A DNA stretch of 64,000 nucleotides from Planctomycetota bacterium (GTDB taxonomy: Bacteria; Planctomycetota; UBA1135; UBA2386): contig VGZG01000001.1 in NCBI GenBank assembly GCA_016872675.1, positions 77,182 to 141,181 of the forward strand, read 5' to 3'. Of the stretch, positions 1-64,000 are shown one piece after another (position 1 is the stretch's first letter; every line of letters starts with the position of its first letter). The notes beneath the pieces are model-generated. The model searched no databases and had not been told where the DNA came from. It saw only the letters and a program-made list of their open reading frames with translations. The translations under genes were made by a program, and so were the position numbers.

Positions 1-447
1 CGCCTGACCCACAACCACCGCCTGCAGATCGCGCTGCAGCGCGGCGACGACGACGCCATGCTGGAGGAGGCGAACGCCTACTTCGCGCTGTCGCAAAAGG
101 CCGCCGACCAGGTGCGCAAGGAGATCGAGCGCACCAACAACGCCGACTACGAGCGCGACCAGATGGACCTGCTGCGCATGCTGCGCAGCGAGGAGCTCGG
201 TGTCCGCCAGCTGGTCGCTGAGGAGCACTACGCCAAGAAGCGCTTCGACCTCGCGCTCGAGCAGCTCGACCGTATCCTCGAGGCCGATCCGCGGCGCACG
301 ACCGACTACTACAACCGCGGCCGCGTGCTGCTCGAGCTCGGCCGCGCCGAACAGGCCAAGGCCGACTTCCGCCGCTTCCTCGCCGATCCGACCGTACCTA
401 GCAACAGCGACAAGGCCGCCTTCGCGTTGCAGGCGATCGGACGCTGA
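1..447 (+). CDS. TPR-like repeat protein, C-terminal part (5' end lies outside the window)
   Basis: Frame 1 is open from nt 1 to TGA 445-447. Helical-repeat sequence ([55 protein letters not shown]) looks like TPR motifs. Normal amino-acid composition. Confidence 0.6.
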
Positions 448-449
448 CG

Positions 450-851
450 ATGGCCACCAAGGCCGACGTCCGCCTGCCGCGCGCGCGTCGGCTGCTCAAC
501 CAGCACGACTTCCGTGCCGTCTACCAGCGTGGCCAGCGCGCCGGCGGCCAGTGGCTGACGGTCGTGGCGCTGCGCCGCCGGCCGCGCGCCGGCGAGGCCG
601 CGCCGACGGAGTCGCGGCTGGGCGTGTCGGTCAGCAAGGACCACGGCGGTGCCGTGCGCCGCAACAAGCTCAAGCGCCTGCTGCGCGAAGCGTTCCGCCT
701 CGAGCGCCACCTGCTGCCGGCCGGCGTCGACGTGGTGCTGATCCCGCGGCAACGTCCCGAGAACTTCCCACTGGCGGAGCTGCGCGCCGAGGTCGCCCGC
801 CTCGTGCCCAAGGCGCTACAGGGCGGCGAGCGCCGCCGGCCACGGCCATGA
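450..851 (+). CDS. rnpA: Ribonuclease P protein component
   Basis: About 130 aa and basic. Has the RNase P protein hallmark [18 protein letters not shown] overlap with yidD, the classic rnpA-yidD arrangement. Confidence 0.9.
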
Positions 852-1078
852 GGTGGCTGCTGATGCTGCCGGTGCTGCTGTACCGGCTGCTGATCGGCTG
901 GTGGAAGCCGGCGACGTGCCGCTTCCATCCGACCTGCTCGCAGTACGCGCTCGACGCTTTGCGCGCGCACGGGGCGCTGCGCGGCAGCTGGCTCACCGCG
1001 CGCCGACTGCTGCGCTGCCATCCGTTCACCGAGGCCGGCTTCGACCCGGTGCCGGAGCGGCGACCGCCGGCGCAGTGA
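848..1078 (+). CDS. yidD: Membrane protein insertion efficiency factor YidD
   Basis: Internal ATG at 848 of ORF 200..1078. Product [60 protein letters not shown] matches the YidD signature (C-R-F-x-P-x-C-S-x-Y ... RCHP). Confidence 0.9.
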
Positions 1079-1117
1079 ATCCACGCCGGGTCGCGCCCGA
1101 CGGCGCCGCGACGCCGG

Positions 1118-2245
1118 CTACTTGCCGGCGCCGTCCGCCGTCATCTCGGCGAGCAGCTGGTCGACGGCCGTGTCCATCGCCTCGCCGCGCACGTTCATGA
1201 AGCGGATCACGCCCTTGTGGTCGACGACGTAGATCGTCGGCCAGCCGCGCACGTTCCACTTGCCCGAGATCGGGCCCTGCGTGCCCTTGGGGCCGTTCCA
1301 GAACGAACGCCAACTGACGCCGTTCTGCGCCTTCTCCGATTCGTAGTAGACCTTGTCGGCGTCACTGTTCACGCCGAGCAGGGCGAAGGGCTTGTCCTTC
1401 AGACGTTCCACGAGCGACCGCTCGTGCGGGATCATGGCCCGGCAGGGGCCTCACCAGAATCCCCAGTAGTCGAGGACGACGACCTTGCCACGGTAGTCGG
1501 ACAGCGCGAACTCCACGCCGTCCATGTCCTCGCCGCGGATGTCGGGGACCTCCATGCCGATCTGCAGGCGCTCCTTCTGGAAGCGCGGCGCGGCGATGCG
1601 GTCGGCGAGCTCGGTGCCGGCGGCGAGCTTCTCGGCCGCGGCCAGCAGGCCCTCGGCCTCCGCCTTCTGTTCGTCGGTCGGCTTGCCGCGCTGCAGCAGG
1701 ATCGCGCGCCAGTACTTGGCCCACGCCGTGGCGATGCCGTCGCCGTTCGCCGTCTCGACCTTGCCGAGCAGCGCCTTCGCCGGCTCGGTGCCGAGCGCGC
1801 TGAACAGCCCCATCGGCGACGCCAGCACGGTCAGCATCGAAGGGTCGGTGAGGTAGCTGCGCTCGAGCCGCTCGGCGGCCGCGGCGGCGACCTCCTTGTC
1901 GGCGACAAGCGCCGTCGCAGCGTAGGCGGCGAACCGGCCGCCGTGAGCGCCGTGCTGGTCGGCGAGCGCGAGCGCGCGCAGGCCGAGCGCCTTGGCGTCG
2001 GCGCGCTTGGCCTTGGCCATCAGCGCGCGGGCCGTGTCGTTGTCCTTGGCGTCGCGAGCGGCCTTGTACTCGGCCGAATCGGCGACCTGCTTCATCGCCG
2101 CGCGGGCGGCTGCCTGTTCGGCGGTCCACTCCGCGACCAGCATGTCGTACGCGGCCTTGGCTGCCGCGGCCGCGTCGCCGCCGGCCTGCGCCGGCAGCCA
2201 CGCGCCGAGCGCCAGGAGCGCTAGCGGGGTCAGGATCCTGTTCAT
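1118..2245 (-). CDS. Secreted TlpA/ResA-like thiol:disulfide oxidoreductase with in-frame TGA (1451-1453) at the first CxxC position; predicted selenoprotein (UGPC)
   Basis: ORFs 1451..2317(-) and 1118..1435(-) share one frame, separated only by the TGA. The joined sequence reads GKVVVLDYWGFW-TGA-GPCRAMIPHERSLVERL...LGVNSD...GWPTIYVVDHKG. Start ATG 2245 (MNRILTPLALLALGAWLPAQA, signal peptide) is preceded by GAGGA. Natural stop is TAG 1118-1120. Confidence 0.72.
1409..1450 (-). promoter_or_regulatory. Candidate bacterial SECIS element (two hairpins just 3' of the in-frame UGA)
   Basis: On the mRNA strand: UGA GGCCC-CUGCC-GGGCC (1436-1450), then AUGAUCCCG, then CACGAGC-GGUC-GCUCGUG (1409-1426). 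The second is a perfect 7-bp stem whose 4-nt loop contains G-U, beginning 24 nt after the UGA. Confidence 0.45.
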
Positions 2246-2309
2246 GGTGTCCTCGCCGGATCGCGCCGGTGCGCTGCCGACGGTTCGCCGACCCCGCGAA
2301 CGTACCGGT

Positions 2310-3224
2310 TCAGCCACCGGCGGCGCGACCAGCGAGCTGTCCCAAAAGCGCGACCAGGCTGAGCACGTCGAGGCGGTTGTGCTCCAGCACGCGGTCGACC
2401 GGGCCGGTGCGGTCGCGGACCCACGACAGGAACGCCGCCGGCGCCTCGCTGCCGGGCAGGTCGTCCTCGCGGCGCAGGCCGAACAGCCGGTCTTCGACGG
2501 TCTTCAGCTTGGTGTCCGGCCATTCCTTGGCGTGGCGCCGGCGCACGATGTGGAACAGGTCGAGGTGGCGCGCGGTCAGCACCGGCGCCTTCACCTTGTG
2601 CACCGCCATGCGCGCGGCGATGCGGTGGCGGTCGAAGCTCTTGCCGACGAACGTCACCGGCACCGGGAACTCGCGCATGCGCGCCGCGACGTGCGCCAGC
2701 ATCGCCGGCTCCTCGCCGAAGTCGCGCAGGAACAGCTGCTCGACGCAGACGTCGTCGCCATCCAGGAAGCCGAGGCCGTAGGCGAACACCACGGTGCCAG
2801 CGCCGCCCTGCAGTCCCGTCGTCTCGGTGTCGAGGAACAGGCACTCGCGCGGCGACAGCGTCGCGAACGCCGGCTCCTTGGCGAGCGTGGCCAGCCGTTC
2901 GCCGTCGAGCGCGGTGACGGCAGCGAGCGGCGCGCGCCCGTGTGCCGACGCCAACGGATAGCGCAGCAGCCGCCGCCAGATCGACCCCAGCGGCGTCGCC
3001 AGTTCCTCGCCCGGCGGCAATTCGACGACCGGCCGCGGCGGCGCACGGAACGCCTCCAAGCGCCGCTGCAGGAACGCGCGCGTCGCCGCCGCCGAAGACG
3101 ACACCGCCGCGCCGCCATCGCCGGCCGGAGTCGGCAGCGGGTACGGGGCCGCGACGACGTCGTCCGTCGCCGCCTTGGCGACGCGGAACGAGCGCCGCAG
3201 CTTGTCACGCTCCGGCGAGACCAT
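2310..3224 (-). CDS. RNase H-like 3'-5' exonuclease, YprB/MrfB-like
   Basis: Contains LFLDTETTGL (DEDD-type Exo I motif) and further RNase-H-fold-like blocks (FVGKSFDRHRI, LEHNRLDVLSL). Sits directly downstream of, and overlaps, the DUF1998 helicase as in B. subtilis yprA-yprB. Start taken at ATG 3224 (MVSPERD); the upstream ATG 3275 is also possible. Confidence 0.7.
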   Translation of the reverse strand: MVSPERDKLRRSFRVAKAATDDVVAAPYPLPTPAGDGGAAVSSSAAATRAFLQRRLEAFRAPPRPVVELPPGEELATPLGSIWRRLLRYPLASAHGRAPLAAVTALDGERLATLAKEPAFATLSPRECLFLDTETTGLQGGAGTVVFAYGLGFLDGDDVCVEQLFLRDFGEEPAMLAHVAARMREFPVPVTFVGKSFDRHRIAARMAVHKVKAPVLTARHLDLFHIVRRRHAKEWPDTKLKTVEDRLFGLRREDDLPGSEAPAAFLSWVRDRTGPVDRVLEHNRLDVLSLVALLGQLAGRAAGG

Positions 3225-5550
3225 GCGCCTCCGCGTCGTCGCCCGCACCGGCGCTGGCTGCGCCCGCCACGGCATCGTCCAGCATCGCCTGCAGGATCGT
3301 CACCGCCACCGGCTTGCTGCGCACGCCGAGGCTCGCCTGCGGGCCGACACAGCTCGGGCAGCCGCTGCGGCAGTGGCACTGCCGCGCCAACTGCAGCGCG
3401 GCGGCGAGGATCTCGCGGTGCACGCGGAAGATGCGCTCGGCGAGACCGACGCCGTTGGGGATGCGGTCGTAGAGGATCAGCGCTGGCGCCTGGAAGTGCG
3501 GATGCAGCGCCTCGGCGAGCACCTTCACGTCGCCGGGATCGACGCGCACGAACAGCGGCACGAGACCTTGCAGCAGTTCGCCGACGCCCTGCAGGCAACT
3601 GGCCTCGCCGCCCTTCTGCAGGCCCAGCCGCGCGACCAGCTCGGGCCGCAGCACCAGCGCGCACGCCTCGGTCTCGAACTCCTCCGGCGGCAGATGGATC
3701 TCGCCGATGCCGACGTTCTCGCGCGTGTAGAACTTGATCTTCTTGAACGCCTTGGCGAGCGTGCTGACGTGCACCTCGCCGCGGTGCGCGACGTAGGCGG
3801 CGCGCGGCTCCTCTTCGTCGAGGTGCAGCACCTTGACCTCGGTCTCGGTGTCGGCCTCGGTGTAGTAGTCGGCGTCGATACGGCGCACGAACGCGCGGCG
3901 GTCGTCGTAGTCGAAGCGCTCGACCAGCCACGTGTCGCCCTGGTGGCCGTAGATCGCGCCCTGGTAGACCTCGGTGATCGCCGACGGGCGGTCGATCTCG
4001 GCGAGGATCGCCTTCGACTCGACGTCCTGGATGGTGACGTTGTCCATGTCGGCGGCGGTCAGCGACACGCCCTCCGCCGGGTAGGTGCGGTCGGCGTAGT
4101 GCCAGCGACCGCCCTGGTGCACCAGCACGCCGAGGTCGTGCGTCAGGAAGTCGAGCACGTCGCGCGTGCCCGCGGCCTGGCCGAAGTCCTCGCCCTCGTC
4201 GAACGGCAACTCGAACGCCGCGCAGCGCACGTGGTTGGTGCGGATGATCGGGTTGTCCGGGTCGATGCTGACGGCGTCGCGCGGCGCGTCGAACAGGTAG
4301 CCCGGGTGCTGCATCAGGTACTGATCCATCGCCGCGCTGCGGGCGATGAAGACACAGGCGCTTTCCTGCGTGCGGCGGCCGACGCGGCCGGCGCGCTGGA
4401 ACGTGCTGGAGACGGTGCCCGGGTAGCCGACGAGCACGCAGACGTCGAGGCTGCCGATGTCGACGCCGAGTTCGAGCGCGTTGGTCGACACCACCGTGCG
4501 GATCGCGCCGCTGCGCAGGCCCTTCTCGATCGAGCGCCGCAGGTTGGGCAGGTAGCCGCCGCGGTAGCCGGCGACCTTGTCCTGGTCGATCTGCTTGCGC
4601 CGCGCGTCGTCGCGCAGGTACTTCAGCAGCACCTCGGTCTGGTTGCGCGAGCGCGCGAAGAAGATCGACTGCAACTCGCTGGCGAGCAGCATGCCGCCGA
4701 GCTGCCGCGCCGCCTCGCTCGCCGGCACGCGCAGGCCGGAGACCGCCGAAACCACCTTGGGGTTGAGGAAGACGTAGTGCTTGCGGCCGCGCGGGCTGCC
4801 GTCCTGGTCGACGACGCGCACCGGCTTCTCGAACAGCTTGCGGCCGTGCTCGCCGGCGTTGCTGATCGTCGCCGAGGCGCCGCAGAACACCGGATCGCTG
4901 CCGTAGTGGCGGCAGATGCGCTGCAGGCGGCGCAGCACGTTGGCGACGTGGCTGCCGTAGATGCCCGACAGCGTGTGCAGTTCGTCGACGACGACGTAGC
5001 GCAGGCCGGTGAACAGGCCCTGCCACTTGGTGTGGTTCGGCAGGATGCCCTGGTGCAGCATGTGCGGATTGGTCAGCACCATCACGCCGTGCTCGCGCAG
5101 GGCCTGCCGCACCTGCGGCGGCGTGTCGCCGTCGTAGACCGCGACGGTGAGGTCGCTGCGGCCGGTCGCGGCCAGCAGCTTCTCCAGGTCGGCCATCTGG
5201 TCGCGGGCCAGCGCCTTGGTCGGGTACAGGTAGAGGGCGCGGGCGTCGAGGCCTTCGCGCAGCACGGCGTCGAGCACCGGCAGGTGGTACGCGAGCGACT
5301 TGCCCGAGGCCGTCGACGTCGCGATGACCGCGTGCTTGCGCTCGTGCAGCAGGTCGGCGCACTCGCGCTGGTGGCCGTACAGTTCGACGATGCCGCGCGC
5401 GTGCAGCGCGTCGACCATCGCCGGGTGCAGCCACTCGGGGAACGGCTGCATCGCCGCCGGCCGCGCCGGCTGCACGTGCACCGCGTCGACCATGCCCGGC
5501 GACTCGTCGCCGCCGGCGCGCAGTCGCTGCAGGAACTGGCTCAGGTCCAT
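3205..5550 (-). CDS. DEAD/DEAH-box helicase with C-terminal DUF1998/MZB zinc domain (YprA/MrfA-, Hrq1-like)
   Basis: Start ATG 5550 (MDLSQFL) with GGAGG 7 nt upstream. Motifs: I ATSTASGKSLAY, II VVVDELH, SAT (GASAT), VI QRAGRVGRR. C-terminal Cys cluster CHCRSGCPSCVGP. The N-terminal 271 aa of ORF 3205..6366 are an R/A-rich shadow of the DPP gene. Confidence 0.9.
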   Translation of the reverse strand: MDLSQFLQRLRAGGDESPGMVDAVHVQPARPAAMQPFPEWLHPAMVDALHARGIVELYGHQRECADLLHERKHAVIATSTASGKSLAYHLPVLDAVLREGLDARALYLYPTKALARDQMADLEKLLAATGRSDLTVAVYDGDTPPQVRQALREHGVMVLTNPHMLHQGILPNHTKWQGLFTGLRYVVVDELHTLSGIYGSHVANVLRRLQRICRHYGSDPVFCGASATISNAGEHGRKLFEKPVRVVDQDGSPRGRKHYVFLNPKVVSAVSGLRVPASEAARQLGGMLLASELQSIFFARSRNQTEVLLKYLRDDARRKQIDQDKVAGYRGGYLPNLRRSIEKGLRSGAIRTVVSTNALELGVDIGSLDVCVLVGYPGTVSSTFQRAGRVGRRTQESACVFIARSAAMDQYLMQHPGYLFDAPRDAVSIDPDNPIIRTNHVRCAAFELPFDEGEDFGQAAGTRDVLDFLTHDLGVLVHQGGRWHYADRTYPAEGVSLTAADMDNVTIQDVESKAILAEIDRPSAITEVYQGAIYGHQGDTWLVERFDYDDRRAFVRRIDADYYTEADTETEVKVLHLDEEEPRAAYVAHRGEVHVSTLAKAFKKIKFYTRENVGIGEIHLPPEEFETEACALVLRPELVARLGLQKGGEASCLQGVGELLQGLVPLFVRVDPGDVKVLAEALHPHFQAPALILYDRIPNGVGLAERIFRVHREILAAALQLARQCHCRSGCPSCVGPQASLGVRSKPVAVTILQAMLDDAVAGAASAGAGDDAEAHGLAGA

Positions 5551-5669
5551 GCGTGGACCTCCGCTCGGTGACCGCCCATGGCCGCGCAGGCTAGCGGCGA
5601 CCCGAACGAAAGCCAAACATCCTGCCGCGGCGAGGCTGGCCAGCCGAGGCCGACCCGGTTCGCCGCCGG

Positions 5670-7955
5670 TCAGCGCGGCCCGGCCGGCACCCGCCGCTGC
5701 AGGAAGTCGGCGAGCGCGTCGTAGAGGTGCGCGCGGGTGCCAGCGCCCTCGTGGATCGAGTGGCTGCGGTTGGGATAGGCCAGGAACTCGAAGCGCTTGC
5801 CGTGCCGGACCAGCGCGTCGACCAGCCGTTCGCTGTTCTGGTAGTGCACGTTGTCGTCGGCGGTGCCGTGCACCAGCAGCAGGCTCGCCTGCAGGTTCGA
5901 TGCGTGCGTGATCGGCGAGCACTCGCGATAGACCTCGGGCACGCGCCGCGGATCGCCGCAGTACCGCTCCTGGTAGATCGTGTCGTAGAGCGCGATGTCG
6001 GTGACCGGCGCCACCGACATGCCGGCGGCGAACAGATCGGGACAGCGGAAGAGCAGGTTGAGCGTCATCGCGCCGCCGCCCGACCACCCCCACACCGCCT
6101 GGCGCGACGGGTCCATCCACGCGTGCTGCGCGCGCAGCTTCGTCACCGCCGTCTGCCAGTCGGCCGTGCTGACGACGCCGAGCTGCTGGTACAGCGCCTT
6201 GCGCCAGTCGCGGCCCTTGGGCGCTGGCGTGCCGCGCGCATCGAGCGACATCACCAGATAACCGCGCTGCGTCAGCCAGCGGTGGAACAGGTGATGGCCG
6301 AGCGACCACGTGTCCTTGACCGTCTGCGACCACGGCTCGCCGTAGACGTGGAACAGCGTCGGCCACTGCTTCTGCGGATCGAATCCCGCGGGGTACATCG
6401 CCCAGCCGTCGAGCACGACGCCGCCGCCGAGATCGACCGTGAAGAACTCATTGCGGCCCTTCTGCACCGCGGCGTAGCGGGCCCGCAGCGCCTGGTTGTC
6501 GACCAGCGTGCGCGCCACCTCGCCCGACGGCAGCCGCACGACCTCGATCGTCGGCGGCACGTCGAACGACGAGCGCGTGCGGATCGCCAGCGAACCATCG
6601 GGGCTGACCTGGTGCTCGTGCCAGCCGTCGGCGGGTCCGTTGAAGCCCTCGGTGGCGCCGATGCCGACGCCGCGCAGGCCCTTCCTGGCGCCGTGGTCGC
6701 TGGCGGCGACGTAGAGTTGCTCGCGCGCGAGGTCGACGTGCGCGACCTCGATGACGTCGAAGCCCGCGGTCAGCGGCAGGTGCGTCACCAGCACCTGCTT
6801 GCCGCGCGTGTCCCAGACGATCGTGCCGGCCTGCCGCCAGCGCTTCTGGCCCGGCTGCGCGAACGCCGTGTCGCTGGTCCAGAAGAAGCGCTCGCCACCG
6901 TCGCACCACGCGAAGTCGTCGCGCACGTCGACGTAGGCTTCATCCTTCTCTTCGTGCACGACGCGCGCAGCGCCGGTGGCGACGTCGCAGGCGAGCACGC
7001 GCAGCTCGTTCTGCGCGCGCGGCAGCCACTGCACCATGAGTTCCTTGCCCTGCGGGTGCCACGCCATGCGCGGCAGGTAGGTCTCGCGCGGATCGCCGGG
7101 CGTCTGCATCCAGGTGATCGCGCCACCCTTCGCCGACACGACGCCGACGCGGCAGGCCGAGTTGGTCGTGCCGGCCTTCGGATACTGCACCGGCAGCGTG
7201 CGCGCGTAGCGATCGGCGAGGTTGTCGATCATCAGGAACTCGCCGACGCCGCTGCAGTCGAGCTGCCAGAAGGCGATCGCGCTGCCGTCCGGGCTCCAGC
7301 GGAAGCCGTCGCGGCAGTCGAACTCCTCCTCGTACACCCAGTCGAACGTGCCGTGGATCCGCGTGCGCGAGCCCTGGTCCGTCAGCCGCGTGCGCGCGCC
7401 GGTGACCGCGTTCTCGACCCAGAGGTCGTTGCCGCTGACGTACGCGACGCGGCTGCCGTCAGGCGACCACTTGGCGAACTGCAGCGAACCCTTCGACAGG
7501 TCGCCGCCCAGGCGCGCCGGCGGCCGACTGCCGTCGAGCGCGAGCACGTAGTACTCGCCGCGCGTGTTCTGCCGCCAGACGCGCTCGCTCTCGGTGAACA
7601 CCAGCAGCCGCGCGCCGTCCGGCGCAAAGGCGTAGTCCTCGACGACGATCGCCTGCTTGCCCGCGCGCGCGAGCCGCGCGGCGCCGACCAGCACGGAGCG
7701 GGCGCCGGTGACCGCGTCGTAGCGAACCAACTCCAGCGTCGCGCCGTCAGCGCCGGGTTCGAGCGTCGCGTAGTGCGCGCCGTCGAGCCAGCGCGCCGGA
7801 CCGAAGCGCGCCGCCGCGAACTCGCCGCCACCGACGCGCTTGGCGTCGAGCAGCGACGGATCGCCTTGCGCAGTCAGCGCGGCGAGCAGGAATGGAACGA
7901 ACGCGAGACGGCAGGGCACGGTCACCATGGCGCGCATGCTAAGCGCCGCGACCAC
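5670..7955 (-). CDS. Dipeptidyl-peptidase IV / prolyl oligopeptidase family S9 serine peptidase (secreted)
   Basis: N-terminal signal-like segment, then a beta-propeller DPPIV_N-like region (WSPDGS repeated). C-terminal alpha/beta hydrolase with nucleophile elbow GWSGGG and HGTADDNVH. The start may instead be ATG 7937 or 7928. Confidence 0.9.
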   Translation of the reverse strand: MVAALSMRAMVTVPCRLAFVPFLLAALTAQGDPSLLDAKRVGGGEFAAARFGPARWLDGAHYATLEPGADGATLELVRYDAVTGARSVLVGAARLARAGKQAIVVEDYAFAPDGARLLVFTESERVWRQNTRGEYYVLALDGSRPPARLGGDLSKGSLQFAKWSPDGSRVAYVSGNDLWVENAVTGARTRLTDQGSRTRIHGTFDWVYEEEFDCRDGFRWSPDGSAIAFWQLDCSGVGEFLMIDNLADRYARTLPVQYPKAGTTNSACRVGVVSAKGGAITWMQTPGDPRETYLPRMAWHPQGKELMVQWLPRAQNELRVLACDVATGAARVVHEEKDEAYVDVRDDFAWCDGGERFFWTSDTAFAQPGQKRWRQAGTIVWDTRGKQVLVTHLPLTAGFDVIEVAHVDLAREQLYVAASDHGARKGLRGVGIGATEGFNGPADGWHEHQVSPDGSLAIRTRSSFDVPPTIEVVRLPSGEVARTLVDNQALRARYAAVQKGRNEFFTVDLGGGVVLDGWAMYPAGFDPQKQWPTLFHVYGEPWSQTVKDTWSLGHHLFHRWLTQRGYLVMSLDARGTPAPKGRDWRKALYQQLGVVSTADWQTAVTKLRAQHAWMDPSRQAVWGWSGGGAMTLNLLFRCPDLFAAGMSVAPVTDIALYDTIYQERYCGDPRRVPEVYRECSPITHASNLQASLLLVHGTADDNVHYQNSERLVDALVRHGKRFEFLAYPNRSHSIHEGAGTRAHLYDALADFLQRRVPAGPR

Positions 7956-7992
7956 CGCGCCAGTGCGCGCGTTCGGGATCCTGCGCGCGGCG

Positions 7993-8628
7993 TCAGTCCG
8001 CGGCAGTCGTCGCGTCGACCACCGCCGCGTCGGCGGCGGCGATCGATGCCGGGGTCACCGCGACCATGCGTTCGACCAGCGCAACGACCGCCGACCACGC
8101 CGCGGAGTCGCCTTGCTGGCGGGCCAACTGCGCTGCCGCCGCGACGAAGCGCGCCGCCGGCACACCTTCGCCGGCGCGCTGCAGCACCCACAGGGCGGCG
8201 CGCTGGTGGCAGGCGTAGGCTTGCGCCAACCGCAATGCGGCGCGCGCGTCGTCGGCGGTGCGCAGCGCCGGCAGTCGCGCCAAGAGTTCGGCCTCGTCGC
8301 CGCGCCGCTCGCGGCGCAACCGCATCGGCAGCAGAACGCGGGCGACGCAGTCGACGACCAGCATGCCGCGCGCGCGTTCGACGGCGGCCGTCGCGCGCGT
8401 GCCGACCAGGATCGGCACCAGCGGCCGCAGGAAGCGGTCGCGCTGCGCGTCGGTCATCGCATCGTTGCTGGCGCGCACGAGCGCGCCGAGCACCGGGCAG
8501 GCGCAACCCGGTTCGTCGGTGTGCGCTTCGCCGGCGAGCCACGCCACCATCTCCATGGCGCAGACACCGTCATCGCGGGTCGGGTGCGCGCCGGCGCGCA
8601 AAGGCACATGTTCGATCGAACGCTGCAT
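7993..8628 (-). CDS. Hypothetical protein (conserved-looking, unknown function)
   Basis: 211-aa ORF with balanced composition. Cys-containing N-terminal block GVCAMEMVAWLAGEAHTDEPGCACPVLGALVRASND. No recognisable catalytic motif. Confidence 0.5.
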   Translation of the reverse strand: MQRSIEHVPLRAGAHPTRDDGVCAMEMVAWLAGEAHTDEPGCACPVLGALVRASNDAMTDAQRDRFLRPLVPILVGTRATAAVERARGMLVVDCVARVLLPMRLRRERRGDEAELLARLPALRTADDARAALRLAQAYACHQRAALWVLQRAGEGVPAARFVAAAAQLARQQGDSAAWSAVVALVERMVAVTPASIAAADAAVVDATTAAD

Positions 8629-8774
8629 TGGAAGAAACGCCGCGTTGGCGGCGCCGGAAGGGGAAAGCCGTGCAAGCCTACCTCGCCCGCGCGGCTGCGG
8701 CGGCCAAGCGGGATTGCGCTATTCCGTGCCCGCATCGTCGCGCCGATGCCATCGACGCCTCGCACTGCCCCGCG

Positions 8775-10463
8775 TCAGCGACCGCCGCGCAACTCCGGCG
8801 GCACGACGTCGACGGCGCCCACCGGCCGCGGCAAACCGAGACGTTCGGCGAACCACACCGCGCCGAAGCCTGGCGTGATCGGCTGCGCCACCACCGTCTT
8901 GCGCGGCACGCCGCGGCCGACGGCGATGCCCACCACCGCGCGGTCGTACGGGTGCGGGGTGCCGTGCGTCGCCGGCGTGGCGCCGTCGAGCCAGTGTGGC
9001 TTGACGACCAACTGCACCTCGCCGGCGCGACCGTCGTACAAGGCCTCGACGAGGCTCTGCGCGATTGGATCGTCGCCTGGCCCCTTGGCCAGCAAGTCCT
9101 CGGTGGCGTACGCCGCGGCGATGCCTGGCACCTTGGGCGCGATCGCAGCGAGCGCGCGCGCCGCCGCCGTGCGCACCTCGGCGAGCGACCGCGCGCCGCG
9201 CACCGCGTCGAGCGTCGCGTCATCGAAGAACACGGACCACTCGCCGACGTGGGCGAGGAACTTGCGTCCCGCCGGCGGTGCGCCGAACTCGTTGGCGAGA
9301 GCCTTCTCGCACGCGGCGCCGACGAAGGTCTGGATGACGCGACGGCCGGCGTCGACGCCCTGCGCGCGCACCCACTCGGGCGTCGGCGCGACACCGTGGT
9401 CGGCAGTGAGGAACAGCTCGTAGCGGCCGACGCCGACCTCGCGGTCGAGGCTGGCGAGCAGCAGCGCGAGATCGCGGTCGAGACGCAGCAGTCCGTCGCG
9501 CGCTTCCACCGAGTCGGCGCCGAAGACGTGGCCCATGACGTCCGTCGCCGCGAAGCCGACGCACAACAGGTCAACGATGTCGTCCTTGCCGAGGGCGAAC
9601 GCGCGGATCGCCGCCTCGGCGCACAGCCGCACGGCCGTGTTGCCGAAAGGGGATGCGTAGATCTGCGTGTAGTACGCGGGGCCCGGCTGCGGCAGGCCGC
9701 CAGTCAGCGGCTGCGGCAGCGTGCGCTGCTGGCTGCCGTTGCCGTGCGCGAGCTCGTACGGCCGGTTGTCGACGAGCAGCGCGTAGGCCGACGCCGGACC
9801 GCTGCATTCCCAGCTCGTGCCGAACCACTGGTCGAGCGGCTTCTTCGCGTTGAACTCGAGCAGCCACGCCGGCGCCGTCGCCGTCCACGCCGTGTTGGTG
9901 ACGAAGCGACCCGTCGACGACTCGCACCAGACCGCGAGGTCGGCCTTGGCGCCGGCCATCAGGATCGCGGAGCGGTCCTTCCAGGCGACGCTGACGGTGA
10001 CGCTGCGCGGATCGCGTGCTTCCATCGCTGCGGCCAGCGTCGGGGCGCGCTGCAACCCGGCGCCGCGGTTCTTGCCCTCGGGCAGGTCGGGGAGCGCGGC
10101 CATCGGCTCGTCGACGCAGTAGGTCTTGGCCGCCTTCTCGCGCACCCACCACTGGTTGCGCACGATGCCGTGCACGCGCGCGGCGACGCCGGTGCCGATC
10201 GTGGTGTGGCCGGGGCCGGTCTCGGTGCACGCATGCGCGTAGCGACAGTCGGCGAACTCGGCGCCCTCGGCGAGCAGGCGCGCGAAGCCGCCATCGGCGG
10301 CGAGGTGCGGCCGCGCGGCGTCGAACACCCACTGCGCGAGCTGGTCGACGGAGACCAACACGCACAACCGCGGCGCGGCCGCGGCGTCGGCGACGTCGGG
10401 GTCCTGGGCCACGGCCAGGGCCGCCAGCAGCGCGGCGGCGGACAGCGCGGCGAGGGGGTTCAT
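8775..10463 (-). CDS. Alkaline phosphatase superfamily protein (PafA/NPP-like phosphatase), secreted
   Basis: Start ATG 10463 (MNPLAALSAAALLAALAVAQ, signal peptide). Metal/nucleophile blocks: VLVSVDQL, CTETGPGHTTIGTG, ATDVMGHVFG, LTADHG. ATGA overlap with the upstream gene. Confidence 0.82.
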   Translation of the reverse strand: MNPLAALSAAALLAALAVAQDPDVADAAAAPRLCVLVSVDQLAQWVFDAARPHLAADGGFARLLAEGAEFADCRYAHACTETGPGHTTIGTGVAARVHGIVRNQWWVREKAAKTYCVDEPMAALPDLPEGKNRGAGLQRAPTLAAAMEARDPRSVTVSVAWKDRSAILMAGAKADLAVWCESSTGRFVTNTAWTATAPAWLLEFNAKKPLDQWFGTSWECSGPASAYALLVDNRPYELAHGNGSQQRTLPQPLTGGLPQPGPAYYTQIYASPFGNTAVRLCAEAAIRAFALGKDDIVDLLCVGFAATDVMGHVFGADSVEARDGLLRLDRDLALLLASLDREVGVGRYELFLTADHGVAPTPEWVRAQGVDAGRRVIQTFVGAACEKALANEFGAPPAGRKFLAHVGEWSVFFDDATLDAVRGARSLAEVRTAAARALAAIAPKVPGIAAAYATEDLLAKGPGDDPIAQSLVEALYDGRAGEVQLVVKPHWLDGATPATHGTPHPYDRAVVGIAVGRGVPRKTVVAQPITPGFGAVWFAERLGLPRPVGAVDVVPPELRGGR

Positions 10464-11650
10464 GCGCGCAGTATCTTGGCGACGCGCTCGACCGTGCGCC
10501 ACGGCAAGAGGCCGAGGTGGTAGACGGCGATCGCGCCGACGCCGTTGGCGCGGCAAGTCTCGCGCAGCTTCGCCAGATCGTCGTCGCCGGCGAACTGCGG
10601 GGCCTTGGGCCACACGCACACGCGCAGCGGCGCGCCACCGCGCCGCGCCGCCTGGATCGACGCGGCCGCAAGCATGCGCCCGATCGCGTCTGGACCTTCG
10701 CCGTAGGCGGTGATCACGCGCTCGTCGCCGGCGGCGAACGCGGCCGCCGCGTCGGCAGCGAACTGGCTGCCGGTGAACCACGGATGCGGATGCACCTGCA
10801 CCGCGCGCGCCACACGCGGCGTGTTCTGCGCGACCAGCGCGGCGAGCGCGCGGGCCGTCGCCGCTCGCCCGGCGAGCACGGCGTCGAGCCAACCGATGGC
10901 GACGCCCGCCGCCGCCGCTTCGACCGGATTGCCCGGATGCTTGCCCGGCGCCAACGCGTCGCCATCGGCGAGCGCGCTCTCGATGTAGGCCTGCGCGGCG
11001 GCCTGCGCAGCCACCGGGTCGTGGCCTGCCGCCTTGATCTGCGCCACGCACGCCCGGCAGAAGCACGCCGACAGCGCCGCATCGAGCAGGCCGCTCGGCG
11101 AGAAGCTGGCCTTGTCGTGGTGACTGCTGTGCTTCCAGCCCATCTGGCCGAGCGCCTCGAGTTCGATCGTCTGCAGGCCTTGGTGCGCGCCCACGTCCTG
11201 CGCCAGCGCGGCGATGTGCCGCTGCACCACCGGCTGCGCCGGGCACAGCGCGTACGGATAGACGTCACCGAGCGCATTCCGCACGCATAGGTCCGGACGC
11301 CGCGCGCCGAGCCGCGAGTTGTGCGTGAACACCGTCCAGGCGCGCGTCTGTAGCCCGACGGCGCTCGCTTCGGCGCACAAGCTATCGAGCGGCGATGGAC
11401 CATCGATCGGCACCTCAGCCGACGGCAGCGGCCGCAGTTCGCCGTAGTCGGCGCGCGGCCGGAAGTGCACCGTGCCGTCCTCGAGGAAGCGCACGCGGCC
11501 CTCCGGGTGCCAAGGCATCAGCCAGCGGCCGTCGTGGTAGCTGGCGGCGATCGCGACCTCGTCGCAGCCGAGGTCGCGGATGCGCGCCAAGCCGCCGTGG
11601 CCGGCGAGCGCGCGCAGGTCGAACGGATGCAGGTAGAGACACAGCCGCAT
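10460..11650 (-). CDS. Hypothetical protein (possibly a TIM-barrel hydrolase-like fold)
   Basis: Start ATG 11650 (MRLCLYLHPFDL). 396 aa with normal composition. Translationally coupled (ATGA) to the phosphatase gene. I recognise no family signature with confidence. Confidence 0.6.
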   Translation of the reverse strand: MRLCLYLHPFDLRALAGHGGLARIRDLGCDEVAIAASYHDGRWLMPWHPEGRVRFLEDGTVHFRPRADYGELRPLPSAEVPIDGPSPLDSLCAEASAVGLQTRAWTVFTHNSRLGARRPDLCVRNALGDVYPYALCPAQPVVQRHIAALAQDVGAHQGLQTIELEALGQMGWKHSSHHDKASFSPSGLLDAALSACFCRACVAQIKAAGHDPVAAQAAAQAYIESALADGDALAPGKHPGNPVEAAAAGVAIGWLDAVLAGRAATARALAALVAQNTPRVARAVQVHPHPWFTGSQFAADAAAAFAAGDERVITAYGEGPDAIGRMLAAASIQAARRGGAPLRVCVWPKAPQFAGDDDLAKLRETCRANGVGAIAVYHLGLLPWRTVERVAKILRA

Positions 11651-11864
11651 GACCGGAGCGTACGGGGACGGCCGGGCTGCGCCATCGCGCAGCCTCGCGA
11701 TGGGCCGACGCGCGCCGAACCGGCGCGTGGTCCGCAGTCGCAGCAGCGCCGATGACCGCAGGCATACCGGCGGATTCGCCGCGGATCGGCGGCTGGCTAC
11801 AGGGCGCAACGACGCGAAACGCCGCGGCGTGGCCGCGCGTGACGCAGATTCGTAGGATACGCGC

Positions 11865-12740
11865 GTGCCCCGCTTCGTTGCCGGCCTTGCCCTCTGCTTC
11901 GCCGTCGCGGCCTGCGGCGCGCCACCACCGCCCGTGGTGAGCGGGGACCTGCGACTGCCGACGGGCGCGCGCGTCGCGACGCTGGTCGCGCCGGCCTACG
12001 ATGGGCAGGCCGCTGCCGCGACGTGCAAACCGTTCCATCGCGTCTTCGCGGTCGACGGCAGGCAACTGACCAAGGACCTCGACGGCGAGTTCCCCCACCA
12101 CCGCGGCGTATTCGTCGGCTGGAACCACGTCATCTGCGGCGACGCGACGTTGGACTTCTGGCACTGCCGCAACGGTGAAGCGCAGCGCACGCTGGCGGTT
12201 ACCGGCGGCAGCGACGCGTCGCAGGTTGCGACCATCGCGTGGACCGATGCGGCCGGCGGCGAGATCCTACGCGAGACGCGCACCGTCGCCGTGCGGCCAC
12301 TGGCCGATGGCGCGTTCGCGCTCGATGTGACGTCGGAGCTGACGACGACGCAACCGAGCGTGCGCCTGGGCGGCGATCCGCAACATGCCGGCAACCAGTT
12401 CCGCGCCGTGCAGCGCTTCGCCGATGCGGACGGGCCAAAGGTCGACTACGTGCGGCCGGCGGCCGCAGGCGCGCACGGCAACGACGTCTGGACCGGCTGC
12501 CGCTGGATCGCTGCCGTGCTGCCGATGGCGGGCGGCCCGGTCACCGTGCTGCGCATCGAAGGCGACGGCAATCCGCCCGCCGACTGGTCGACGCGCCCTT
12601 ACGGGCGCTTTGGCGCAATGTGGCGCGCCGAGTTGACGCCAACGCGGCCGCTGCGCCTCGCCGTCACCTATGTCGTGGCCGACGGGGCGCGCGACGCCGC
12701 GTGGTGCGACGCAACGGCGGCGGCGCCGTCGCGGCGCTGA
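11865..12740 (+). CDS. PmoA-family / DUF6807-like lipoprotein
   Basis: GTG start. Lipobox-like LALCFAVAAC. Block FPHHRGVFVGWNHV...LDFWHC resembles the DUF6807 (PmoA-like) family common in PVC bacteria. Confidence 0.65.
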   Translation: MPRFVAGLALCFAVAACGAPPPPVVSGDLRLPTGARVATLVAPAYDGQAAAATCKPFHRVFAVDGRQLTKDLDGEFPHHRGVFVGWNHVICGDATLDFWHCRNGEAQRTLAVTGGSDASQVATIAWTDAAGGEILRETRTVAVRPLADGAFALDVTSELTTTQPSVRLGGDPQHAGNQFRAVQRFADADGPKVDYVRPAAAGAHGNDVWTGCRWIAAVLPMAGGPVTVLRIEGDGNPPADWSTRPYGRFGAMWRAELTPTRPLRLAVTYVVADGARDAAWCDATAAAPSRR

Positions 12741-12746
12741 CCGCGC

Positions 12747-13409
12747 TCAGCGCGCGCGCAGCTGCGCCAGTTCGGCCTGCAGCGCAAGCACCTGCCGCTC
12801 GAGGTCGGCGACGCGGACCGCGAGGTCGCCGACCGGCGTGCGCGGCGCCTCGGAGGCGACGGGCGCTGGCGCAGCCGCCGCCGGTCCGGCCTCGGATACG
12901 CCAGCAGGACTGCCGTCGCCGAGCAGGTGCCGCCAGCGGCGATCGCGCTCGCGCGGGCCGAGCGGCAACTGCTCAACCAGCGGCACGGAGCGCGACGCGA
13001 GACCTCGCAGCAGCGCCTCGATCGCCGCCGCCTCGGCCTGACAGCCCATGCGCCCGACGCGCGGCTTGAGCGCGCCCGGCGCCTGTGGGCCGCGCAACAG
13101 CAGTTCAGCGAACACCGGCAGCTCGCCGGGCGCGCACGGCAGGATTTCGTCGAGCTTGTGGCGGTACTTCGGCACGCGCCCGGCGCCGTCGATGCGCGCG
13201 AGCACGCCCTTCTGCTGCAACGCCATCAGCGCGCCCGCCACCTGGAAGACCTCGTACGCGGTGACCGGGTCGCGGTTGTTGGACTGATTGCAGCCGGCGA
13301 CCAGCGCGTGCTCGGTCAGTGGGTAGCTGTCGGGCACCGACAGCTGCTTCTCGATCAGCGTGCCGACGATGCGCTGCTCGGTCGGATCGAGCCGGAGAGC
13401 CTGCTTCAT
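12747..13409 (-). CDS. yceH: YceH-family (DUF480/UPF0502) protein
   Basis: N-terminus LDPTEQRIVGTLIEKQLSVPDSYPLTEHALVAGCNQSNNRDPV is the characteristic YceH opening. C-terminal coiled coil. ATGA overlap with the upstream gene. Confidence 0.8.
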   Translation of the reverse strand: MKQALRLDPTEQRIVGTLIEKQLSVPDSYPLTEHALVAGCNQSNNRDPVTAYEVFQVAGALMALQQKGVLARIDGAGRVPKYRHKLDEILPCAPGELPVFAELLLRGPQAPGALKPRVGRMGCQAEAAAIEALLRGLASRSVPLVEQLPLGPRERDRRWRHLLGDGSPAGVSEAGPAAAAPAPVASEAPRTPVGDLAVRVADLERQVLALQAELAQLRAR

Positions 13410-15643
13410 GGGCGTTCGCCGCCGCCCGTGGGCGGCGTCACGCCGGGGATGCCGCCAGGCAGCTGCTTCTTGCGATCTGCCGCTGCCTTCTTCTTGGCGG
13501 CCTCCTCGTCGGCCTTCTTCTTCGCCGCTGTCTCCGTCGTCGGTTGGGTCGTCGACTTGCCGCCGCCGCCCGGCAGGCCCGGAATGCCGCCCGGCAGGAG
13601 CTTCTTCAGCTCGTCGGCAGCCTTCTTCTTGGCCGCCTCCTCGAGCCGCTTCTTCTCGGCGTCGAGCTTGGCCTGCGCCTCGGCGGCGAAGCGCTTGGCT
13701 TCGGCTTCCGCCTTGGCCTTGGCCTCGTCGGCCAAGCGCTTGGCCTCGGCTGCGGCCGCGGCCTTGGCGGCGTCGAGGTTCTCGCCAACCGACTTGCTCG
13801 GATCGAGGTACTTGCCGGCGTCGATGCCGTACTTGCCGAGCAGCTTGCCGGACTGACCCGCGACGAAGTTGGCGAGTTCCTGCTTGCCAGCCTCGAGCAA
13901 CGCGTCCTGCAGCGCCTTGTCCGAAAGCGCGAACGACGGCCGCGTCAGCGGACCCTTGATGCCGATCGGCAACGACAACGACTCGACCTTGGTCTCCTTG
14001 CTGCCTGCAAGCGCGAACGTCGTGTCCTTGATGGTGACGTCGAGCGGCAGATCGAGCGACAACGGTTGGCCGCCCCGCCGCTGCAGACCGCCCGCGGCGG
14101 CGAGGTCGAGCGTGCCGCCGCGCAGCGGCGCCGCGCCGCCGATCTTCAGCTGGCCGAACACGCTGTCGACCGGCACGCCCTTCTGGGCATAGGTAAAGCT
14201 GAGCGCGGGCGTGCCGACGGCAGCGGCGCGGCCGGCGCGCGACAGGCCGACGGCCAGGATGCCGCTCTGCGCCTTGAGGTCGAACGACAGGTTGCCGTCG
14301 ACGAGCGCCGGCCGGTCGGAGAGGTTGGCCGCCTTGAGGTCGAGCTTGCCGGCCTTGCCGCCGAGCGAGTAGCCGATGCCGTCGATGACGACATTGCGAA
14401 CGAGCACGCGCGGCGCTCCGTCGAACAGGTGCGTCGCGACGACGCGCGCGAGCCCAGCGACCTCCGCCTTGGCGCGTTCGTCGGCCTGCCGCTGCTGCTC
14501 GGCCTGCCGCTCTTCCGGCGTCGGATCCGCCTTCGGCGCTTCGGGACCAGCGATCTTCTCGATCCAGTCGCGCGCCTGCGCGAGACGCTCCTTCCAGACA
14601 TTGTAGTCCTTCAGCACATCGTCGATCGTCGGCAGGCCGCCGGGCTCCTTCGGCGGCTCCGGCGGCGGCTCGGCGCCGGGGTAGCGCACGCCCGGCGTGG
14701 CGCGCGCAGCGCCGCTGCGGGCGTTTTGCGCGGTGATCGCCTCGATGACGAAGCGCTTGCGCAGCAGTTCGCCGGTGTCGAGCGTCGCGACCAGCGCGTC
14801 GGCGGCGAACAGGTCCACGCCGAGGTCCTTGCTGTCGGCGATGGCGAGGCCATCGACGCGCAGTTCACCGCTGCCGAGACCGAGCTGCGCGGTCTTGACG
14901 TCGACGGTCGCGCCGTTCATCGCCTGCAGGCCCGATTGCAGCGTGCGCGTCAGCACCGGCGCCGAGAGCCACGTCTGCAGGACCCACACGCTGGCGACGA
15001 ACACCGCCGCGACGACGACGCCGCCGATGCGGACCGGCAGGCCGGCCTTCTTCTGCGCCGCGAGTTCCTGCCACGTCAGCTTCTTCTGGCCCTTGCCGAG
15101 GAACAGCCACGTCAGCAGCTTGACCCACTTCTTGCTCGCGTACTGCTGGTAGACCGCGCTGCTGGCTTCGAGTCCGGCCATCTTGCCGCGCACCGCGCGG
15201 ATGCCGCGATTCATCAGCCCGCCGACGAGCACGCCGTACACGAGGCCGAGCACGAGGCCGCCGGCGGTGGCGTAGTACTCGAGGCCGAACCACGCCGTGA
15301 CCTTGCCGTTGACGAGGCCGCGGAAGGTCCCCGCGAACGGCCCGTCGAGCAGCCAGCGACCGAGCGCGTAGCTGACCGGCAGCAGCGCGAGGCTCAGCAG
15401 TTTGCCGACCAGCGTGACGAGGCCGAACACGCCGAGGTTGGCGTTCAGCACCAGCACGAGGAACAGCAGCAGCAGGATCAGGCCCGGCGCCTGCATCAGG
15501 CCGCCGCCGAGGTCGCCCGGCAGGAAGAAGCCGGGGACGAAGCCGAGCGCGCCGCCGATCACGGTCGCGAGGAGCACTTGCAGGGGCGTCGCGTTGCCCC
15601 GGAACACCGACCCGATCTTCCGCAGGAGGAACATGGTCGCCAC
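13406..15643 (-). CDS. Large membrane protein: N-terminal DUF2062/TIGR03546-like polytopic module fused to a TIGR03545/AsmA-like beta-rich module, with a Lys/Ala-rich repeat tail
   Basis: 745 aa. About 4 TM helices in the first 150 aa, another TM near aa 215, then AsmA-like repeats (GATVDVKTAQLGLGSGELRVDGLAIAD...). The C-terminus has two copies of AAKKKA..KK.LPGGIPG. Family assignment is from memory and unverified. Confidence 0.7.
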   Translation of the reverse strand: MATMFLLRKIGSVFRGNATPLQVLLATVIGGALGFVPGFFLPGDLGGGLMQAPGLILLLLFLVLVLNANLGVFGLVTLVGKLLSLALLPVSYALGRWLLDGPFAGTFRGLVNGKVTAWFGLEYYATAGGLVLGLVYGVLVGGLMNRGIRAVRGKMAGLEASSAVYQQYASKKWVKLLTWLFLGKGQKKLTWQELAAQKKAGLPVRIGGVVVAAVFVASVWVLQTWLSAPVLTRTLQSGLQAMNGATVDVKTAQLGLGSGELRVDGLAIADSKDLGVDLFAADALVATLDTGELLRKRFVIEAITAQNARSGAARATPGVRYPGAEPPPEPPKEPGGLPTIDDVLKDYNVWKERLAQARDWIEKIAGPEAPKADPTPEERQAEQQRQADERAKAEVAGLARVVATHLFDGAPRVLVRNVVIDGIGYSLGGKAGKLDLKAANLSDRPALVDGNLSFDLKAQSGILAVGLSRAGRAAAVGTPALSFTYAQKGVPVDSVFGQLKIGGAAPLRGGTLDLAAAGGLQRRGGQPLSLDLPLDVTIKDTTFALAGSKETKVESLSLPIGIKGPLTRPSFALSDKALQDALLEAGKQELANFVAGQSGKLLGKYGIDAGKYLDPSKSVGENLDAAKAAAAAEAKRLADEAKAKAEAEAKRFAAEAQAKLDAEKKRLEEAAKKKAADELKKLLPGGIPGLPGGGGKSTTQPTTETAAKKKADEEAAKKKAAADRKKQLPGGIPGVTPPTGGGERP

Positions 15644-15700
15644 GGTAGGCGCCGGCCGCCGGCCGCGCCAACCTGCGGCGGTCAGCGCCCAGCCGAGCGG

Positions 15701-17185
15701 TCAGACCGCGCCCGGATGCAGGCGCAGCAGTTCGGCGCGGAAGCGCGCGCGCAGCGCCGCCGTCGCCCAAGCGCGGCTCTGGTCCGGCAACACCGGCTCG
15801 CCCAGGCGCACGAACGGCGCCGCCACTGCGTCACACGGCAGGTCGGCCTCGCCGCCAGCACGGCGCACCGCCCACAGCGCCTGGATGGCGCCGCCAAGCG
15901 CGGCCGACTCGGTCTCGGCGAGCAGGCGAATCGAGCAGCCGAACACGTCGGCGAGAATCTGCCGCCACAACGGGTTGTGCGCGCCGCCGCCGGTGAGGCG
16001 CACCTCGCCGATCTGCAAGCCGAGCGCGCGCAGGCGGTCGAGGCCGAGGCCGAGGTTGCAAGCGGTGCCTTCGAGCGCGGCGCGGTAGAGGTGCCCCGGG
16101 CGCAGCAGGCCCGGTCGCAGGCCGAGCAGCGTGCCGGTCGCATGCGGCAGGTCAGGCACGCGCTCACCCATCAGGAACGGCAGCCACACGAGGCCGTCGC
16201 TGCCCGGCGCCACCTGTGCTGCGGCCGCCGCGAGCGCGCCGTGGTCGAGACCGGTCAGCGCGCGCACCTCCTCGGTCACGCCGGTGAGGTTCATCACGCA
16301 CAAGAGCGGCAGCCACGCGCCGTCGCTGCTGCAGAACGGCGCGATCAGGCCCTGCGGATCAACCATCGGCCGGTCGGTGCGCGCGAACACCGTGCCCGAC
16401 GTGCCGAGGCTGGCGACGACGACGCCTTGCTTCGTAGCGCCGCTGCCGATCGCCGACATCATGTTGTCGCCGCCGCCGGCGCTGACCGGCACGCCGGCAG
16501 GCAGGCCGAGTTCAGCCGCGGTCGCGGCGCACAGCCGCCCGGCGAACGTGCCGGCGCCGCGCAGCGGCGGCAGCAGTGCGGGCAGGCGCGCGTCGATCGC
16601 CGCCATCGCGCGGGCGTCGAACGCGCGCGTCGCTGGATCGAAGAAGCCGGTGCCCGAGGCGTCGCCGGCCTCCATGCTGCGCTCCCCGGTCAGCCACGCA
16701 TTGACGAAGTCGTGCGGCAGCAGCACGGCCGCGACCTTCGCCCAGTTGGCGGGCTCGTGGCGCACGAGCCACAGCAGCTTGCTGGCGGTGAAGCCGGTCG
16801 GCACCGCGCGACCGAGCGCCGTCGACAGCTCGGCGGCCTCAGCGGCGGTCGCCGTGTCGCACCACAGCTTCGCCGGCCGCACGACCGCGCCGTTGCCGTC
16901 GAGCACGACACAGCCGTGCTGCTGGCCCGACACGCCGATGCCGCGCACGGCCGCGCAGTCGAGGCCGGCGAGCGCCTGCTTGCCGGCGACGACGCAGGCG
17001 GCGAGCCAGTCGCCGGGCCGCTGCTCCATGTGGCCGGCGGGCAGGCCGTCGACCAGCGCGTGCGGCGCGCTGCCGCGGCCGACGACCGCACGGGTCGCGG
17101 CGTCGACGACCACCGCCTTGGTGCTCTGCGTGCCGACGTCGAAGCCGAGGAACAGGCCGCGCGCGGCGGCGTCATGGGCGCTCAT
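15701..17185 (-). CDS. xylB: Xylulokinase (FGGY carbohydrate kinase)
   Basis: FGGY blocks: LGFDVGTQSTK, GVSGQQHG, SAGGGDNMMSAIG, SLGTSG, PFLMGERVP, TGGGA. Co-linear with E. coli XylB. Confidence 0.85.
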   Translation of the reverse strand: MSAHDAAARGLFLGFDVGTQSTKAVVVDAATRAVVGRGSAPHALVDGLPAGHMEQRPGDWLAACVVAGKQALAGLDCAAVRGIGVSGQQHGCVVLDGNGAVVRPAKLWCDTATAAEAAELSTALGRAVPTGFTASKLLWLVRHEPANWAKVAAVLLPHDFVNAWLTGERSMEAGDASGTGFFDPATRAFDARAMAAIDARLPALLPPLRGAGTFAGRLCAATAAELGLPAGVPVSAGGGDNMMSAIGSGATKQGVVVASLGTSGTVFARTDRPMVDPQGLIAPFCSSDGAWLPLLCVMNLTGVTEEVRALTGLDHGALAAAAAQVAPGSDGLVWLPFLMGERVPDLPHATGTLLGLRPGLLRPGHLYRAALEGTACNLGLGLDRLRALGLQIGEVRLTGGGAHNPLWRQILADVFGCSIRLLAETESAALGGAIQALWAVRRAGGEADLPCDAVAAPFVRLGEPVLPDQSRAWATAALRARFRAELLRLHPGAV

Positions 17186-17282
17186 GGCGCACGCAGGCTA
17201 GCTCGACGAGCCCGCCAATGCTGCATCGCGGCGTCAGCCCGCGGAACGCTGGCGCGCGTCAGCGCCGGAGAACAACCGATTT

Positions 17283-17329
17283 CTCAGGCGCTGCGTGGCC
17301 GCAATAGCAGCCACCAGGGGCAACCTGAG
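17283..17329 (-). terminator. Candidate intrinsic terminator / structured RNA after the haem-binding protein gene
   Basis: On the minus strand, a CUCAGG...CCUGAG outer stem encloses GUGGCUGC-UAUU-GCGGCCAC (8 bp with one G-U). It is followed by AAAUCGGUUGUUCU. The U-tract is weak. Confidence 0.3.
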
Positions 17330-17356
17330 AGCCCGTAAGGATTTCTTCTCCGGCTC

Positions 17357-19969
17357 TCAGCGGCCGGCGCCGAGCAGTTCCTCGGCGGTCCACGGTTCGA
17401 CGCGGTCCTTGTGGCGCGCGCGGATCGCGGCGACGGCGGCGGCGTCGGGCACGCTCTGGCGATGGCCGAAGGCGCGGCGCACGTAGCCGACGATGGCGGC
17501 GACGTCGGCGTCGCTCAACTGCCGCTGGGCTGGCATCTCCAGCGTCCACGTCGTGCCGTTCACCGCGACCGGGCCGCGCATGCCGTGCGCGACGATGCGC
17601 ACGATGCGGTCGATCGGCCCGGTCGCCCACTCGGAGTCGCGCAGCGCCGGCGCCAGGCCCTGCATGCCGCCGCCGTCGAGTTGGTGGCAGGCGGCGCACG
17701 CGCGCGCGAACAGCGCCTCGCCGGCGCGCACGCGCTGCGCTTCGTCAACGGTCAACTGCGCGACCTCGCCGGGCGCGACGACGCCGTCGACGGCGATCGC
17801 CGCGAGCAGTTCGCGCGCGGCGGCGGCGGTCGGCGCGTCGTCGACCCCGACGAGCGCCACCAGCGCCGACGGCGCCTGCGGCAGCCGCAGCCAGCCAATG
17901 CGCGCTTCGCCCTTGGGCAGCGCCTCGACCGCGCCCTGCAGAACGGCGCGGCGCAGCGCCGGCGTGGCGAGTTCCTGCGCCAGCGCGAACAGCGCCTGCT
18001 GGCCGGCGGCGAGCCGCGCCTTCGTGCCGCGGGCCGCGAGGTCGCTAAGCCACGGGCTGCGCGCCTTGTCCTCGCCCGGCTGCGCCACCGCCGCGCGCAG
18101 CGCGTCGGCGAGGTCGTCGCGCGCCGCCGCCGCGACCGCGGCGCGCAACCCGGCGTCGCCGCCGTGCTGCGCCAGCATGCGCGCCAGCAGGTCGACGCGG
18201 CGTGAGCGCGAGCGCGCGGCGTCCTTGCCGTGCGCGACGTCGGCGAGCGCCAGCGCGACGTGCCAGCGCACGCTCGGCGTCGGACCGAGGCCGTGCTGTT
18301 CGGCGGCGAGCCAGACCATGCGGTCCTCGGCGGCGAGAAACGCGCTGGCGCGGCCGAGGCCGAACGCCACCACGCCGGCGTCGGCGTCGCGCAGCGCCGC
18401 GCGCGCGTCGGCGGCGACGAAGCCGTCCAGCCCGTCGACCGCCGACCACGCCGCGAGACGCACGGTTGGCCGCGCGTGCTCTTTCGCCAGTTGCCGCAGC
18501 GCCGGCACGACCGAACGCTCGTCGCGCTGGATCAGTTCGCGCAGCGCGACGTCGCGCACCGCCCCATTGCCGTCCTGCAGCGCTTCGACGAGCTGCTCGG
18601 CGGCGACGTCGTGCAGACTTCGGACCGGCGGCACGTTCGCGCGGGCCGCCACGTCGTGGCCGGCCCGCGCGCGGTCACTGCCTTCGTTCGCCGCCGCCGT
18701 GCGCTCTTCGCCGATCGGCGCGATGCGCCAGATACGGCCGAGCCCCACCGGCTGCGCGAGCTGGCGCTGCTCGATCTGCGTACGCAGCCAACTGGTGACG
18801 AAGTTCTTGTGCTGGATGACGCCGCGGTACATGTCGACGACGTACAGCGCGCCGTCGAGGCCCGTGGTCAGGCAAACCGGCCGGAAGCGTTCGTCGGTCG
18901 AGGTCAGGAATTCGCCGCGCTCGGCCTCGTAGACGTTGGCGCCGGCCAGCAGGCCGTCGTGGTCGCGCAGCCGCACCCGCCGCACGACGTTGCCGGCTGG
19001 CTCGCAGACGAACACGTCGCCGTCGCAGTCGGGCAGCAGGCCGCCGCGGTAGACGTGCGGCGAGCAGACGGCCGTGTGGATCGCCAGTTTGTGGTCGACG
19101 AGTCGGCCGGGCTGGTAGCCGCGGTTGACGCCCGGCGTGATGCGCGCCGGCCAGACCGTGCGGCCGGCGACGACGCGGTGGTTGTGCTGCGGCAGACCGC
19201 CGATCGCGCGGGCCAGCGGCCCGTAGCGACCAGGCACGAGGTCGCAGCGCAGCCAGTCCTCGTTGTAATTGAAGAACAGCCGGCCGCGGTCGTCGTGAGC
19301 GATGCCCCACTGGCCGCCGCCAGCGCCCGGCTCGACGACGAAGCCCGCCTTCGTCCAGCGCACCATGCGCGCGTCGTTGGCGAGGTGGATGCGGTGGTCG
19401 AAGCTCCATAGCAGGCCGTTGCCGGAGTGCTCGGGGTTGTCGAGGCCGGCCTCGAAGCCGCCCATCACGACCGTGCGGCCGTCGGCGACGCCGTCGCCGT
19501 CGGCGTCGGGCAGCCACAGCAGTTCGGGCGGCGCGACCACCAATGCCCCACCGCGCAGCGGCAAGGCCGCGCGCGGCTGCACGAGTCCGTCCGCGAACAC
19601 GCGCGAACGCTCGGCGGCGCCGTCGCCGTCGTCGTCGTGCAGCACGACGATGCGGCCGGTCGGCGCGTTCTCGCCGGTGGCGTCGAGGTCGTTCATGTAG
19701 CCGCGCATCTCGACGACCCACAGGCGGCCGTGCGCGTCAACCTGGGCGGCGACTGGATCGGCGACGAACGGCTCGCCGGCGAACAACTGCACCGTGAAGC
19801 CGGCGGGCACGCGCAACGTCGCCTGCTCGTCGGCCCACGATTTCGGCGCGGCATCCGGCACGACGAGGTCTTTGGGCAGCGGCGTCTGCGCTTCCCCCGG
19901 CCGGTCGCCCTTCTGCGCCAGCAGCGGCGCGCAGCACAGGCCGAGGGCGAGCAGTCGGACGAGCGTCAT
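17357..19969 (-). CDS. PVC-type haem-binding CxxCH protein (membrane-bound dehydrogenase-like beta-propeller + HEAT repeats + C-terminal cytochrome c domain)
   Basis: Start ATG 19969 (MTLVRLLALGLCCAPLLAQ, signal peptide). N-terminal block FAGEPFVADPVAAQVDAHGRLWVVEM, HEAT-like middle, C-terminal CAACHQLDGGG haem motif. Architecture is typical of Planctomycetes/Verrucomicrobia. Confidence 0.85.
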   Translation of the reverse strand: MTLVRLLALGLCCAPLLAQKGDRPGEAQTPLPKDLVVPDAAPKSWADEQATLRVPAGFTVQLFAGEPFVADPVAAQVDAHGRLWVVEMRGYMNDLDATGENAPTGRIVVLHDDDGDGAAERSRVFADGLVQPRAALPLRGGALVVAPPELLWLPDADGDGVADGRTVVMGGFEAGLDNPEHSGNGLLWSFDHRIHLANDARMVRWTKAGFVVEPGAGGGQWGIAHDDRGRLFFNYNEDWLRCDLVPGRYGPLARAIGGLPQHNHRVVAGRTVWPARITPGVNRGYQPGRLVDHKLAIHTAVCSPHVYRGGLLPDCDGDVFVCEPAGNVVRRVRLRDHDGLLAGANVYEAERGEFLTSTDERFRPVCLTTGLDGALYVVDMYRGVIQHKNFVTSWLRTQIEQRQLAQPVGLGRIWRIAPIGEERTAAANEGSDRARAGHDVAARANVPPVRSLHDVAAEQLVEALQDGNGAVRDVALRELIQRDERSVVPALRQLAKEHARPTVRLAAWSAVDGLDGFVAADARAALRDADAGVVAFGLGRASAFLAAEDRMVWLAAEQHGLGPTPSVRWHVALALADVAHGKDAARSRSRRVDLLARMLAQHGGDAGLRAAVAAAARDDLADALRAAVAQPGEDKARSPWLSDLAARGTKARLAAGQQALFALAQELATPALRRAVLQGAVEALPKGEARIGWLRLPQAPSALVALVGVDDAPTAAAARELLAAIAVDGVVAPGEVAQLTVDEAQRVRAGEALFARACAACHQLDGGGMQGLAPALRDSEWATGPIDRIVRIVAHGMRGPVAVNGTTWTLEMPAQRQLSDADVAAIVGYVRRAFGHRQSVPDAAAVAAIRARHKDRVEPWTAEELLGAGR

Positions 19970-20140
19970 GGTCGCCCTCCGTACGGCCTGCCTACCCGCC
20001 TGCCAATGACCCCTGCCGAAAGCAGTTGCGGCCAAGTCGGGCGAAACGCCCGTATTTTCAAGCCGCGCGCGGATCGGGCCGATCCCAAGGGCACGCCGGC
20101 GTCCCGGCGCCAACAAGAGCAAGACCCCCCACAGCGAACG

Positions 20141-20719
20141 ATGGCCAAGATCCCCGACAAGCAGGGCGTGTTCTTCGAACTGGATGGCGTGCTGATGGAG
20201 CGCGCCAAACTGCGCGACGACGGCTCGATCCCGTTCCTGCCCGGCGCCCTGGAGGCGCTCGGCCGCATCGACCCAGACTGCTTCAAGTTGTTCGTCGCGA
20301 CCAGCCGCCTGGACATCGCCTTCGGCGAGGTGAGGGAGAAGGACTTCACCCGCTTCTGCGAGGCGTTCCTGCAGCGCATGCAGGACCAGCGCATCCTGAT
20401 CGCCAAGATCTATTCGTGCCCCTACCACCCCAAGGGCAAGGGCCGTTTCCGCCGCGAGAGCGTGTTCCGCAAGCCGGGACCGGGCATCTTCAAGATGGCG
20501 CAGCAGGAGTTCGACCTGAACCTCAACCGCTGCTGGATGATCGGCCACACGACGGCGGACATCCTCGCCGCCCAGCGCGCCGAAGTCGGCACGATCCTGG
20601 TGCGCACCGGCAAGGGCGGCCAGGACGGCGAGTTCACCGTCGAGCCGCACTTCACCGAGGACGGTTTCGCCGACGCGGTCGCGCGCGTGAAGCAGTTCGA
20701 GCTGGCGCTGCGCTGCTGA
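20141..20719 (+). CDS. HAD-IIIA family hydrolase, GmhB/histidinol-phosphatase-like, with a substituted nucleophile motif
   Basis: Start ATG 20141. Co-linear with GmhB (…CPYHPKG…FRKPGPGI…VRTGKGG). Motif I is FFELDGV instead of F-L-D-R-D-G-T. Motif IV is GHTTAD instead of GD...D. Confidence 0.78.
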   Translation: MAKIPDKQGVFFELDGVLMERAKLRDDGSIPFLPGALEALGRIDPDCFKLFVATSRLDIAFGEVREKDFTRFCEAFLQRMQDQRILIAKIYSCPYHPKGKGRFRRESVFRKPGPGIFKMAQQEFDLNLNRCWMIGHTTADILAAQRAEVGTILVRTGKGGQDGEFTVEPHFTEDGFADAVARVKQFELALRC

Positions 20720-20743
20720 GCGCGCGGCGCGAACGGCCGGCGC

Positions 20744-21985
20744 TCAACTGGCGAGCGCCGCGACGCCCGGGAGCGTCTTGCCCTCGAGCAGTTCGAGCGA
20801 GGCGCCGCCGCCCGTCGAGACGTGCGACAGCTGGCCGGTGACGCCGGTCTTCTCGGCCGCCGCGACCGAGTCGCCGCCGCCGACGACGGTGAACGCGCCT
20901 GAACTGGCGACCGCCTTGGCCACCGCCTCGGTGCCCTTGCAGAACGCGTCCATCTCGAAAACGCCCATCGGGCCGTTCCAAACCACCGTCCTGGCCGAAC
21001 GCAGCGCGGCGACGTAGTCGGCGACGGTGCGCGGGCCGATGTCGAGGCCCATCAAGCCGTCGGGGATGCGGTCGTGCACGCTCGCCGGGCTGTCGGCCTT
21101 GAACTCGGCGGCGCAGACGTGGTCGACCGGCAGCAGGATGCGCTTGCCGGCGGCCTTGGCCTGGGCCAGCACCCTGCCGGCGGCCGCGACGAGGTCGCGT
21201 TCGACCAGCGACGTGCCGACCGGCAGGCCCTGCTGTGCTAGGAACGTGTACGCCATCGCGCCGCCGATGATCAGCGTGTCGACCTTGGGCAGCAGGTTCT
21301 CGATGACGGGCAGCTTGTCGCTGACCTTGGCGCCGCCGAGGATCGCGACGAACGGCCGCGCCGGGCTCTGCAGCACCTTGGCGAACGCGTCGAGTTCCTG
21401 CTGCATCAGGAAGCCGGCCGCGCACGGCATGCCAACGAGCCCGCTGACCGAGCTGTGGGCGCGGTGCGCCGTGCCGAAGGCGTCGTTGACGTAGACGTCG
21501 CCGAGCCGGCGCAGGCTCGCGCGGAAGGCGTCGATCGCCGCCGGCTCGGCCTTGCGGCTCGTCGTCGTGCCGTCCTTCGCCTTGACCTTGACCTTGCCTT
21601 CCTCTTCCAGGTGGAAGCGCACGTTCTCCAGCAGCACGACGCTGCCCGGCGCCAGCCTGCCCGGCGCGCAGGCAACCTCGACGGCTGGCCCGACGCAGTC
21701 GTCGAGGAACGTCACCGGCCGGCCCAGCAGCCGCTGCAACTCGGCGGCGACCGGGCGCAGCGAGAACTTCTCGACCCGCTGGCCGTCCGGCCGACCGAGA
21801 TGCGACATCAGCACGACCGCGGCGCCCTGGTCGAGCGCAAAGCGGATCGTCGGCAGCGCCGCGGCGATGCGCTGGTTGTTGGTGATCGCGAGCGTCGCCT
21901 TGTCCTGCGGCACGTTGAAGTCGACGCGCATCAGCACGCGCTTGCCGGCGAGCGGCAGGTCGCGCAGGGTCTTGAAACCGGCCAT
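20744..21985 (-). CDS. pgk: Phosphoglycerate kinase
   Basis: Full-length match to the Pgk pattern ([28 protein letters not shown]...TGGGASLE). Downstream of gap. Confidence 0.97.
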
Positions 21986-21995
21986 CGCGCGCTCC

Positions 21996-23048
<1,053 letters not shown>

Positions 23049-23119
23049 TTATTCTCCTTGAGTGTTGGGCTGCGCGGACGTTTGGGCCGAGCAGTCTAGC
23101 GACGCTTCAGCCCCGGCCA

Positions 23120-24547
23120 ATGGACAGTTTTCGCCGCCTGCTCGACAGCACCGTCCGGTGCCTTTGCCGCTTCGAGAATCTCGGCGCCGACCGGCCCGTG
23201 CTGGCGGCGGTTTCGGGCGGCGTCGACAGCACCGTGCTGCTGCTGGCGCTGGCGCGGTTGCGCGACGAGGGCCGCCTGCCGGGGCCGCTGCGCGCCGTGC
23301 ACGTCGACCATGCGGTCCGCAGCGACAGCCACGCCAACGCCGCGCACGTCGTCGACCAGTGCAACCGCCTCGCCGTGCCGGTGACCGTGCGGCGACTCCC
23401 CGAATGGCAGGTCCGCGCCAGCGAGGACGCGCTGCGGCAGGCCCGCTACGACGCCCTGCTCGCCGTCGCGAGCGACCACGGCGCCGGCCTGCTGCTGACC
23501 GGCCATCACGCCGACGACAATCTCGAGACCGTGCTGTTCCGCATGCTGCGCGGCACCGGGCCGCGCGGCCTCGCCGGCATTCCGGAGGCGCGCTGGCTCG
23601 GCGCCGGCGCGCAACGCGTGCTGCTGGTGCGGCCGTTCCTGCGCTGCCGCCGCAGCACGCTCGAATGCGTGCTGCGCGACCTCGGCGTGACGGCCTACGA
23701 GGACAGCACCAACCTCGACCCCGGCTACGCCCGCAACGAACTGCGGCTCGAGACGATCCCCGCGTTGCGGCGCACGCTCGGCCTCACCCTCGACGTCGCG
23801 CTGATGACCGTCGCCAGCGCCGCGCGCGCCGCCAACGAGATCGTCGAAGCGCAAGGCCGCCGCATTCTTTGCGAGCGCGCGCGCACCAAGACCGCGTGGC
23901 GCTGCGAACTCGACCTGCGCGGGCTCGAGGCCAGCGACGCGCCGTTCGTCCGCGACGCGCTGCGGCAGGCGCACGAGTCGCTGCATGCGGCCGCCGGGGC
24001 GCCGGCGTCGGCGTGGCTGGACCGCGCGATGGCGCTGCTGCGCGCCCCCGACGGCACGCGCCTCGCCGGCCGCGGCGGCCTGCTGGCCGAACGCACCCGC
24101 GACGGCCTCCTGCTCGTCGATCCCGCGCGCGCCGGCGCGCCGGCCGCGGCGGCCGTCGGCTTCACGTGGGACGCCGGTCCGCAGCGCTTCGGCGCGACGG
24201 AGTGGTCGCTGGAGGCCTACGAGCATCCGCTGCCGCCGCTGTCGCCGTCGCCGCGCGAAGCCGGGCGCTGCCGCGCGTTGCTCGACCCGCGCACCGCGCC
24301 GCTGCCGTGGCGCTTGCGCGCGCGGCGCCCCGGCGATCGCTTCCATCCGCTCGGCGCGACGCACGACACCGAGCTGCGCCGCTTCATGCAGGGCCGTCAC
24401 CTGCCGCGCTTCGACCGCGACCGCCTGCCGCTGCTCGTCGACGGCGACGACCGCGTGTTGTGGGTCCCTGGCGGCGAGATCAGCGACGCCGTGCGCCTGC
24501 AGCTCAATACGCGCCGCTGCGTCGAAGTTATTGCGCGCTGCGGTTGA
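23120..24547 (+). CDS. tilS: tRNA(Ile)-lysidine synthetase
   Basis: PP-loop VLAAVSGGVDSTVLL, TGHHADDNLETVL block, and a C-terminal TilS substrate-binding region (RRPGDRFHPLG). Confidence 0.9.
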   Translation: MDSFRRLLDSTVRCLCRFENLGADRPVLAAVSGGVDSTVLLLALARLRDEGRLPGPLRAVHVDHAVRSDSHANAAHVVDQCNRLAVPVTVRRLPEWQVRASEDALRQARYDALLAVASDHGAGLLLTGHHADDNLETVLFRMLRGTGPRGLAGIPEARWLGAGAQRVLLVRPFLRCRRSTLECVLRDLGVTAYEDSTNLDPGYARNELRLETIPALRRTLGLTLDVALMTVASAARAANEIVEAQGRRILCERARTKTAWRCELDLRGLEASDAPFVRDALRQAHESLHAAAGAPASAWLDRAMALLRAPDGTRLAGRGGLLAERTRDGLLLVDPARAGAPAAAAVGFTWDAGPQRFGATEWSLEAYEHPLPPLSPSPREAGRCRALLDPRTAPLPWRLRARRPGDRFHPLGATHDTELRRFMQGRHLPRFDRDRLPLLVDGDDRVLWVPGGEISDAVRLQLNTRRCVEVIARCG

Positions 24548-24571
24548 CGCGCGCGCAGCTAAGCTGCAGCG

Positions 24572-25600
24572 ATGCCATTCGCTCGCCATGTCCTCGCCGT
24601 GCTCGCCACAGCGCTTTCCGCCGCCATCGCCGACGCGCAGAAGCAGCCGATCCTGAGAGTCTTCCTGCTCGCCGGCCAATCCAACATGGAAGGGCACGGC
24701 GTCGTCGACCTCGACGATGCGCGTGACTACAACGGCGGCAAGGGCACGCTGGCGCGCTTCCTTGCCGACCCCGCGATCGCAGCGCAGTGGCCGGAGCTGC
24801 GGCGGCCCGACGGCGGCTGGCACGTGCGCGACAACGTGTTCGTGCGCTACGCCACCGAGCACGGCACGGTGAAGGCCGGGCCGCTGTCGGTTGGCTTCGG
24901 CGTCTACGACGGCCCCCACCACATCGGCCCCGAACTCGGCCTCGGCCGCCAACTCGGCCGCCGCTGGCAGAATCCCGTGCTGCTGGTGAAGACCGCGTGG
25001 GGCGGCAAGAGCCTCGCCGTCGACTTCCGGTCGCCGGGCGCTGGCGGCGCGGTCGGGCCGTTCTACACCCGCATGCTGGCCGACTACCGCGCGGCGCTGG
25101 CGGCGCTGCCGCGCGAGTTCCCGCAGCTCGCCGCCGACTGCGACCCCGACCTGCAGGGCGTCGTCTGGTTCCAGGGCTGGAACGACGGCTGCGACGCGGC
25201 GGCGGCGGCGGCGTACCGCGAGAACCTCGTGCAGCTGATCCTCGACGTTCGCGCCGAGTTCGGCGACGACACGCTGCCGTTCGTCGTCGGCGAGACCGGC
25301 AACATGGACAACGCGACGCTGCGCGCTGGCCAGCGCGACGGCTGCGCCGATCCGCGCGTCGGTCCGTACGTGCGCTTCGTGCCGACCCGCGACTTCCTAC
25401 GCCGGCCCGAGGACTCGCCGAACACCGGCCACGGCCACCACTGGTTCGGCAACGGCGAGAGCTACCTGCGCATCGGCGACGCGCTCGGCGCGGCGATGGG
25501 CGAACTCGTCGACCAGCGCTTCGCGTGGGGCGCAGCGCGGCAACGCGCCGAGCAGGGCAAGCAGGCGCGCGGCCGCGCGACGGAACGCGCCGGGCGCTGA
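24572..25600 (+). CDS. Sialate O-acetylesterase-like (SASA/DUF303, SGNH-type) carbohydrate esterase, secreted
   Basis: Signal peptide, then VFLLAGQSNMEGHG (GQSNM catalytic-Ser block), WFQGWND, GHGHHWF. Confidence 0.78.
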   Translation: MPFARHVLAVLATALSAAIADAQKQPILRVFLLAGQSNMEGHGVVDLDDARDYNGGKGTLARFLADPAIAAQWPELRRPDGGWHVRDNVFVRYATEHGTVKAGPLSVGFGVYDGPHHIGPELGLGRQLGRRWQNPVLLVKTAWGGKSLAVDFRSPGAGGAVGPFYTRMLADYRAALAALPREFPQLAADCDPDLQGVVWFQGWNDGCDAAAAAAYRENLVQLILDVRAEFGDDTLPFVVGETGNMDNATLRAGQRDGCADPRVGPYVRFVPTRDFLRRPEDSPNTGHGHHWFGNGESYLRIGDALGAAMGELVDQRFAWGAARQRAEQGKQARGRATERAGR

Positions 25601-25681
25601 GCCGAGCCTCGCGGCGCGGCGGTCGTACTGTCATACTGACGGCGTCCGTCCCCCCACCGACCCAGAACCGCCCCGGACCCC

Positions 25682-28300
25682 TTGCGCCTCATCGTCGAGA
25701 ACGGCCCCCTCGCAGGCACCGTCATCGCGCTCGACCGCGACCGCGCCACCACGATCGGCACCGCGCCGGACTGCAGCCTGCGCATCGCCGAGCCCGGCGT
25801 CGCGCCGCAGCAGGCGGTGGTCAAGGCGCTCAAGGACCAGGGCTTCGGCGTCAAGGCGCTCGCGCCCGGCGTGCGCCGCAACGGCCGCGAGGTCGAAGTG
25901 GCCGCGCTCGCCGAGGGCGACGTGCTGGAGGTCGGCACGACGCGCATCGTGTTCGGCGCCCCGCAGGCGGCACCCGCGAACGAGCTGCCCGAGATCCCCG
26001 GCTACCGCATCCTCGGCCAGTTGGGTCGCGGCGGCATGGGCATGGTCTACCGCGCCGAGCAGACGAGCCTGCACCGGCAGGTCGCGCTCAAGGTGCTCAA
26101 CCGCGAGCTGACCAAGGACCCGGCCTTCGTCGGCAAGTTCGTCGCCGAGGCGCGCGCCGCCGCCAAGCTGCAGCACCCCAACGTCGTGCAGGTCTTCGAC
26201 GTCGCCAACGCCGACGAGACCTACTTCTACGCGATGGAGCTGATGCACGACGGCTCGCTGGAAGGCTGGCTGAAGAAGAACGGCGCCATGCCGGAGGAAC
26301 GCGCGCTGCAGGTCGTCGCCGACGCCGCGGCCGGCCTCGCGTTCGCCGAGTCGCTGCGGCTCGTGCACCGCGACATCAAGCCCGACAATCTGATGCTCGA
26401 CCAGCACGGCACGGTCAAGATCGTCGACCTCGGCCTCGCCGGCGCGACGTCGGAGGCCGAGGAGATGGCCGTCGGCACGCCGCACTTCATGGCGCCCGAA
26501 CAGGTGCTGAAGCAGCCGGTCGACCATCGCACCGACCTGTACGCGCTCGGCTGCACGTTCTACCGCCTGGTGACCGGCAAGACGCCATTCCGCGGCCAGA
26601 CGGTCAAGGACATCCTGCGCGCGCAGGTGAAGGACGAGGCCGAGCCGGCGAACAAGGCCAACCCGGCCGTCAGCGCCGAGACGACGGCCATCATCCAGAA
26701 GCTGATGGCGAAGGAGCCGCAGGCGCGCTTCCAGTCGGCCACCGAGCTGCAGGAAGCGGTGCAGACGCTGCTGCAGCCGCCGGCGAAGAAGGGCCTGTGG
26801 ATCGGCCTCGCCGCCGCCGCCGCTCTGGTCGCCGGCGGCGCGATCTGGTGGGCCGCGACCAAGCCGATCGACACAAAGATCATCGAGAAGGTCTACGACG
26901 ACCCCGAGAAGCAGCAGTTCGCCGACGAGATCAAGGCGCTCAAGAAAGAACGCCGCACCGACAAGGCGACGATCGCGCTGCTGACGGCGCAGGCGGCCGG
27001 CGGCGCTGGCGAGGAACTGGCCAGGGCTCTCGACGAGGTTGCCGCGGCGCACCCCGATACGCCAGCCGGCGACGAGGCCAAGCAACGCGCCGAACACGTC
27101 CGCGGCGCGATCACCGCTGCCGCGCAGCGCCGCGAGCAGTTGCGCCAGCGCATCGCAGCACACGCGGCGAAGGTGCAGCAGGCAGCAGAAGCGCTACAGC
27201 AGGCCGGCGACTTCGGGGCTGCCATGCGCGCGGTCGACGCGCCTGCGCCCGAAGACATTGCCGGCGAGGACGACTGGCGCGCGCGCCACGTGGCGCTGCG
27301 CAACGCCGTGCTCGCCGCCGCGCGCGCCAACCTCAAGGGCTTCGTCGACGCCGCGCAGGCCGCGGCCGCCGGCGGCGACGAAGCGGCGGTTGCCGCCGCC
27401 GCCGCCGCGCTCGACCAGGCGATCACCGCCAACGGCAAGTGGCCGCTCGCGCTCGCCGATGACCTACAGGCCGCGCGCAAGGTCCTCGCCAGCGTCGGCG
27501 ACGCCGCCACGGAACTCGCCAGGGCGCGCGCCGAGGCGGTTTGGACGCAGTACCGCGACCTCTGCAACGGCCCGCAGGGCGTGCGCGCCGCCGTGGCGCG
27601 CGGCGACTTCGCGGCGGCGCTCGCGGCGGCGACGGCGTTCGCCGCCACCGCGCCGGCGACGCCGGCCGCAGCGCGCGCCAACGCGCTCGCCGCCGCGCTC
27701 GAGCGCGCCGACGGCTTCGCCCGCGCGCTCGACAAGGCGATCGCGGCCAACGCGATCACGATCGCGGCGCCGGCCCCGGTCGCCGCGAACGGGCCGGCGA
27801 ACGGCGCGACGACGACGCTCCAGGCGACGCGCTGGGATCGCGCGACCAACCAGCTGTTCGCCGTCGATCCGGCGCGCCGCTCGGCGAAGGAACAGGCGCT
27901 GCCGCTGTCCGATCCCGCCGCCTGGTTCGCGCTCGCCGACCAGGTCGCTGACGCCGAGACCGGCGCGCGCGAGTGCCTGCTCGGCTTCGTGCTGTTGGCC
28001 CGCCACGCCGACGTCGCGCAGGCGTTCCTCGGCCGGCTGAAGGCCGACGACGATGCGTCCGGCACCGGCGCATTTGGCTACCCACTCACCTCCGGCACGT
28101 TCGAGTTGCTGCTGCGGCGCTTGCCCGAACAGGACGCGGCGCCGTGGGCGCAGAGCCTGCGGCAAGAACTCGCCGCCGGCCAACGGCTCGCCGCCGGCCT
28201 GCGCGCGCTGTCCGAGCGCCGCAACGTCGCGGCCGCCGGCCACCTCGGCAAGCTGTTCGCCGACCATCCGCACAGCCTCGTCGTCGCCGTGCTGCCGTGA
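25682..28300 (+). CDS. FHA-domain Ser/Thr protein kinase with TM segment and long Ala-rich extracytoplasmic region
   Basis: TTG start. N-terminal FHA (LIVENGPLAGTVIALDRDRATTIG...VRRNGREV). Hanks kinase motifs: GRGGMGMVY, VALK, HRDIKPDNLML, DLGLA, GTPHFMAPE. TM helix GLWIGLAAAAALVAGGAIWWA. Confidence 0.9.
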   Translation: MRLIVENGPLAGTVIALDRDRATTIGTAPDCSLRIAEPGVAPQQAVVKALKDQGFGVKALAPGVRRNGREVEVAALAEGDVLEVGTTRIVFGAPQAAPANELPEIPGYRILGQLGRGGMGMVYRAEQTSLHRQVALKVLNRELTKDPAFVGKFVAEARAAAKLQHPNVVQVFDVANADETYFYAMELMHDGSLEGWLKKNGAMPEERALQVVADAAAGLAFAESLRLVHRDIKPDNLMLDQHGTVKIVDLGLAGATSEAEEMAVGTPHFMAPEQVLKQPVDHRTDLYALGCTFYRLVTGKTPFRGQTVKDILRAQVKDEAEPANKANPAVSAETTAIIQKLMAKEPQARFQSATELQEAVQTLLQPPAKKGLWIGLAAAAALVAGGAIWWAATKPIDTKIIEKVYDDPEKQQFADEIKALKKERRTDKATIALLTAQAAGGAGEELARALDEVAAAHPDTPAGDEAKQRAEHVRGAITAAAQRREQLRQRIAAHAAKVQQAAEALQQAGDFGAAMRAVDAPAPEDIAGEDDWRARHVALRNAVLAAARANLKGFVDAAQAAAAGGDEAAVAAAAAALDQAITANGKWPLALADDLQAARKVLASVGDAATELARARAEAVWTQYRDLCNGPQGVRAAVARGDFAAALAAATAFAATAPATPAAARANALAAALERADGFARALDKAIAANAITIAAPAPVAANGPANGATTTLQATRWDRATNQLFAVDPARRSAKEQALPLSDPAAWFALADQVADAETGARECLLGFVLLARHADVAQAFLGRLKADDDASGTGAFGYPLTSGTFELLLRRLPEQDAAPWAQSLRQELAAGQRLAAGLRALSERRNVAAAGHLGKLFADHPHSLVVAVLP

Positions 28301-28381
28301 CGGTGGCGGCGCAGGCCGCGGCCGACGGCGTGCGCTTCGCGGTCAAAGTCGTGCCGGATGCGGCGCGCAGTCGCGGCGACG

Positions 28382-29641
28382 TCACTTGGTCAACGACGGC
28401 GTGCGCAGGCGAAAGCCGTGCGGGCCGGCGGGCAGCACGCCGAGCAGGCCGGCCGCCTCGCCGACGACCAGCGCGCCAAAACCATGGCGCGCGCGCACCG
28501 CGTCGACGGCGGCGAACAGCCGCTTGCGCGCCGCCTCGCCGTCGTCGCCAAACAACGTTCCCTGCGCCGGCTTAGGCAACGACAAGCTCGTCAGCGTCAC
28601 GCCGACGAGGCGCACCAGCACGCGCCGCAGCGCCAGTTCGTCGAGCAGCGCGGTGGCGACTTCGATGAATGCGTCGGTGCGGTCGGTGGCGGCGGCGAGC
28701 GTGCGCGAGCGCTCGCCGGCGACACCGTCGACGTGGCGTAGCCGCACCTGCACGACGCGCGCGAGCAAGCGCTGGCGGCGCAGCTCGCTCGCCGCGCGAT
28801 CGAGCAGGTACGCGAGCATCGACCGCAGGAACGGCAACTGCTGGCCGTCGGCGTGCGCGCCCGGATCGAACGACGTCTCGCGCGCAATGCTGCGCAGCGT
28901 CGGCGTCGATTGCACCGGCGCGTCGTCGAGGCCGCGGCAGCGCCGCCAGATGTCGTCGCCGGCGGCGCCGAAGCTGGCGCGCAGCAGTTCGCGGTCGACG
29001 TCCCACAGTTCGCGCACGGTGCGCACGCCGACCTGGTGCAGCAGCGCCGCGCGCACAGGCCCAACGCCAGGCACGGCCTCAACCGGGAAGTCGGCGAGGA
29101 AGTCCTGCTCGCCGCCAGCGGGCACTTCGCAGATGCCGCCCGGCTTGGCGCGCGTCGTCGCCATGCGCGCGACCGCGCGCGTGCGGCCGAGGCCCTGCGC
29201 CACCGACAGGCCGGTGGCCGCGCGCACGGCGGCGCGCAGCTCGCGGCACAACGGCGCCAGCGAGCGCTCGGCATCGACCGTCGCATCGCCGGCGAGCGCC
29301 TGCGCCACGCGCAGCGGCACGCCGGTGAGGTCGACGTAGAAGTCGTCGAGCGAGCAGACCTCCACCACCGGCGAGAACTGCCGCAGCGTCTCGGCGACGC
29401 GCTGGCGGTAACGCTCGACGAGGCGCGCGTCGCCGTCCCGGACGACGAGTTCGGGACAGCGACGCCGCGCTTCGTGCAGCGGCATCGCGGTGGCGACGCC
29501 GCAAGCCTTGGCCTCGTACGACCGGGAGGCGACGACGCCGGCGCCGACGGCGACCGGGCGGCCGAGCAGGCTCGGGTCGCGCAGTTGCTCGACCGAGGCG
29601 AGGAAGGCGTCGATGTCGATGTGCAGGATGCGGCGCTCCAT
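28382..29641 (-). CDS. dinB: DNA polymerase IV (Y-family)
   Basis: Start ATG 29641. MERRILHIDIDAFLASVEQLRDP, SLDDFYVDLTG, and little-finger region. Upstream part of ORF 28382..29923 discarded. Confidence 0.92.
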   Translation of the reverse strand: MERRILHIDIDAFLASVEQLRDPSLLGRPVAVGAGVVASRSYEAKACGVATAMPLHEARRRCPELVVRDGDARLVERYRQRVAETLRQFSPVVEVCSLDDFYVDLTGVPLRVAQALAGDATVDAERSLAPLCRELRAAVRAATGLSVAQGLGRTRAVARMATTRAKPGGICEVPAGGEQDFLADFPVEAVPGVGPVRAALLHQVGVRTVRELWDVDRELLRASFGAAGDDIWRRCRGLDDAPVQSTPTLRSIARETSFDPGAHADGQQLPFLRSMLAYLLDRAASELRRQRLLARVVQVRLRHVDGVAGERSRTLAAATDRTDAFIEVATALLDELALRRVLVRLVGVTLTSLSLPKPAQGTLFGDDGEAARKRLFAAVDAVRARHGFGALVVGEAAGLLGVLPAGPHGFRLRTPSLTK

Positions 29642-29780
29642 GACACCTAACGGATACCGAACCTTGACCGCGCTGCAAGCAGGTCGATGCCCAGGGCGCC
29701 GCGAGGCGGCGAAGACCAGCCGCCGTCCAGCGGGCATGGACCCCGCAGCGACGCATCGGGGTGTGCAGTCCTGCCCGCAG

Positions 29781-29806
29781 GCTTTGCACGATTTTTTGCA
29801 CAAAGC
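29781..29806. promoter_or_regulatory. Candidate operator in the dinB / MATE divergent control region
   Basis: GCTTTGCACGATTTTTTGCACAAAGC has outer inverted arms GCTTTG/CAAAGC and an internal direct repeat TTGCAC-N6-TTGCAC. It lies in the only AT-rich patch of a 302-bp intergenic region. Confidence 0.3.
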
Positions 29807-29943
29807 TGTCCACAACCGGGGCGTTATCTCCACAGATTTTCCCCGACGGAACCCGCTTCGGCACCGGCACGTTCGCGCATTCCACCGTCGCTTCCCACCG
29901 ACTTGCAACAACGGCGACGCCATCCAACAGTGCGCGCCCCCGT

Positions 29944-31362
29944 ATGGACATCAGCCCGCCCGCAGCCAGCCAGACGCCAAGCCGCTCGTTCGGTGACGAG
30001 GTGCGGCAGCTGCTGCGGCTCGGGTTGCCCATCGCCCTGGTCCAACTGGGCCTGACCGGCCTGAACTTCGTCGACCTGGCGATGCTCGGCCACTACGACG
30101 CGGCGGCGCTGCCGGCCATGGCGCTCGGCAATACGCTCGTCTGGATCGTTTCGATGTTCTGCATGGGCGCGCTGGCCGCCGCCGACCCGCTGCTGTCGCA
30201 GGCCGTCGGCGCTGGCGACCGCGCCGCCATCCCGCGCGTGTTCGGCCGCGCGCTGCTGCTCGCCGTCGCGCTGTCGCTGCCAGCCTCGCTGCTGTTGCTG
30301 CCGGCGGCGCAGTGGCTCGAGTTGGCGAATCAGCCGGCCGATCTCATCGCTCCTGCTGCCGACTACGCGCGCTGGCAGATGCTGTCGATCCTGCCGTTCT
30401 TGTGGTTCACCACTTGCCGCAGCGTGCTCTCAGCCCACGCGCGCCTGTTGCCGCAGGTCGCAACCATCGTCGGCGGCAACCTGCTCAACGCGCTGCTCGA
30501 CTGGATCCTCATCTTCGGCAAGTTCGGCGCGCCGACGATGGGCGCGCACGGCGCTGCGATCGCGACCGTGTTGAGCCGCTGGCTGATGTTGGGCGGCCTC
30601 ATCGCGCTCGGCTGGCGTGATCTCGCGCCGGCCCTGCTGCCGCTGCGCGAACGCGCCGTGCGCACGGCTGCGTTCGCGCAGGCGCCGCTGCTGCGCCTGC
30701 TGCGCCTGGGCACGCCGATCGGCGCGCAGTTCCTGCTCGAGATGGGCGTCTTCGCCGCCGTCGCGCTGCTGATCGGCGACATCGACCACCGCAGCCGCGA
30801 TGGCGCGGACGGCCCCCGCGTCGCCGGCCATCAGGTCGCGATGCAACTCGCGTCGCTGAGCTTCATGGTGCCGCTCGGGCTCGCGATGGCCGCGTCCGTG
30901 CGCGTCGGTTGGGCCGTCGGTCGCGGCGACGGCGCCGCGGCTGCGCGCGCCGCCCGCGCCGCGATCACGGTCGCCGCCGTCGTGATGACCGGCTTCATGC
31001 TGCTGTTCCTACTGGCGCCCAGGCTGCTGGCCAACGTGCTGACCAACCAGCCGCAACACCTCGCCTACGCGCTGACGCTGATCCCGATCGCCGGCATCTT
31101 CCAGATCGGTGACGGCGTGCAGGTGGTCGCCATCGGCTGCCTGCGCGGACTCGGTGACGTGCGCTCGCCGGTGTGGGCCAACATCGTCGGCTTCTGGCTG
31201 CTCGGCCTGCCGCTCGGCTGCCTGCTCGCCTTCGGGCTCGGCTGGGGTCCGGCAGGCCTCTGGTGTGGACTCGTCATTGGCCTGTTCATCGTGGCAACGG
31301 CGCTCCTAGCCGTGCTGCGACGACAGCTCGGCGAGCGCCGCAACCGGCTCGTGGTCGAGTGA
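29944..31362 (+). CDS. MATE family efflux transporter (NorM/DinF-type)
   Basis: Start ATG 29944. 12-TM protein with MATE blocks (LRLGLPIALVQLGLTGLNFVDLAMLGH, LLSQAVGAGD, GAHGAAIAT). Confidence 0.9.
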   Translation: MDISPPAASQTPSRSFGDEVRQLLRLGLPIALVQLGLTGLNFVDLAMLGHYDAAALPAMALGNTLVWIVSMFCMGALAAADPLLSQAVGAGDRAAIPRVFGRALLLAVALSLPASLLLLPAAQWLELANQPADLIAPAADYARWQMLSILPFLWFTTCRSVLSAHARLLPQVATIVGGNLLNALLDWILIFGKFGAPTMGAHGAAIATVLSRWLMLGGLIALGWRDLAPALLPLRERAVRTAAFAQAPLLRLLRLGTPIGAQFLLEMGVFAAVALLIGDIDHRSRDGADGPRVAGHQVAMQLASLSFMVPLGLAMAASVRVGWAVGRGDGAAAARAARAAITVAAVVMTGFMLLFLLAPRLLANVLTNQPQHLAYALTLIPIAGIFQIGDGVQVVAIGCLRGLGDVRSPVWANIVGFWLLGLPLGCLLAFGLGWGPAGLWCGLVIGLFIVATALLAVLRRQLGERRNRLVVE

Positions 31363-31403
31363 ACGGTCGACGCGCGAGCGGCGCGGCCCTACGCTGCCCG
31401 GCC

Positions 31404-32075
31404 ATGCGTCACCTCTGGCTCCTGACCCTGACCCTCGCCCTGTCGTCGTGCTCGGCGTGGTTCTTCTCGGGCGTGCCAAAGGTCGACCGCAGCCGGCCGG
31501 TCGCGCTCGTCGAGACCACGGGCGGCGTCGAGTTCGGCGCCGCCACCGAGTTCGGCGTGCTGACGCTCGGTCGGACCGCAGTCGAAGGCCCGTGCCGGGT
31601 GCGTTACTTCCTCGGTCCGACGCCAATCGTCGAGACCGGCACGCTCGCGGCGGTCGGCGGCGGCTTCGTGCGCGCCGAGATCGACCTCAAGACCCAGCAC
31701 GCGCGCGCCGTCGACCGGCCGCTGCTGCCCGACGACGAACTCGTGGCGATGTGGACGCCGGACGGCCGCAGCGAGCGCAGCGTCGCCGTCGAACTGGCGC
31801 TGACCGAGGGCGTGCGCGGCGACGCGCTCGTCGCCCCAGCCGAGCCGCTGCCGACCGGCGCCGCCGTGCTGCGCAAGGCCGAGGACGGCAACCTGCACTT
31901 CGTCGGCCTCGTCGCCGGCCGCGCGATCGTCGACGGCGGCCCAGCTGCGGGCACGTACTACGTGTTCGCCGGTTGCGACCGGCTGCGCGAGATGCTGGCC
32001 AAGCCGCACGCGCACCCGGTGGACGTCGTGCCGAAGTTCCGGCCGGACGACATTCGGGTGATGAAGCGCAACTGA
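31404..32075 (+). CDS. Hypothetical lipoprotein
   Basis: Start ATG 31404. MRHLWLLTLTLALSSCS lipobox. 223 aa with normal composition and no recognised domain. Confidence 0.55.
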   Translation: MRHLWLLTLTLALSSCSAWFFSGVPKVDRSRPVALVETTGGVEFGAATEFGVLTLGRTAVEGPCRVRYFLGPTPIVETGTLAAVGGGFVRAEIDLKTQHARAVDRPLLPDDELVAMWTPDGRSERSVAVELALTEGVRGDALVAPAEPLPTGAAVLRKAEDGNLHFVGLVAGRAIVDGGPAAGTYYVFAGCDRLREMLAKPHAHPVDVVPKFRPDDIRVMKRN

Positions 32076-32093
32076 CGTTCGCTCCTCGCGACG

Positions 32094-33446
32094 TCAGTCC
32101 TCGCGCTCGATGCCTGCGAGCGCGAGCACCTTGTCGACCAGTTTGTTGAGCACGAACACGACGAGCTGATCATGCGGCTGCAACTCGTCGCCACCGCGCG
32201 GGATCACCACCGTGCCGTCCTCGCGCGTGATCGCCGCGACGACGCAGCCGCGCGGGAAGCCGGCGTTCTTCAGCGTCTTGCCGACGAGCTTGCTGCCGGC
32301 GGGCAGCTCGAGCTCGAGCACTTCGGCCTTGCCCTCCTCGATCGAAGCGATCGACGAGATGCTACGGCTGCGCACGAACGCCAGCGTGCGATTGGCGCAC
32401 AACAGGCGCGGCGAGACGGCGACGTCGATGCCCAGCCGCTGGTACAGCGACACGTAGTCGGGCTTCTGCACCAACGCGATGGCGCGCCCGACGCCGAGCG
32501 ACTTCGCCAGCTGGCACGACATCAGGTTGCGCTCGTCCTCCGCTGTCACGCCGAGGAACGCGTCGACCTCGCCGACGTGCTCCTCCTGGAGGAAGTTGAG
32601 GTCGGTCGCGTCGGCGTGCAGCACGGTGCAGCCCTTGAGCGTCTCGCTGAGCCGCTCGGCCTCCTGCCGGTCCTCGACGACGACGCGCACGGCGACGTGG
32701 TCGCGGTGCAGCGCTTGCGCCACCTGCAGCGCGATGCCGGTGCCGCCGAAGATGAGGACGCTGCGGGTGGTTTCTTGCTTGTGGCCGATGTTCTTCGCCA
32801 ACGCCGCCAGCGCCTTGGGTTCGCCGAGCACGAACACCTCGTCGTCGACGCACAGCACATCGGCGCCACTCGGCACCAGCACCTCGTGCTCGCGGTCGAT
32901 GGCCGCGATGATCGTGCCGGCCGGCAGCTTGAGGTCCTTCAGCGAGTGGCCAGCGAGCGGGCCATCGGCGAGGGCGCGGAAGCGCCGCAGCTGCACGCGG
33001 CCCTCGGCGAAGTTGTCGACGCTGAGGCCCTTGGTCTGGCGCACGGTCTTCACCAACTCTTCGGCGGCGAGGTCGTCGAGCGACAGCAGCAGGTCGAACT
33101 GCAGGTTGCGCCGGAAGAACGTGCGCGAGCGGCGCACCGCCGACGTGTCGCGCAGGCGCAAGACCGTCTTCTTCGCCCCCATGCGCTTGCCGAACAGGCA
33201 GGTGAGCATGTTGGCCTTGTCGTCGTTCGACACCGCCAGCAGCAGGTCGGCAGCCGGTGCGTCGGCCTTGTCGAGCACGTCCGGGCGCGAACCGTCGCCG
33301 TGCACGGCCTGCACGTCGAGCAGATCGGCGACACGGCGGATCCGCTGCAGGTCCGGATCGATGATGGTGATGGTGTGGCCTTCGGTGGACAGCACCTTCG
33401 CGAGGTAGCTGCCGACTTCGCCCAGACCGACGATCAGGATGTTCAT
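32094..33446 (-). CDS. trkA: Trk system potassium uptake protein TrkA (two RCK N/C domain pairs)
   Basis: MNILIVGLGEVGSYLA and a second VLIFGGTGIALQVA NAD-binding fold. 450 aa, typical TrkA length. Confidence 0.93.
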   Translation of the reverse strand: MNILIVGLGEVGSYLAKVLSTEGHTITIIDPDLQRIRRVADLLDVQAVHGDGSRPDVLDKADAPAADLLLAVSNDDKANMLTCLFGKRMGAKKTVLRLRDTSAVRRSRTFFRRNLQFDLLLSLDDLAAEELVKTVRQTKGLSVDNFAEGRVQLRRFRALADGPLAGHSLKDLKLPAGTIIAAIDREHEVLVPSGADVLCVDDEVFVLGEPKALAALAKNIGHKQETTRSVLIFGGTGIALQVAQALHRDHVAVRVVVEDRQEAERLSETLKGCTVLHADATDLNFLQEEHVGEVDAFLGVTAEDERNLMSCQLAKSLGVGRAIALVQKPDYVSLYQRLGIDVAVSPRLLCANRTLAFVRSRSISSIASIEEGKAEVLELELPAGSKLVGKTLKNAGFPRGCVVAAITREDGTVVIPRGGDELQPHDQLVVFVLNKLVDKVLALAGIERED

Positions 33447-33482
33447 CGGGAAGGCGAGGACGATACTGTCCCGCCAGCCGGA

Positions 33483-34040
33483 TTGATCCTCCTGCTCGAC
33501 AACAAGGACTCGTTCGTGTGGAACCTCGCGCAGGCACTAGGCGCGCTCGGTGCCGCCGTTGAGGTCGTTCGCAGTGACCGGATCGCCGTCGCGGCGTTGG
33601 CGTCGGCGCGGGGACTCGTCGTCTCCCCCGGCCCCGGTCGCCCCGAGGACGCCGGCGCGTCGATCGCGGCGATCCGCCGCTGGTCCGGCGAACGGCCGAT
33701 CCTCGGCGTCTGCCTCGGCCACCAGGCGATCGGCGCGGCGTTCGGCGGCGCGGTCGTGCGCGGCGAACCGCGCCATGGCCGCACCAGCGCGATCGCGCAC
33801 GATGGCTGCGGCCTGTTCGCGGGCCTGCCGCAGCCGCTCGAGGTCTGCCGCTACCACTCGCTCTACGTCGCCGACCCGTTGCCCCCCGATCTGGTCGTCA
33901 CGGCGCGCGCCGCCGACGGCGCCGTGATGGCGTTGCGCCACCGCCAGCACCCGACCTTCGGCGTGCAGTTCCATCCCGAGTCGTTCCGCACGCCGCACGG
34001 TGCTTCGCTGCTGGCCAACTTCCTGCGCGAGGTCGCATGA
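33483..34040 (+). CDS. Anthranilate / aminodeoxychorismate synthase component II (class I glutamine amidotransferase)
   Basis: TTG start gives (M)ILLLDNKDSFVWNL. Triad blocks ILGVCLGHQ and FGVQFHPES. No in-frame ATG/GTG nearby. TrpG versus PabA cannot be decided from sequence alone. Confidence 0.82.
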   Translation: MILLLDNKDSFVWNLAQALGALGAAVEVVRSDRIAVAALASARGLVVSPGPGRPEDAGASIAAIRRWSGERPILGVCLGHQAIGAAFGGAVVRGEPRHGRTSAIAHDGCGLFAGLPQPLEVCRYHSLYVADPLPPDLVVTARAADGAVMALRHRQHPTFGVQFHPESFRTPHGASLLANFLREVA

Positions 34041-34933
34041 GCGCGCCCGCCATCCGCTGCGCCGGCCTCGGCAAGTCGTTCGGCGGCGCCGCCGTGCTGC
34101 GCGACCTCTCGCTGACCGTCGGCCATGGCGAACTGCTCGGCCTCGTCGGACCCAACGGCGCTGGCAAGTCGACGCTGCTGCGCCTGCTGCTCGGCCTGGT
34201 GTCGCGCGACGCCGGCGAACTGTCGGTGCTCGGCCTCGACCCGGCGCGCGACGCCGTGGCGATCGCGGCGCGCACCGGCTACCTGCCCGGCGAAACCGGC
34301 GTCTACCTGCAGATGACCGGCGCGCAGTTCCTCGCCTTCTGCCGCGGCTTCCATCCGCGCCGCGACGACGCCCGCGAACGCCGGCTGGCCGACGCCTTCG
34401 CGCTGCCGCTCGCCGGCAAGGTGCGCAGCTACAGCGCCGGCATGAAGCAGAAGCTGGCGCTGCTGGCGACGCTCGCGCCGGACCTCGACCTCTACCTTCT
34501 CGACGAGCCGGATCGCGCGCTCGACGCCAGCATGCGCATGACCCTGCGCGACGAACTGCGCGCGATGAAGGCCGCTGGCAAGACCATCGTGCTCAGCAGC
34601 CACCACCTGTTCGAGATCGAGTCGCTCGCCGACCGGCTGGTGTTCTTCTGGCAGGGCGCGCTGCTCGCCGCCGACGACGTCGCGGCGGCGCGGGCGCGCT
34701 TGCGCCGCCGGCCGCGGTTGCGGCTGCAGCCGGGCGCATCGCTGCCGGCGGGCGCGCGCGAACTGCGCCGCGAACCCGACGACACGCTGGTCGTCGAAAC
34801 CGACGGCGACCCGATGGCGTGGCTGCGCAGCGTGCCCGACGGCGTCGTCGAGGGCGCCGAGATCGGCGTGCCGCGGCTCGACGACCTCTACGACGCGCTG
34901 TTCGCCGACCTCGGCAAGGCGGGCAGCCGATGA
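34037..34933 (+). CDS. ABC transporter ATP-binding protein (ABC-2 exporter type)
   Basis: Walker A GPNGAGKST, signature YSAGMKQKL, Walker B LYLLDEP, H-loop SSHHL. ATGA overlaps on both sides. Confidence 0.9.
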   Translation: MSAPAIRCAGLGKSFGGAAVLRDLSLTVGHGELLGLVGPNGAGKSTLLRLLLGLVSRDAGELSVLGLDPARDAVAIAARTGYLPGETGVYLQMTGAQFLAFCRGFHPRRDDARERRLADAFALPLAGKVRSYSAGMKQKLALLATLAPDLDLYLLDEPDRALDASMRMTLRDELRAMKAAGKTIVLSSHHLFEIESLADRLVFFWQGALLAADDVAAARARLRRRPRLRLQPGASLPAGARELRREPDDTLVVETDGDPMAWLRSVPDGVVEGAEIGVPRLDDLYDALFADLGKAGSR

Positions 34934-35742
34934 TCGCCGGCAAGACGTGGCGCGAGGTGCGCTGGATGGCGCTCGCCTATCTGCTGATCCTCGAGGCGCT
35001 GTGCGCGCCGGTGCTGCTGCTGTGGCCGGACATCTACGAGGACCTGCAGCGCTCGACGCTGTTCAAGAACCTCGGCATCGACTTCGCCAAGCGCATCCTC
35101 CAGGGCGTCACCGACAAGGACGAGCAGATCGCCTACACCAACTGGGCGGCGGTGATGCTGTTGTTCCGCAGCACCAACCTCGTCTGCGTCGCTGCTGCGG
35201 TGCTGTTCGGCACGGGCCTGTTCGCGCGCGAGCGTGAGAATCAGACGTTCGAGTTCCTGCTCAGCCGACCGATCAGCCGCGGCGCGATCCTGTGGCAGAA
35301 GTCGTGGCCGACGGCGCTGTGCCTGCTGCTGCCGATCTTCCTGGTCAACTTGTCGGCGATGCACTGGAGCCGGCAGATCGATCTCGAGCTGCCGCTCGTC
35401 GAGCTGCTGCTCTGCTCGTTGCACGCCAGCATGTTCGTGCTGTGCTTCCTCGCCGGCACGACGTGGCTGTCGGTGCTGATGCGCACGCAGGCGCACGTCG
35501 CCGCCGGCATCGGTGCGTTCGCGATCCTGCAGATCGGCGTCTACCTGACGCAGCGGCTGCGGCCGTACAGCTTGTTCCGCCTCGCCGACTTCGAGTGGTA
35601 CGGACCGCTGCTGAACGGCAACGTCTCGGTGCGCCAGATGTTCGACCCGAGCGCTGGCCCCGGCTACACGACGTGGCTGCTGCTGGCGACGGCGGCGCTC
35701 TACACGCTCGCTTACCGCGCGCTGCGCCAGGCGACGCCGTGA
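34930..35742 (+). CDS. ABC-2 family transporter permease
   Basis: Start ATG 34930. 6 predicted TM helices and the ERENQTFEFLLSRPISR block typical of ABC-2 permeases. Coupled to the ATPase gene. Confidence 0.75.
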   Translation: MIAGKTWREVRWMALAYLLILEALCAPVLLLWPDIYEDLQRSTLFKNLGIDFAKRILQGVTDKDEQIAYTNWAAVMLLFRSTNLVCVAAAVLFGTGLFARERENQTFEFLLSRPISRGAILWQKSWPTALCLLLPIFLVNLSAMHWSRQIDLELPLVELLLCSLHASMFVLCFLAGTTWLSVLMRTQAHVAAGIGAFAILQIGVYLTQRLRPYSLFRLADFEWYGPLLNGNVSVRQMFDPSAGPGYTTWLLLATAALYTLAYRALRQATP

Positions 35743-37088
35743 TCCCGGTCGCGCTCGAGGTCGCGCTGACGCTGCTGCGCGAGTTGCTACGCGCACTGCT
35801 GACACCGCTGCGGCTGCTGCTGTACCTGCCGGCGCGCCGGCGCTGGCGACAGCTGGCGCGCGAGGCGCTGGCAAGCGCCCCGGCCACGCCGCCCGCCGAC
35901 CAGACGGCCGACCTGCAAGGTTTCTTCGCCGCACGGCGCCCGCCGCGCGGTGCCGTGCCGCACGTTTTCCTGTCCGCCGGCGAAGCCAGTGGCGAAGCGC
36001 ACGCTGCGCGGCTCTTGCGCGAACTGCCCGGCGTGCGGGCGACGGCCTTCGGCGGCGCGCAGTTGCAGCAGGCCGGCGCCGACGTGAAGGTCCATCTCAG
36101 CGAGCACGCGGTCATGGGCGTGCGCGGCGTGCTGGCGCAGCTGCCGCTGCTCCTGCGCACCTTCGCCGCCTACCTGCGCGTGCTGCGCGACGACCCGCCG
36201 GACCTCGTCGTGTTGGTCGACTATCCGGGCCTGCACGTGGTGATGGCCAAGGCCGCCACGCGTCGCGGCATCCCGGTGCTGCACTACGTCGCGCCGCAGT
36301 ACTGGGCCTGGGGCCCGTGGCGCATGCGCCGCTACCGCCGCGCCGTCGACGGCTCGCTGACGATCCTGCCGTTCGAGACGGCGTTCTTCCGCCGCTTCGA
36401 CGTGCCCGCCGCCTACATCGGCCACCCGCTGCTCGACGAACTCGCCGCGCATCCGCCGGAAGCCGCCGCCGTCGCCGCCGTGCGCGCCCGGCGCACGCTC
36501 GTGCTGCTGCCGGGCAGCCGTCGTTCCGAGATCGACGCCAACCTGCCGGGCCTGCTCAGCGTCGCCAAGGCCTTGTGCGCCGACGCGCCGGGCCTGCGCG
36601 TCGTGCTGCCGCACAAGAACCCGCGCCGCACCGCCCGCATCCGCGAACTGCTCGCCAGCCACGACGCCGGCTTCGTCGAACACCACGAAGGCGCGCTGGC
36701 GCCGTGGCTCGCCGGCGCGCATCTGGTGTTGGCCAAGAGCGGCACTGGCTCGCTCGAAGCCGTCCTGCACGGCAACCCGACGATCGTCGTCTACCAGCTG
36801 CGCGGGCCGCTGGCGACGCTCGGCTACCGCAACATCCTGAGCGTGCCGTACATCGCCGCCGCCAATCTGATCGCCGGCCGCGAAGTCGTGCCGGAGTTCT
36901 GCTTCCACCGACCCGAGGGCTGGGACGCGGTGCTCGCGGCGGCGCGGCGACTTTGGCACGACGAGGGCGCGCGTGCATCCTGGCGGCTGGGCCTCGACGA
37001 AGTCCGGGCACGCCTTGGTGCGCCCGGCGCCACCGCCCGCGTTGCCGCGATCGTGCGCGCCTTCCTCGCCGCCCCCGCCCGCCGATGA
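35739..37088 (+). CDS. lpxB: Lipid-A-disaccharide synthase, with about 70-aa N-terminal hydrophobic/basic extension
   Basis: LpxB blocks: VFLSAGEASGE, VDYPGLHV, YVAPQYWAWGPWR, LLPGSRRSEI, KSGTGSLE. GTGA overlap start at 35739. An internal GTG near 35953 would give a canonical-length protein. Confidence 0.85.
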   Translation: MIPVALEVALTLLRELLRALLTPLRLLLYLPARRRWRQLAREALASAPATPPADQTADLQGFFAARRPPRGAVPHVFLSAGEASGEAHAARLLRELPGVRATAFGGAQLQQAGADVKVHLSEHAVMGVRGVLAQLPLLLRTFAAYLRVLRDDPPDLVVLVDYPGLHVVMAKAATRRGIPVLHYVAPQYWAWGPWRMRRYRRAVDGSLTILPFETAFFRRFDVPAAYIGHPLLDELAAHPPEAAAVAAVRARRTLVLLPGSRRSEIDANLPGLLSVAKALCADAPGLRVVLPHKNPRRTARIRELLASHDAGFVEHHEGALAPWLAGAHLVLAKSGTGSLEAVLHGNPTIVVYQLRGPLATLGYRNILSVPYIAAANLIAGREVVPEFCFHRPEGWDAVLAAARRLWHDEGARASWRLGLDEVRARLGAPGATARVAAIVRAFLAAPARR

Positions 37089-38890
37089 CCTCCCCGCTGC
37101 TCGACCTGCGCGCGTTCCTCGACCTGCTGCGGCGGGAAGGCGACCTCGTGACCATCGACGCCGAGGTCGACCCGGACCTCGAAGCCGCCGAGGTGCACCG
37201 CCGCGTCATCGCCGCCGGCGGCCCCGCCCTGCTGTTCCGCCGCGTCAAGGGCTCGCCGTGGCCGGTGGTGACCAACCTGTTCGGCGCCGTGCGTCGCGTC
37301 GAACTCGCGTTCGGCCGCCGCCCGCTCGAGCTGGTCCAGCGCCTTGCCGACGCGCCGCACACGATGCTGCCGCCGAGTCTCGGCAAGTTGTGGGCCCAGC
37401 GCGACCTGATCGGCTCGCTGCTCAAGGTCGGGCGCAAGCGCGTGCGCCGGGCGCCGCTGCTCGAGGTGCAGGACCGGCCGCCGGCATTGAACCGCCTGCC
37501 GCTGCTGCGCACGTGGAGCGAGGACGGCGGGCCGTTCGTCACGCTGCCGCTGGTCTACACCGAGCACCCGCGCGGGCTCGGCAGCAACCTCGGCATGTAC
37601 CGCATCCAGCGGCACGGCGATGACCGCGTCGGCCTGCACGTGCAGATCGGCAAGGGCGGCGGCTTCCACCTCGCCGAGCACGAGCGCCTCAGCACGCCGA
37701 TGCCGGTCGCCGTGCACATCGGCGGGCCGCCGGCGCTGATCCTGTCGGCGATCGCGCCGCTGCCGGAGAACGTGCCCGAGGTGCTGCTGTGCTCGCTGCT
37801 GCTCGGCCAGCGCCTGCGCAGCGCCAGGTCGGCGCACACGCCGCTGCCGCTGCAGGCCGACGCCGAGTTCTGCATCCTCGGCGACGTGCATCCGGGCGAG
37901 CGCCACCCCGAGGGCCCGTTCGGCGACCACTACGGCTACTACTCGCTGCGCCACGACTACCCGCTGGTGCGCGTGCACACGCTGGCGCGCCGGCGCGAAC
38001 CGATCCTCGCCGCCACCGTGGTCGGCAAGCCGCGCCAGGAGGACTTCTTCCTCGGCGACTACCTGCAGGAACTGCTGCTGCCGCTCGCCAAGGTGGCGAT
38101 GCCGCAGGTCAAGGACCTGTGGTCGTACGGCGAGACCGGCTACCACGCGCTCGCGTCCGCCGTGGTGCAGGAGCGCTACGGCCGCGAAGCGATGCAGAGC
38201 GCCTTCCGCATCCTCGGCGAAGGCCAGCTCAGCCTGACCAAGTTCCTGCTGCTGACCGACAAGCCGGTCGACCTGCGCGACTTCAAGACGACGCTCGCGC
38301 ACATCCTCGCGCGCACGCGCTTCCAGACCGACCTGTACGTGTTCGGCAGCCTGTCGATGGACACGCTCGACTACGCCGGCCCGGCGGTCAACAAGGGCAG
38401 CAAGGGTGTGCTACTTGGTCTCGGCGAGCCGGTGCGAACGCTGCCGACCGAGTTCTCCGGCGCGCTGCCGCCGCAGTTCGAAAAGGCGCGCGTGTTCTGC
38501 CCCGGCTGCCTCGTCGTGCAAGGGCCGGCCTTCGCCGGTTGGCGCACGGCCGCGCGCGACCTCGCGCAGGTCCCAGCGCTCGCCAGTTGGCCGCTCGTCG
38601 TGCTGGTCGACGACGCCGACAAGGCCGCGAAGTCGGCGGTCAACTTCCTGTGGACGACGTTCACGCGCTTCGAGCCGGCGTCCGACCTGCACGGCAAGGA
38701 CCTGCAGCTCGTGCGCACGCAGCCCAGTTGGACGCCGCCGGTCGTGATCGACGCGCGCATGAAGCCGACGTATCCGAAGGAACTGTTCTGCGACCCGGAC
38801 ACCGCCAAGAAGGTGTCGGCGCGCTGGCGCGAGTACTTCCCGACGCGCGACGTCGCCATGGGCGACAGCGACCGCGGCCACCTCGATTGA
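37085..38890 (+). CDS. UbiD-family (prFMN-dependent) decarboxylase
   Basis: Start ATG 37085 (ATGA overlap with lpxB). Blocks: LRAFLDLLRREGDLVTI, GPALLF, GMYRIQ, GGPPA, EGPFGDHYGYY. Confidence 0.87.
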   Translation: MTSPLLDLRAFLDLLRREGDLVTIDAEVDPDLEAAEVHRRVIAAGGPALLFRRVKGSPWPVVTNLFGAVRRVELAFGRRPLELVQRLADAPHTMLPPSLGKLWAQRDLIGSLLKVGRKRVRRAPLLEVQDRPPALNRLPLLRTWSEDGGPFVTLPLVYTEHPRGLGSNLGMYRIQRHGDDRVGLHVQIGKGGGFHLAEHERLSTPMPVAVHIGGPPALILSAIAPLPENVPEVLLCSLLLGQRLRSARSAHTPLPLQADAEFCILGDVHPGERHPEGPFGDHYGYYSLRHDYPLVRVHTLARRREPILAATVVGKPRQEDFFLGDYLQELLLPLAKVAMPQVKDLWSYGETGYHALASAVVQERYGREAMQSAFRILGEGQLSLTKFLLLTDKPVDLRDFKTTLAHILARTRFQTDLYVFGSLSMDTLDYAGPAVNKGSKGVLLGLGEPVRTLPTEFSGALPPQFEKARVFCPGCLVVQGPAFAGWRTAARDLAQVPALASWPLVVLVDDADKAAKSAVNFLWTTFTRFEPASDLHGKDLQLVRTQPSWTPPVVIDARMKPTYPKELFCDPDTAKKVSARWREYFPTRDVAMGDSDRGHLD

Positions 38891-38927
38891 CGCGAGCGCG
38901 TCGTCGCAGTCCCATCCTCGCCCCGCC

Positions 38928-39260
38928 ATGAGCTACCGCGACCTCGATCCGACCGACGCGCAGAAGGAACTCGCCGCCGACCCGACGCTGCGCATCCTCG
39001 ACGTGCGCACGCTGCCAGAGCACCAGAGCCATAGGCTGCCGGGCGCGGCGCTGGTGCCGGTGCAGGAGCTCGCGCTGCGCCTGGGCGAACTCGACAAGAA
39101 CGCCAACTGGCTGGTGCACTGCGAGCACGGCGTGCGCAGCCGCACCGCCTGCGACATCCTGGCGAAGGCGGGCTTCGCCAAGCTCGCCAACCTGCGCGGC
39201 GGCATCGCGCAGTGGGCTAGCTGCGGCCTGCCGTTCGTGCGCGGCGCCGGCGGCCGGTGA
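38928..39260 (+). CDS. Single-domain rhodanese-like sulfurtransferase
   Basis: ILDVRTLPEHQSHRLPGA and active-site loop CEHGVRS. 110 aa. Confidence 0.85.
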   Translation: MSYRDLDPTDAQKELAADPTLRILDVRTLPEHQSHRLPGAALVPVQELALRLGELDKNANWLVHCEHGVRSRTACDILAKAGFAKLANLRGGIAQWASCGLPFVRGAGGR

Positions 39261-39284
39261 GTCGCGGACGTCGGCGCTAGTCGC

Positions 39285-40421
39285 TCACCGCGGCCAGAGC
39301 GCCGCGACCTGCCGGCACTCGTCGACGGTCGGCACCAGCGCCAGCCGGATGTAGCGCTCCTGGCCCTTGCCGAAGAACGCGCCCGGCGCGACGACGATGC
39401 CGTGTTCGCGCAACCGCTGCGCGTAGGCGACGCCGTCGGTGTCGGCCGGGACCTCGATCCACAGGTACAGGCCGGCCTCGCTGCCGTGCACCTGCAAGCC
39501 GCGCGCGCGGCACAGGTCGAGCAGCACGCGGCGCTTCTGCGCGAAGGTCGCGACGCGCGCCTCGACGTGCGACGCCTCGTTCCACGCCACCGTCGCCGCT
39601 GCCTGCACGAATTCCTGCGGTGCTGTGCCCATGCTGGCGCGGAAGCGCGCGTAGGTGGCGATCAGCTCGGCGTCGCCGGCGACAAACCCGCTGCGGTAAC
39701 CGGTCATGCCCGAGCGCTTGCTGAGCGAGTGCACGACGAGGCAGCCCTTGCGGCCGAACTGCAGCAGGCTCTTCGGCCGGACGCCGTCGTAGCCGAGGTC
39801 GACGTAGCACTCGTCGCTGACCAGCACGAAGCCGTACTCGTTGCGCGCCTCGACCCAGCGGCGATAGAGCGCGTCGGGCAGGCAGAAGCCGGTCGGGTTG
39901 TGCGGGTAGTTGAGGAACACCACGGACGCGCGCTTGAGCGCCGACTCCGGCAGCGCGTCGGGGTCGAGCGCGTAGCCGTTGTGCACGCCGAGCGGCGCGG
40001 CGTAGGTCCACGCCTCCGCGAACAGCGCGCCGATCTCGTACACCGGGTACGCCGGCTCGCCGTACAGCACGAGGTCCTTGTCGCTCGGCACCTGCACGAA
40101 GGTCATCGGCAGGTGGAACAGGCACTCCTTGCTGCCCATCGTCGCCATCACCTCGGTCTCGGCGTCGACCGTGACATCGAAGCGCCGCCGCAGGTAGCCA
40201 GCGACAGCGTCGCGCAGCGCCTTCGCGCCCTTGGTCGGCGGGTACTGGGAGACGTCGGCGACGCCGGCCTTGAGCGCGTCGCGCAAGATCGCCGGCGTCG
40301 GCTCGCGCGGGTCGCCGGTGCCAAAGTCGTAGATCGTCTTGCCGGCCTGCTGCAACTGCCGCTTCCAGCCGGCCAGTTGCTCCATCGGGTAGGTCGGCAG
40401 TTTGCGGAGGCGCTCGTTCAC
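39285..40421 (-). CDS. Class I/II PLP-dependent aminotransferase (succinyl-/LL-diaminopimelate aminotransferase-like)
   Basis: GTG start 40421. N-terminal LPTYPMEQL...[16 protein letters not shown] lysine block [15 protein letters not shown]. Confidence 0.85.
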
Positions 40422-41410
40422 TTGCCGCCTCCGTCAACGCCGGCCTTGCCGCCGCCCGCCTTGGCGTCGAGCGCCTGCTGCATGGCGTCGCGAACGCGCT
40501 CGAGCAGCGCCTTGGTCGCGGCGATGCCCTGGTCCTCCGACTGCTTGCCGCCCTCGTACTCAATGCCGATGTGGCCGCGCCAGCCGTGCTTGCCGACGAC
40601 GATCTCGAGCATGCGGGCGTAGTCGGTGTGGACCTCGTTGCCGGCGTCGTCGAAGTCGTGGCTCTTGGCGCTGACGCCCTTGGCGAACGGCATCAGTTCG
40701 TCGACGCCGACGTAGCGGTCGTACGTCTCCTTGTCGCTGACGCGGAAGTTGCCGAAGTCCGGCAGCGCGCCGCAGCGCGGATGGTCGGCGGCCTTCAGCG
40801 TCTCCGCCAACCATTTGCCGTTGCTGGAGAGGCCGCCGTGGTTTTCGACGATGACGAAGATGCCGTGCTTGTCGCCGAACTCGGACAGGCGACGCAGGCC
40901 GTCGACGGCGAGCTTCTTCTGCTCCTCCCAGCTGCCGCGGCTCTGGGCGTTGACGCGGATCGAGTGGCAGCCGAGGAACTTCGCGGCTTCGACCCAGCGG
41001 TGGTGGTTGTCGACCGCCTGCGTGCGGCGCTTCTCGTCGGGGTCGCCGAGCGCGCCCTCGCCGTCGCACATGATCAGCAGGCTCTTCACGCCTTCACCGT
41101 CGCAGCGCTTCTTCAACTCGGCGAGGTACTTCTCGTCGCGCGCCTTGTCGGCGAAGAACTGGTTGACGTACTCGACGGCGCCGATGCCGAAGGAGCGCGT
41201 CTTCTTTGGAAAGTCGAGGTTGTCGAGTTCCTTGCCGCGCAGCGCGCGGTGCAGCGACCACTGCGCCAGGCTGATCTCGAACAACGGCGCGCGCGGCGCC
41301 GCCAGAGCGCCGAGCGACGCCGGCAGGCGGACCGCGACGGCGGCGGCGGTGGCGGTGGCGAGGAAGCGGCGGCGGTCGACTTGGCTTTGCGTCATGGTCA
41401 TGCGGGCCAT
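40418..41410 (-). CDS. TAT-exported sugar phosphate isomerase/epimerase (xylose isomerase-like TIM barrel)
   Basis: Twin-arginine signal [17 protein letters not shown]. Blocks IVENHGG and GHIGIEYEG typical of AP-endonuclease-2/xylose-isomerase-like barrels. Start could be 41410, 41401 or 41395. Confidence 0.83.
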
Positions 41411-41534
41411 TGGACGTTCGCCGGCGACGGCGCGCAACCCTCGCCGCGCGGCCGGGCCGCCGCTATCCTGTTCGCCCTCCTGCCGCCCACGCGGCCCCAC
41501 CACCACGCACGAACCCGACTCCGCACCGTCAGCC

Positions 41535-42095
41535 ATGGCGATCCGCGTCACCGAATGCAAGAAGGGCATGGTTGTCCGCTTCGAGAACGACCTCTACCAA
41601 ATCACGCGCTACGACCACCTCACGCCGGGCAACCTGCGCGCGATCCACCACGTCTACCTGAAGAACCTCAAGAACGGCCGGCAGAAGGAGGTGCGCATGA
41701 AGACGAGCGACACGCTCGACATCGTGTACCTCGACTCGCGCGAGGCGCAGTACCTGTTCAAGGACTCGCTTGGCTACACGTTCATGGACAACGAGTCGTT
41801 CGAGCAGTTCGTGCTCAGCGCCGAGGTCATCGGCGAGTCGATGCAGTTCATCACCGACAACAGCAACGCGACGGTGGTGTTCTGCGACGGCGAGGCGCTG
41901 ACGGTGCAGCTGCCGCCGATCGTCACGCTGGACGTCAAGGAGACCGAGGACGCAGTGCGCGGTGACACGGTCAGCGCCGTGCAGAAGCCGGCGACGATGT
42001 CGACGGGCCTCGTGGTCAAGGTGCCAGCGCACATCAAGGTCGGCGAGACGCTGAAGATCTCGACCGAGACCGGCGAGTTCATGGGCCGCGCGTAG
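41535..42095 (+). CDS. efp: Elongation factor P family protein (YeiP/EfpL-like termini; loop tip TPGNLRA)
   Basis: Start ATG 41535. 186 aa, three-domain EF-P pattern ([36 protein letters not shown]). Ends EFMGRA. Confidence 0.88.
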
Positions 42096-43458
42096 CGGCC
42101 GCGCGCGGCGCCGCAGCGACGGCGAGGCCAAGAGCGGCGATCGGCAGGATGTGCAGCGTCGTGCGGTCGGCGGCGACGCCGAGGTGCCAGGCGAGGTCGT
42201 GCACGGTGCCGACGAACACCGCCATGTAGGCGGCGAGCGCGAGGCCGCAGGCGCAGCAGGCGTGCGCGACGACGCCAGCGACGACGTCGCGCCCCCGCAG
42301 GACCACGGCCAGCGGCGCGGCGACGAACAACCCGAGCGGCAACCAACCGGTTGCCGCGCCGTCGAGCAGCAGTTCGAAGTGGTAATCCAGAACCTTCGGA
42401 CCATGCGTGCCGGCCTGCGCCACGATCCGGGTCGCAAGTCCGGCGCGCCCCGGCGCGTCGAGCATGTCGTTGGCAAGTCCGTACGCGACGATGAAGCGCG
42501 CCTGTCCTGCGGCCGCGAGCGCCGGCACGACCAACCAGATCGCGCGCCGCCAGCCTGCGACCGCCCGCCGCGGCCCCGCGAGCGCGCGCTCGGCGGCGAA
42601 CGGCGCCAACACCGCGCCAGCGACGAGCAAGCCCTCCTGCTTGGTCGCCACGGCGCCGGCGAGCAGCACGCAGGCGACCGGCCACCAGACACGCCCGTCC
42701 GTCGCGCGCGCCCGCGACAGCGCGTCGAATGCGCCAAACGCGAGAGTGGCGAGCATCACGTCGGCGTACGCCGTCGCGCCGTAGGTCGAGAACCGCGTGC
42801 CGAGGAACGCCAGGAGCGCGGCGCTGGCGGCGACCGGCCGCGCGCGCGCCGCCAGCGCCGGACCGAGCAGCAGCAGCAGCGCCACGCCAAAGGCCTGCAC
42901 CGGCGCGCGGTTCTCCCAATGCAGGATGCGACCGGCGGCGGCGAACGCCTGCATCTGCGCCAGTGGATCGAGCAGGGGGTAGTCGGCGTGGCTGACGAAG
43001 TGCGCCAGCGGTTCGCCGATGCGCGACCACGGACCCGCGAACAACGCCTTGGCCTTCGCGGCCCAGTTGAATGCCTCGTCGCTGACGCGGATCGGGTCCG
43101 CGGCCGCCGCGAGGCAGCGCTCGACGAACAGCGCGATCGCGACGCCCGTAGCCCACGCGACGGCCCGGCTGCCGCCGACCGCGGCTTCCGTCGGGGCCGC
43201 CGACGCGGCGCGGCGCGCGAGCGCCCAGCCGATGGCGCCGGCGAGCAGCGGCGCCATGGCGCCGGGCACCGGCCAGTCGAAGCACGCCTGGAGCAGCGTC
43301 AGCGGGGCCAGCAGGCACTGGCCGAGCAGGAACCCGTGCCCCCACTGCGGCGCGCGGCCGAGACCGGTGGCGCCGGCCACGAGCAGCAGGCCGCGGCCGA
43401 ACAGCGCCGGCGCCACGACCGTGACGAGGATCGTCCACAAGAAGCCGAGCAGCGTCAC
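42079..43458 (-). CDS. Polytopic membrane protein, GT-C (family 39/ArnT/PMT-like) glycosyltransferase candidate
   Basis: More than 10 hydrophobic segments. First-loop SDEAFNWAAKA resembles the GT-C DE motif. Start chosen at GTG 43458 (GTGA overlap with the upstream gene) rather than ATG 43506. Confidence 0.6.
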   Translation of the reverse strand: MTLLGFLWTILVTVVAPALFGRGLLLVAGATGLGRAPQWGHGFLLGQCLLAPLTLLQACFDWPVPGAMAPLLAGAIGWALARRAASAAPTEAAVGGSRAVAWATGVAIALFVERCLAAAADPIRVSDEAFNWAAKAKALFAGPWSRIGEPLAHFVSHADYPLLDPLAQMQAFAAAGRILHWENRAPVQAFGVALLLLLGPALAARARPVAASAALLAFLGTRFSTYGATAYADVMLATLAFGAFDALSRARATDGRVWWPVACVLLAGAVATKQEGLLVAGAVLAPFAAERALAGPRRAVAGWRRAIWLVVPALAAAGQARFIVAYGLANDMLDAPGRAGLATRIVAQAGTHGPKVLDYHFELLLDGAATGWLPLGLFVAAPLAVVLRGRDVVAGVVAHACCACGLALAAYMAVFVGTVHDLAWHLGVAADRTTLHILPIAALGLAVAAAPRAAATRGP

Positions 43459-43955
43459 GGGCGTGCCCACAACCGGTTGCCGCCGGGCAGTTCCGCCGCG
43501 GCCCACGCCGCCGCGTCGGCGGGCGGCGCGTCGCCCGCCAACTGCAGCACGCGCACGTCGCGCCCGCTCGCGGCGAGCCCGGCGGCGACGCTGTAGGGAT
43601 CAGCCACCTCCTGTAGCCACGGATCGGGATAGGCGAGCGCCTGCAACTGCACGATTCGCCCGTTGCGTCGGTCGAGCTCTTTGAAGCGCTCGGGCGTCAA
43701 AGTGCGCGGGTCGCCGTCGGGCCGCGCGACGAGCACGAGCGCAGGCCGCGGCGCCGCCGCCTGCAACGCGAACAGCAGCGTCGCGTCGTCGCCGAGCGCG
43801 CGCCGGATGCGCGCCTCCGTCGGATCGAGCAGGCGCTGGCGCCACGTCGGCTGGCCCGGCGCCGCGAGGCGCGCGCCCTCGGCAACCAAAGTCGCGCCGG
43901 CGCGCCAGGCGAGCGCCGCAGTGGCGACGAGAGCGAGTGCGGCGCCAGCGTTCAT
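43455..43955 (-). CDS. Hypothetical membrane-anchored protein
   Basis: 166 aa. N-terminal hydrophobic segment MNAGAALALVATAALAW. Coupled to the GT-C-like gene. No recognised domain. Confidence 0.5.
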   Translation of the reverse strand: MNAGAALALVATAALAWRAGATLVAEGARLAAPGQPTWRQRLLDPTEARIRRALGDDATLLFALQAAAPRPALVLVARPDGDPRTLTPERFKELDRRNGRIVQLQALAYPDPWLQEVADPYSVAAGLAASGRDVRVLQLAGDAPPADAAAWAAAELPGGNRLWARP

Positions 43956-44025
43956 CGGCGCGCCAGGATGCGGCGGCCGGCCAGCCTCGACAAGGCCCGG
44001 GCGGCGTCAACCGACCGCGCCGGCT

Positions 44026-45243
44026 TCACAACGACAACCGCCGCAGCGCCTCGGCCCGGCCCAAGGCGTGTTCGGCGCAGATACGCCGCAGTTCGTCGTC
44101 CTCGGGCCGCGCCACGACCGCGCCGCTCGGCAGGCGCGCGCACTTGAAGCGCACCGCCCCGAAGGCCGTCGCACGCGTCTCCTGCCAGCGCTCCAGCACG
44201 GTGCGCTGCACGCGATGGCGCCGCACACCGAGCGTGCCGGCCTCTTCCAACAGGAACTGTTCCAACGGTCGCACCCGTGCGTCGTCGCACAGCGCCGTCA
44301 ACAGCACGCCGGTGCGGCCCTTCTTCATCGTGATCGCGGTCGCGAATGCGTCGACGGCGCCGCGCGCCAGCAACTCGTCGAGCAGCCAGCCGACCTGCTC
44401 GCCGGTGGCGGTGTCGACGTGGCACTGCAGCTCGCACAGTTCACCCGCCGACGTCGCCGGCGCCAGCGTGCCGACGCTGACGCGCAGCAGGTTCGGCAGT
44501 TCGGCGTCGTCGCGCGTGCCGGCGCCGTAGCCGGTCGCCTCGGTCGTGAACGTCAGCGGCTCGTCGAAGCCGTCGCACAGCACGCGCAGCAGTGCTGCAC
44601 CGGTCGGCGTCGTGCGCTCGCCGCGCGGACCGCCGCGCCGCGCCGGCACGCCGCGCAGCAGCGCCGCGGTCGCGGGCGCAGGAACCGGCAGCAGGCCGTG
44701 CTCGGCATGGATCGTGCCGCTGCCGAGCGCGAGGCCATGGCAGTGGATCGCGTCGACCTTCAGCAGGTGCGTGGCGTAGCAGGCGCAGACGACGTCAACG
44801 ATGGTGTCCTCGGCGCCGACCTCGTGGAAGTGCACCTCGTCGATGCCGACGCCATGCGCCGCCGCCTCGACTTCACCGATCGCGCGATAGACGGCCAGTG
44901 CGTCGGCAAGCACCGGCGACGGCAGTTCGGCGCGCGCGACGATGCGCTCGATGTCCGCGAGCCGCCGGTGCGCGTGGCCAGCGCCAGCCGCCGTCGCCAC
45001 CTTCGTCGCCACAACCGGCGTGAACGCGAACGCGCTGCCGGCCTGTCCGGGCACGTCGACGACGAAGCGCGTGCCCAGCAGACCGGCGCGTAGGACCTTC
45101 TCAGCGCGAATCGCCACGCCCGGCAACTGCAGCGATCGCACCGCCGCCGTCAGCGGCGCCAACGGCACGCCGGCGTCGAGCAGCGCCCCCACCCACATGT
45201 CGCCGGCCACGCCGGAGAAGGCATCGAAGACTGCGACTCGCAT
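44026..45243 (-). CDS. larC: Nickel insertion protein LarC (DUF111/UPF0272, nickel-pincer cofactor biosynthesis)
   Basis: Opens MRVAVFDAFSGVAGDMWVGALLDAGV. Also has HFHEVGAEDTIVDVV and TTPTGAALL blocks. 405 aa, full length. Confidence 0.87.
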   Translation of the reverse strand: MRVAVFDAFSGVAGDMWVGALLDAGVPLAPLTAAVRSLQLPGVAIRAEKVLRAGLLGTRFVVDVPGQAGSAFAFTPVVATKVATAAGAGHAHRRLADIERIVARAELPSPVLADALAVYRAIGEVEAAAHGVGIDEVHFHEVGAEDTIVDVVCACYATHLLKVDAIHCHGLALGSGTIHAEHGLLPVPAPATAALLRGVPARRGGPRGERTTPTGAALLRVLCDGFDEPLTFTTEATGYGAGTRDDAELPNLLRVSVGTLAPATSAGELCELQCHVDTATGEQVGWLLDELLARGAVDAFATAITMKKGRTGVLLTALCDDARVRPLEQFLLEEAGTLGVRRHRVQRTVLERWQETRATAFGAVRFKCARLPSGAVVARPEDDELRRICAEHALGRAEALRRLSL

Positions 45244-45340
45244 GGGTGGGGAACGGGGTTTGCCGGTAGACTATCGTGCGCCGCGAATCGACCGTGGAAG
45301 GGCCAACGGTCGGGAGCACGACGCCGCGCGAGAGTACGCG

Positions 45341-46804
45341 ATGCCAAGGGAGCTTGCGAACGAGCGACTGGGCGCCACGACCGCCGCTGCGGCCGCACTG
45401 GCGCTCGTCGCGGCGTGCGCTTCCGCGCAGGACGCGCCACCGGCCCAGCCGCCGGCAGCCGCTCCGAGCCTCGGCGCCGCGGTGGCGGCCCGACTCGACG
45501 ACGCCGACCCGGTCGTGCGCGGCGAGGCGGCGTTGCTGGCCGCGCTCGACGCCACGCCGGCCGTCGAAGCAAAGCTGCTGGCGCTCGCCAAGGACGAGCA
45601 GCCGGCCGCCCGCCTGCGCGCCTGCATCGCGCTCGGTCACTGCCACCGCGACGCCGCCCTCGACGCGCTGATCATCGGTCTCGGCGACGGCGCCCGCGGC
45701 GACGACGACGCCGTCGCTGCGGCGTTCGGCCTCGGCCTCGCCGGCGACCTCGGCGAAGCGGCGATCGCGCGCGTCCTGGTCGCCGCCGAACACGGCAACT
45801 GGAAGCGGCGGCGCGACGTCGTGCTCGCGTTGCTGCTCGGCCTGCAGCGCGACGCCGGGCCGACGGCCACTACGGCGCTGCGCCGCGCCTTCGACGACGA
45901 CTCGAACCGCGATCCCGAAGTGCGAGCGCTGCTGCTGGCGCGGCTCGTCGTCCACGACCACGACCTCGACGACAAGGCGCTGCTCCGCGCCATCGAGCGT
46001 GGCGCGCCGGGAGAACGCCTGGCGACGCTGCACGGCCTCGCGACGAACGCGCGCGCTGTCGGAGGCAAATTACTCGCCGAAGTGCTGCGCCTCGCCGAGC
46101 ACACGCTCGAGGACGCGGCGCACGCTGCGGCGCTGGCGACGCTGGCGCGACTGAGCCACCCGCAGGCGCCAGCGCTCGCCGCCAAAGCCTTGCGCACCGG
46201 CGGCCCGGCGGCAGCCAGCGAAGGCCTGCGCGTGCTCCGTCGCCTGGACGGCGCCGAGGCGCTGCGGGCGGTCACCGCGCAGTTGCTGAGCGAACGCAAC
46301 CCGGCGCGCGCCGCGGCGCTGCTCGCCGCGTACGAAGCGCCGCCGCCGCCAGCGTTGCGGGATCGGTGCGCAGAACTCGCGGCCGACGCGGCGAATCCGC
46401 CGGCGCTGCGCGCGGCAGCGGCGGTTCTGCTGGCGCGCGCGGAGCCCGCGCGCGGCGCGCCGCTGGCGCTAGCGCTGTTCCGTTGCACCGATGCGACCGA
46501 CGCCCTCGCGAGCCTTGCCAAGGCCTTGCTCCGCGACCCAGCTGGCGCGCCGCCGGCGCGCGCCACCCTGCCCGAAGGCGTCGACCTCGGTCACGCGACC
46601 ACGCGCTGGTCGGCGCTACTGGCCGCAGGCCACGCCGAAGCGCTCGAACTCGCGGTCAAGGCAGTGGCCGGAGATGCGACGGTGGCGCCGCCGCTGGCGG
46701 CGCTGCGCGCACTGCGGGCCGCGTTCGTGCTGCCGGCGCCGGCGCATTCGGCGACGCCCGCCACGCTGCAACGCCTCCTCGCCGTCGTCGACGACGAGCG
46801 CTGA
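45341..46804 (+). CDS. Secreted HEAT/ARM-like repeat protein
   Basis: Start ATG 45341. Signal-like AAAALALVAACASAQ. Repeated DPVVRGEAALLAAL / ARLRACIALG-type HEAT motifs. Confidence 0.6.
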   Translation: MPRELANERLGATTAAAAALALVAACASAQDAPPAQPPAAAPSLGAAVAARLDDADPVVRGEAALLAALDATPAVEAKLLALAKDEQPAARLRACIALGHCHRDAALDALIIGLGDGARGDDDAVAAAFGLGLAGDLGEAAIARVLVAAEHGNWKRRRDVVLALLLGLQRDAGPTATTALRRAFDDDSNRDPEVRALLLARLVVHDHDLDDKALLRAIERGAPGERLATLHGLATNARAVGGKLLAEVLRLAEHTLEDAAHAAALATLARLSHPQAPALAAKALRTGGPAAASEGLRVLRRLDGAEALRAVTAQLLSERNPARAAALLAAYEAPPPPALRDRCAELAADAANPPALRAAAAVLLARAEPARGAPLALALFRCTDATDALASLAKALLRDPAGAPPARATLPEGVDLGHATTRWSALLAAGHAEALELAVKAVAGDATVAPPLAALRALRAAFVLPAPAHSATPATLQRLLAVVDDER

Positions 46805-46837
46805 CCGACGCCCGCGGATGCACGCGCGGCGCGCGCT

Positions 46838-47350
46838 TCAGGATCCGAGCTGCGCGCCAGCCAGAGCCAACGCCTGGGCCATCGCCTCGGCGCACGCCAC
46901 CGGCGAACGATTGGCCGCGTCCGCCCATGCATCGACGACCGGCGGCGCGCCCGCCGGCGGCGCGCCGACAAAGGCGAAACGCACGTGCGCGCGCGGCGCC
47001 CCGGTGACGTCGAGTTCGAAGGCTTCGAGCTGGATCGCGCACGGCGCGCCGGCGAGTCGACCGCCGAGCGTTCGGCCGACGAACAGCGAGCACAGCGCCG
47101 CCGGCTCGTCGACCCACTGGTTGCCGGCGTCGAGCGCGAACTCGCGCGGCCCGACGCGCACCGCGAACGGCTGGCGCAGGTGCGGCGCCGCCGTCGCTCG
47201 CACCACGGCGACCGCCGCCTGGCCGCCGGCCGGTGGCAGCGGGTCGAACCAGCGCACCGGCGGCAAAGCCGGCGACGACGAGAGGCACGCCGCCAGCGCG
47301 ACGCACGACAGCGCGGCAACAGGGCCGCGGATCGGACGGAAGGAGATCAT
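46838..47350 (-). CDS. ABC-type transport auxiliary lipoprotein (DUF330 / PqiC-like)
   Basis: Start ATG 47350 (ATGA overlap with the MCE gene). Lipobox ALSCVALAACLS. About 170 aa, last gene of the Mla/MCE operon. Confidence 0.62.
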   Translation of the reverse strand: MISFRPIRGPVAALSCVALAACLSSSPALPPVRWFDPLPPAGGQAAVAVVRATAAPHLRQPFAVRVGPREFALDAGNQWVDEPAALCSLFVGRTLGGRLAGAPCAIQLEAFELDVTGAPRAHVRFAFVGAPPAGAPPVVDAWADAANRSPVACAEAMAQALALAGAQLGS

Positions 47351-48372
47351 CGCTTCTGCTCCTGCAACGGCGAACTCGCGTTGGTCCGGCCGCGCAACAG
47401 CGCGCCGGGGTCGCGTTCGAGCATCGCCATCAGTTGTTCGATCGCCACCAGCGTGCGGCGCAGCTGCGCCAACTCGCCCTGCACGTCGGCCGACAGCGAC
47501 GACGCGGCCGCTGCGGCGCCGCGCAACGACGCGGCGACGTCGGCAGCACGCACCGCCGCGAGCTCGCCGTCGAGTCGCGCGATCAGCTTGCGCACGTCGC
47601 CAAGCGTCTGGCCGACGGGACTCTGTTCGTCGCGCAGGCTGCCGGCGGCATCGGCAACGGCCGTCGCCGCCTTCTCCCACGCGTCCAGCGTCGCCACGCC
47701 CTCGCCGACCACGCCGCGCTTCTCGAAGTCGTCGAGCACGCGATTGGTGCGTTGCAGCAGCTCCTGCAACTGGCGCGAAACCTCGGGCAGGCGCACGCCC
47801 TGCAACTCGGTGCGCAGCAGGCTGACCAGCTCGTTGGCCGACTTCGCCATGTCGGGCAGCACGCGCAGCACATCGCGGCTGGCATCCTCGAGGCTCTTGG
47901 CGGTGCTCGGCACCGTGCGCAACACCTGCTTCCCCGGATCGAGCGCGAACGGGACTTGCTGCGGGCCCGTCGACGGGTCCGTAAAGTAGTCGACCTGCAC
48001 GAACGACGTGCCGGTGACCCACGACATCACGATCTGCGCGCGCAGGTTGCCCGGCATCGCCGACTCGCCATCGAGCCGTTGCGCGTCGAGGCCGAGCCGC
48101 GCCAGCTTCTCGTCGTAGAGGGCGAAGCGCACCTCGAGGTGACGGCGATCCGGCGCGGCGCCGATGTCGTCGACGACGCCGACGGTGACGCCGCGATACA
48201 TGACCGGCGAACCGACCTCGAGGCCGGTCACTGCCTCGTCGAAGTAGGCGAACACGGGCTTCGACTCCTTGCGCAATTCGCGCACGCCGACCCACGTCAG
48301 CACGGCAAGGCTGGACGCACAGCCGGCGAGGACGAACAGCCCGAGCTTCCAACGGTTGGCGGGAGCGGTCAT
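47347..48372 (-). CDS. MlaD/MCE-domain protein with long C-terminal coiled coil
   Basis: Start ATG 48372. N-terminal TM, then MCE block FDEAVTGLEVGSPVMYRGVTVGVV. Confidence 0.85.
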   Translation of the reverse strand: MTAPANRWKLGLFVLAGCASSLAVLTWVGVRELRKESKPVFAYFDEAVTGLEVGSPVMYRGVTVGVVDDIGAAPDRRHLEVRFALYDEKLARLGLDAQRLDGESAMPGNLRAQIVMSWVTGTSFVQVDYFTDPSTGPQQVPFALDPGKQVLRTVPSTAKSLEDASRDVLRVLPDMAKSANELVSLLRTELQGVRLPEVSRQLQELLQRTNRVLDDFEKRGVVGEGVATLDAWEKAATAVADAAGSLRDEQSPVGQTLGDVRKLIARLDGELAAVRAADVAASLRGAAAAASSLSADVQGELAQLRRTLVAIEQLMAMLERDPGALLRGRTNASSPLQEQKR

Positions 48373-49112
48373 TGATTCCTTGGCGACGACTGGCGGCGGA
48401 AGAAGGCGAGCACGCGCGGATCGGCGGCGTGCTCGGCGAGATCGCGCGGCGCGCCGCGCGCGATGACGCCGCCGGCCTCGCGATCGAGCATAAGGCACTG
48501 GTCGGCGATCTTGAGAATGCTAGGCAACTCGTGCGTGACCAGCACGATGGTCACCGACAGGCCGCGCGCGAGGGTGAGGATCAATTCGTCGAGCTCAGCC
48601 GCGGTCACCGGGTCGAGGCCGGCCGACGGCTCGTCGAGGAAGAGGATCGGCGGATCGAGCGCAAGCGCGCGCGCGATGCCGGCGCGCTTGCGCATGCCGC
48701 CCGAGACCTCTGACGGCAGCTTCTGCGCGGCCAGCTCGAGTCCGACGAGGCGCAGCCGCGCCAGCGCCACCTCGCGCACGGCGTCCTGCGGCAGTTGTGT
48801 CCACTTCTGCAGCGGCAGCATCACGTTCTGCAGCAGCGTCCAGGAGCCGAACAGCGCCGCCGACTGGAACAGCACGCCGAACTGCGGCGGCGACATCGCC
48901 TGCTCGGGCGTGCCGATGCCGCGGAAGTGCACACGGCCGGCTAGCGGCGCTTGCAGGCCGATCAGCGTGCGCAGCAGCGTCGACTTGCCGCAACCCGAGC
49001 CGCCGAGAATCGCGAACACCTGGCCACGCAGCACGTCGAAGGCGATCTCGTCGAGCAACGGCACGCCGCCGTAGCCGATCTTCAGGTCGCGCACTTCGAG
49101 GACAACAGTCAT
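48369..49112 (-). CDS. mlaF: MlaF-type ABC transporter ATP-binding protein
   Basis: Walker A GGSGCGKST, signature VSGGMRKRAGIARAL, Walker B LFLDEP, H-loop VTHEL. Confidence 0.9.
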   Translation of the reverse strand: MTVVLEVRDLKIGYGGVPLLDEIAFDVLRGQVFAILGGSGCGKSTLLRTLIGLQAPLAGRVHFRGIGTPEQAMSPPQFGVLFQSAALFGSWTLLQNVMLPLQKWTQLPQDAVREVALARLRLVGLELAAQKLPSEVSGGMRKRAGIARALALDPPILFLDEPSAGLDPVTAAELDELILTLARGLSVTIVLVTHELPSILKIADQCLMLDREAGGVIARGAPRDLAEHAADPRVLAFFRRQSSPRNQ

Positions 49113-49115
49113 GGC

Positions 49116-50237
49116 TCACCAGTCCAGCAGCGAGAAGACCCAGGTGAACGCCGCGTCGAGCGCGACCAGCGCGAACAACACGACGACGACCGCCGAAGTG
49201 GTCGAGCGGCCGACGCCGTCGGCGCCGCCGCGAGTGGCGAGGCCGCGCTGGCAAGCGATCAAGCCGATGGCGATCCCAAACACGATGCTCTTCATCAAGC
49301 CGGTGCCGATGTCGAGCATGTCGATCCACTGCTGAAACACCTGCACGTAGACGACGGCCGGTTGCTGCAGATAGCCGACGGCGATCGCCATGCCGCCGAG
49401 CGTGCCGAGGAAGTCGCCGACGATGGTCATCGCCGGCACGACCACCACCATCGCCAGCACGCGCGGGAACACCAGGAAGCGCTGCGGGTCCTGGCCGAGC
49501 GTGCGCAGCGCGTCGATCTCCTCGTTGACCGTCATCGTGCCGAGCTCGGCGGCGTACGCCGCGCCCGAACGGCCGGTGATCAGGATCGCGGTCATCAGCG
49601 GGCCGAGTTCGCGCACCACCGACAATCCGACGAGGCTCGCCAGGAACTGGTCACCGCCGAAGCGGTGTAGCTGGATCGCGCCCTGCAGGCCGAGGATCGC
49701 GCCGACCAGGAAGTTGATCAGCATCACGATCGGCAGGCCGTCGGCGCCGGCGCGCTCGACCAGCAGGCCGAACTCGCCCATGTGCACGGTGCGCGGCTGG
49801 CGGATCGCGCGACCGACGCTCCAGACCAGGTCGCCGAGGAAGGCGAGGATCGCCTGCGTCGTGCGCCACGTGTCGTGCGCGAAGTCGCCGACGTCGCCGA
49901 GCAACGACGACGGCGCCGGATCCGGTTCGTCGCCCGCGCCGTGGCGCGCACTGTCGTACAGGGCGAGAAGGTGCGCGACTTCGCCGGTCGCGCCGACGAA
50001 GCGGAACGGCCGGCCGCCGCGCGCCCAATTGGCGCGCACCGCCTGCAGCAGCGCCGCCGCGCCGCCGTCGAGCCGCGCGACACCGGCGAGGTCGATGGTC
50101 GCCGCCGTGGCCCCGGCCAGCGCCTGCCGCAGCTCCTGCCACAACGCCGCGCCGTCGGCGAGCGTGACCGAGCCGGTGAGCGAGACCCGGCGCTCGGCGC
50201 CGTCGTCGCGGGTCAGCGAATAGCCGGTGGGCGCCAT
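49116..50237 (-). CDS. mlaE: MlaE-type ABC permease with N-terminal STAS (MlaB-like) domain
   Basis: The first ~95 aa resemble an anti-sigma-antagonist/STAS fold (SLTGSVTLADGAALWQEL...IDLAGVARLDGGAAALL). The remainder is MlaE (GPLMTAILITGRSGAAYAAELGTMTVNEEIDAL). Confidence 0.87.
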   Translation of the reverse strand: MAPTGYSLTRDDGAERRVSLTGSVTLADGAALWQELRQALAGATAATIDLAGVARLDGGAAALLQAVRANWARGGRPFRFVGATGEVAHLLALYDSARHGAGDEPDPAPSSLLGDVGDFAHDTWRTTQAILAFLGDLVWSVGRAIRQPRTVHMGEFGLLVERAGADGLPIVMLINFLVGAILGLQGAIQLHRFGGDQFLASLVGLSVVRELGPLMTAILITGRSGAAYAAELGTMTVNEEIDALRTLGQDPQRFLVFPRVLAMVVVVPAMTIVGDFLGTLGGMAIAVGYLQQPAVVYVQVFQQWIDMLDIGTGLMKSIVFGIAIGLIACQRGLATRGGADGVGRSTTSAVVVVLFALVALDAAFTWVFSLLDW

Positions 50238-50398
50238 CGGTGCCGGGGTCAGCCCTTGCCACCCTTGCTGGCGCGCGGCGCCGGGGCGGCGATGGTCGGC
50301 CCGGTCGCGCGCGCCGGCGCAGTCGCTGCTGCCGCCGCGGCGTCGAGGCGGTCGCCGAGCCGCACGCAGCGGACGTCGCGGCGCATCGCGTCCTTGCC

Positions 50399-50419
50399 GA
50401 TCATGCCGCGATCATGCCG
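50399..50419. promoter_or_regulatory. Tandem direct repeat GATCATGCCG-C-GATCATGCCG in the mlaE / MFS divergent region
   Basis: Exact 10-nt repeat with 11-nt period. It lies 78-98 nt upstream of the MFS start codon. Confidence 0.25.
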
Positions 50420-50496
50420 ACGGCAGCGCGCTGGCGCACCTACGAACCCGATGGCCGAATGCTTGCCCGCCGCGCCGCCGCGGCGACACTGCGGCG

Positions 50497-51786
50497 ATGG
50501 CGGCGCCCGCTGTTCCCCACTCGACGCAGGGACGACTGCGCGCCGCCGCATGGGTCCTGTACGACCTCGCCAACACCGTCTACGCGGCGACGCTGACGTT
50601 CCTGTTCACGCCGTACGTCAAGCAGGCGCTCGGCGACGACCTGCGCGGGCTCGGCCTCGTGCAGTTGGCCTCGATGGCGCTCGCCGGCCTGTTGGTGCCG
50701 GTGTTCGGCGCGCTGCTCGACCAGACCGCGCGCACGCGGGGCTACCTGACGATCGCGACGCTGCTGTGCATCGCCGCCACGGCCGCCTTCGGCGCCGACG
50801 TCGCACCGGGCTGGCTGCTGGCGTTCTTCTTCGTCGCCAACGTCACCTACAACCTCGGCCTGCTGTTCTACAACGCGCTGCTGCCGGCGGTCGCCGCGCC
50901 CGGCAGCGAAGGCCGGCTCGGCGGGCTCGGCACCGGGCTTGGCTACTTCGGCACGATCGTCGTGCTGGCGGTGCTGGTGCCGCTGCCGGTCGACGACGCG
51001 ACGCGCTTCCCGCTGGCGGCGCTGCTGTTCCTCGTCACCGCCGCGCCGTGTCTGCTGCTGGTGCGCGACCCGCGCCGGCCGCGCGGCAACGGCTCGGTGG
51101 CGGCGGTGCGCGCGGCCTTCGCGCGACTCGGCGCGACCCTGCGCGACCTGCCGCGCCAGCGCGCGCTGCTGTGGTTCCTGATCGGCAACTTCTGCCTCGT
51201 CGACGTGCTCAACACGGCGGTGCTCTACTTCGCCGACTTCACCACCTCGGTGTTCCAGAACGCCGCGGCGCTGGGCCCGCTGCAGTTGCTCGGCGTCGAG
51301 TTCGCCGGCGCGAACGCGATGCGCGACTTCGTCATCGTGCTCGGCCTGCTGCTCAACGGTCTCGCGCTCGTGTTCGGCATCGTGCAGGGCCGGCTCAGCG
51401 ACCGCGCGCCGCTGCGGGTGATGCGCAGCAGCGGCTTCGCGCTGCTGGTGGCGCTCGTCGGCGGGGCGCTGTTCGGCGGCCGCTCCGAGCTCGGCTACGC
51501 GCTCACGCTCGTCGTCGCCGGCGCGTACGGCCTCGCCGGCGTCTGGACCGCCGGCCGCACCGTCGTCGTGCTGCTGGCCCCGCCTGATCGCGTCGGCGAG
51601 TACTTCGGCCTCTACGGCATCACCGTCAAACTGTCGGTCGTCGGCAGCGCCGTCTACGGTTTCGTCGAATACTACGCCGGCGCCAAGCCGGCGATGCTGG
51701 CACAGAGCGCACAGCTGTTGATCGGCCTGCTGTGCCTCGCCATGGTGCGCGTTCCCGCCACGCCGCCAGCGGCTACCGCCCGATGA
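50497..51786 (+). CDS. MFS transporter (UMF1/Atg22-like family)
   Basis: Start ATG 50497. 12 TM segments. WVLYDLANTVYA opening is typical of the UMF1 family. Confidence 0.83.
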   Translation: MAAPAVPHSTQGRLRAAAWVLYDLANTVYAATLTFLFTPYVKQALGDDLRGLGLVQLASMALAGLLVPVFGALLDQTARTRGYLTIATLLCIAATAAFGADVAPGWLLAFFFVANVTYNLGLLFYNALLPAVAAPGSEGRLGGLGTGLGYFGTIVVLAVLVPLPVDDATRFPLAALLFLVTAAPCLLLVRDPRRPRGNGSVAAVRAAFARLGATLRDLPRQRALLWFLIGNFCLVDVLNTAVLYFADFTTSVFQNAAALGPLQLLGVEFAGANAMRDFVIVLGLLLNGLALVFGIVQGRLSDRAPLRVMRSSGFALLVALVGGALFGGRSELGYALTLVVAGAYGLAGVWTAGRTVVVLLAPPDRVGEYFGLYGITVKLSVVGSAVYGFVEYYAGAKPAMLAQSAQLLIGLLCLAMVRVPATPPAATAR

Positions 51787-52772
51787 CCGCCGACGATGAC
51801 ACGCCTGCCCGCGCGCCGCGCGAAGCGCTGTGGCAGCGCGCCGCCGTTGGCGTCGTCGCCGCACTGATCGCCGCGATCGGCGCGCTGCCGACGGCGCTCG
51901 CGTACGGCTTCGGCACGCTGCTGGCCGTGCCGTGGTTCCTGTGGTGGTGCGTCACCGACCGCGGCGGCCGCAGCAGCAGCGGCTACTGGCGCAACTGCCG
52001 CATCGTCTTCCGTCCTGGCTCGCCGCTCGGCCCGACGCGGCCGCCGCGGCACCTCTGGCGCTGGTCGCAGCACATCGCCTGGATCGTCATCGACTTCTGC
52101 CGCATGCGCCGGATCACCGCAGCCAACGTCGCGCAGCACGTCGACCTCGTCGAGTTCGCGCGAATGCGGGCCGCCTTCGACCAGGGCAAGGGCCTGATCT
52201 GCGCCACCGGCCACATCGGCGTCTGGGACGTCGCCGGCCACGCCACCGTGCTGCTCGGCATACCGCTGACTAGCGTGTTCCGGCCAAGCCCGCTGCCGGC
52301 GCTCAACCGGCTGATCGAGCGGCTGCGCACCGGCGCCGGCCAGACCGTCGTCGCGCGCAAGAACGTCCTGCGCACGCTGCTCAAGGTGCTCGGGCGCAAA
52401 GAGGCCGTCGGCATCCTCACCGACGGCGGTGGCAAGCACAGCGCCGTCGAAGCGCCGTTCCTCGGCACCGCCTCGCAAACCGTCGCCAGCCCAGCGCTGC
52501 TGCACCTCGCCACCGGCGCGCCGATCGCCGTCGTCGCCGTGCTGCGTACCGGACCGATGCGCTACCGCATGCGCGTGCTCGACGTCATCGCCGACGCCGG
52601 CACCGGCGACCGCGAAGCCGACATGCTGGCGATCACGGCGCGCATCAACCGCGGCCTGACCCAGGCGATCGCCGAGGCGCCCGAGCAGTGGTTCTGGCAG
52701 GGACGGCGGTTTCGCCACCAGCCGCGGGGCGAGACGCCCGGGCCGGACGGACTGCCGCCGCAGGCAGGGTGA
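51783..52772 (+). CDS. Lipid A biosynthesis (LpxL/HtrB-type) lauroyl/LPLAT-family acyltransferase
   Basis: ATGA overlap with the MFS gene. N-terminal TM. Catalytic block ATGHIGVWDVAG (H-X4-D, compare HxGNWE). ILTDGGG block and C-terminal PEQWFWQGRRF (family PEQYxWxHRRFK-like). Confidence 0.8.
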   Translation: MTADDDTPARAPREALWQRAAVGVVAALIAAIGALPTALAYGFGTLLAVPWFLWWCVTDRGGRSSSGYWRNCRIVFRPGSPLGPTRPPRHLWRWSQHIAWIVIDFCRMRRITAANVAQHVDLVEFARMRAAFDQGKGLICATGHIGVWDVAGHATVLLGIPLTSVFRPSPLPALNRLIERLRTGAGQTVVARKNVLRTLLKVLGRKEAVGILTDGGGKHSAVEAPFLGTASQTVASPALLHLATGAPIAVVAVLRTGPMRYRMRVLDVIADAGTGDREADMLAITARINRGLTQAIAEAPEQWFWQGRRFRHQPRGETPGPDGLPPQAG

Positions 52773-52815
52773 CGGGGCGCGCCCGCGCGCTGGTCGACGG
52801 CCCAGCCGCACGCGA

Positions 52816-52852
52816 CCTTCACGGCCCCTTCACGGAAGTCACTCGGTGACTT
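52816..52852 (+). promoter_or_regulatory. Candidate Pho box: CCTTCACGG direct repeat (11-bp phase) plus adjacent palindrome AAGTCAC-TCG-GTGACTT
   Basis: CCTTCACGG at 52816-52824 and 52827-52835. Perfect 7-bp inverted repeat at 52836-52852. The whole element lies 64-100 nt upstream of the pstS ATG. Confidence 0.4.
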
Positions 52853-52915
52853 AACGCAGCCAACGATGCTGCTGTGGCGCATTTGCGTTCAGCCCACCCC
52901 CCAGAGACCCACCGC

Positions 52916-53770
52916 ATGAAGCTCGCCCTCACCCTCGCCTCCGCCTGCCTCGTGACCGTCGCCTGCGGCGGCGGCAAGAAGGAGATCCAGAACCTCGGCT
53001 CCGACACCATGCTCGAGGTCGCCGGCGCGCTCGCCGAGGCCTACCAGAAGGTCAAGCCGGAGGTCATCGTCTCGGTGTCCGGCGGCGGCTCGGGCGTCGG
53101 CATCGCGGCGATGATGTCCGGCGACGTCGACATCGCCAACAGCAGCCGCAAGATGAAGGAGAAGGAGGAGGAGGAGGCGAAGAAGCACGGCTACTCCCCC
53201 ACCCACACGTCGATCGGCTACGACGGCATCGCGATCTACGTCCACAAGGACAACCCGCTCAAGGCGGTCACCATGGCGCAGCTCAAGGAGCTCTTCGGCG
53301 ACGGCGGCAAGGTCGCCAAGTGGAGCGACCTCGGCATCGACCTCGGCGGCGACGCCGACAAGGTCGTGCTCGCCAGCCGCCAGAACAACAGCGGCACGTA
53401 CGAGTTCTTCCGCGAGGCCGTGCTCGGCGGCGACAAGGGCCGCTTCAAGCCGGAGTGCAACAACCTCAACGGCAGCAAGGACGTCGTCGACTTCTGCGCC
53501 AAGACGAAGAGCGCGATCGGCTACAGCGGCATCGCCTACGCCACCGACCAGGTGCGCGTGGTCCCGGTGATCAAGGCCGACGGCGCGCCGGCGGTCATGC
53601 CGACGGTCGACAGCGTGCTCGACGGCAGCTACGCCATCCGCCGCCCGCTCTACATGATCACCAAGGGCGCCGCGACCGGCGACACCAAGGACTACCTCGA
53701 CTGGATCGTCGGCGACGCCGGCCAGAAGGTGCTCCAGGACAAGGGCTACATCCCGCTGCGCAAGCTATGA
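52916..53770 (+). CDS. pstS: Phosphate ABC transporter substrate-binding lipoprotein
   Basis: Start ATG 52916. Lipobox LASACLVTVAC. PBP blocks GSDTMLEVAG, VSGGGSGVGI, NSGTYEFF, GYSGIAY. Confidence 0.93.
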   Translation: MKLALTLASACLVTVACGGGKKEIQNLGSDTMLEVAGALAEAYQKVKPEVIVSVSGGGSGVGIAAMMSGDVDIANSSRKMKEKEEEEAKKHGYSPTHTSIGYDGIAIYVHKDNPLKAVTMAQLKELFGDGGKVAKWSDLGIDLGGDADKVVLASRQNNSGTYEFFREAVLGGDKGRFKPECNNLNGSKDVVDFCAKTKSAIGYSGIAYATDQVRVVPVIKADGAPAVMPTVDSVLDGSYAIRRPLYMITKGAATGDTKDYLDWIVGDAGQKVLQDKGYIPLRKL

Positions 53771-53836
53771 GCCACGGCGCGCGGCCGGGCATTTCGTGCT
53801 CGACCGCGACGCGCGCGCGCGGTCGCATGGACGACC

Positions 53837-54949
53837 GTGCCGCCGGCCGCCGTCGCGGCCGGCACCCCTGACCCATCGAGACTCCCCACCGTGTCCCACT
53901 ACGAAGAACGCCTGCAGCGCGATCTCAACTGGATCCAGGACCTCGTCGGCATCGTCGGCCAGGCGGTGACCAAGGCGATCGACGACGCGGCGACGTCGAT
54001 CCTGCGGGTCGACAAGGACCTGGCGGCGGAGACCGTGGTCGGCGACTACACGACCAATCGCCAGACCCGCGAGCTCGACCGCCTCTGCCACGCGTTCGTC
54101 GCCCGCCACCTGCCGAGCGCCGGCCACCTGCGCTACGTCTCGGCGGTGCTGCGGCTCAACATCGCGCTCGAGCGCATCGGCGACTACGCCGCGACGATCT
54201 CGCGCAGCGCCGCGCAGTTGACGGCGCCGCCCCCAGCCGTGGTCGCGCGCAACATCGAGATGATGTGCGAGCAGGCGCGCCGCATGCTGGCCGAAGGCAT
54301 GCGCAGCTTCCAGCACAAGGACGTCGCGCTCGCCAACAACACGCTCGCGTCGGCAGCGCAGTTCGCCCGCCACTTCGACAAGGTGTTCGCCGACCTGGTC
54401 AAGGAAGGCGAGGCCGACAGCCGCCCGGTTGCCGAGTTGTTCTCGCTGATGGCGACGCTCAACCGCCTCGAGCGCGTCATCCACCAAGCCAAGAACATCT
54501 GTGAGGAGACGATCTTCGTCGCCAGCGGCAAGACCAAGGGCGAGAAGACCTTCCAGATCCTGTTCGTCGATGCCAAGAACAACGGCCTGAGCCAGCTGGC
54601 CGAGCACTTCACGCGCAAGGCCTTCCCGCAGAGCGGCCGCTACCGCAGCGCCGGCTGGGACGCCGCCGAGGAGGTCGATCCGGCGTGGGGCCGCTTCGGC
54701 CAGACGGTCGGCGTCGACCTGCAGAAGGCATGGCCGACGCCGCTGGCGTCGCTACTGCCGCAACTCGACGATTACCAGATCGTCGTCGGCTTCGGCAAGG
54801 AAGCGCGCGACAAGGTCGGCCGCGTGCCATTCCACACTACGATGCTCATCTGGGACGCGCCGACCGGCGACCCCGAGACGGCGTACCGGAGCCTGACGCC
54901 GAAGGTCCGCGAGCTGATGGAGCGCCTGCGCGGCGAACAGGCGAGCTGA
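53837..54949 (+). CDS. phoU: PhoU-domain protein fused to a degenerate low-molecular-weight phosphatase/ArsC-like domain
   Basis: N-terminal two-repeat PhoU (LERIGDYAATI; LNRLERVIHQAKNICEE). C-terminal ~135 aa: FQILFVDAKNNGLSQLAEHF...YRSAGWD...YQIVVGFG...LIWDAP. An alternative GTG start at 53891 (VSHYEERLQ) is likely. Confidence 0.85.
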   Translation: MPPAAVAAGTPDPSRLPTVSHYEERLQRDLNWIQDLVGIVGQAVTKAIDDAATSILRVDKDLAAETVVGDYTTNRQTRELDRLCHAFVARHLPSAGHLRYVSAVLRLNIALERIGDYAATISRSAAQLTAPPPAVVARNIEMMCEQARRMLAEGMRSFQHKDVALANNTLASAAQFARHFDKVFADLVKEGEADSRPVAELFSLMATLNRLERVIHQAKNICEETIFVASGKTKGEKTFQILFVDAKNNGLSQLAEHFTRKAFPQSGRYRSAGWDAAEEVDPAWGRFGQTVGVDLQKAWPTPLASLLPQLDDYQIVVGFGKEARDKVGRVPFHTTMLIWDAPTGDPETAYRSLTPKVRELMERLRGEQAS

Positions 54950-54951
54950 CC

Positions 54952-55902
54952 GTGGCCGCGAACGCGTACCCGCCGACCGCGCCGCCGGGCCAGCCCGCAT
55001 GGGCGGCGGCGCTAGACACGCGCAACAGCGCGTGGTGGCAGGACCTCGTCATGCGTGTCGTTGTCATGGCCGGCGGCATCTCGGCGATCTTGTTCATCGT
55101 CGCGATCTTCGGCTTCATCGCCAGCCAAGGCATCGAGTTCATCGTCCACCGCCTCGACCTCGGCGCCCTGCTGACCGGCGTGCGCTGGGAGCCGACGGTC
55201 GAGCCGCCGAGCTACGGCGCACTGCCGCTGATCGCCGGCACGGCGTTCATCACGCTCGTTGCGATGGCGATCGCCGTGCCGCTGGCGTTCGGCGCCGCGG
55301 TCTACGTCGGCGAGTTCGCGCGCGGCAAGCAGCGCGAGTGGCTCAAGATCGGCATCGAGCTGCTGGCGGCGATCCCGTCGGTCGTCTGGGGCGTCATCGG
55401 CCTGCACGTGATGAAGCCGGTCATCCAGGACCTGTTCGGCGTCCAGGTCGGCCTCAACGTGCTCAACGCCGGCATCATCCTCGGGCTGATGGCGGCGCCG
55501 ATCATGGCGACGATCGCCGAGGACGCGCTCAAGGCCGTGCCCGACACCTACCGCGAAGCCGCGGAGTCGCTCGGCGCGACCAAGTGGCAGGTGGTCTGGA
55601 AGGTCGTGCTGCCGCACGCGCGCCCCGGCCTGTCGGCCGCCGTGCTGCTCGGCATCGGCCGCGCCTTCGGCGAGACCATCGCCGTGCTGATGGCGAGCGG
55701 CCATCGGCTGATGATCCCGGAGAGCATCTTCGACTCGGCCGCGACGCTGACGGCGACGATCGCCGCCGAGCTCGGCGAAGCCGCGGTCGGCGGCGACCAC
55801 TACCAGGTCCTGTTCGTCCTCGGGATGCTGCTGTTCGTCATCACCTTCGCGATCAACCTGACGGCCGACTGGATCGTGCGCGGCCGGCGGAGGCAGGCAT
55901 GA
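54952..55902 (+). CDS. pstC: Phosphate ABC transporter permease PstC
   Basis: GTG start 54952. EAA-type loop and PstC blocks (LPLIAGTAFITLVAM, REAAESLGATKWQVVWKVVLP). Confidence 0.92.
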   Translation: MAANAYPPTAPPGQPAWAAALDTRNSAWWQDLVMRVVVMAGGISAILFIVAIFGFIASQGIEFIVHRLDLGALLTGVRWEPTVEPPSYGALPLIAGTAFITLVAMAIAVPLAFGAAVYVGEFARGKQREWLKIGIELLAAIPSVVWGVIGLHVMKPVIQDLFGVQVGLNVLNAGIILGLMAAPIMATIAEDALKAVPDTYREAAESLGATKWQVVWKVVLPHARPGLSAAVLLGIGRAFGETIAVLMASGHRLMIPESIFDSAATLTATIAAELGEAAVGGDHYQVLFVLGMLLFVITFAINLTADWIVRGRRRQA

Positions 55903-56783
55903 CCGGCGCCAATCCGTTCGCGCCCACCTCGCTCGAAGGCCGCAGCCTCGCCAGCCAGGGCGTCGCCAAGGCCGGCTTCCTGGTGATCACGCTGCTGCTG
56001 CTGATCCCGGCGCTCGGCATCGTCGGCGTGCTGCTGGTCGAGGGCTGGCCGGGGATGACGCTGTCGTTCCTCCTCGAGAAGCCGCGCGAGAACGGCGCCG
56101 CCGGCGGCATCGCCACGGCGCTGGTCGGCACCATCTGGCTGACCGCCGTCGCGCTCGTCGTGGCGCTGCCCGTCGGCGTCGCCGCCGCGATCTACCTCAG
56201 CGAGTACGCGCGCGACAACTGGCTGACCCGCACGATCAACGTCGCCATCGTCAACCTCGCCGGCGTGCCGTCGATCGTGCACGCGCTGTTCGGTGTCGGC
56301 GCCTTCGTGCACTTCCTGCAGTTCGGCAAGTCGATCCTGGCGGCGAGCTGCACGCTCGCGGTCATGACGCTGCCGGTCGTGATCGTCGCCACCCGCGAGT
56401 CGCTGCAGGCGGTGCCCAAGGCCTTCCGCGAGGCGACCTGGAACCTCGGCGCGACGCGCTGGCAGACCATCTGGCGAATCGTGCTGCCGAACTCCGGCAG
56501 CGGCATCCTGACCGGCCTGATCCTCGTCGTCTGCCGCGCCGTCGGCGAGACCGCGCCGATCATGTTCACCGGCGCCGTGTTCTTCCGACAGCTGTTCCCC
56601 AACGGCGTGTTCGACAAGACCATGGCCTTGTCGCTGCACCTGTTCAACGTCTCGACGCAGGTCACCAACGTGCCGCGACACGTGCCGTTCGCCGTCGCGC
56701 TGACGCTGATCCTGGTCGTGCTGTCGATGAACGCGCTCGCCATCTGGTTTCGCATGCGGCTGCGCGGGAGGAAGAAGTGGTGA
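55899..56783 (+). CDS. pstA: Phosphate ABC transporter permease PstA
   Basis: ATGA overlap with pstC. PstA blocks (GGIATALVGTIWL, FREATWNLGATRWQTIWRIVLP, GETAPIMFTG). Confidence 0.92.
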   Translation: MTGANPFAPTSLEGRSLASQGVAKAGFLVITLLLLIPALGIVGVLLVEGWPGMTLSFLLEKPRENGAAGGIATALVGTIWLTAVALVVALPVGVAAAIYLSEYARDNWLTRTINVAIVNLAGVPSIVHALFGVGAFVHFLQFGKSILAASCTLAVMTLPVVIVATRESLQAVPKAFREATWNLGATRWQTIWRIVLPNSGSGILTGLILVVCRAVGETAPIMFTGAVFFRQLFPNGVFDKTMALSLHLFNVSTQVTNVPRHVPFAVALTLILVVLSMNALAIWFRMRLRGRKKW

Positions 56784-57565
56784 CCGCCGGCCCGTCCCCC
56801 GTTGCGGCGCCGCCGGCGCTGCTCACCGTGCGCAACCTGTCGATCCGCTACGGCGACAAGGTGGCGCTCCAGGGCGTCGACCTCGACGTCCGGCCCAACG
56901 AGATCGTCGGCATCATCGGCCCGGCCAACGCCGGCAAGACGTCGTTCCTGCGCGCGCTCAACCGCATGGACGCGCTCGTGCCGGAGATGCAGGTCGACGG
57001 CACGATCACCTTCGCCGGCCGCGACCTGCGCGACGTGCGCAACCTGTACGCGCTGCGCAGCCGCATCGGCGTGGTGTTCCCGCTGCCTGTCGGCCTGCCG
57101 CTGTCGATCTACGACAACGTCGCGCTCGCCCCGCGCCTGCGCGGCGTCAAGGCCAGGTCCGAGCTCGACGGCATCGTCGAACGCAGTCTGCGGCGCGCGG
57201 CGCTCTGGGACGAGGTCAAGGACCGCCTCAAGAGCCTCGGCTCGCTGCTCAGCGGCGGCCAACAGCAGCGCCTGACGATCGCGCGCGCGTTGTCGCAGGA
57301 GCCGGAGCTGCTGCTGCTCGACGAGTTCTCGATCGCCATCGACCCGGTGACGACGATGCGCATCGAGGAGGTGCTCAAGGAACTGCGGCAAGAACTCAGC
57401 ATCGTGCTGGTGACCAACCTCGTGCAGCAGGCGCGCCGCCTCGCCGCGCGCACCGCCTTCTTCCTCGGCGGCCGATGCGTCGAGATCATCGCGACCGAGC
57501 TCCTCTTCAGCGGCGGCGCCAAGGACCAGCGCACGATCGACTACCTGGAGGGACGCTTTGGCTGA
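56777..57565 (+). CDS. PstB paralogue with degenerate catalytic loops (Q-loop Gln to Pro, H-loop His to Asn) but canonical LSGGQQQRL signature
   Basis: Co-linear with PstB, including the C-terminal DYLEGRFG. Walker A GPANAGKTS (56918-56944). VVFP in place of MVFQ (CCG 57080-57082). LSGGQQQRL (57248-57274). LLLDEF. VTN in place of VTH (AAC 57416-57418). Confidence 0.9.
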   Translation: MVTAGPSPVAAPPALLTVRNLSIRYGDKVALQGVDLDVRPNEIVGIIGPANAGKTSFLRALNRMDALVPEMQVDGTITFAGRDLRDVRNLYALRSRIGVVFPLPVGLPLSIYDNVALAPRLRGVKARSELDGIVERSLRRAALWDEVKDRLKSLGSLLSGGQQQRLTIARALSQEPELLLLDEFSIAIDPVTTMRIEEVLKELRQELSIVLVTNLVQQARRLAARTAFFLGGRCVEIIATELLFSGGAKDQRTIDYLEGRFG

Positions 57566-58376
57566 TTCCTTGTCCCTGAAGACCCGCACCACGATCCTCA
57601 ACCTGCCCAGACACCGGGCGCCGGCGATCGAGGTGCAGGACCTGAGCCTCTGGTACGGCACGTTCCAGGCGCTGCACGACGTCACGCTGACCATCAAGTC
57701 GGGCATCGTCACGGCGCTGATCGGCCCGTCCGGCTGCGGCAAATCGACGCTGCTGCGCTCGTGCAACCGCATCAACGAGCGCCTGGGCTACGTCTCCACC
57801 ACCGGCACCGTCAAGGTGCTCGGACACGACGTCTACGGCCCCGAGGCGTCGGCGATCCAGGTGCGCCGCCACGTCGGCATGGTCTTTCAGCGGCCCAACC
57901 CGCTGCCGCTGTCGATCCGCGACAACGTGCTGTTCAGTCATCGCCTGCACGCCGAGCGCAAGGCGACACGAGCCGAGGAAGAAGCGATGCTCGAGCAGGC
58001 GCTGCGCGAGGTGCTGCTCTGGGACCGCGTCAAGGACCGCCTCGACCGCAAAGCGACGGTGCTCTCGCTCGAAGAGCAGCAGAAGTTGTGCATCGCGCGC
58101 CTACTGCCGACCAAGCCGTCGGTGCTGCTGATGGACGAGCCGTGCAGCGCGCTCGACCCCGAGGCGACACGCGCCGTCGAAAACCTGATCTGGGACCTGC
58201 GCGGCCACTACTCGATCCTGATCGTCACCCACAACATGGCCCAGGCCCGCCGCGCCAGCGACGAGTGCGTGTTCATGCTGATGGGCCGCGTCGTCGAGCA
58301 CTCCGAGACCGAAGACATGTTCGTCGCGCCGCAGAAGCCGGAGACCTCGGAATACATCGAGGGCCGCTTCGGCTGA
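57558..58376 (+). CDS. pstB: Phosphate import ATP-binding protein PstB (canonical Walker A/B, Q- and H-loops; degenerate signature LSLEEQQKL)
   Basis: TTG start with GGAGG 6 nt upstream. GPSGCGKST, MVFQRPNPLP, LSLEEQQKL (58062-58088), LLMDEPCSALDP, VTHNM, C-terminal EYIEGRFG. Confidence 0.92.
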   Translation: MADSLSLKTRTTILNLPRHRAPAIEVQDLSLWYGTFQALHDVTLTIKSGIVTALIGPSGCGKSTLLRSCNRINERLGYVSTTGTVKVLGHDVYGPEASAIQVRRHVGMVFQRPNPLPLSIRDNVLFSHRLHAERKATRAEEEAMLEQALREVLLWDRVKDRLDRKATVLSLEEQQKLCIARLLPTKPSVLLMDEPCSALDPEATRAVENLIWDLRGHYSILIVTHNMAQARRASDECVFMLMGRVVEHSETEDMFVAPQKPETSEYIEGRFG

Positions 58377-58458
58377 CGGCGCGCGGCGACCGCCGAACGC
58401 TTCCGCCGACCTGCAGGTGGCCGGGCCGGCGGCCGTCGCGCTATCCTGCGCGGCCCCG

Positions 58459-59829
58459 ATGAACGCGCTGCCGCTGCTGCTCCTGTCCCTGTCCGTCGCC
58501 CTGCCACAGGGGCCGGACGAGGCGATCGCCACCTACCAGCTCGACGGCCGCACGCTGCCAGTGACGCGCACCGACGTGGCGCTCGAGATGGCCTTCCACC
58601 TGCGGCGGCGCGACCGCGGCCAGCAGGCCGTCGAACAGCTCGTCGCGGTGACCATCACGCGGCAGGCCGCCGAGGCGAAGAAACTGATGCCGGCCGAAGC
58701 CGACGTGCGGGCGTTCTGGACCGACCTGCAGGAGCAGTTGCGCGCCGCCGGCCGCCGGCCGGAGGACATCCCCGCCGTGCGCAACACCGGTGAGGCGCAG
58801 TGGCTCGCCGACCTCGCCGTGCAATTGGCGCAGAAGCGCGTCGTCCGCCAGGAGCTCGGCCTGAAGGCCGACGAGGAGGTCAGCGGCGACATGCTGACGC
58901 TCTGGCTGCAGGAGCAGCGCAAGAACGCGCTCGTCGTCACCGACCCCGACCTGCTGCCCGCCGGCGCAGTGGCGCGCGTCGGCACGACCGAGATCCCGCT
59001 GATCGAGCTTGGCCTGTTGCTGCTGCGCACCGCCGAGGACGACGAGCGCGACCGCTTCGTCAAGCAAGTCGTCTACCTCGCCGCGCTCGAGGCGGCGGCG
59101 CGCAAGGACGGCGTGCAGGTCACCGCCGCCGACCTCGACGCCGCCGTGCAGAAGCACAAGGACGACGCGCAGAAGGACCCGCGCTACCGCGGCGTCACCT
59201 ACGAGAACCTGCTCAAGGCCGAGGGCCTGACGCCGCAGTCGATCCGCGACCTGCGCGTCTTCCGCGGCCAGATCCTGCTCGACAAGCTGGCGCGCCTGCG
59301 CTTCCGCGACGCCGACCTCGCGGCCGAGCTACAGGACAACCGCCAGGCCGTGCGCGACCGCCACGGCGCGCGCCGGCGCCTGGGCCTCATCTACCTGCGC
59401 GCGCTCGACGAACCCAACCCGCTGGCGCCGCGCACCATGGCCGACGCCGAGCGCGAGCTCGGAGCGGCGCGCGAGCGGCTGCAGAAGGATCCGTTCGACG
59501 TCGTCGCCCGCGTCGTCAGCGAGCACAACGCCAGCAAGGCCCAGGGCGGCGACGCCGGCTGGCACCGACGTCGCTCCGACAATATGCCCGATGCGGTGCT
59601 CGCCGCGGCATTCGCGCAGGCGGCCGGCGACGTCTCGGCGCCGGTCCGCGTCGACGACGGCGTGACGCTGGTGAAGACGCTGGAGATCGAACCCGAGCCG
59701 GACGACGCGACGCTGCGACAGCGGCTGCGCGAGGGCAAGCAAAAGGATCTGCAGAACCAGCTATTCGACGCCTGCAAGCTGACGGTGGCAAAGACGTCTG
59801 CGCCGACGCCGACGAAAGGACGCAAGTGA
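58459..59829 (+). CDS. Secreted parvulin-type peptidyl-prolyl isomerase (SurA/PrsA-like chaperone)
   Basis: Start ATG 58459 (MNALPLLLLSLSVALP). C-terminal parvulin block SEHNASKAQGGDAGWHRR...MPDAVLAAAFAQAAGDVSAPVRVDDGVTLVK. Confidence 0.75.
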   Translation: MNALPLLLLSLSVALPQGPDEAIATYQLDGRTLPVTRTDVALEMAFHLRRRDRGQQAVEQLVAVTITRQAAEAKKLMPAEADVRAFWTDLQEQLRAAGRRPEDIPAVRNTGEAQWLADLAVQLAQKRVVRQELGLKADEEVSGDMLTLWLQEQRKNALVVTDPDLLPAGAVARVGTTEIPLIELGLLLLRTAEDDERDRFVKQVVYLAALEAAARKDGVQVTAADLDAAVQKHKDDAQKDPRYRGVTYENLLKAEGLTPQSIRDLRVFRGQILLDKLARLRFRDADLAAELQDNRQAVRDRHGARRRLGLIYLRALDEPNPLAPRTMADAERELGAARERLQKDPFDVVARVVSEHNASKAQGGDAGWHRRRSDNMPDAVLAAAFAQAAGDVSAPVRVDDGVTLVKTLEIEPEPDDATLRQRLREGKQKDLQNQLFDACKLTVAKTSAPTPTKGRK

Positions 59830-60608
59830 AGCGGCTCTCGTTCGCCGGCGACGACCGGCTGCGCGTCATCGAGGTGGTCGGCGCGAAGTGGTTCGACGCG
59901 CTGTCGCTGTGGCAGCCGCTCGATCCCGACGTCGTGACCACCGGCGCGCACGAGGCCGCTGCGGTGCTGCTCGGCGGCACCTTCGACCTCGTCGGCGGCG
60001 GCACCGCGTGGCCGGCGCGCGGCGCGCGCAAGGACGCGTTCGGCGGCCGGCCGATGGCGGTCTTCCTGCCGCCGGCGACGCCGTTCCGGGCGAGCAAGGG
60101 CAGCGGCGAGATCCTGCTCGTCGCCGCGCGCCAGCCGACCGCGCAACCGACGCCGTCGGGGCGCGAAGCGCTCGCGCACAAGCCGCTGCTGCCGCTCGCG
60201 GGCAGCGGCAAGTCGTTCGACCCCAACAGCGGCGAGTGGAAGCCCGCCGAGACGTTCCCAACCGCGCCCGAGTCGCTGCCACCGCGCCGCTTCGAACGCA
60301 TCGCCGTCGGCGACGTCGTCGTCGAGCGCATGTTCGCGCCCGACTACAAGGCGGCGACGCTGAGCGTCGACGAAGCAGTCGTGCCCATCGGCGGCGCGCT
60401 GCGCCTGGGCGACGTCCCGGGCCGACCGATGTGCGACGAGACGCTGCTGTTCGTGCGCGCGCCGCACGGCGCCACCGTCGAGCACGATGGCCGCAGCGAG
60501 ACGATCACCGGCGACGGCGTCGTACTGCTGCCGTTCGACGGCCGCGCAACGGTCGTGCGCGCCGTCGGCGGCCCGTGCTTCGTCGTGATCAGCAGCGGCG
60601 GCAAGTGA
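59826..60608 (+). CDS. Hypothetical protein, cupin-like (weak resemblance to the IolB/KduI N-terminal barrel)
   Basis: GTG start in GTGA overlap with the PPIase gene. 260 aa with normal composition. No His-rich metal motif seen, so the function call is weak. Confidence 0.5.
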   Translation: MKRLSFAGDDRLRVIEVVGAKWFDALSLWQPLDPDVVTTGAHEAAAVLLGGTFDLVGGGTAWPARGARKDAFGGRPMAVFLPPATPFRASKGSGEILLVAARQPTAQPTPSGREALAHKPLLPLAGSGKSFDPNSGEWKPAETFPTAPESLPPRRFERIAVGDVVVERMFAPDYKAATLSVDEAVVPIGGALRLGDVPGRPMCDETLLFVRAPHGATVEHDGRSETITGDGVVLLPFDGRATVVRAVGGPCFVVISSGGK

Positions 60609-60678
60609 GTCGCTGGCGGCGCGCCCGCGGCGCGCGACGACCATGGCGGCCGCGCGCCGGCAGCCAGTAGCGCGCGGC

Positions 60679-61569
60679 CTACGCGAGCACGGTCGCGCGA
60701 CCGCCGTCGGCGAGCGCCACCACGCTGCCCGGCGCCTGGAAGTCCTGCGGCAGAAAACCCAGGCCGACGCGGTAGCCGCCGCCGGGCGCGACCACCGCGC
60801 GCATCACGCGCCCGACAGCGAGCTGATCCTCGACTTCGAGCAGCTGCTGCGGCGCGTCGATGGCAGGGCCCGGCGAGAGGCGCAGCGCGCACAGTTTGCG
60901 GTTGGTGTGCCCGTAGGTGTGGATGCGCGCGACGATCTCCTGGCCGGTGTAGCAGCCCTTCGTCGTGCTGACCGCGTCCTCGAGGTCGGCCTCGAGTCCG
61001 AGCGTCGTCGGTTCGCTATCGCGGCCGACGCGCACGTCGCCGACGAGCAGGCGCACGCACTCGGCGCGCACGCCGTCGAGCAGCGTGCCCGCGCCGCCAG
61101 CCGCCGCGCCGTAGTGGCGGGCGAACACGAGCCCGCGCCGGCGCGTCGTCATCCCCGGCGCGCCTTCGACCAGCGCCGCCGTGCCGTCGCCGCCCGCTAC
61201 GCCATCGCTGGCGAACGCCACCGTCTCGGCGCACGGCCCAGCGGCGAGCGGCGCGATCGTCAGCTTCTCGGTGAAGTGGTAGCGCTCGAGCAACGCTGCC
61301 AGCGCGTCGACGGCCTCGGCCGGCGACTCGACCCAGTACGCCCCCGCGACGCGGCCGATGGCGCAGACCGCCAGCAGTTTGCCCTTGGCGTCGAGGAACG
61401 CCGCCTTGCGGCTGCGCCCCTCGGGCAGGCCCAGCACGTCCTGCGTGCACAGCCGGTGCAGGAACTCACCGGCGTCGGGACCGGTGACCTGCAGCAACCG
61501 GAACGGCGCATCCGGGCGGTGGTACGGCGGCTTCGGCAGCAGGTCGCGCAGCAGGTCGGCGGGGGTCAT
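60679..61569 (-). CDS. ygfZ: YgfZ/CAF17 folate-binding Fe-S cluster repair protein (aminomethyltransferase fold)
   Basis: Hallmark KGCYTGQE motif, plus the GPDAGEFLHRLCTQDV opening block. Start at ATG 61569 (or 61608). Confidence 0.85.
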   Translation of the reverse strand: MTPADLLRDLLPKPPYHRPDAPFRLLQVTGPDAGEFLHRLCTQDVLGLPEGRSRKAAFLDAKGKLLAVCAIGRVAGAYWVESPAEAVDALAALLERYHFTEKLTIAPLAAGPCAETVAFASDGVAGGDGTAALVEGAPGMTTRRRGLVFARHYGAAAGGAGTLLDGVRAECVRLLVGDVRVGRDSEPTTLGLEADLEDAVSTTKGCYTGQEIVARIHTYGHTNRKLCALRLSPGPAIDAPQQLLEVEDQLAVGRVMRAVVAPGGGYRVGLGFLPQDFQAPGSVVALADGGRATVLA

Positions 61570-61657
61570 GGCGAGCAAAACAGGCAGGATGGCGGTCGGC
61601 GGCGACAATATAGACCAGTTTTGGGGCCTTTTTCCGACCCAGGTGTTGAACGAGCCC

Positions 61658-61663
61658 TAAAAT
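61658..61663 (+). promoter_or_regulatory. Candidate -10 element (TAAAAT) for the iscRSU operon
   Basis: Lies in the AT-rich patch between ygfZ and iscR, 47 nt upstream of the iscR ATG. No well-spaced -35 found. Confidence 0.25.
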
Positions 61664-61709
61664 GGATCTAGTTACACCCACCACGTTCGGCAAGCCGCCG
61701 GACCTCCGC

Positions 61710-62291
61710 ATGTTGCGCATCTCCAAGAAGGCCGACTACGCCGTGTTCCTGCTGGGCGCGATCGCCCGGCAAGGGGCCTATCCCGGGGGCGAACACCCCG
61801 AGGCAGTGGTCAGCGCCCACGAGATCGCCCGGCTGGCCAAGCTCAGCAAGTCGGTCGTCGCCAATCTGCTGAAGGAGTTCGCCAAGCACGGGTTCCTGGA
61901 CTCGGTGCGCGGCCTCAGGGGCGGCTACCGGCTGGCCAAGGCCCCCGCCGCGATCGCGCTGGCCGACATCCTCGAAGTCGTCGAGGGCCGCTTCACCCTG
62001 GTCGAGTGCGTCGCGCACGGCCACGCGGCCGCCGCCACCGCCCCGTCGGGCGGCGCGACTGCGTCCGGCAGCGGCCTGCTGTCGCTCGCCCCGAGCATGC
62101 GCGCCACCGACGACCACGACGGCGTTGACTGCGCGCTGATCGCCTTCTGCCCGAGCAAGGCGCCGATGCGCGTCGTGCACGACCGCATCGCGCGGCTGTT
62201 CCGCGACATCCGCCTCGACGAACTCTGCGCCCTGCCGCCTCGCGGACCTGCCGGCCGCCCCGCCGCCGCGGTTCCCACCCACGCCCGATGA
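61710..62291 (+). CDS. iscR: Rrf2-family transcriptional regulator (IscR-like) with an insertion in the Cys-ligand region
   Basis: Start ATG 61710 gives the [15 protein letters not shown] Rrf2 opening. wHTH block [42 protein letters not shown]. Cys pattern is C-X40-C-X5-C. ATGA overlap with iscS. Confidence 0.85.
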
Positions 62292-63502
62292 AGACCCCGC
62301 TCTACCTCGACTACAGCGCCACCACGCCGTGCGACCCGCGCGTCGTGCAGCGCATGCTGCCGTTCTTCAGCGACGCCTTCGGCAACGCCGCCAGCCGCAG
62401 CCACGCGTTCGGCTGGACCGCCGAAGCCGCCGTCGAGGAAGCGCGCAGCCAGGTCGCGCAGCTGATCGGCGCGCACCAGAAGGAGATCCTCTGGACCAGT
62501 GGCTCGACCGAGGCCAACAACCTCGCGATCAAGGGCGTGGCCCAGATGTACCGCGAGAAGGGCAACCACCTGATCACCGCGGTCACCGAGCACAAGGCCG
62601 TGCTCGACCCGATGAAGAACCTCGAGGCGCAGGGCTTCGAGGTCACGTGGCTGCCGGTCGACGGCAGGGGCCGCGTCGACCTCAAGCAGCTCGAGGCGGC
62701 GATCACTGACCGCACGATCCTGGTGTCGCTGATGGCGGCCAACAACGAGGTCGGCACGCTGCACCCGATCGCCGAGATCGGCGCCATCTGCAAGCAGAAG
62801 GGCACGCTGTTCCACAGCGACGCCACGCAGTGCCCCGGCAAGATCCCGCTCGACGTCGAGGCGCAGCACGTCGACCTGATGTCGATCTCGGCGCACAAGA
62901 TGTACGGGCCGAAGGGCGTCGGCTGCCTGTACGTGCGGCGCAAGAACCCGCGCGTGCGCCTGACCGCGCAGATGGACGGCGGCGGCCACGAGCGCGGCAT
63001 GCGCTCGGGCACGCTCAACGTCACCGGCATCGTCGGCATGGGCGAGGCCGCGCGCATCTGCCGCGAGGAGATGGCGACCGAGGCGCAAAAGCTCAGGGCG
63101 CTGCGCGACCGGCTGGAGGCCCGGCTGCTGAAGGCGCTGCCCGACGCCGTGCGCAACGGCGACCCCGACGCGCGCCTGCCGCACCTGGCCAACGTCTCAT
63201 TCCCCTACGTCGAGGGCGAGTCGCTGATCATGGGCATCAAGGAGCTCGCCGTGTCATCCGGTTCGGCGTGCACGTCCGCGAGCCTCGAGCCGAGCTACGT
63301 GCTGAAAAGCCTGGGACTCGGCGACGAACTGGCGCACAGCTCGATCCGCTTCTCGCTCGGCCGCTTCACCACGGAGGCAGAGGTCGACTTCGCCGCCGAC
63401 CGCGTCATCGCCGAGGTCAAGCGCCTGCGCGAGATGTCGCCGCTCTGGGAGATGGTCCAGGACGGCGTCGACCTCAGCCAGGTGAAGTGGACGCACCATT
63501 GA
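62288..63502 (+). CDS. iscS: Cysteine desulfurase IscS
   Basis: [25 protein letters not shown]-Lys block [14 protein letters not shown], active-site loop [17 protein letters not shown]. Confidence 0.95.
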
Positions 63503-63698
63503 TCGGGTCGCCGCGACAAGGCGGGGAACAACTCATGACGAATCCAAGCATCCAGCCCGCCGACGACGAGCCGAATTGATTGGCCCGCCAGACAACGCGC
63601 CCGATCCAGATCGCCACGCAAGCAACAGACATTCCAGCGCCTGAACCCGACGCCGCGAACCGCACACCCGACGAACCAACGACACCCAGCCAACAGCC

Positions 63699-64000
63699 AT
63701 GGCCTACAGCGACAAGGTCCTCGACCACTACCAAAACCCGCGCAACGTCGGCTCCCTCGACAAGAACGCTCCCGACGTCGGCACCGGCGTCGTCGGCGCG
63801 CCCGAGTGCGGCGACGTCATGAAGCTGCAGATCAAGGTCGGCGACGACGGCCGCATCCTCGACGCCAAGTTCAAGACCTACGGCTGCGGCTCGGCGATCG
63901 CCTCGTCGTCGCTGGCCACCGAGTGGCTCAAGGGCACGACGGTCGACGCCGCGGCGCAGATCAAGAACACACAGATCGTCGAGGAGCTGTCGCTCCCGCC
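63699..64000 (+). CDS. iscU: Fe-S cluster assembly scaffold IscU (3' end outside the window)
   Basis: Not in the ORF track because it has no stop in the window. ATG 63699 gives MAYSDKVLDHYQNPRNVGSLDKNAPDVGTGVVGAPECGDVMKLQIKV...KTYGCGSAIASSS, the canonical IscU sequence. Confidence 0.93.
   Translation, partial: MAYSDKVLDHYQNPRNVGSLDKNAPDVGTGVVGAPECGDVMKLQIKVGDDGRILDAKFKTYGCGSAIASSSLATEWLKGTTVDAAAQIKNTQIVEELSLP

Follow-up and report, generated by a model that had tools for sequence, protein, structure and literature searches.

Does the TGA between two open reading frames on the minus strand of this DNA end one gene ahead of another, or does it encode the active-site residue of a single enzyme? 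The ORF list for the window, i.e., the whole 64-kb stretch analyzed here, contains the entries 1451..2317(-) and 1118..1435(-). An earlier note on this DNA had read the two as same-frame halves, split by a TGA, of one thioredoxin-fold selenoprotein gene, and its coordinates were all found correct on rechecking. Reading the frame demonstrates the gene structure: 1118-2245(-) forms one frame of 375 codons, interrupted once, by the TGA at codon 265. The surrounding sequence is ...YRGKVVVLDYWGFW-TGA-GPCRAMIPHERSLVERLKDKPFALLGVNSD...GWPTIYVVDHKGVI, in which the TGA stands where a TlpA/ResA-type W-C-x-x-C motif has its first Cys, here YWGFW-U-GPC. We put at about 0.88 the probability that the two annotated "genes" together form a single gene, encoding a secreted thiol-disulfide oxidoreductase with selenocysteine (Sec) in its active site. 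The features of the locus are listed in Table 1.

Table 1. Features of the TGA-interrupted locus, in window coordinates.
Feature	Position	Strand	Details
Complete gene, predicted selenoprotein	1118..2245	-	ATG 2245-2243; predicted Sec codon TGA 1453-1451; terminator TAG 1120-1118
Predicted Sec-type signal peptide MNRILTPLALLALGAWLPAQA, A-x-A cleavage motif	2183..2245	-	n-, h- and c-regions read from sequence
All-alpha N-terminal domain, about aa 22-226, conserved, weakly TPR-like	1568..2182	-	AF2 model
TlpA/ResA-like thioredoxin-fold domain, aa 229-356	1178..1561	-	Pfam, NCBIfam, structure match
Redox motif U-G-P-C	1442..1453	-	Predicted Sec codon TGA 1453-1451; resolving Cys codon TGC 1444-1442
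UGA-adjacent hairpin GGCCC-CUGCC-GGGCC	1436..1450	-	MFE -8.7 kcal/mol
Predicted SECIS hairpin CACGAGC-GGUC-GCUCGUG	1409..1426	-	Codons His274-Val279 (HERSLV)
W-P-T, cis-proline loop facing the active site	1235..1243	-	Read from sequence

TGA is the usual stop codon here, terminating 28 of the 29 Pfam-supported ORFs in the window. Four further same-frame pairs split by TGA, near 15701, 20744, 49116, and 53770, were rejected as selenoprotein candidates, being ordinary gene ends; those of pgk, a PstS-like gene, and mlaE/mlaF are among them. At a fifth pair, near 12741 (11856-12740 / 12741-13856), the upstream half is a DUF6807 gene and the downstream half matches no Pfam family; no redox motif is present at that TGA.

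The thioredoxin fold spans the junction of the two halves, as follows. When U is taken as C, the joined protein matches AhpC-TSA across the junction, at aa 229-356, with 57.4 bits (1.8e-15), Redoxin with 53.4 bits (3.2e-14), and Thioredoxin_8 with 38.1 bits; the respective curated Pfam thresholds of 26, 26.6, and 27 are all exceeded. An NCBIfam ResA subfamily also matches the joined protein (1.7e-17). The nearest solved structure is that of a ResA, 4nmu (9.5e-16), the FWGTW-C-KPC of which aligns with YWGFW-U-GPC. The W-P-T of the predicted cis-proline loop lies in a G-W-P-T at aa 334-337, and WP[TSA] is found at equal distance in 108 of 125 homologues. The protein therefore has what defines a TlpA/ResA-like protein, namely W-U-G-P-C at the N-terminus of helix alpha-1 plus the cis-Pro loop, with Sec for the first Cys. 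The earlier note held that neither half is sensible alone; the break comes one residue ahead of the active site, in the beta1-alpha1 junction of a single fold.

Upstream of that fold, the AF2 model has low confidence for residues 1-20, the region of the predicted signal peptide, and a pLDDT of 90-97 across residues 30-210, which form 13 helices (AF2 run on alignment A1). The helical domain matches no Pfam family, and a Foldseek search of the PDB gave only weak TPR-type matches (E >= 0.3). It is kept in orthologues with identity as low as 41%, and the orthologues share the start MNRIL... of the gene. The Ala-rich N-terminal region singled out by the earlier note is not low-complexity filler; it is conserved and confidently predicted to fold as an all-alpha unit.

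Conservation across relatives is the first line of evidence on the nature of the TGA. Homologue searches, seeded only on upstream peptides, found TGA at the junction in 90 cases, TGC in 4, and TGT in 2. A relaxed motif was used to assemble 139 distinct homologous junctions with TGA at the Sec codon, chiefly from Planctomycetota MAGs and some from Verrucomicrobiales. Gene callers ended about 30 database proteins of 41-99% identity exactly at ...WG[FY]W; seventeen orthologous ones, over the same range of identity, all stop there. The prediction that orthologues keep the TGA was upheld in that the fetched loci all show the TGA and a continuing frame; in five of them (L001-L005) the 45 nt after the TGA are identical. 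The downstream half is intact in relatives as well, with at least 90 open codons in 124 of the 125 testable junctions and a median of 109 open codons after the TGA, versus 18 in other frames. The Cys at +3 is invariant in 86 of the TGA junctions (TGC 77, TGT 9). TGA paralogues number two to four in several genomes: two in JACKIC01 (L002 and L017) and in OZ245838.1 (L012 and L028), three in L104, and four in L099. In the Cys homologue P0007 the motif reads FWGFW-C-GPCRAMIPHERSLV, and P0050 likewise has Cys at the Sec position. These comparisons demonstrate that the TGA and the downstream frame are conserved and that Cys and Sec codons alternate among homologues.

The second line of evidence is the hairpin. 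As reported earlier, a perfect 7-bp hairpin starts 24 nt past the TGA, its loop starting 31 nt past it; folded alone, it has an MFE of -10.5 kcal/mol. The rules for a bacterial SECIS call for an apical loop of 3-9 nt, an upper stem of 4-16 bp, a G among the first two loop positions, a UGA-to-loop spacing of 16-37 nt, and an MFE <= -7.5 kcal/mol (PMC13188914). The hairpin lies within all of these limits, with its 4-nt loop, 7 bp, GG at the loop start, and a spacing that lies, as had been claimed, inside the known bacterial range. What matters in the apical loop is not a "G-U pair", as previously described, but that the loop opens with a G and has G or U next. Rfam recognized neither SECIS nor any other family at the junction, returning only noise (E = 4), and nothing in the whole window at the gathering threshold. 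A 67-nt region around the hairpin is not more stable than its shuffles (z = -0.81), a comparison that is uninformative at 72% G+C. Of 878 TGA triplets in this 72% G+C window, 27 (about 3%) are followed, 16-37 nt on, by a perfect 7-bp hairpin whose loop begins with G; a second copy of the hairpin was not found elsewhere in the 64 kb. The hairpin alone, in a single sequence, is therefore weak evidence. What takes the observation far beyond chance is the comparison across homologues.

Synonymous sites are frozen exactly across the hairpin. Arg+11 is CGG in 61 of 66 cases versus 6 of 51 for Arg+16, five codons on; Leu+13 is CTC in 78 of 80 versus 23 of 51 for Leu+17; and Ser+12, also a hairpin codon, is TCG in 57 of 57. 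The exact 18-mer, at the exact 24-nt spacing, is present in 92 of 167 loci, and 88.7% of hairpin cells are paired, versus 29-41% in slid controls. Comparison of the loci also agrees with the expectation that the stem-loop is kept in TGA-containing homologues and lost in Cys forms. One tandem Cys paralogue (L166:3823) is flanked by two TGA paralogues, each with a perfect hairpin. It encodes the same HERSLV peptide, but with the DNA CACGAGCGAUCGCUGGUG, in which a loop G has become A and a stem C has become G. Other Cys forms are without the hairpin. Conservation of the hairpin is thus demonstrated, but the covariation looked for in homologues is sparse: a double change occurs in only 2 of 7 pairs, barely exceeding shuffles, since conservation, not covariation, marks the element. 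RNAalifold on 139 sequences found no consensus structure. As for the second hairpin that the earlier note had pointed out, it is present and abuts the TGA, but the family does not conserve it: across 139 sequences pairing holds in only 66.2% of its cells, 68 of the 139 retain its outermost pair, and all G-P-C-Val variants break it.

If the UGA is recoded, the residue inserted need not be Sec. Some bacteria have tRNA-Sec-like tRNAs that are charged with Cys and used by SelB, and such a tRNA-Cys might serve here; alternatively, near-cognate read-through to Trp or Arg might be stimulated by the downstream structure. These outcomes and Sec would look alike in sequence data, and ARAGORN did report a 93-nt "tRNA-Cys(GCA)" in the window, at 49986-50078(-). 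This call is a false positive, located inside the MlaE/STAS coding frame and without an Rfam tRNA match, and the idea of a tRNA-Sec-like tRNA-Cys at that site was dropped with it. ARAGORN, Rfam, and a full Pfam sweep found no selA, selB, selD, or tRNA-Sec in the 64-kb window, and neither selD nor tRNA-Sec was found in the sequence flanking the closest orthologues (up to 10 kb). Among 1.6 Mb of homologous loci, however, 3 of the 11 tRNAs are tRNA-Sec (Rfam 72, 66, and 60 bits), canonical and with the UCA anticodon, each adjoining a homologue (L015, L128, and L161, from three lineages). One of these loci, L161, also has selD (TIGR00476 of NCBIfam, 350 bits), whose product makes the selenium donor; this selD itself contains an in-frame TGA. 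A tblastn search of the 1.6 Mb and the window with E. coli SelA, SelB, and SelD as queries matched only SelD, in L161; the absence of SelA and SelB matches is weak evidence. A homologue search with the L161 SelD found only close relatives of L161. To these tRNAs may be added two considerations: Trp or Arg in place of the nucleophile would abolish the enzyme, leaving nothing to select, and the Cys codon TGC is one mutation away, yet is a route rarely taken (6/96 for the Cys codons together). We regard recoding to a residue other than Sec as very improbable.

The TGA might instead be a true terminator, so that the locus would comprise two genes, or a gene and a remnant: one for a secreted helical protein of 264 aa, the other for a thioredoxin-fold fragment of 105 aa that starts at ATG 1435, 15 nt 3' of the TGA. 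This is how the gene callers of NCBI, JGI, and ENA split every orthologue and how GenBank and IMG annotate them; as had been anticipated, every public copy examined consists of a protein of 258-290 aa, labeled "hypothetical" or "TlpA family", and a separate fragment of about 105 aa. The window without Sec machinery is also what two ordinary genes would predict. The position of the split within the fold speaks against it, and so does the segment between the TGA and the ATG. These five codons encode G-P-C-R/V-A, and the amino acids are constant, including the resolving Cys of the CxxC, whereas the codons vary (GGC/GGG/GGA, CCC/CCT/CCG, TGC/TGT). The segment is therefore translated, which the two-gene model disallows. 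Further, the supposed start is the Met of a conserved C-R-A-M motif that is also found in the uninterrupted Cys forms, and a nonsense mutation would not last at one codon in 139 sequences with the downstream frame intact. Two separate genes are thus scarcely credible. That the TGA is an assembly or sequencing error for TGC has nothing specific in its favor beyond the general chance of a single-base error and is next to impossible, as the same TGA is found in independent NCBI, JGI, ENA, and Logan assemblies, including those of relatives at 99%, 96%, 91%, and 89% identity.

Taking the locus as one selenoprotein gene, we infer Sec insertion, export, and the substrate of the product as follows. 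The product would be an exported oxidoreductase of about 375 residues, consisting of a signal peptide, the all-alpha domain, and a TlpA/ResA-type fold with W-U-G-P-C. By the standard bacterial mechanism, SelB carrying Sec-tRNA(Sec) would bind the hairpin 24 nt downstream of the UGA during translation, and Sec would go in at the UGA instead of termination. The 18 nt of the hairpin also specify H-E-R-S-L-V, with which helix alpha-1 begins, so that the RNA signal would fix a stretch of the protein. ResA/TlpA chemistry suggests that, after export, the enzyme uses Sec265 to attack its substrate, at a disulfide or at a sulfenic or oxidized cysteine, giving a selenenylsulfide that Cys268 would resolve. 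More speculatively, the helical N-terminal domain probably picks the partner protein.

Since the public copies are annotated as two genes, hundreds of genes in Planctomycetota and Verrucomicrobiota MAGs would be cut short, and too few Sec traits would be counted in these lineages. A simple and specific flag for repairing the split genes is the near-invariant signature TGA-N24-CACGAGCGGTCGCTCGTG. The locus may also be a clean natural case of an RNA signal dictating protein sequence, H-E-R-S-L-V being there because of the hairpin. The findings suggest that the bacteria in question spend selenium on an extracytoplasmic redox enzyme; existing knowledge of how Sec is encoded is unchanged. About 94% of the members of the clade to which the gene belongs would have Sec, with tandem arrays of up to four copies and, in some lineages, a position beside selC or selD. 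Their predicted SECIS hardly departs from a single 18-mer at a single spacing, though the proteins are only 30-50% identical across lineages. A bolder proposal, which we hold to be rather doubtful, is that the clade is large and dominated by Sec in Planctomycetota and Verrucomicrobiota, with this gene as its founding example. If that were true, it would imply either unusually strict recognition of the RNA by SelB or a Sec cassette spread repeatedly by gene conversion or transfer, and the main selenoprotein family of these lineages would be systematically absent from public annotation.

How does the gene compare with known systems? Among proteins with Cys, it is closest to the periplasmic or extracytoplasmic oxidoreductases ResA, TlpA, and CcmG/DsbE, for which B. 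subtilis ResA, PDB 4nmu, and Bradyrhizobium TlpA, 1jfu, serve as reference examples. The nearest structures are of that type (9.5e-16 to 3e-11), and the W-C-x-x-C context, the cis-Pro loop, and the predicted extracytoplasmic location are shared. It differs in the predicted Sec in place of the nucleophilic Cys, in the extra helical N-terminal domain, and in the absence of adjoining cytochrome-maturation genes in the window. Its scores are far below the NCBIfam equivalog cut-offs (63.9 versus 170 for ResA, NF002854; 51 versus 230 for TlpA, NF047696); judged by sequence, the product is a relative, not an orthologue, of ResA and TlpA proper. Similarly, it resembles the NCBIfam family NF041054, "ResA-like WAxxUGC motif-containing protein", in being ResA-like with Sec in the redox motif, but with 32.7 bits against a cut-off of 300, and WGFW-U-GPC rather than WAxxUGC, it is not a member.

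The SECIS of E. coli fdhF has the loop GGUC. Like it, the hairpin described here is in the coding region just 3' of the UGA and presents G and then U in its apical loop. The fdhF element has a bulged U (U17) in its upper stem, starts 11 nt from the UGA, and contacts SelB through G23 and U24 of the apical loop (PMC8659212), whereas the present stem is perfect, lacks the bulged U17, and starts 24 nt after the UGA. The hairpin thus fits the general bacterial consensus, not the special case of fdhF.

Within the same phylum, Kim et al. 2016 described Planctomycetes P1 genomes with a full selA/selB/selC/selD set (PMC4807772, Table S8) and split candidates named "thiol-disulfide isomerase-like thioredoxin", "peroxiredoxin", and "AhpC/TSA" (Table S9), whose closest NCBI matches have Cys at the aligned position. 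Compared by description, these candidates share phylum, fold, and two-gene annotation artefact with the present gene. For the two "thiol-disulfide isomerase-like" candidates, bSECISearch gave no SECIS (PMC4807772); the element here, in contrast, fits the consensus.

Finally, UxxC thioredoxin-fold selenoproteins are, as the earlier note held, an established class. Two families are listed in Table 1 of PMC13188914: the "Prx-like thiol:disulfide oxidoreductase" (PF00578, UxxC) and the "Thiol-disulfide isomerase-like protein" (TlpA-like, cd02966, UxxC), the latter first reported from the Sargasso Sea (PMC1088965). Such TlpA-like and Prx-like selenoproteins date back in the literature to 2004-2005; the gene described here joins them. 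It shares with them the AhpC-TSA/Redoxin/TlpA fold, U-x-x-C with Sec as the first redox residue, widespread Cys homologues, and a SECIS hairpin in the coding region just downstream. Likened to these families by domain and motif only, the clade is set apart by its motif DxWG[FYHD]W-U-[GP]PC, by the conserved all-alpha domain, about 200 aa long, that follows the signal peptide at the N-terminus, and by a near-invariant 18-nt SECIS at a fixed spacing of 24 nt.

The predicted UGPC selenoprotein gene lies in a single reading frame, within which both ORF-list entries, 1451..2317 and 1118..1435, fall and the sole internal stop is a TGA (see table). Because the orthologues start with the same MNRIL... 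N-terminus, the ATG at 2245, rather than the upstream GTG at 2317, is taken as the start. The junction reads ...SDYRGKVVVLDYWGFW-TGA-GPCRAMIPHERSLVERLKDKPFALLGVNSD. When the TGA is read as Cys, the protein matches the Pfam families AhpC-TSA (57.4 bits), Redoxin (53.4), and Thioredoxin_8 (38.1) over residues 229–356, i.e., across the junction. Thus, the two ORFs are one thioredoxin-fold frame split by TGA, as the earlier note had claimed, and its observation of the frame, the TGA, and both hairpins was correct in every detail. The best NCBIfam relatives are ResA and TlpA, both well below the equivalog cut-offs. Among solved structures, ResA 4nmu is the nearest (9.5e-16); its FWGTW-C-KPC aligns with YWGFW-U-GPC of the target, where U is selenocysteine (Sec).

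Features of the target gene, its window, and homologous loci (L numbers)
Feature	Sequence	Position	Strand	Remark
Target gene frame	window	ATG at 2245 to TAG at 1120-1118	-	sole internal stop TGA
Sec-codon TGA	window	1453-1451	-	codon 265
UGA-adjacent hairpin	window	1450-1436	-	GGCCC-CUGCC-GGGCC
SECIS hairpin	window	1426-1409	-	CACGAGC-GGUC-GCUCGUG; begins 24 nt past the TGA
Helicase and RNase_H_2-superfamily genes	window	2310-5571	-	precede target gene
Region of weaker third-position G+C contrast	window	33500-39300	+	ABC ATPase, lpxB, UbiD-family decarboxylase
ARAGORN tRNA-Cys(GCA) call	window	49986-50078	-	93 nt; rejected
Fe-S cluster assembly genes	window	61650-63998	+	run off window end
P0006-type paralogue	L001	4530-5846		438 aa
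Junction with extra TAG	L124	3343-3417		GPCRAM*
selD	L161	330-1424	-	compact cluster
tRNA-Sec	L161	1515-1607	-	compact cluster
Third interval of the selD, tRNA-Sec, TGA-form TlpA-like gene cluster	L161	2127-2172	-	compact cluster
Three tandem paralogues	L166	1933-5470		Sec form, Cys form (P0007), Sec form

Used as a protein query, the joined sequence returned about 30 proteins of 258–292 aa and 41–99% identity, mostly from Planctomycetota MAGs, which cover only the first 63–70% of the query and have no Pfam domain. All 17 of the truncated orthologues read end in ...(F/Y)WG(F/Y)W; therefore, the gene callers had halted at the same codon. That codon is TGA in the contigs L001 (GCA_046341435.1), L002 (GCA_020638655.1), and L004 (JGI), where the frame remains open for 111–116 codons more. 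N-domain identity to the window is 88% in L001 and 50–54% in L002 and L004, and the 45 nt past the TGA in these three are identical but for one synonymous C/T. As to whether orthologues have TGC/TGT or TGA here, both kinds occur, since full-length Cys forms were also found, namely P0007 (FWGFW-C-GPCRAMIPHERSLV), P0050, and P0075.

A wider sample of species-representative genomes and metagenomes was searched with aligned N-terminal portions as the query, using the peptide patterns L[SG][DE]YRGKVV and [VL][LI]D[FY]WGFW. Both patterns end upstream of the codon in question, so that the sample cannot favour TGA over TGC. In the 160 loci, WG[FYH]W is followed by TGA 90 times, by TGC 4 times, and by TGT twice, and a slightly relaxed motif gave 139 distinct 75-nt TGA junctions. 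The downstream half is not decayed in relatives: 124 of the 125 junctions with enough sequence have at least 90 open codons (median 109; 18 for the remaining two frames). In 108/125 homologues, WP[TSA], the cis-proline loop, is at the right distance. A nonsense mutation or an assembly error as the source of the TGA cannot explain this recurrence in distinct junctions with the frame open beyond them. The sole interrupted case, L124, where an additional in-frame TAG follows the TGA at a distance of seven codons, is probably a pseudogene or a sequencing error. Several genomes have two or more TGA paralogues, with tandem arrays of three (L104) and four (L099). Two contigs, L015 (CAYPJB010000145.1) and L057 (CAZESP010000012.1), are labelled 'uncultured Bacteroidales' and 'uncultured Alcaligenaceae', respectively, though each has a typical member of this Planctomycetota/Verrucomicrobiota family; mis-binning or horizontal transfer could be responsible.

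Every public copy seen is annotated as two genes, as the earlier note had expected of standard pipelines, a mildly notable point in itself. In 86 TGA forms, the five codons after the TGA keep the amino acids G-P-C-(R/V)-A while the codons vary (GGC 53, GGG 9, GGA 4; CCC 33, CCT 31, CCG 14; TGC 77, TGT 9), and the ATG that follows is the Met of a C-R-A-M motif common to the uninterrupted Cys forms. The alignments thus rule out the two-gene reading and indicate that the stretch from the TGA to the ATG is translated. TGA is not reassigned in this organism, since it ends 28 of the 29 Pfam-supported ORFs in the window. The target gene itself has TAG as its terminator, and the terminators of 125 homologues are TAG 62, TGA 46, and TAA 17. 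Sec genes may avoid having a second UGA, or the TAG may be due to chance.

The window sequence by itself proves little, and it is the comparison with other sequences that carries the case. In this window of 72% G+C, 27 of the 878 TGA triplets have, at 16–37 nt, a perfect 7-bp hairpin whose loop starts with G. The 67-nt junction region is no more stably folded than its dinucleotide-shuffled versions (z = -0.81), and an Rfam search of the junction region was without match. Among homologues, the exact string TGA-N24-CACGAGCGGTCGCTCGTG occurs in 92/167 loci. Within the H-E-R-S-L-V peptide, Arg is CGG in 61/66 (6/51 for the Arg five codons further), Ser is TCG in 57/57, and Leu is CTC in 78/80 (23/51 for the Leu four codons further). 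Codon choice at the flanking Pro and Glu/Lys is free. Over 139 sequences, 88.7% of cells in the 7-bp helix are paired, versus 29–41% when the partner is slid by 1–3 columns. In minor variants (H-E-K-A/T/E-L-V), the outer CACGA/UCGUG stem is intact and the loop is larger and contains a G; a double change turns C-G into U-A in L054, and the lower stem is rebuilt in one of the L099 copies. As to whether the hairpin co-varies, the stem is conserved in TGA forms, but real covariation is sparse, so that the support is one of conservation. The best control is natural: of the L166 paralogues, both TGA copies have the perfect hairpin, and the TGC copy also has the peptide HERSLV but spells it CACGAGCGAUCGCUGGUG, in which the loop G is changed and one stem pair broken, i.e., early hairpin decay. 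Other Cys forms (CPPC, CPIC) have a different peptide at that place and no hairpin. These comparisons indicate that the SECIS hairpin is under selection as RNA. The second hairpin, abutting the TGA, is present in the window as noted earlier but is not kept in relatives: only 66% of cells are paired, and it is lost in all Val variants. Most likely it simply follows from the G-P-C-R-A codons; at most, it is an extra of particular lineages.

No tRNA-Sec, selA, selB, or selD was found in the 64-kb window, where all coding-looking frames were swept with Pfam. The ARAGORN tRNA-Cys call falls in G+C-rich coding DNA, inside an MlaE/STAS permease frame, and has no Rfam tRNA match; it is thus a false positive. 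In 1.6 Mb of homologous loci, 3 of 11 tRNAs are tRNA-Sec (Rfam RF01852: L015 72, L128 66, L161 60 bits), each 1.4–1.8 kb or less from a TGA-form homologue. Next to the L161 tRNA-Sec is a selD (TIGR00476, 350 bits) whose catalytic codon is likewise an in-frame TGA, SSCAG-U-ASK. Between that tRNA-Sec and the TGA-form gene, Rfam gives a match to Acido-Lenti-1 RNA (45.5 bits, cut-off 37). A search seeded with the L161 SelD returned relatives of L161 only and tied no sel gene to the window's lineage. Several Planctomycetes have complete selA/B/C/D sets, and split 'thiol-disulfide isomerase-like thioredoxin' candidates are listed in Planctomycetes (PMC4807772).

The protein appears to begin with a Sec-type signal peptide (residues 1–21, cleavage site A-Q-A). 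Residues ~22–226 are predicted to form 13 helices (AlphaFold2, 17-sequence alignment; pLDDT 90–97), for which there is no Pfam match and, by Foldseek against the PDB, only weak TPR-type similarity (E ≥ 0.3). From its family, the protein would be an exported reductase whose helical domain likely recruits a partner; by analogy with ResA and TlpA, Sec265 would be the nucleophile and Cys268 the resolving residue.

Synteny is kept with L001, L002, and L004, in all of which, as in the window, a DEAD/Helicase_C/MZB helicase gene and an RNase_H_2-superfamily gene precede the target gene; by domain content, the pair resembles an MrfA/MrfB-type repair pair. Downstream, in the window as in the relatives, come yidD, rnpA, and a TPR gene, set off in the relatives by one to three lineage-specific genes. 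The 89%-identical relative L001 has a P0006-type paralogue after the orthologue, whose degenerate active site, FWSFANSNC, lacks both Cys and Sec at its first position; this paralogue is absent from the window, where yidD directly follows the target gene. Elsewhere in the window, long overlapping open frames in the region of weaker third-position contrast are artefacts of G+C richness, and an operon for Fe-S cluster assembly comprises genes for an Rrf2-family regulator, an IscS/NifS-like class-V aminotransferase, and a NifU_N domain (IscU).

To summarize, the kept TGA, the open downstream frame, and the conserved hairpin support the interpretation as a UGPC selenoprotein, and we put the probability of a genuine Sec-encoding gene at roughly 0.88. 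The size and Sec-dominance of the clade are mildly notable, as is a near-invariant SECIS across proteins only 30–50% identical. [quoted passage not shown] The target is not a member of the NCBIfam WAxxUGC family (NF041054; 32.7 versus 300 bits). The bacterial SECIS consensus has an apical loop of 3–9 nt, a stem of 4–16 bp, a G among the first two loop nucleotides (as a rule G then G or U), a UGA-to-loop distance of 16–37 nt, and an MFE of at most -7.5 kcal/mol (PMC13188914). The hairpin pointed out in the earlier note agrees throughout, with a 4-nt loop (GGUC), 7 bp, GG, 31 nt, and -10.5 kcal/mol. In E. coli, the fdhF SECIS needs the loop G-U (G23, U24) and a bulged U17 and is 11 nt from the UGA (PMC8659212); the target hairpin shares the loop feature but has neither the bulge nor the 11-nt spacing. 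It thus fits the general bacterial SECIS model and not the E. coli special case.

Follow-up and report, generated by a model that had tools for sequence, protein, structure and literature searches.

A PhoU fused to a cysteine-free LMWP/ArsC-fold domain within a conserved six-gene pst cassette

The pst cassette and its fused phoU gene

The window, a stretch of 64,000 nt from a Planctomycetota bacterium, harbours a phosphate import cassette in the order pstS, phoU::LMWP, pstC, pstA, pstB1, pstB2 (Table 1), and we found this order conserved in more than 50 MAGs from at least five phyla. In all relatives pstS is the first gene of the cassette; its true start in the window is likely ATG 52913 (MKLALTLASACLVTVAC...), and pstC likely starts at GTG 54952, 3 nt past the phoU stop. 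Canonical phoU genes follow pstB, whereas the fusion gene lies between pstS and pstC. A preliminary description of the locus had singled out this position as non-canonical, which was confirmed and turned out to be a conserved trait of the relatives.

Table 1. Coordinates of the pst cassette, its upstream element and the parts of the fusion protein, counted from the first nucleotide of the window.
Feature	Position	Strand	Basis or remark
Pho-box-like element upstream of pstS	52816..52852	+	CCTTCACGG twice at 11-bp phase, then inverted repeat AGTCACTCGGTGACT; read directly
pstS, periplasmic phosphate-binding lipoprotein	52874..53770	+	Pfam PBP_like_2, E 1.3e-38
phoU::LMWP-like fusion gene	53837..54949	+	370 aa; alternative start GTG 53891, 352 aa
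PhoU domain, residues 21-230, six-helix bundle	53897..54526	+	PF01895 twice; TIGR02135; Foldseek to 4q25
LMWP/ArsC-fold pseudoenzyme domain (predicted), residues 239-365	54551..54931	+	four-stranded parallel beta sheet, flanking helices
P-loop equivalent D245-A-K-N248-N-G-L251-S252	54569..54592	+	HMMER alignments to ArsC structures; column statistics
Nearly invariant C-terminal tail L-R-G-E-Q-A-S, candidate docking motif	54926..54946	+	family conservation
pstC, permease	54952..55902	+	Pfam BPD_transp_1; spacing as in relatives
pstA, permease	55899..56783	+	Pfam BPD_transp_1
pstB1, degenerate ATPase subunit	56777..57565	+	substitutions conserved in 55/55 orthologs
pstB2, catalytic-type ATPase subunit	57558..58376	+	pattern conserved in 52/52 orthologs

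The ORF is present as previously delimited and codes for a PhoU fused to an LMWP/ArsC-fold domain of about 130 aa. Its codon 19 is an in-frame GTG, and the 352 aa product starting there would be nearer in length to the relatives (~354 aa) than the full 370 aa. The earlier description had called for a check on whether two genes were merged by an assembly or frameshift artefact. We consider this practically ruled out: no supporting point was found for it, and independent assemblies carry the same fusion. The single-frame architecture recurs in more than 170 protein clusters from NCBI, JGI, ENA and Logan assemblies, in more than 50 independently assembled species-level MAGs and also in 11 further genomes from the phylum, where both domains again share one open frame. 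Members are frequent among uncultured Planctomycetota, and the family extends to at least four further phyla, with carriers in Acidobacteriota, Myxococcota, Gemmatimonadota and Pseudomonadota.

The two domains of the fusion protein

The N-terminal half had been described as a normal two-repeat PhoU, and the searches bore this out. PF01895 matched two stretches of the protein (74.8 bits, cut-off 23.5, E 7.5e-21), and TIGR02135 aligned over residues 25-232 with profile positions 2-210 of 212, its 124.2 bits narrowly missing the equivalog cut-off of 130.25; a PhoU search of the genome likewise gave two hits for it. The AF2 model of this half (pLDDT ~95 across the domain) adopts the six-helix fold of two three-helix bundles known from canonical PhoUs such as those of E. 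coli, P. aeruginosa (4q25, TM 0.91 in Foldseek) and A. aeolicus (1t72, TM 0.89). Apart from the lower TIGR02135 score and the gene position, the fusion protein differs from these proteins in the additional C-terminal domain of ~135 aa and in a change in the second of the E/D-xxx-D metal motifs. The first repeat retains E112-RIG-D116, whereas the second carries E212-RVI-H216, with H216 invariant across the whole family of fusions of this kind (referred to as D-type in the following).

In the 95%-complete genome the fusion is the sole PhoU and the cassette the sole Pst system, a PhoB-like and PhoR-like gene pair is present (contig C104), and in 3 further carriers the fusion is likewise the only PhoU. 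It must therefore serve as the PhoU of these organisms, as does the canonical protein, which is also encoded in a pst operon as the genome's sole PhoU alongside PhoB/PhoR. Interaction of PhoU with PstB and with PhoR is reported in references cited in PMC12096839. The PhoU half of the fusion would presumably read the ATPase state of PstB and restrain both PhoR/PhoB signalling and transport.

Searches with the C-terminal 136-139 aa of the window copy alone against Pfam and NCBIfam gave weak ArsC matches at most: PF01451 (LMWPc) had no match at E<=1, and TIGR02691 stayed at 16.5 bits (cut-off 174). Homology was therefore established via family profiles and structure. The window copy matched the PDB ArsC entries 3t38 (E 2e-5) and 1y1l (E 9e-4), and a profile of the family aligned with 1y1l across its full length (E 1.4e-8) and also with the ArsCs of B. 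subtilis, pI258 and Synechocystis. PF01451, absent from the window copy, is matched by 24 of 27 family members (best E 2.3e-6), so that of the two Pfam domains expected from the preliminary description only PF01895 was seen in the window protein itself. Its assignment of the C-terminus to the LMW-PTP/ArsC type nevertheless stands: the AF2 model of the domain (pLDDT 90) superimposed on the ArsC structures 1jf8, 3rh0 and 3t38 with TM scores of 0.74-0.82 (Foldseek, E ~5e-9). An RpiB/PTS-IIB-like identity was considered for the Asp-bearing loop but abandoned, since the best matches by structure and by profile were without exception ArsC or LMW-PTP. The domain thus shares fold, strand order, whole-domain profile homology, the Asn and Ser of the P-loop and the SAG motif with the thioredoxin-coupled LMWP-type arsenate reductases (S. 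aureus pI258 1jf8; B. subtilis 1jl3; C. glutamicum 3rh0 and 3t38), from which it differs in its fusion to PhoU and in its active site.

Loss of the catalytic residues and the sister fusions

HMMER alignments placed D245 (GAT 54569-54571) on the nucleophilic Cys10 and L251 (CTG 54587-54589) on Arg16, in exact agreement with the D-X5-L-S loop and the codon positions given earlier. The C-x5-R-(S/T) P-loop is absent from the window domain, where the loop reads D245-AKNNG-L251-S252; N248 and S252 align with Asn13 and Ser17, and these two residues are retained. The equivalents of Cys82 and Cys89 are non-Cys as well, and the whole C-domain is devoid of cysteine, which substantiates and extends the earlier claim that the catalytic Cys and Arg are lost. 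With Cys10, Arg16, Cys82 and Cys89 all replaced, a phosphatase-like step and a disulfide relay would both be impossible, and the sequence marks the C-domain as a pseudoenzyme without the Cys-based catalytic machinery. Asp occupies the nucleophile position in 109 of 115 close members, and among ~130 divergent clusters (50% identity) the share with Asp, rarely Glu, is about 85% or higher, with Glu or Gly replacing Asp in some members; it is family-defining in the D-type fusions and not a sporadic loss. The P-loop Arg is almost never present among the ~130 clusters, and the two positions beside it vary freely (G/C/L/R/S and A/P/L/Q/W). At the general-acid position of the D-P loop the window has Pro342, with D340 nearby, where 85 of 115 relatives carry Asp.

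We regard it as very unlikely that the domain is still an enzyme with Asp245 as nucleophile or base, for example a phosphatase acting on PhoB~P, PhoR~P or an acyl-phosphate. Chemically, an Asp can in principle serve as nucleophile, which counts against a non-catalytic reading, and such an activity would fit the conserved Asp, the retained Asn and Ser and the frequent general-acid Asp. The transition state would however lack the stabilising Arg, a metal-binding motif such as Asp-nucleophile phosphatases need is not evident, and the members with Glu or Gly at the nucleophile position would have to be accounted for. Moreover, in PRL phosphatases exchange of the catalytic Cys for Asp abolishes catalysis while the thiolate-like charge is kept (PMC8728433).

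Absence of the catalytic residues, together with a window copy that falls beneath Pfam detection, would also be expected of a relic, that is, a once-useful ArsC domain decaying after fusion and now without a role. The family alignments make this highly improbable. Over more than 100 clusters dozens of C-domain residues are invariant, including PFHTT, WP, SAG and the LRGEQAS tail, which indicates strong purifying selection on the domain. G366 is conserved in 96% of the broad family, and pLDDT drops to ~75 in the last block with the tail. The domain itself is full length and confidently folded, and among carriers from at least five phyla no truncated forms of it were found. A comparison of charge and pI between C-domains gave no functional signal.

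Besides the D-type we found two further types of PhoU::ArsC fusions (examples are L113 from G076, P0305 and P0326, labelled only 'PhoU' in the databases). Type A has an intact C-x5-R-S together with two further Cys; in type S the nucleophile position is a Ser and the Arg is kept (S-x5-R-S). Both resemble the D-type in two-domain architecture, length (365-378 aa) and location in a pst operon, but their genes lie in ordinary pstSCAB-phoU operons after a single canonical pstB, and they keep the canonical PhoU motif ERIGDHATN, which is also the consensus of the second repeat in type A, with ERIGD preserved. In phylogenies from FastTree and from a fast-mode IQ-TREE search, the latter combined with an AU test, the D-type domains form one clade (SH support 99), while the LMWP domains of types A and S cluster with ordinary ArsCs; a single origin of both groups was not rejected (AU p 0.56). 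PhoU-fused LMWP domains provide a clean series from enzyme to pseudoenzyme, with Cys (intact), Ser (trapping-like) and Asp (dead) at the same position, and the series connects the detoxification of arsenate with its route of entry, the phosphate importer.

The sister fusions bear on the proposal of the preliminary description that the C-domain, with its oxyanion-binding ancestry, is a plausible built-in sensor or adaptor. As an oxyanion sensor, its degenerate P-loop would bind phosphate or arsenate and report cytoplasmic Pi to PhoU. The ancestral fold is an oxyanion binder, and the backbone geometry of the P-loop, Asn248 and Ser252 are kept. Type S retains the Arg in the absence of the nucleophile, a classic pattern of binding without turnover and a hint that non-catalytic oxyanion binding matters in at least some PhoU-LMWP fusions. 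For the D-type this idea is weakened by loss of the Arg in nearly all members and by a carboxylate in the anion hole, where the acidic side chain occupies the place of the anion; the freely varying neighbouring positions are likewise unlike a conserved ligand site. While the fusion, the catalytic loss and the gene position of the earlier interpretation all held, the sensor was not supported in the form proposed, and we consider it improbable for this protein. Retention of Asn248 and Ser252 leaves room for a small ligand in a remodelled pocket, an observation that counts against a pure docking function.

The PstB pair and the role of the C-terminal domain

The two ATPase subunits of the cassette deviate from the canonical PstBs of the same phylum (VFQ, LSGGQ, THN) in different places. 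PstB1 has an intact LSGGQ signature but substitutions in the Q-loop (Gln to Pro, VFPLP), the H-loop (His to Asn, VTNL) and the D-loop (SALD to IAID), whereas PstB2 combines canonical Walker A/B, Q-loop and H-loop with a degenerate signature (LSLEE). Complementary substitutions of this kind are the textbook mark of an ABC dimer that pairs a consensus with a degenerate site, and the same pattern is seen in ABC transporters with one degenerate site, so of the two ATP sites formed by PstB1 and PstB2 one is predicted to be of consensus type and the other dead. Two adjacent pstB paralogs per operon also occur in Firmicutes (E. faecalis pstB1/pstB2). To our knowledge no degenerate ATP site has been described for Pst, and literature searches that covered the pstB1/pstB2 heterodimer turned up no account of such a site. 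Within our sample of the phylum, the pair adjoins the C-domain fusion in 11 of 11 carriers, while all 12 non-carriers have a single canonical PstB only; co-occurrence of fusion and degenerate pair is thus strict. The whole cassette is best read as a distinct, previously undescribed subtype of the Pst phosphate importer spanning several phyla.

On balance, we lean towards the view that the fusion is the PhoU of this Pst subtype and that its C-domain is a non-catalytic docking or regulatory module. The domain would descend from a thioredoxin-type (LMWP-fold) arsenate reductase, with Asp245 most likely mimicking the thiolate charge and so fixing the P-loop in a stable conformation without ligand, comparable to the effect of the Cys to Asp exchange in PRL phosphatases. 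It may tie PhoU to the asymmetric PstB1-PstB2 ATPase of the cassette or, less likely, to PhoR. PRL (PTP4A) phosphatases and their CNNM partners, which mediate magnesium transport, provide a parallel, in which a protein with a Cys-phosphatase fold acts on transport by binding and not by catalysis; the Cys to Asp mutant of PRL still binds the CNNM transport mediator and is stabilised by 8-10 degrees C (PMC8728433). The parallel has its limits as the PRLs are eukaryotic, have a different PTP subfamily fold and keep the P-loop Arg, without which CNNM is not bound; moreover, the Asp had to be engineered into PRL, whereas it is the natural state in the D-type fusion. Identity between phyla is 34-46% for the C-domain compared with 67-77% for PstB1/PstB2, for which reason a tight interface between C-domain and PstB does not obviously fit.

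Research on bacterial phosphate signalling has long sought to explain how PhoU reads the state of Pst and relays it to PhoR. The cassette combines three joint changes, a conserved pseudoenzyme domain on PhoU, a mid-operon position of its gene and a PstB motor predicted to be an asymmetric heterodimer in which one ATP site is dead. This joint change of PhoU domain, gene position and PstB motor predicts a defined asymmetric PhoU-PstB interface and would make the cassette a natural handle on the coupling of PhoU to the Pst transporter. A more far-reaching version, which we put forward only tentatively and hold to be rather unlikely, is a new ABC importer architecture in which PhoU is a permanent stoichiometric subunit, with the pseudo-ArsC domain and the LRGEQAS tail docked on the degenerate PstB1 side and the domain recruited from type A. 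The ancestral type A would then have been a transporter-tethered arsenate reductase detoxifying the arsenate that enters via Pst. Were this stoichiometric arrangement true, the regulator would be wired directly to the only active ATP site, and a single, defined side of the transporter would provide the readout for Pho signalling.

Literature searches combining PhoU with LMWPc, arsenate reductase fusion and Planctomycetes returned no description of a PhoU::LMWP fusion, in line with the preliminary description, which likewise knew of none. The family-wide Asp, the cross-phylum six-gene cassette with its degenerate PstB pair and the type A and S sister fusions go beyond that description. Annotation pipelines name the members of the fusion family 'PhoU' or 'hypothetical' only.

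A fusion of PhoU with an LMWP/ArsC-fold domain

The N-terminal half of the phoU::LMWP product consists of two PhoU repeats (Pfam, E 7.5e-21), and Foldseek against the PDB matched it to PhoU (TM 0.91 to 4q25). The NCBIfam full-length PhoU model spans residues 25-232 with 124 bits, just below its 130-bit equivalog cut-off. Translation from an in-frame GTG at 53891 gives 352 aa, which is nearer to the ~354 aa typical of relatives than the full open frame (see table). A profile built from 47 full-length relatives matched PhoU structures (1t72 at 1e-24) and, separately from PhoU, LMWP-type arsenate reductases over the whole length (1y1l at 2e-8, also ArsC of B. subtilis, Synechocystis and pI258); a domain-only profile did likewise. 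The last ~135 residues of the window copy gave only weak ArsC matches in NCBIfam, and phmmer matches to solved arsenate reductases (3t38 at 2e-5, 1y1l at 9e-4). A scan for both Pfam domains returned PhoU (PF01895) in the window copy but no LMWPc there, even at E<=1; 24 of 27 family members scanned singly did match LMWPc (best 2.3e-6), the window copy being among the three misses. At the level of sequence we regard the homology to LMWP-type ArsC as settled by the family profiles. AlphaFold2 with the family alignment yielded a confident two-domain model (pLDDT 89.8, pTM 0.76; domain only, pLDDT 90.2), and the best PDB matches of the C-terminal domain in Foldseek were arsenate reductases (TM 0.74-0.82, E ~5e-9), followed by LMW-PTPs, among them Wzb, YwlE and YfkJ. 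The preliminary description, a model's reading of the sequence alone, had proposed a normal two-repeat PhoU followed by an LMW-PTP/ArsC pattern, and both halves of this proposal are borne out.

Catalytic positions were mapped via HMMER alignments to ArsC structures. The nucleophile Cys10 is replaced by D245 and Arg16 of the oxyanion clamp by L251, while the remaining P-loop residues Asn13, Cys15 and Ser17 correspond to N248, G250 and S252. This agrees with the D-X5-L-S pattern noted earlier, for which the Asp and Leu codons had been placed exactly. Where ArsC has the resolving Cys82 and Cys89, the window copy has other residues, and its C-terminal domain is entirely free of cysteine. Judged by these residues, both a phosphatase-like first step and the thioredoxin-coupled ArsC disulfide relay are impossible: the LMWP-fold domain that this PhoU carries is conserved and incapable of Cys chemistry.

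The second PhoU metal motif, E212-R-V-I-H216-Q-A-K-N-I-C222-E, departs from the usual E-R-I-G-D-H-A-T-N-I-A-E. H216, Q217 and C222 are invariant across the family carrying Asp at the nucleophile position (D-type), and the motif may represent a changed metal site adjoining the fused domain.

A word-indexed search yielded 172 clusters, nearly all of ~354 aa and mostly from Planctomycetota MAGs (NCBI, JGI, ENA, Logan), which disposes of the earlier concern about a frameshift or assembly artefact. When 1.8 billion representatives were searched exhaustively with a profile, 639 matches reached E<=1e-3 and 199 reached E<=1e-10; the great majority of the top 150 are proteins of ~350-366 aa whose domain lies at residues ~213-360. 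Within the window's phylum the domain has a scattered occurrence, in 13 of 201 species representatives. Among 115 close relatives conservation of the C-terminal domain is on a par with that of the PhoU part, with the stretch F-V-D-x-x-N-x-G-x-S-Q-L-A-E-H-F-T-R-K-A-F-P-Q-S-G-R-Y-R-S-A-G-W, further W-P, P-F-H-T-T and W339, and at the C-terminus L-R-G-E-Q-A-S with hardly any variation. In about 85% of the alignable rows from ~130 divergent clusters (50% identity level), Asp occupies the nucleophile position, with Glu in most of the rest; the Cys to Asp change is therefore ancient and family-defining. Position +3 is Asn in most of these clusters and +7 is Ser, Gly, Ala or Thr; Arg is hardly ever retained at its own position, and the two residues preceding the Ser vary freely.

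Features and their locations
Feature	Location	Strand	Remarks
MFS transporter and lipid-A-type acyltransferase genes	window 50227-52772		overlapping; directly upstream of pstS
Direct repeat CCTTCACGG and palindrome AGTCACTCGGTGACT	window 52816-52852		repeat twice, 11-bp spacing, then palindrome; about 60-100 nt upstream of pstS
phoU::LMWP	window 53837-54949	+	stop-free translation, 370 aa
Second PhoU metal motif	window 54470-54505		residues 212-223
pstB1, pstB2	window 56777-58376		tandem paralogs, complementary degeneracy
SurA/PrsA-like parvulin PPIase gene	window 58417-59829		after pstB2
PhoB-like response regulator and PhoR/PnpS-like histidine kinase	G000:C104 (L075:599-2519), window's own genome		regulator overlaps kinase start
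Canonical LMWPc domain	G000:C96:7802-8230 (L007), window's own genome		85 bits, within 377-aa open frame
MFS and acyltransferase pair of a distant relative	L005:3631-5948 (GCA_050245995.1)		precedes cassette
Type A fusion	L113:1397-2515 (G076:C4), another Planctomycetota genome	-	372-aa PhoU with intact ArsC-type domain, after single canonical pstB
Further fusions (type A/type S)	L115:6001-7116; L114:6001-7113		canonical pstSCAB-phoU operons

The cassette and its asymmetric PstB pair

The gene order pstS, phoU::LMWP, pstC, pstA, pstB1, pstB2, whose unusual phoU position between pstS and pstC had been remarked on before, is repeated in relatives from other assemblies and in every sufficiently long locus among 59 species-representative genomes. 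MAG labels include Vicinamibacterales, Thermoanaerobaculia, Acidobacteriota, Myxococcales, Gemmatimonadota, Longimicrobiales and Pseudomonadales; cross-phylum identity is 62-77% for permeases and ATPases, 35-49% for the PhoU part and 34-46% for the LMWP-like part. The window's genome (95% complete) has no other PhoU and no other Pst system. The fused PhoU is also the only one in 3 of 11 other carriers, the remainder having an extra canonical pstB-phoU locus.

PstB1 retains Walker A/B and a perfect LSGGQ signature, has lost the Gln of the Q-loop (Q to P, VFPLP) and the His of the H-loop (H to N, VTNL), and has an altered D-loop; PstB2 is canonical in Walker A/B, Q-loop, H-loop and D-loop and has a degenerate signature, LSLEE. 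This complementary pattern is kept in 55/55 PstB1 and 52/52 PstB2 orthologs and in every cassette examined (L008-L066, L083-L093). In the phylum sample all 11 fused-PhoU carriers have the degenerate pair adjoining, and all 12 non-carriers have one canonical PstB only, 41-51% identical to PstB1 and without degeneracy (VFQ, LSGGQ, THN). The domain is strictly linked to the asymmetric pair and the altered gene order. Each ATP site of an ABC dimer combines the Walker, Q and H motifs of one subunit with the signature of its partner, so one consensus site (PstB2 catalytic motifs with PstB1 signature) and one degenerate site are predicted. Tandem pstB genes are known from Firmicutes, but there both copies carry identical motifs (PMC12096839).

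The repeat and palindrome upstream of pstS form a plausible candidate PhoB (Pho-box-like) site. The PhoB-like regulator (243 bits to TIGR02154) and PhoR/PnpS-like kinase (278-299 bits), both under equivalog cut-offs and encoded on another contig, are probably the partner with which the fused PhoU signals. The PPIase gene was rejected as a cassette member because relatives have other genes after pstB2 (PriA in L003, MCP in L005). A distant relative has the MFS and acyltransferase pair ahead of its cassette as well.

Sister fusions

About 55 clusters from Burkholderiales and Phycisphaerae MAGs, named only 'PhoU', share the type A architecture, in which C-x5-R-S is intact (C-V-[HR]-N-[AS]-A-R-S, median three Cys); the example from G076 shows ILFLCVRNAARSQMAE, TLCAEEIC and WAMPDP. 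In contrast to the D-type, with its Asp and degenerate PstB pair, type A has the canonical PhoU motif ERIGDHATN and a single canonical pstB. A small group, type S, has Ser at the nucleophile position, keeps the Arg and lacks Cys. Type A and type S loci are ordinary pstS-pstC-pstA-pstB-phoU operons with one pstB, and the fusions of both types carry no annotation beyond PhoU. In the domain tree all D-type sequences fall into a single long-branched clade (support 99), type S is nested inside type A, and type A clusters with ArsC domains that have glyoxalase-like or ArsR fusion partners. By the AU test (p 0.56), one clade comprising every PhoU-fused domain is not rejected, and a single fusion origin followed by C to S and C to D changes is possible.

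Possible role of the fused domain

We infer that the LMWP-like domain works without catalysis. The best available precedent for Asp at the nucleophile position is the PRL phosphatases, where Cys to Asp keeps the negative charge that the thiolate carries, abolishes catalysis, retains tight binding to CNNM transport mediators and makes the protein more stable by 8-10 degrees C (PMC8728433). Since PhoU is reported, in work cited in PMC12096839, to contact PstB and PhoR, and since the fusion occurs only in company with the degenerate PstB pair, we favour a role for the domain in docking on or regulating the asymmetric ATPase, possibly via the invariant C-terminal tail. We name this ATPase as the most likely partner with low confidence; PhoR is the alternative. 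The preliminary description had proposed a built-in sensor or adaptor module; an oxyanion sensor would still bind phosphate or arsenate in the old site. The P-loop Asn and Ser retained in the D-type and the Arg kept by type S leave room for the sensor idea, but it is weakened by the loss of the Arg and by a carboxylate in the P-loop cradle, which argue against such binding.

The literature searched made no mention of a PhoU-LMWPc protein, nor of a degenerate Pst ATP site; database labels read 'PhoU domain-containing', 'phosphate transport system protein', 'protein-tyrosine-phosphatase' or 'hypothetical'. Both component families are familiar and pseudoenzyme domains have precedents, and we therefore rate the cassette as a distinct Pst/PhoU subtype that combines four linked derived characters, not as categorically new. 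The sole canonical LMWPc domain of the window's genome lies within a 377-aa open frame and may therefore itself belong to a larger protein.

Follow-up and report, generated by a model that had tools for sequence, protein, structure and literature searches.

Reciprocal motif degeneracy in tandem PstB proteins points to an asymmetric ATPase heterodimer in a Planctomycetota phosphate importer

The phosphate import (Pst) cassette of a Planctomycetota bacterium carries two adjacent pstB genes whose products, PstB1 and PstB2, probably form an obligate heterodimer in which one ATP site is of the consensus type and the other is degenerate, as judged from their sequences. An ABC ATP site is built from the Walker A, Walker B, Q-loop and H-loop motifs of one subunit and the signature of its partner, and because of this composite build a heterodimer of the two proteins would contain two different ATP sites. 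Pst is the main bacterial high-affinity phosphate importer and, via PstB and PhoU, also an input to the Pho regulon, and the read-out of PstB conformations is still unsettled. Degenerate-site asymmetry has been described mainly in exporters.

Tandem pstB genes are known, and so are degenerate ABC sites, but their combination in Pst is absent from the literature that we searched. No earlier description of an asymmetric PstB pair with a degenerate site in phosphate importers was found there, an absence which is not proof, as subscription journals were thinly covered. The PstB1/PstB2 variant extends degenerate-site asymmetry to a classical binding-protein-dependent importer. Being natural, widespread and often the sole Pst ATPase, it lends itself to asking whether one hydrolysis per cycle suffices in a type I importer, and it offers a way to probe the contribution of a non-hydrolytic site as well as the coupling of PstB asymmetry to PhoU.

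Organization of the Pst cassette

The cassette lies within a 64,000-nt stretch of contig VGZG01000001.1 (GenBank assembly GCA_016872675.1), hereafter called the window, and consists of the following features, given in window positions:

52816..52852, unstranded: putative Pho-box-like element upstream of pstS, recognized from sequence; two exact CCTTCACGG copies 11 nt apart, with the palindrome AAGTCACTCGGTGACTT after them
52874..53770, + strand: pstS, periplasmic phosphate-binding protein (TIGR02136, 216.6 bits, cut-off 206.6; PF12849)
53837..54949, + strand: phoU fused to a C-terminal ArsC/LMW-phosphatase-like domain of about 135 aa (TIGR02135, 124.2 bits, residues 25-232)
54946..55902 (start approximate), + strand: pstC, permease, 45-82% identical to the pstC of related cassettes; coupling helix REAAESLGATKWQ
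55899..56783, + strand: pstA, permease, 48-83% identical to the pstA of related cassettes; coupling helix REATWNLGATRWQ
56777..57565, + strand: pstB1 (copy 1), predicted degenerate-head subunit; intact ORF with GTG start, 262 aa
57558..58376, + strand: pstB2 (copy 2), predicted catalytic-head subunit; intact ORF with TTG start, 272 aa

All gene junctions from pstS to pstB2 are overlapping or tightly spaced. The gene order is common to related loci, in which the usual cassette is composed of pstS, the phoU-ArsC-like fusion, pstC, pstA, pstB1 and pstB2. The true start of pstS is probably the ATG at 52916 (MKLALTL..., a lipoprotein-like signal), and PstS is 36-67% identical to its counterparts in related cassettes. 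The coupling helix of PstA differs from that of canonical PstA: when the variant and canonical consensus sequences are compared in the EAA region, a cassette-specific (C/T)WN stands against a-s-l-a-l.

Of the 20 related loci that are informative, 14 have PhoU fused to an ArsC-like domain. In a PDB sequence search the C-terminal domain of the present fusion matched the arsenate reductases 3t38 (E 1.7e-4) and 1y1l; a Pfam search with the same domain returned nothing meaningful. Its CX5R loop reads VDAKNNGLS, with Asp in place of Cys and Leu in place of Arg, and by this sequence the ArsC-like domain is dead. The ArsC-like fold fused to PhoU is an oxyanion-binding fold. The initial annotation had listed a relocated phoU besides the PhoU fusion, but the genome holds no second phoU: PF01895 occurs once, in the fusion gene between pstS and pstC. 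A PhoB/PhoR-like pair is also encoded in the genome, unlinked to the Pst cassette.

The start of pstB1 overlaps the stop of pstA and is preceded by the Shine-Dalgarno-like GGGAGGAAG. The start of pstB2 and the stop of pstB1 share an 8-nt overlap; GGAGGG stands 5 nt ahead of the pstB2 start, and a second possible in-frame TTG start lies at 57570. The two proteins are 38% identical in pairwise alignment and end in ...DYLEGRFG (PstB1) and ...EYIEGRFG (PstB2). They align over their full length with Escherichia coli PstB (E 1e-62 and 1e-66, respectively), and TIGR00972, the NCBIfam equivalog for PstB, is the top family for both by a margin of more than 70 bits. Their whole-protein scores of 277.8 bits (PstB1) and 308.7 bits (PstB2) are nevertheless below the curated membership threshold of 343.2 bits, so that annotation pipelines under-call such proteins or give them generic labels. 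Both genes are encoded together with pstS, pstC and pstA, and no PstB homologue beyond PstB1 and PstB2 was found in the 95%-complete source genome.

Motif states of PstB1 and PstB2 and the predicted ATP sites

To establish the motif registers, PstB1 and PstB2 were aligned with E. coli PstB (PDB 9k3x) and with each other. Along its sequence PstB1 displays the motifs GPANAGKTS, GVVFPLP, LSGGQQQRL, LLLDEFSIAIDP and LVTNLV. The Q-loop Gln is replaced by Pro (P102), the Walker B residues DE are followed by F184 (DEF for DEP), the D-loop reads SIAID and the H-loop His is replaced by Asn (N214), while the signature LSGGQQQRL is intact. The motifs of PstB2 are, in order, GPSGCGKST, GMVFQRP, LSLEEQQKL, LLMDEPCSALDP and IVTHNM; its Walker A, Q-loop, Walker B, D-loop and H-loop are canonical, and its signature is changed to LSLEEQQKL by G171L, G172E and R176K. 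Neither subunit carries the complete set of canonical ABC motifs that is found in each of the 64 canonical PstBs compared. Every detail of the paired degeneracy described in the initial annotation was borne out by these registers, and the alignments show that the Gln, His and signature residues are truly substituted, with none of them displaced.

All 64 canonical PstBs (100%) have the Gln of the Q-loop, the His of the H-loop and the two Gly of the signature. In the copy 1 family, Pro in the Q-loop and Asn in the H-loop occur in 24 of 24 members, with an invariant signature (24/24) and invariant Walker B residues D182 and E183. The copy 2 family has the signature Glu in 22 of 22 members and the Leu in 95%, and its Walker A, Q-loop, Walker B and H-loop are invariant (22/22). 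The earlier judgement that the pattern is unlikely by chance is upheld by this near-invariant substitution of positions that canonical PstBs do not vary. When the ATP-site motifs were compared with the canonical set, all 13 fixed or relaxed changes mapped to the site that combines the head of PstB1 with the signature of PstB2, and the other site had none. The two NBDs are thus unlike, with the deviations gathered in one composite site and the other site complete throughout the 24 and 22 family members; judged from general ABC geometry, however, the D-loop change Ser186 to Ile of PstB1 is oriented towards the consensus site, so that the changes are not all confined to the degenerate site.

We posit that PstB1 and PstB2 are the unlike halves of one ATPase, and that this ATPase drives phosphate import through the organism's single PstS-PstC-PstA system. 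The consensus site, formed by the PstB2 head and the LSGGQ of PstB1, would be expected to bind and hydrolyse ATP. The degenerate site would be formed by the PstB1 head, which is devoid of the Q-loop Gln and the H-loop His, and the LSLEE of PstB2, and from these residue changes and the precedents of CFTR G551E and Pdr5 little or no hydrolysis is expected there. It probably still binds nucleotide, because strong selection has preserved Tyr in the A-loop, Lys and Thr in Walker A, and Asp and Glu in Walker B of PstB1, and it may have a hinge-like or allosteric function of the kind seen in heterodimeric ABC exporters. PstB2 carries Glu in place of the second signature Gly, a change equivalent to CFTR G551E, by which the facing ATP site is kept from closing on ATP through charge repulsion (PMC4178940). 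Placed beside the gamma-phosphate position, this invariant Glu could equally favour ADP or impede tight closure.

That the two proteins pair with each other is suggested by the strict adjacency of their genes, by the co-evolution of the two families (r=0.88) and by the lack of any other PstB in the genome. The conserved signature of PstB1, standing beside a degenerate head of its own, makes sense only as a service to the head of the partner.

Conservation, co-evolution and alternative readings

Copy 1 type genes with the same motif states were found at 22 additional loci from at least eight phyla, where copy 1 is directly followed by copy 2. The copy 2 gene is visible at 21 of these 22 loci, being incomplete at the contig end in L012; the contig of L030 stops just beyond the PstB1 gene, so that a PstB2 gene is not visible there. 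In sampled genomes, the copy 1 type is present in 23 of 301 Planctomycetota, 40 of 301 Acidobacteriota and 29 of 401 Pseudomonadota (7-13%), frequencies which leave out a less derived pair that the copy 1 profile does not separate from canonical PstB by score. Canonical PstB is missing from about half of the Planctomycetota carriers and from 8 of the 14 carrier genomes of other phyla, including one closed chromosome. Among the carriers is a cultured Limisphaera sp. (L026).

The less derived pair occurs in other Planctomycetota (L089, L090, L091 and L094) and combines Gln to Ala and His to Asn in one subunit with LSxE in the partner. Its copy 1 profile scores are 300-315 bits, compared with 296 for a canonical PstB. 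The survey of the clade thus found the reciprocal pattern kept throughout, and again in this second lineage; none of the loci scanned was cyanobacterial. PstB1 and PstB2 form separate clades (SH-aLRT 100 and 98-100), both on long stem branches, and the less derived pair branches basally in each. Rooting the tree with two further ABC ATPases from the source genome gave a very long outgroup branch (8.4 substitutions per site), and the node that decides on the sisterhood of copy 1 and copy 2 had a support of only 23-65. The two families co-evolve: their pairwise identities are correlated with r=0.88, a value reached in none of 2000 permutations of a Mantel test.

A functionless, decaying duplicate, with the complementary pattern arising by coincidence, could account for the scores of both copies below the curated PstB cut-off and for their long stem branches, but the chance that this is correct is close to nil. 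Both copies are intact and without stop codons at every locus examined, in the source genome as at the 22 additional loci, and both halves keep a mean column identity of 68-69% across at least eight phyla, with the replaced residues themselves invariant. The copy 1 type moreover reaches the above frequencies in three phyla, and many carriers have the pair as their sole PstB. The pseudogene reading, which had been named initially as one that would undo the proposal, was rejected on these conservation data. It is also very improbable that a PstB2 homodimer is the motor on PstCA and PstB1 an accessory pseudo-ATPase that takes part in signalling, perhaps together with PhoU and PhoR. The neighbouring genes pstB1 and pstB2 of Enterococcus faecalis have non-overlapping cellular roles (PMC12096839), and tandem PstBs therefore need not be one motor only; the frequently remodelled PhoU of the cassette and the unlinked PhoB/PhoR-like pair would likewise suit a signalling role. 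In such a homodimer, however, the G551E-like LSLEE would create a defect in both sites, and the perfectly conserved LSGGQQQRL of PstB1 would be left without a partner. The tight co-evolution of the two families also argues for pairing, and the cassette-specific change in the PstA coupling helix fits the docking of an altered subunit; PstB1 would accordingly be predicted to lie beneath PstA.

Two further readings accept the heterodimer and differ in what they assign to the odd site. Both sites might be active, with hydrolysis at the odd one being tuned, slowed or regulated in a different way, which is consistent with the conserved Walker B Asp-Glu, Walker A Lys-Thr and A-loop Tyr of PstB1. In NBD2 of MRP1, replacement of the H-loop His by Asn or Gln leaves transport wild-type-like (PMC7756269), a tolerance which implies that the degenerate PstB site may still hydrolyse ATP slowly. 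We regard catalytic activity of both sites as unlikely, since three independent catalytic elements of one site (Q-loop Gln, H-loop His and the pair of signature Gly) are altered jointly and without exception, and the Gly to Glu exchange in the signature prevents site closure in CFTR (PMC4178940). As the Glu of the PstB2 signature takes the place expected for the ATP gamma-phosphate, the odd site could also close on ADP or ADP + Pi instead of ATP. It would then be a purpose-built regulatory pocket, acting with the PhoU fusion as a rebuilt device for phosphate sensing and trans-inhibition, a proposal that we hold to be quite unlikely. Were it true, the duty cycle of the importer would respond directly to cytosolic Pi or the ADP/ATP ratio, and the cost of transport would be halved to one ATP per cycle as a side effect.

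Comparison with known systems

The importer encoded by the present cassette has the same components as PstSCAB of E. coli, namely PstS, a heterodimeric channel of PstC and PstA, and NBDs of the PstB type that lack a regulatory domain. The E. coli importer contains two identical PstB subunits (PDB 9k3s, 9k3x, 9k3y; PMC12976172), encoded by a single pstB gene and forming two equivalent sites of the consensus type, against two diverged genes and predicted unlike sites in the present cassette, where the operon also includes phoU as a fusion with the ArsC-like domain. The statement of the initial annotation that Pst importers are classically PstB homodimers needs qualifying, as tandem pairs are known from Bacillota, including PstB1/PstB2 of E. 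faecalis (PMC12096839) and PstBA/PstBB of Bacillus subtilis (PMC11466899). These likewise consist of two adjacent pstB genes after pstA, for which a heterodimeric NBD pair is assumed. They differ from the present pair in that both copies have canonical motifs (PMC12096839; loci L047, L062, L077 and L087) and are placed among the canonical PstBs in our tree, outside the PstB1 and PstB2 clades.

RbsA and NupO (PMC11466899) are also importers with one of two ATP sites off consensus. In these importers, however, a single chain contains both NBDs, which are members of an unrelated NBD subfamily and lose the Walker A Lys or Walker B residues, both of which are kept in the PstB1/PstB2 pair.

The heterodimeric ABC exporters TM287/288, TAP1/2, MRP1, CFTR and Pdr5 (PMC7756269, PMC3971661) show the same reciprocal deviations in one composite site, with the other site fully consensus, and share the loss of the H-loop His with PstB1. 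The signature of the degenerate site of Pdr5, LNVEQ, has the same Gly to Glu exchange as PstB2 (PMC7756269). In contrast to these exporters, PstB1 and PstB2 are free-standing NBD subunits of a type I importer, and the loss of the Q-loop Gln in PstB1 is outside the usual exporter pattern. In Pdr5, activity is destroyed when a second consensus site is restored. Most degenerate exporter sites lack the catalytic Glu of Walker B, a loss termed a hallmark in one passage of PMC7544095; PstB1 has retained this residue (E183).

Organization of the pst operon and its two ATPase genes

The pst genes of the window lie at 52.9-58.4 kb on the plus strand and form a single operon, as follows:

52874..53770, plus strand, pstS (likely ATG at 52916)
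53837..54949, plus strand, phoU with a C-terminal extension
about 54946..55902, plus strand, pstC
55899..56783, plus strand, pstA
56777..57565, plus strand, pstB1, PstB-like (262 aa; GTG start overlapping the pstA stop)
57558..58376, plus strand, pstB2, PstB-like (272 aa; TTG start)

The TTG of pstB2 is placed 8 nt ahead of the pstB1 stop and 5 nt past GGAGGG; an in-frame TTG at 57570 is an alternative start. The conserved C-terminus of PstB1 (...LEGRFG) is coded by CTGGAGGGA (window 57546-57560), which places a GGAGG ribosome-binding site 5 nt before the TTG of PstB2, so that the protein tail would double as a coupling signal for the partner gene. At window 52816-52852, two exact copies of CCTTCACGG, 11 nt apart, precede the palindrome AAGTCACTCGGTGACTT. 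The element lies some 65-100 nt ahead of the likely ATG of pstS, a position that makes it a candidate Pho box. On a different contig (C104), the assembly encodes a PhoB/PhoR-like pair.

TIGR00972 (PstB) is by far the best family for both ATPases, with 277.8 bits for PstB1 and 308.7 bits for PstB2, both below the curated cut-off of 343.2, and the two proteins are 38% identical to each other. A PstB-model search identified them as the only PstB genes in the assembly (3.58 Mb, 95% complete), the third-best match being an unrelated ABC ATPase (132 bits). Near homologues of PstB1 are annotated as derived from Planctomycetota metagenome-assembled genomes. Motif registers were set by aligning both proteins with the E. 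coli PstB chains of the cryo-EM PstSCAB entries 9k3x and 9k3s.

Nucleotide-binding motifs of the two PstB subunits
Walker A: PstB1 GPANAGKTS; PstB2 GPSGCGKST
Q-loop: PstB1 GVVFPLP; PstB2 GMVFQRP
Signature: PstB1 LSGGQQQRL; PstB2 LSLEEQQKL
Walker B / D-loop: PstB1 LLLDEFSIAIDP; PstB2 LLMDEPCSALDP
H-loop: PstB1 LVTNLV; PstB2 IVTHNM

The initial annotation had described an intact signature beside altered loops in PstB1 and the reverse in PstB2. All of its sequence statements on the two copies are correct, the replacements in the Q-loop, H-loop and signature being in register with E. coli PstB, and the observation of paired motif degeneracy is confirmed.

Conservation, distribution and descent of the pair

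Scanning a single genome per species gave 23 loci whose best match was 53-83% identical to PstB1, below which identity fell sharply to at most 51%, corresponding to ordinary PstB. Directly after the PstB1 relative and on the same strand, 22 of the 23 loci carry a PstB2-like gene (57-82% identical), which is truncated at the end of the contig in L012; in L030, the one other locus, the contig stops just beyond the PstB1-like gene. The survey that the initial annotation had suggested reveals an adjacent pair with the same motif states in many phyla: Planctomycetota, Pseudomonadota (Chromatiaceae, Accumulibacter), Myxococcota, Acidobacteriota, Poribacteria, Verrucomicrobiota (including Limisphaera sp.), Binatota and Bdellovibrionota. 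All PstB1 relatives display GPAxxGK(T/S), a Q-loop ending in PLPVG, LSGGQQQRL, DEFSIAxDP and VTN(L/I), and all PstB2 relatives display GPSGCGK(S/T)T, GMVFQRPNP, DEP(C/A)S(A/S)LD, VTH(N/S)M and the signature L-x-(L/M)-E-x-QQKL. Mean column identity in the family alignments is 69% for PstB1 and 68% for PstB2, and the replaced residues P102, F184 and N214 of PstB1 and E172 of PstB2 are invariant. The 65 lower-scoring PstBs, among them five tandem pairs from Bacillota or Gemmatimonadota, are canonical in these motifs with the sole exception of a third paralogue in the Poribacteria locus L022. This strongly degenerate gene (8477-9274, downstream of the pair; GPTNSGKST, GMVFRKP, LSIGQQQLL, LIFDEPCGELDP, FATNKR) clusters with the PstB1 clade on a very long branch and is followed by a PhoU-like ORF at 9282-9899.

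A profile built from 24 PstB1 sequences was run on evenly drawn genome samples and detected the PstB1 type in 23 of 301 Planctomycetota, 40 of 301 Acidobacteriota and 29 of 401 Pseudomonadota genomes, where the matches seem to cluster within a single subgroup of those sampled. Planctomycetota carriers scored at least 358 bits, with the next score at 315. About half of them, including a single-contig 6.6 Mb genome, are without a third PstB-like gene, and of 14 carriers from other phyla, eight contain only the pair and six the pair plus a canonical PstB. As the pair-only carriers include a closed 3.87 Mb chromosome (OZ241363.1), the pair is sufficient as the only Pst ATPase.

The Planctomycetota matches at 300-315 bits are tandem pairs as well (L089, L090, L091 and L094, from genomes G051, G197, G275 and G229), though less derived. 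Their upstream gene shows GMVFA(L/V/T)P (Gln to Ala), VTNN (His to Asn), an intact LSGGQQQRL and a near-canonical DEPCSGLDP, and their downstream gene is canonical but for the signature (LSLEQKQ, LSAEQQQ or LSGEAQQ). The A-loop aromatic residue is also absent in two of the four upstream subunits. In a maximum-likelihood tree, obtained by a quick method so that its support values call for caution, these upstream genes form a clade with the PstB1 relatives (SH-aLRT 95) and the downstream genes with the PstB2 relatives (SH-aLRT 80). Both lineages share, in one subunit, loss of the Q-loop Gln and the H-loop His-to-Asn change and, in the other, Glu in place of the second signature Gly, which suggests that the asymmetry arose once, long ago, and was then specialized further.

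The PstB1 and PstB2 relatives are each monophyletic (SH-aLRT 100 and 98-100) with long stems, and their pairwise identities are correlated across the 22 loci with both genes (Pearson r 0.88, reached by 0 of 2000 Mantel permutations). The window proteins are 73-76% identical to those of Gammaproteobacteria and Myxococcota versus 59% to a Pirellulales genome of their own phylum, which indicates that the cassette has moved between phyla as a unit. It is flanked upstream by an acyltransferase gene (51732-52772) and downstream by a SurA/parvulin-type PPIase gene (58417-59829). Both neighbors keep this synteny in L009 and L010, the closest two Planctomycetota loci (56-72% identity), and not in other phyla. 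This pattern fits local vertical descent with inter-phylum transfer of the pst cassette alone.

In the related loci, pstS, pstC and pstA are 36-83% identical to those of the window. A PhoU extended at its C-terminus by the same domain (about 135 aa) was found in 14 of 20 loci having enough flank, between pstS and pstC in nine and just upstream of pstS in five; in L022 and L028, a plain PhoU located downstream takes its place. The domain resembles thioredoxin-type arsenate reductases and LMW phosphatases (3t38, E 1.7e-4; 1y1l), and its CX5R loop reads VDAKNNGLS, with Asp for Cys and Leu for Arg. The fusion is the only PhoU in the genome.

Proposed function of the two ATP sites

Departures of each family were located at columns with 85% or higher conservation among 64 canonical PstBs. 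The PstB1 family departs in Walker A (S50A, G51, C52, S55T, T56S), in the Q-loop (Q102P, then N105V, P106G and F107L facing the membrane subunit), right after Walker B (P184F), in the D-loop (S186I) and in the H-loop (H214N, N215L, M216V), and the PstB2 family in the signature helix (G171L, G172E, R176K, A184P) and at a few positions past the H-loop. Changes in ATP-contacting motifs number 13 in the site combining the PstB1 head with the PstB2 signature and 0 in the reciprocal site, a tally that is a description and not a probability, as the changes are non-independent events; the asymmetry between the two composite sites is complete. By general ABC geometry, the altered PstB1 D-loop would extend toward the consensus site (PMC7756269).

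Given the established composite-site geometry of ABC ATPases (PMC7756269), a PstB1-PstB2 heterodimer with these motif states would have one complete ATP site and one altered on both faces. Neither homodimer would contain a complete site: Gln and His would be missing from both sites of a PstB1 homodimer, and Glu would replace the second signature Gly in both sites of a PstB2 homodimer. In CFTR, G551E, like G551D, makes ATP an inhibitory ligand at the site it faces, where the NBDs are taken to be kept from dimerizing by charge repulsion with the gamma-phosphate (PMC4178940), and the degenerate site of yeast Pdr5 naturally carries the same Gly-to-Glu change (LNVEQ; PMC7756269). It is difficult to see why PstB1, with a degenerate head of its own, keeps an invariant signature if not to complete the PstB2 site. 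We therefore consider it quite probable that the two form an obligate heterodimer with one catalytic site. Comparative evidence supports the asymmetric heterodimer proposed by the initial annotation; its mechanism is one we infer.

The PstB1 family keeps the A-loop Tyr, the Walker A Lys and Thr, and the Walker B Asp and Glu, which argues for nucleotide binding at the degenerate site, comparable to exporters in which a retained ATP serves as a hinge. Alternatively, the signature Glu could disfavor ATP and favor ADP there. The kept catalytic Glu, together with the tolerance of MRP1 NBD2 for an H-loop His-to-Asn change (PMC7756269), leaves room for slow hydrolysis at this site.

The PstA coupling helix of the cassette reads REA(C/T)WN(M/L)GATRWQ versus the canonical r-E-a-s-l-a-l-G-a-t-k-w; in the EAA region of the window PstA (gene 55899-56783), the cassette-specific (C/T)WN gives REATWNLGATRWQ versus a-s-l-a-l. 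The PstC coupling helix is much less changed. The altered PstA helix hints that the modified Q-loop region of PstB1 may dock on PstA.

Comparison with known ABC systems

Pairs of consensus and degenerate sites are described as frequent in exporters (PMC3971661), and for importers the only mention we found concerns RbsA and NupO, whose NBDs are fused (PMC11466899). No description of a degenerate PstB pair was found in the literature searched, whose coverage excluded most subscription journals. This Pst importer is ordinary in its parts, but has an ATPase pair that is conserved, asymmetric and apparently undescribed, widespread, and often the sole Pst motor of its carrier. Tandem pstB genes are known from Bacillota, but both copies there are canonical (PMC12096839), and the Bacillota loci of our analysis agree in their motifs; whereas E. 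coli PstSCAB contains two identical PstB subunits (PMC12976172), the two subunits encoded here are unlike.
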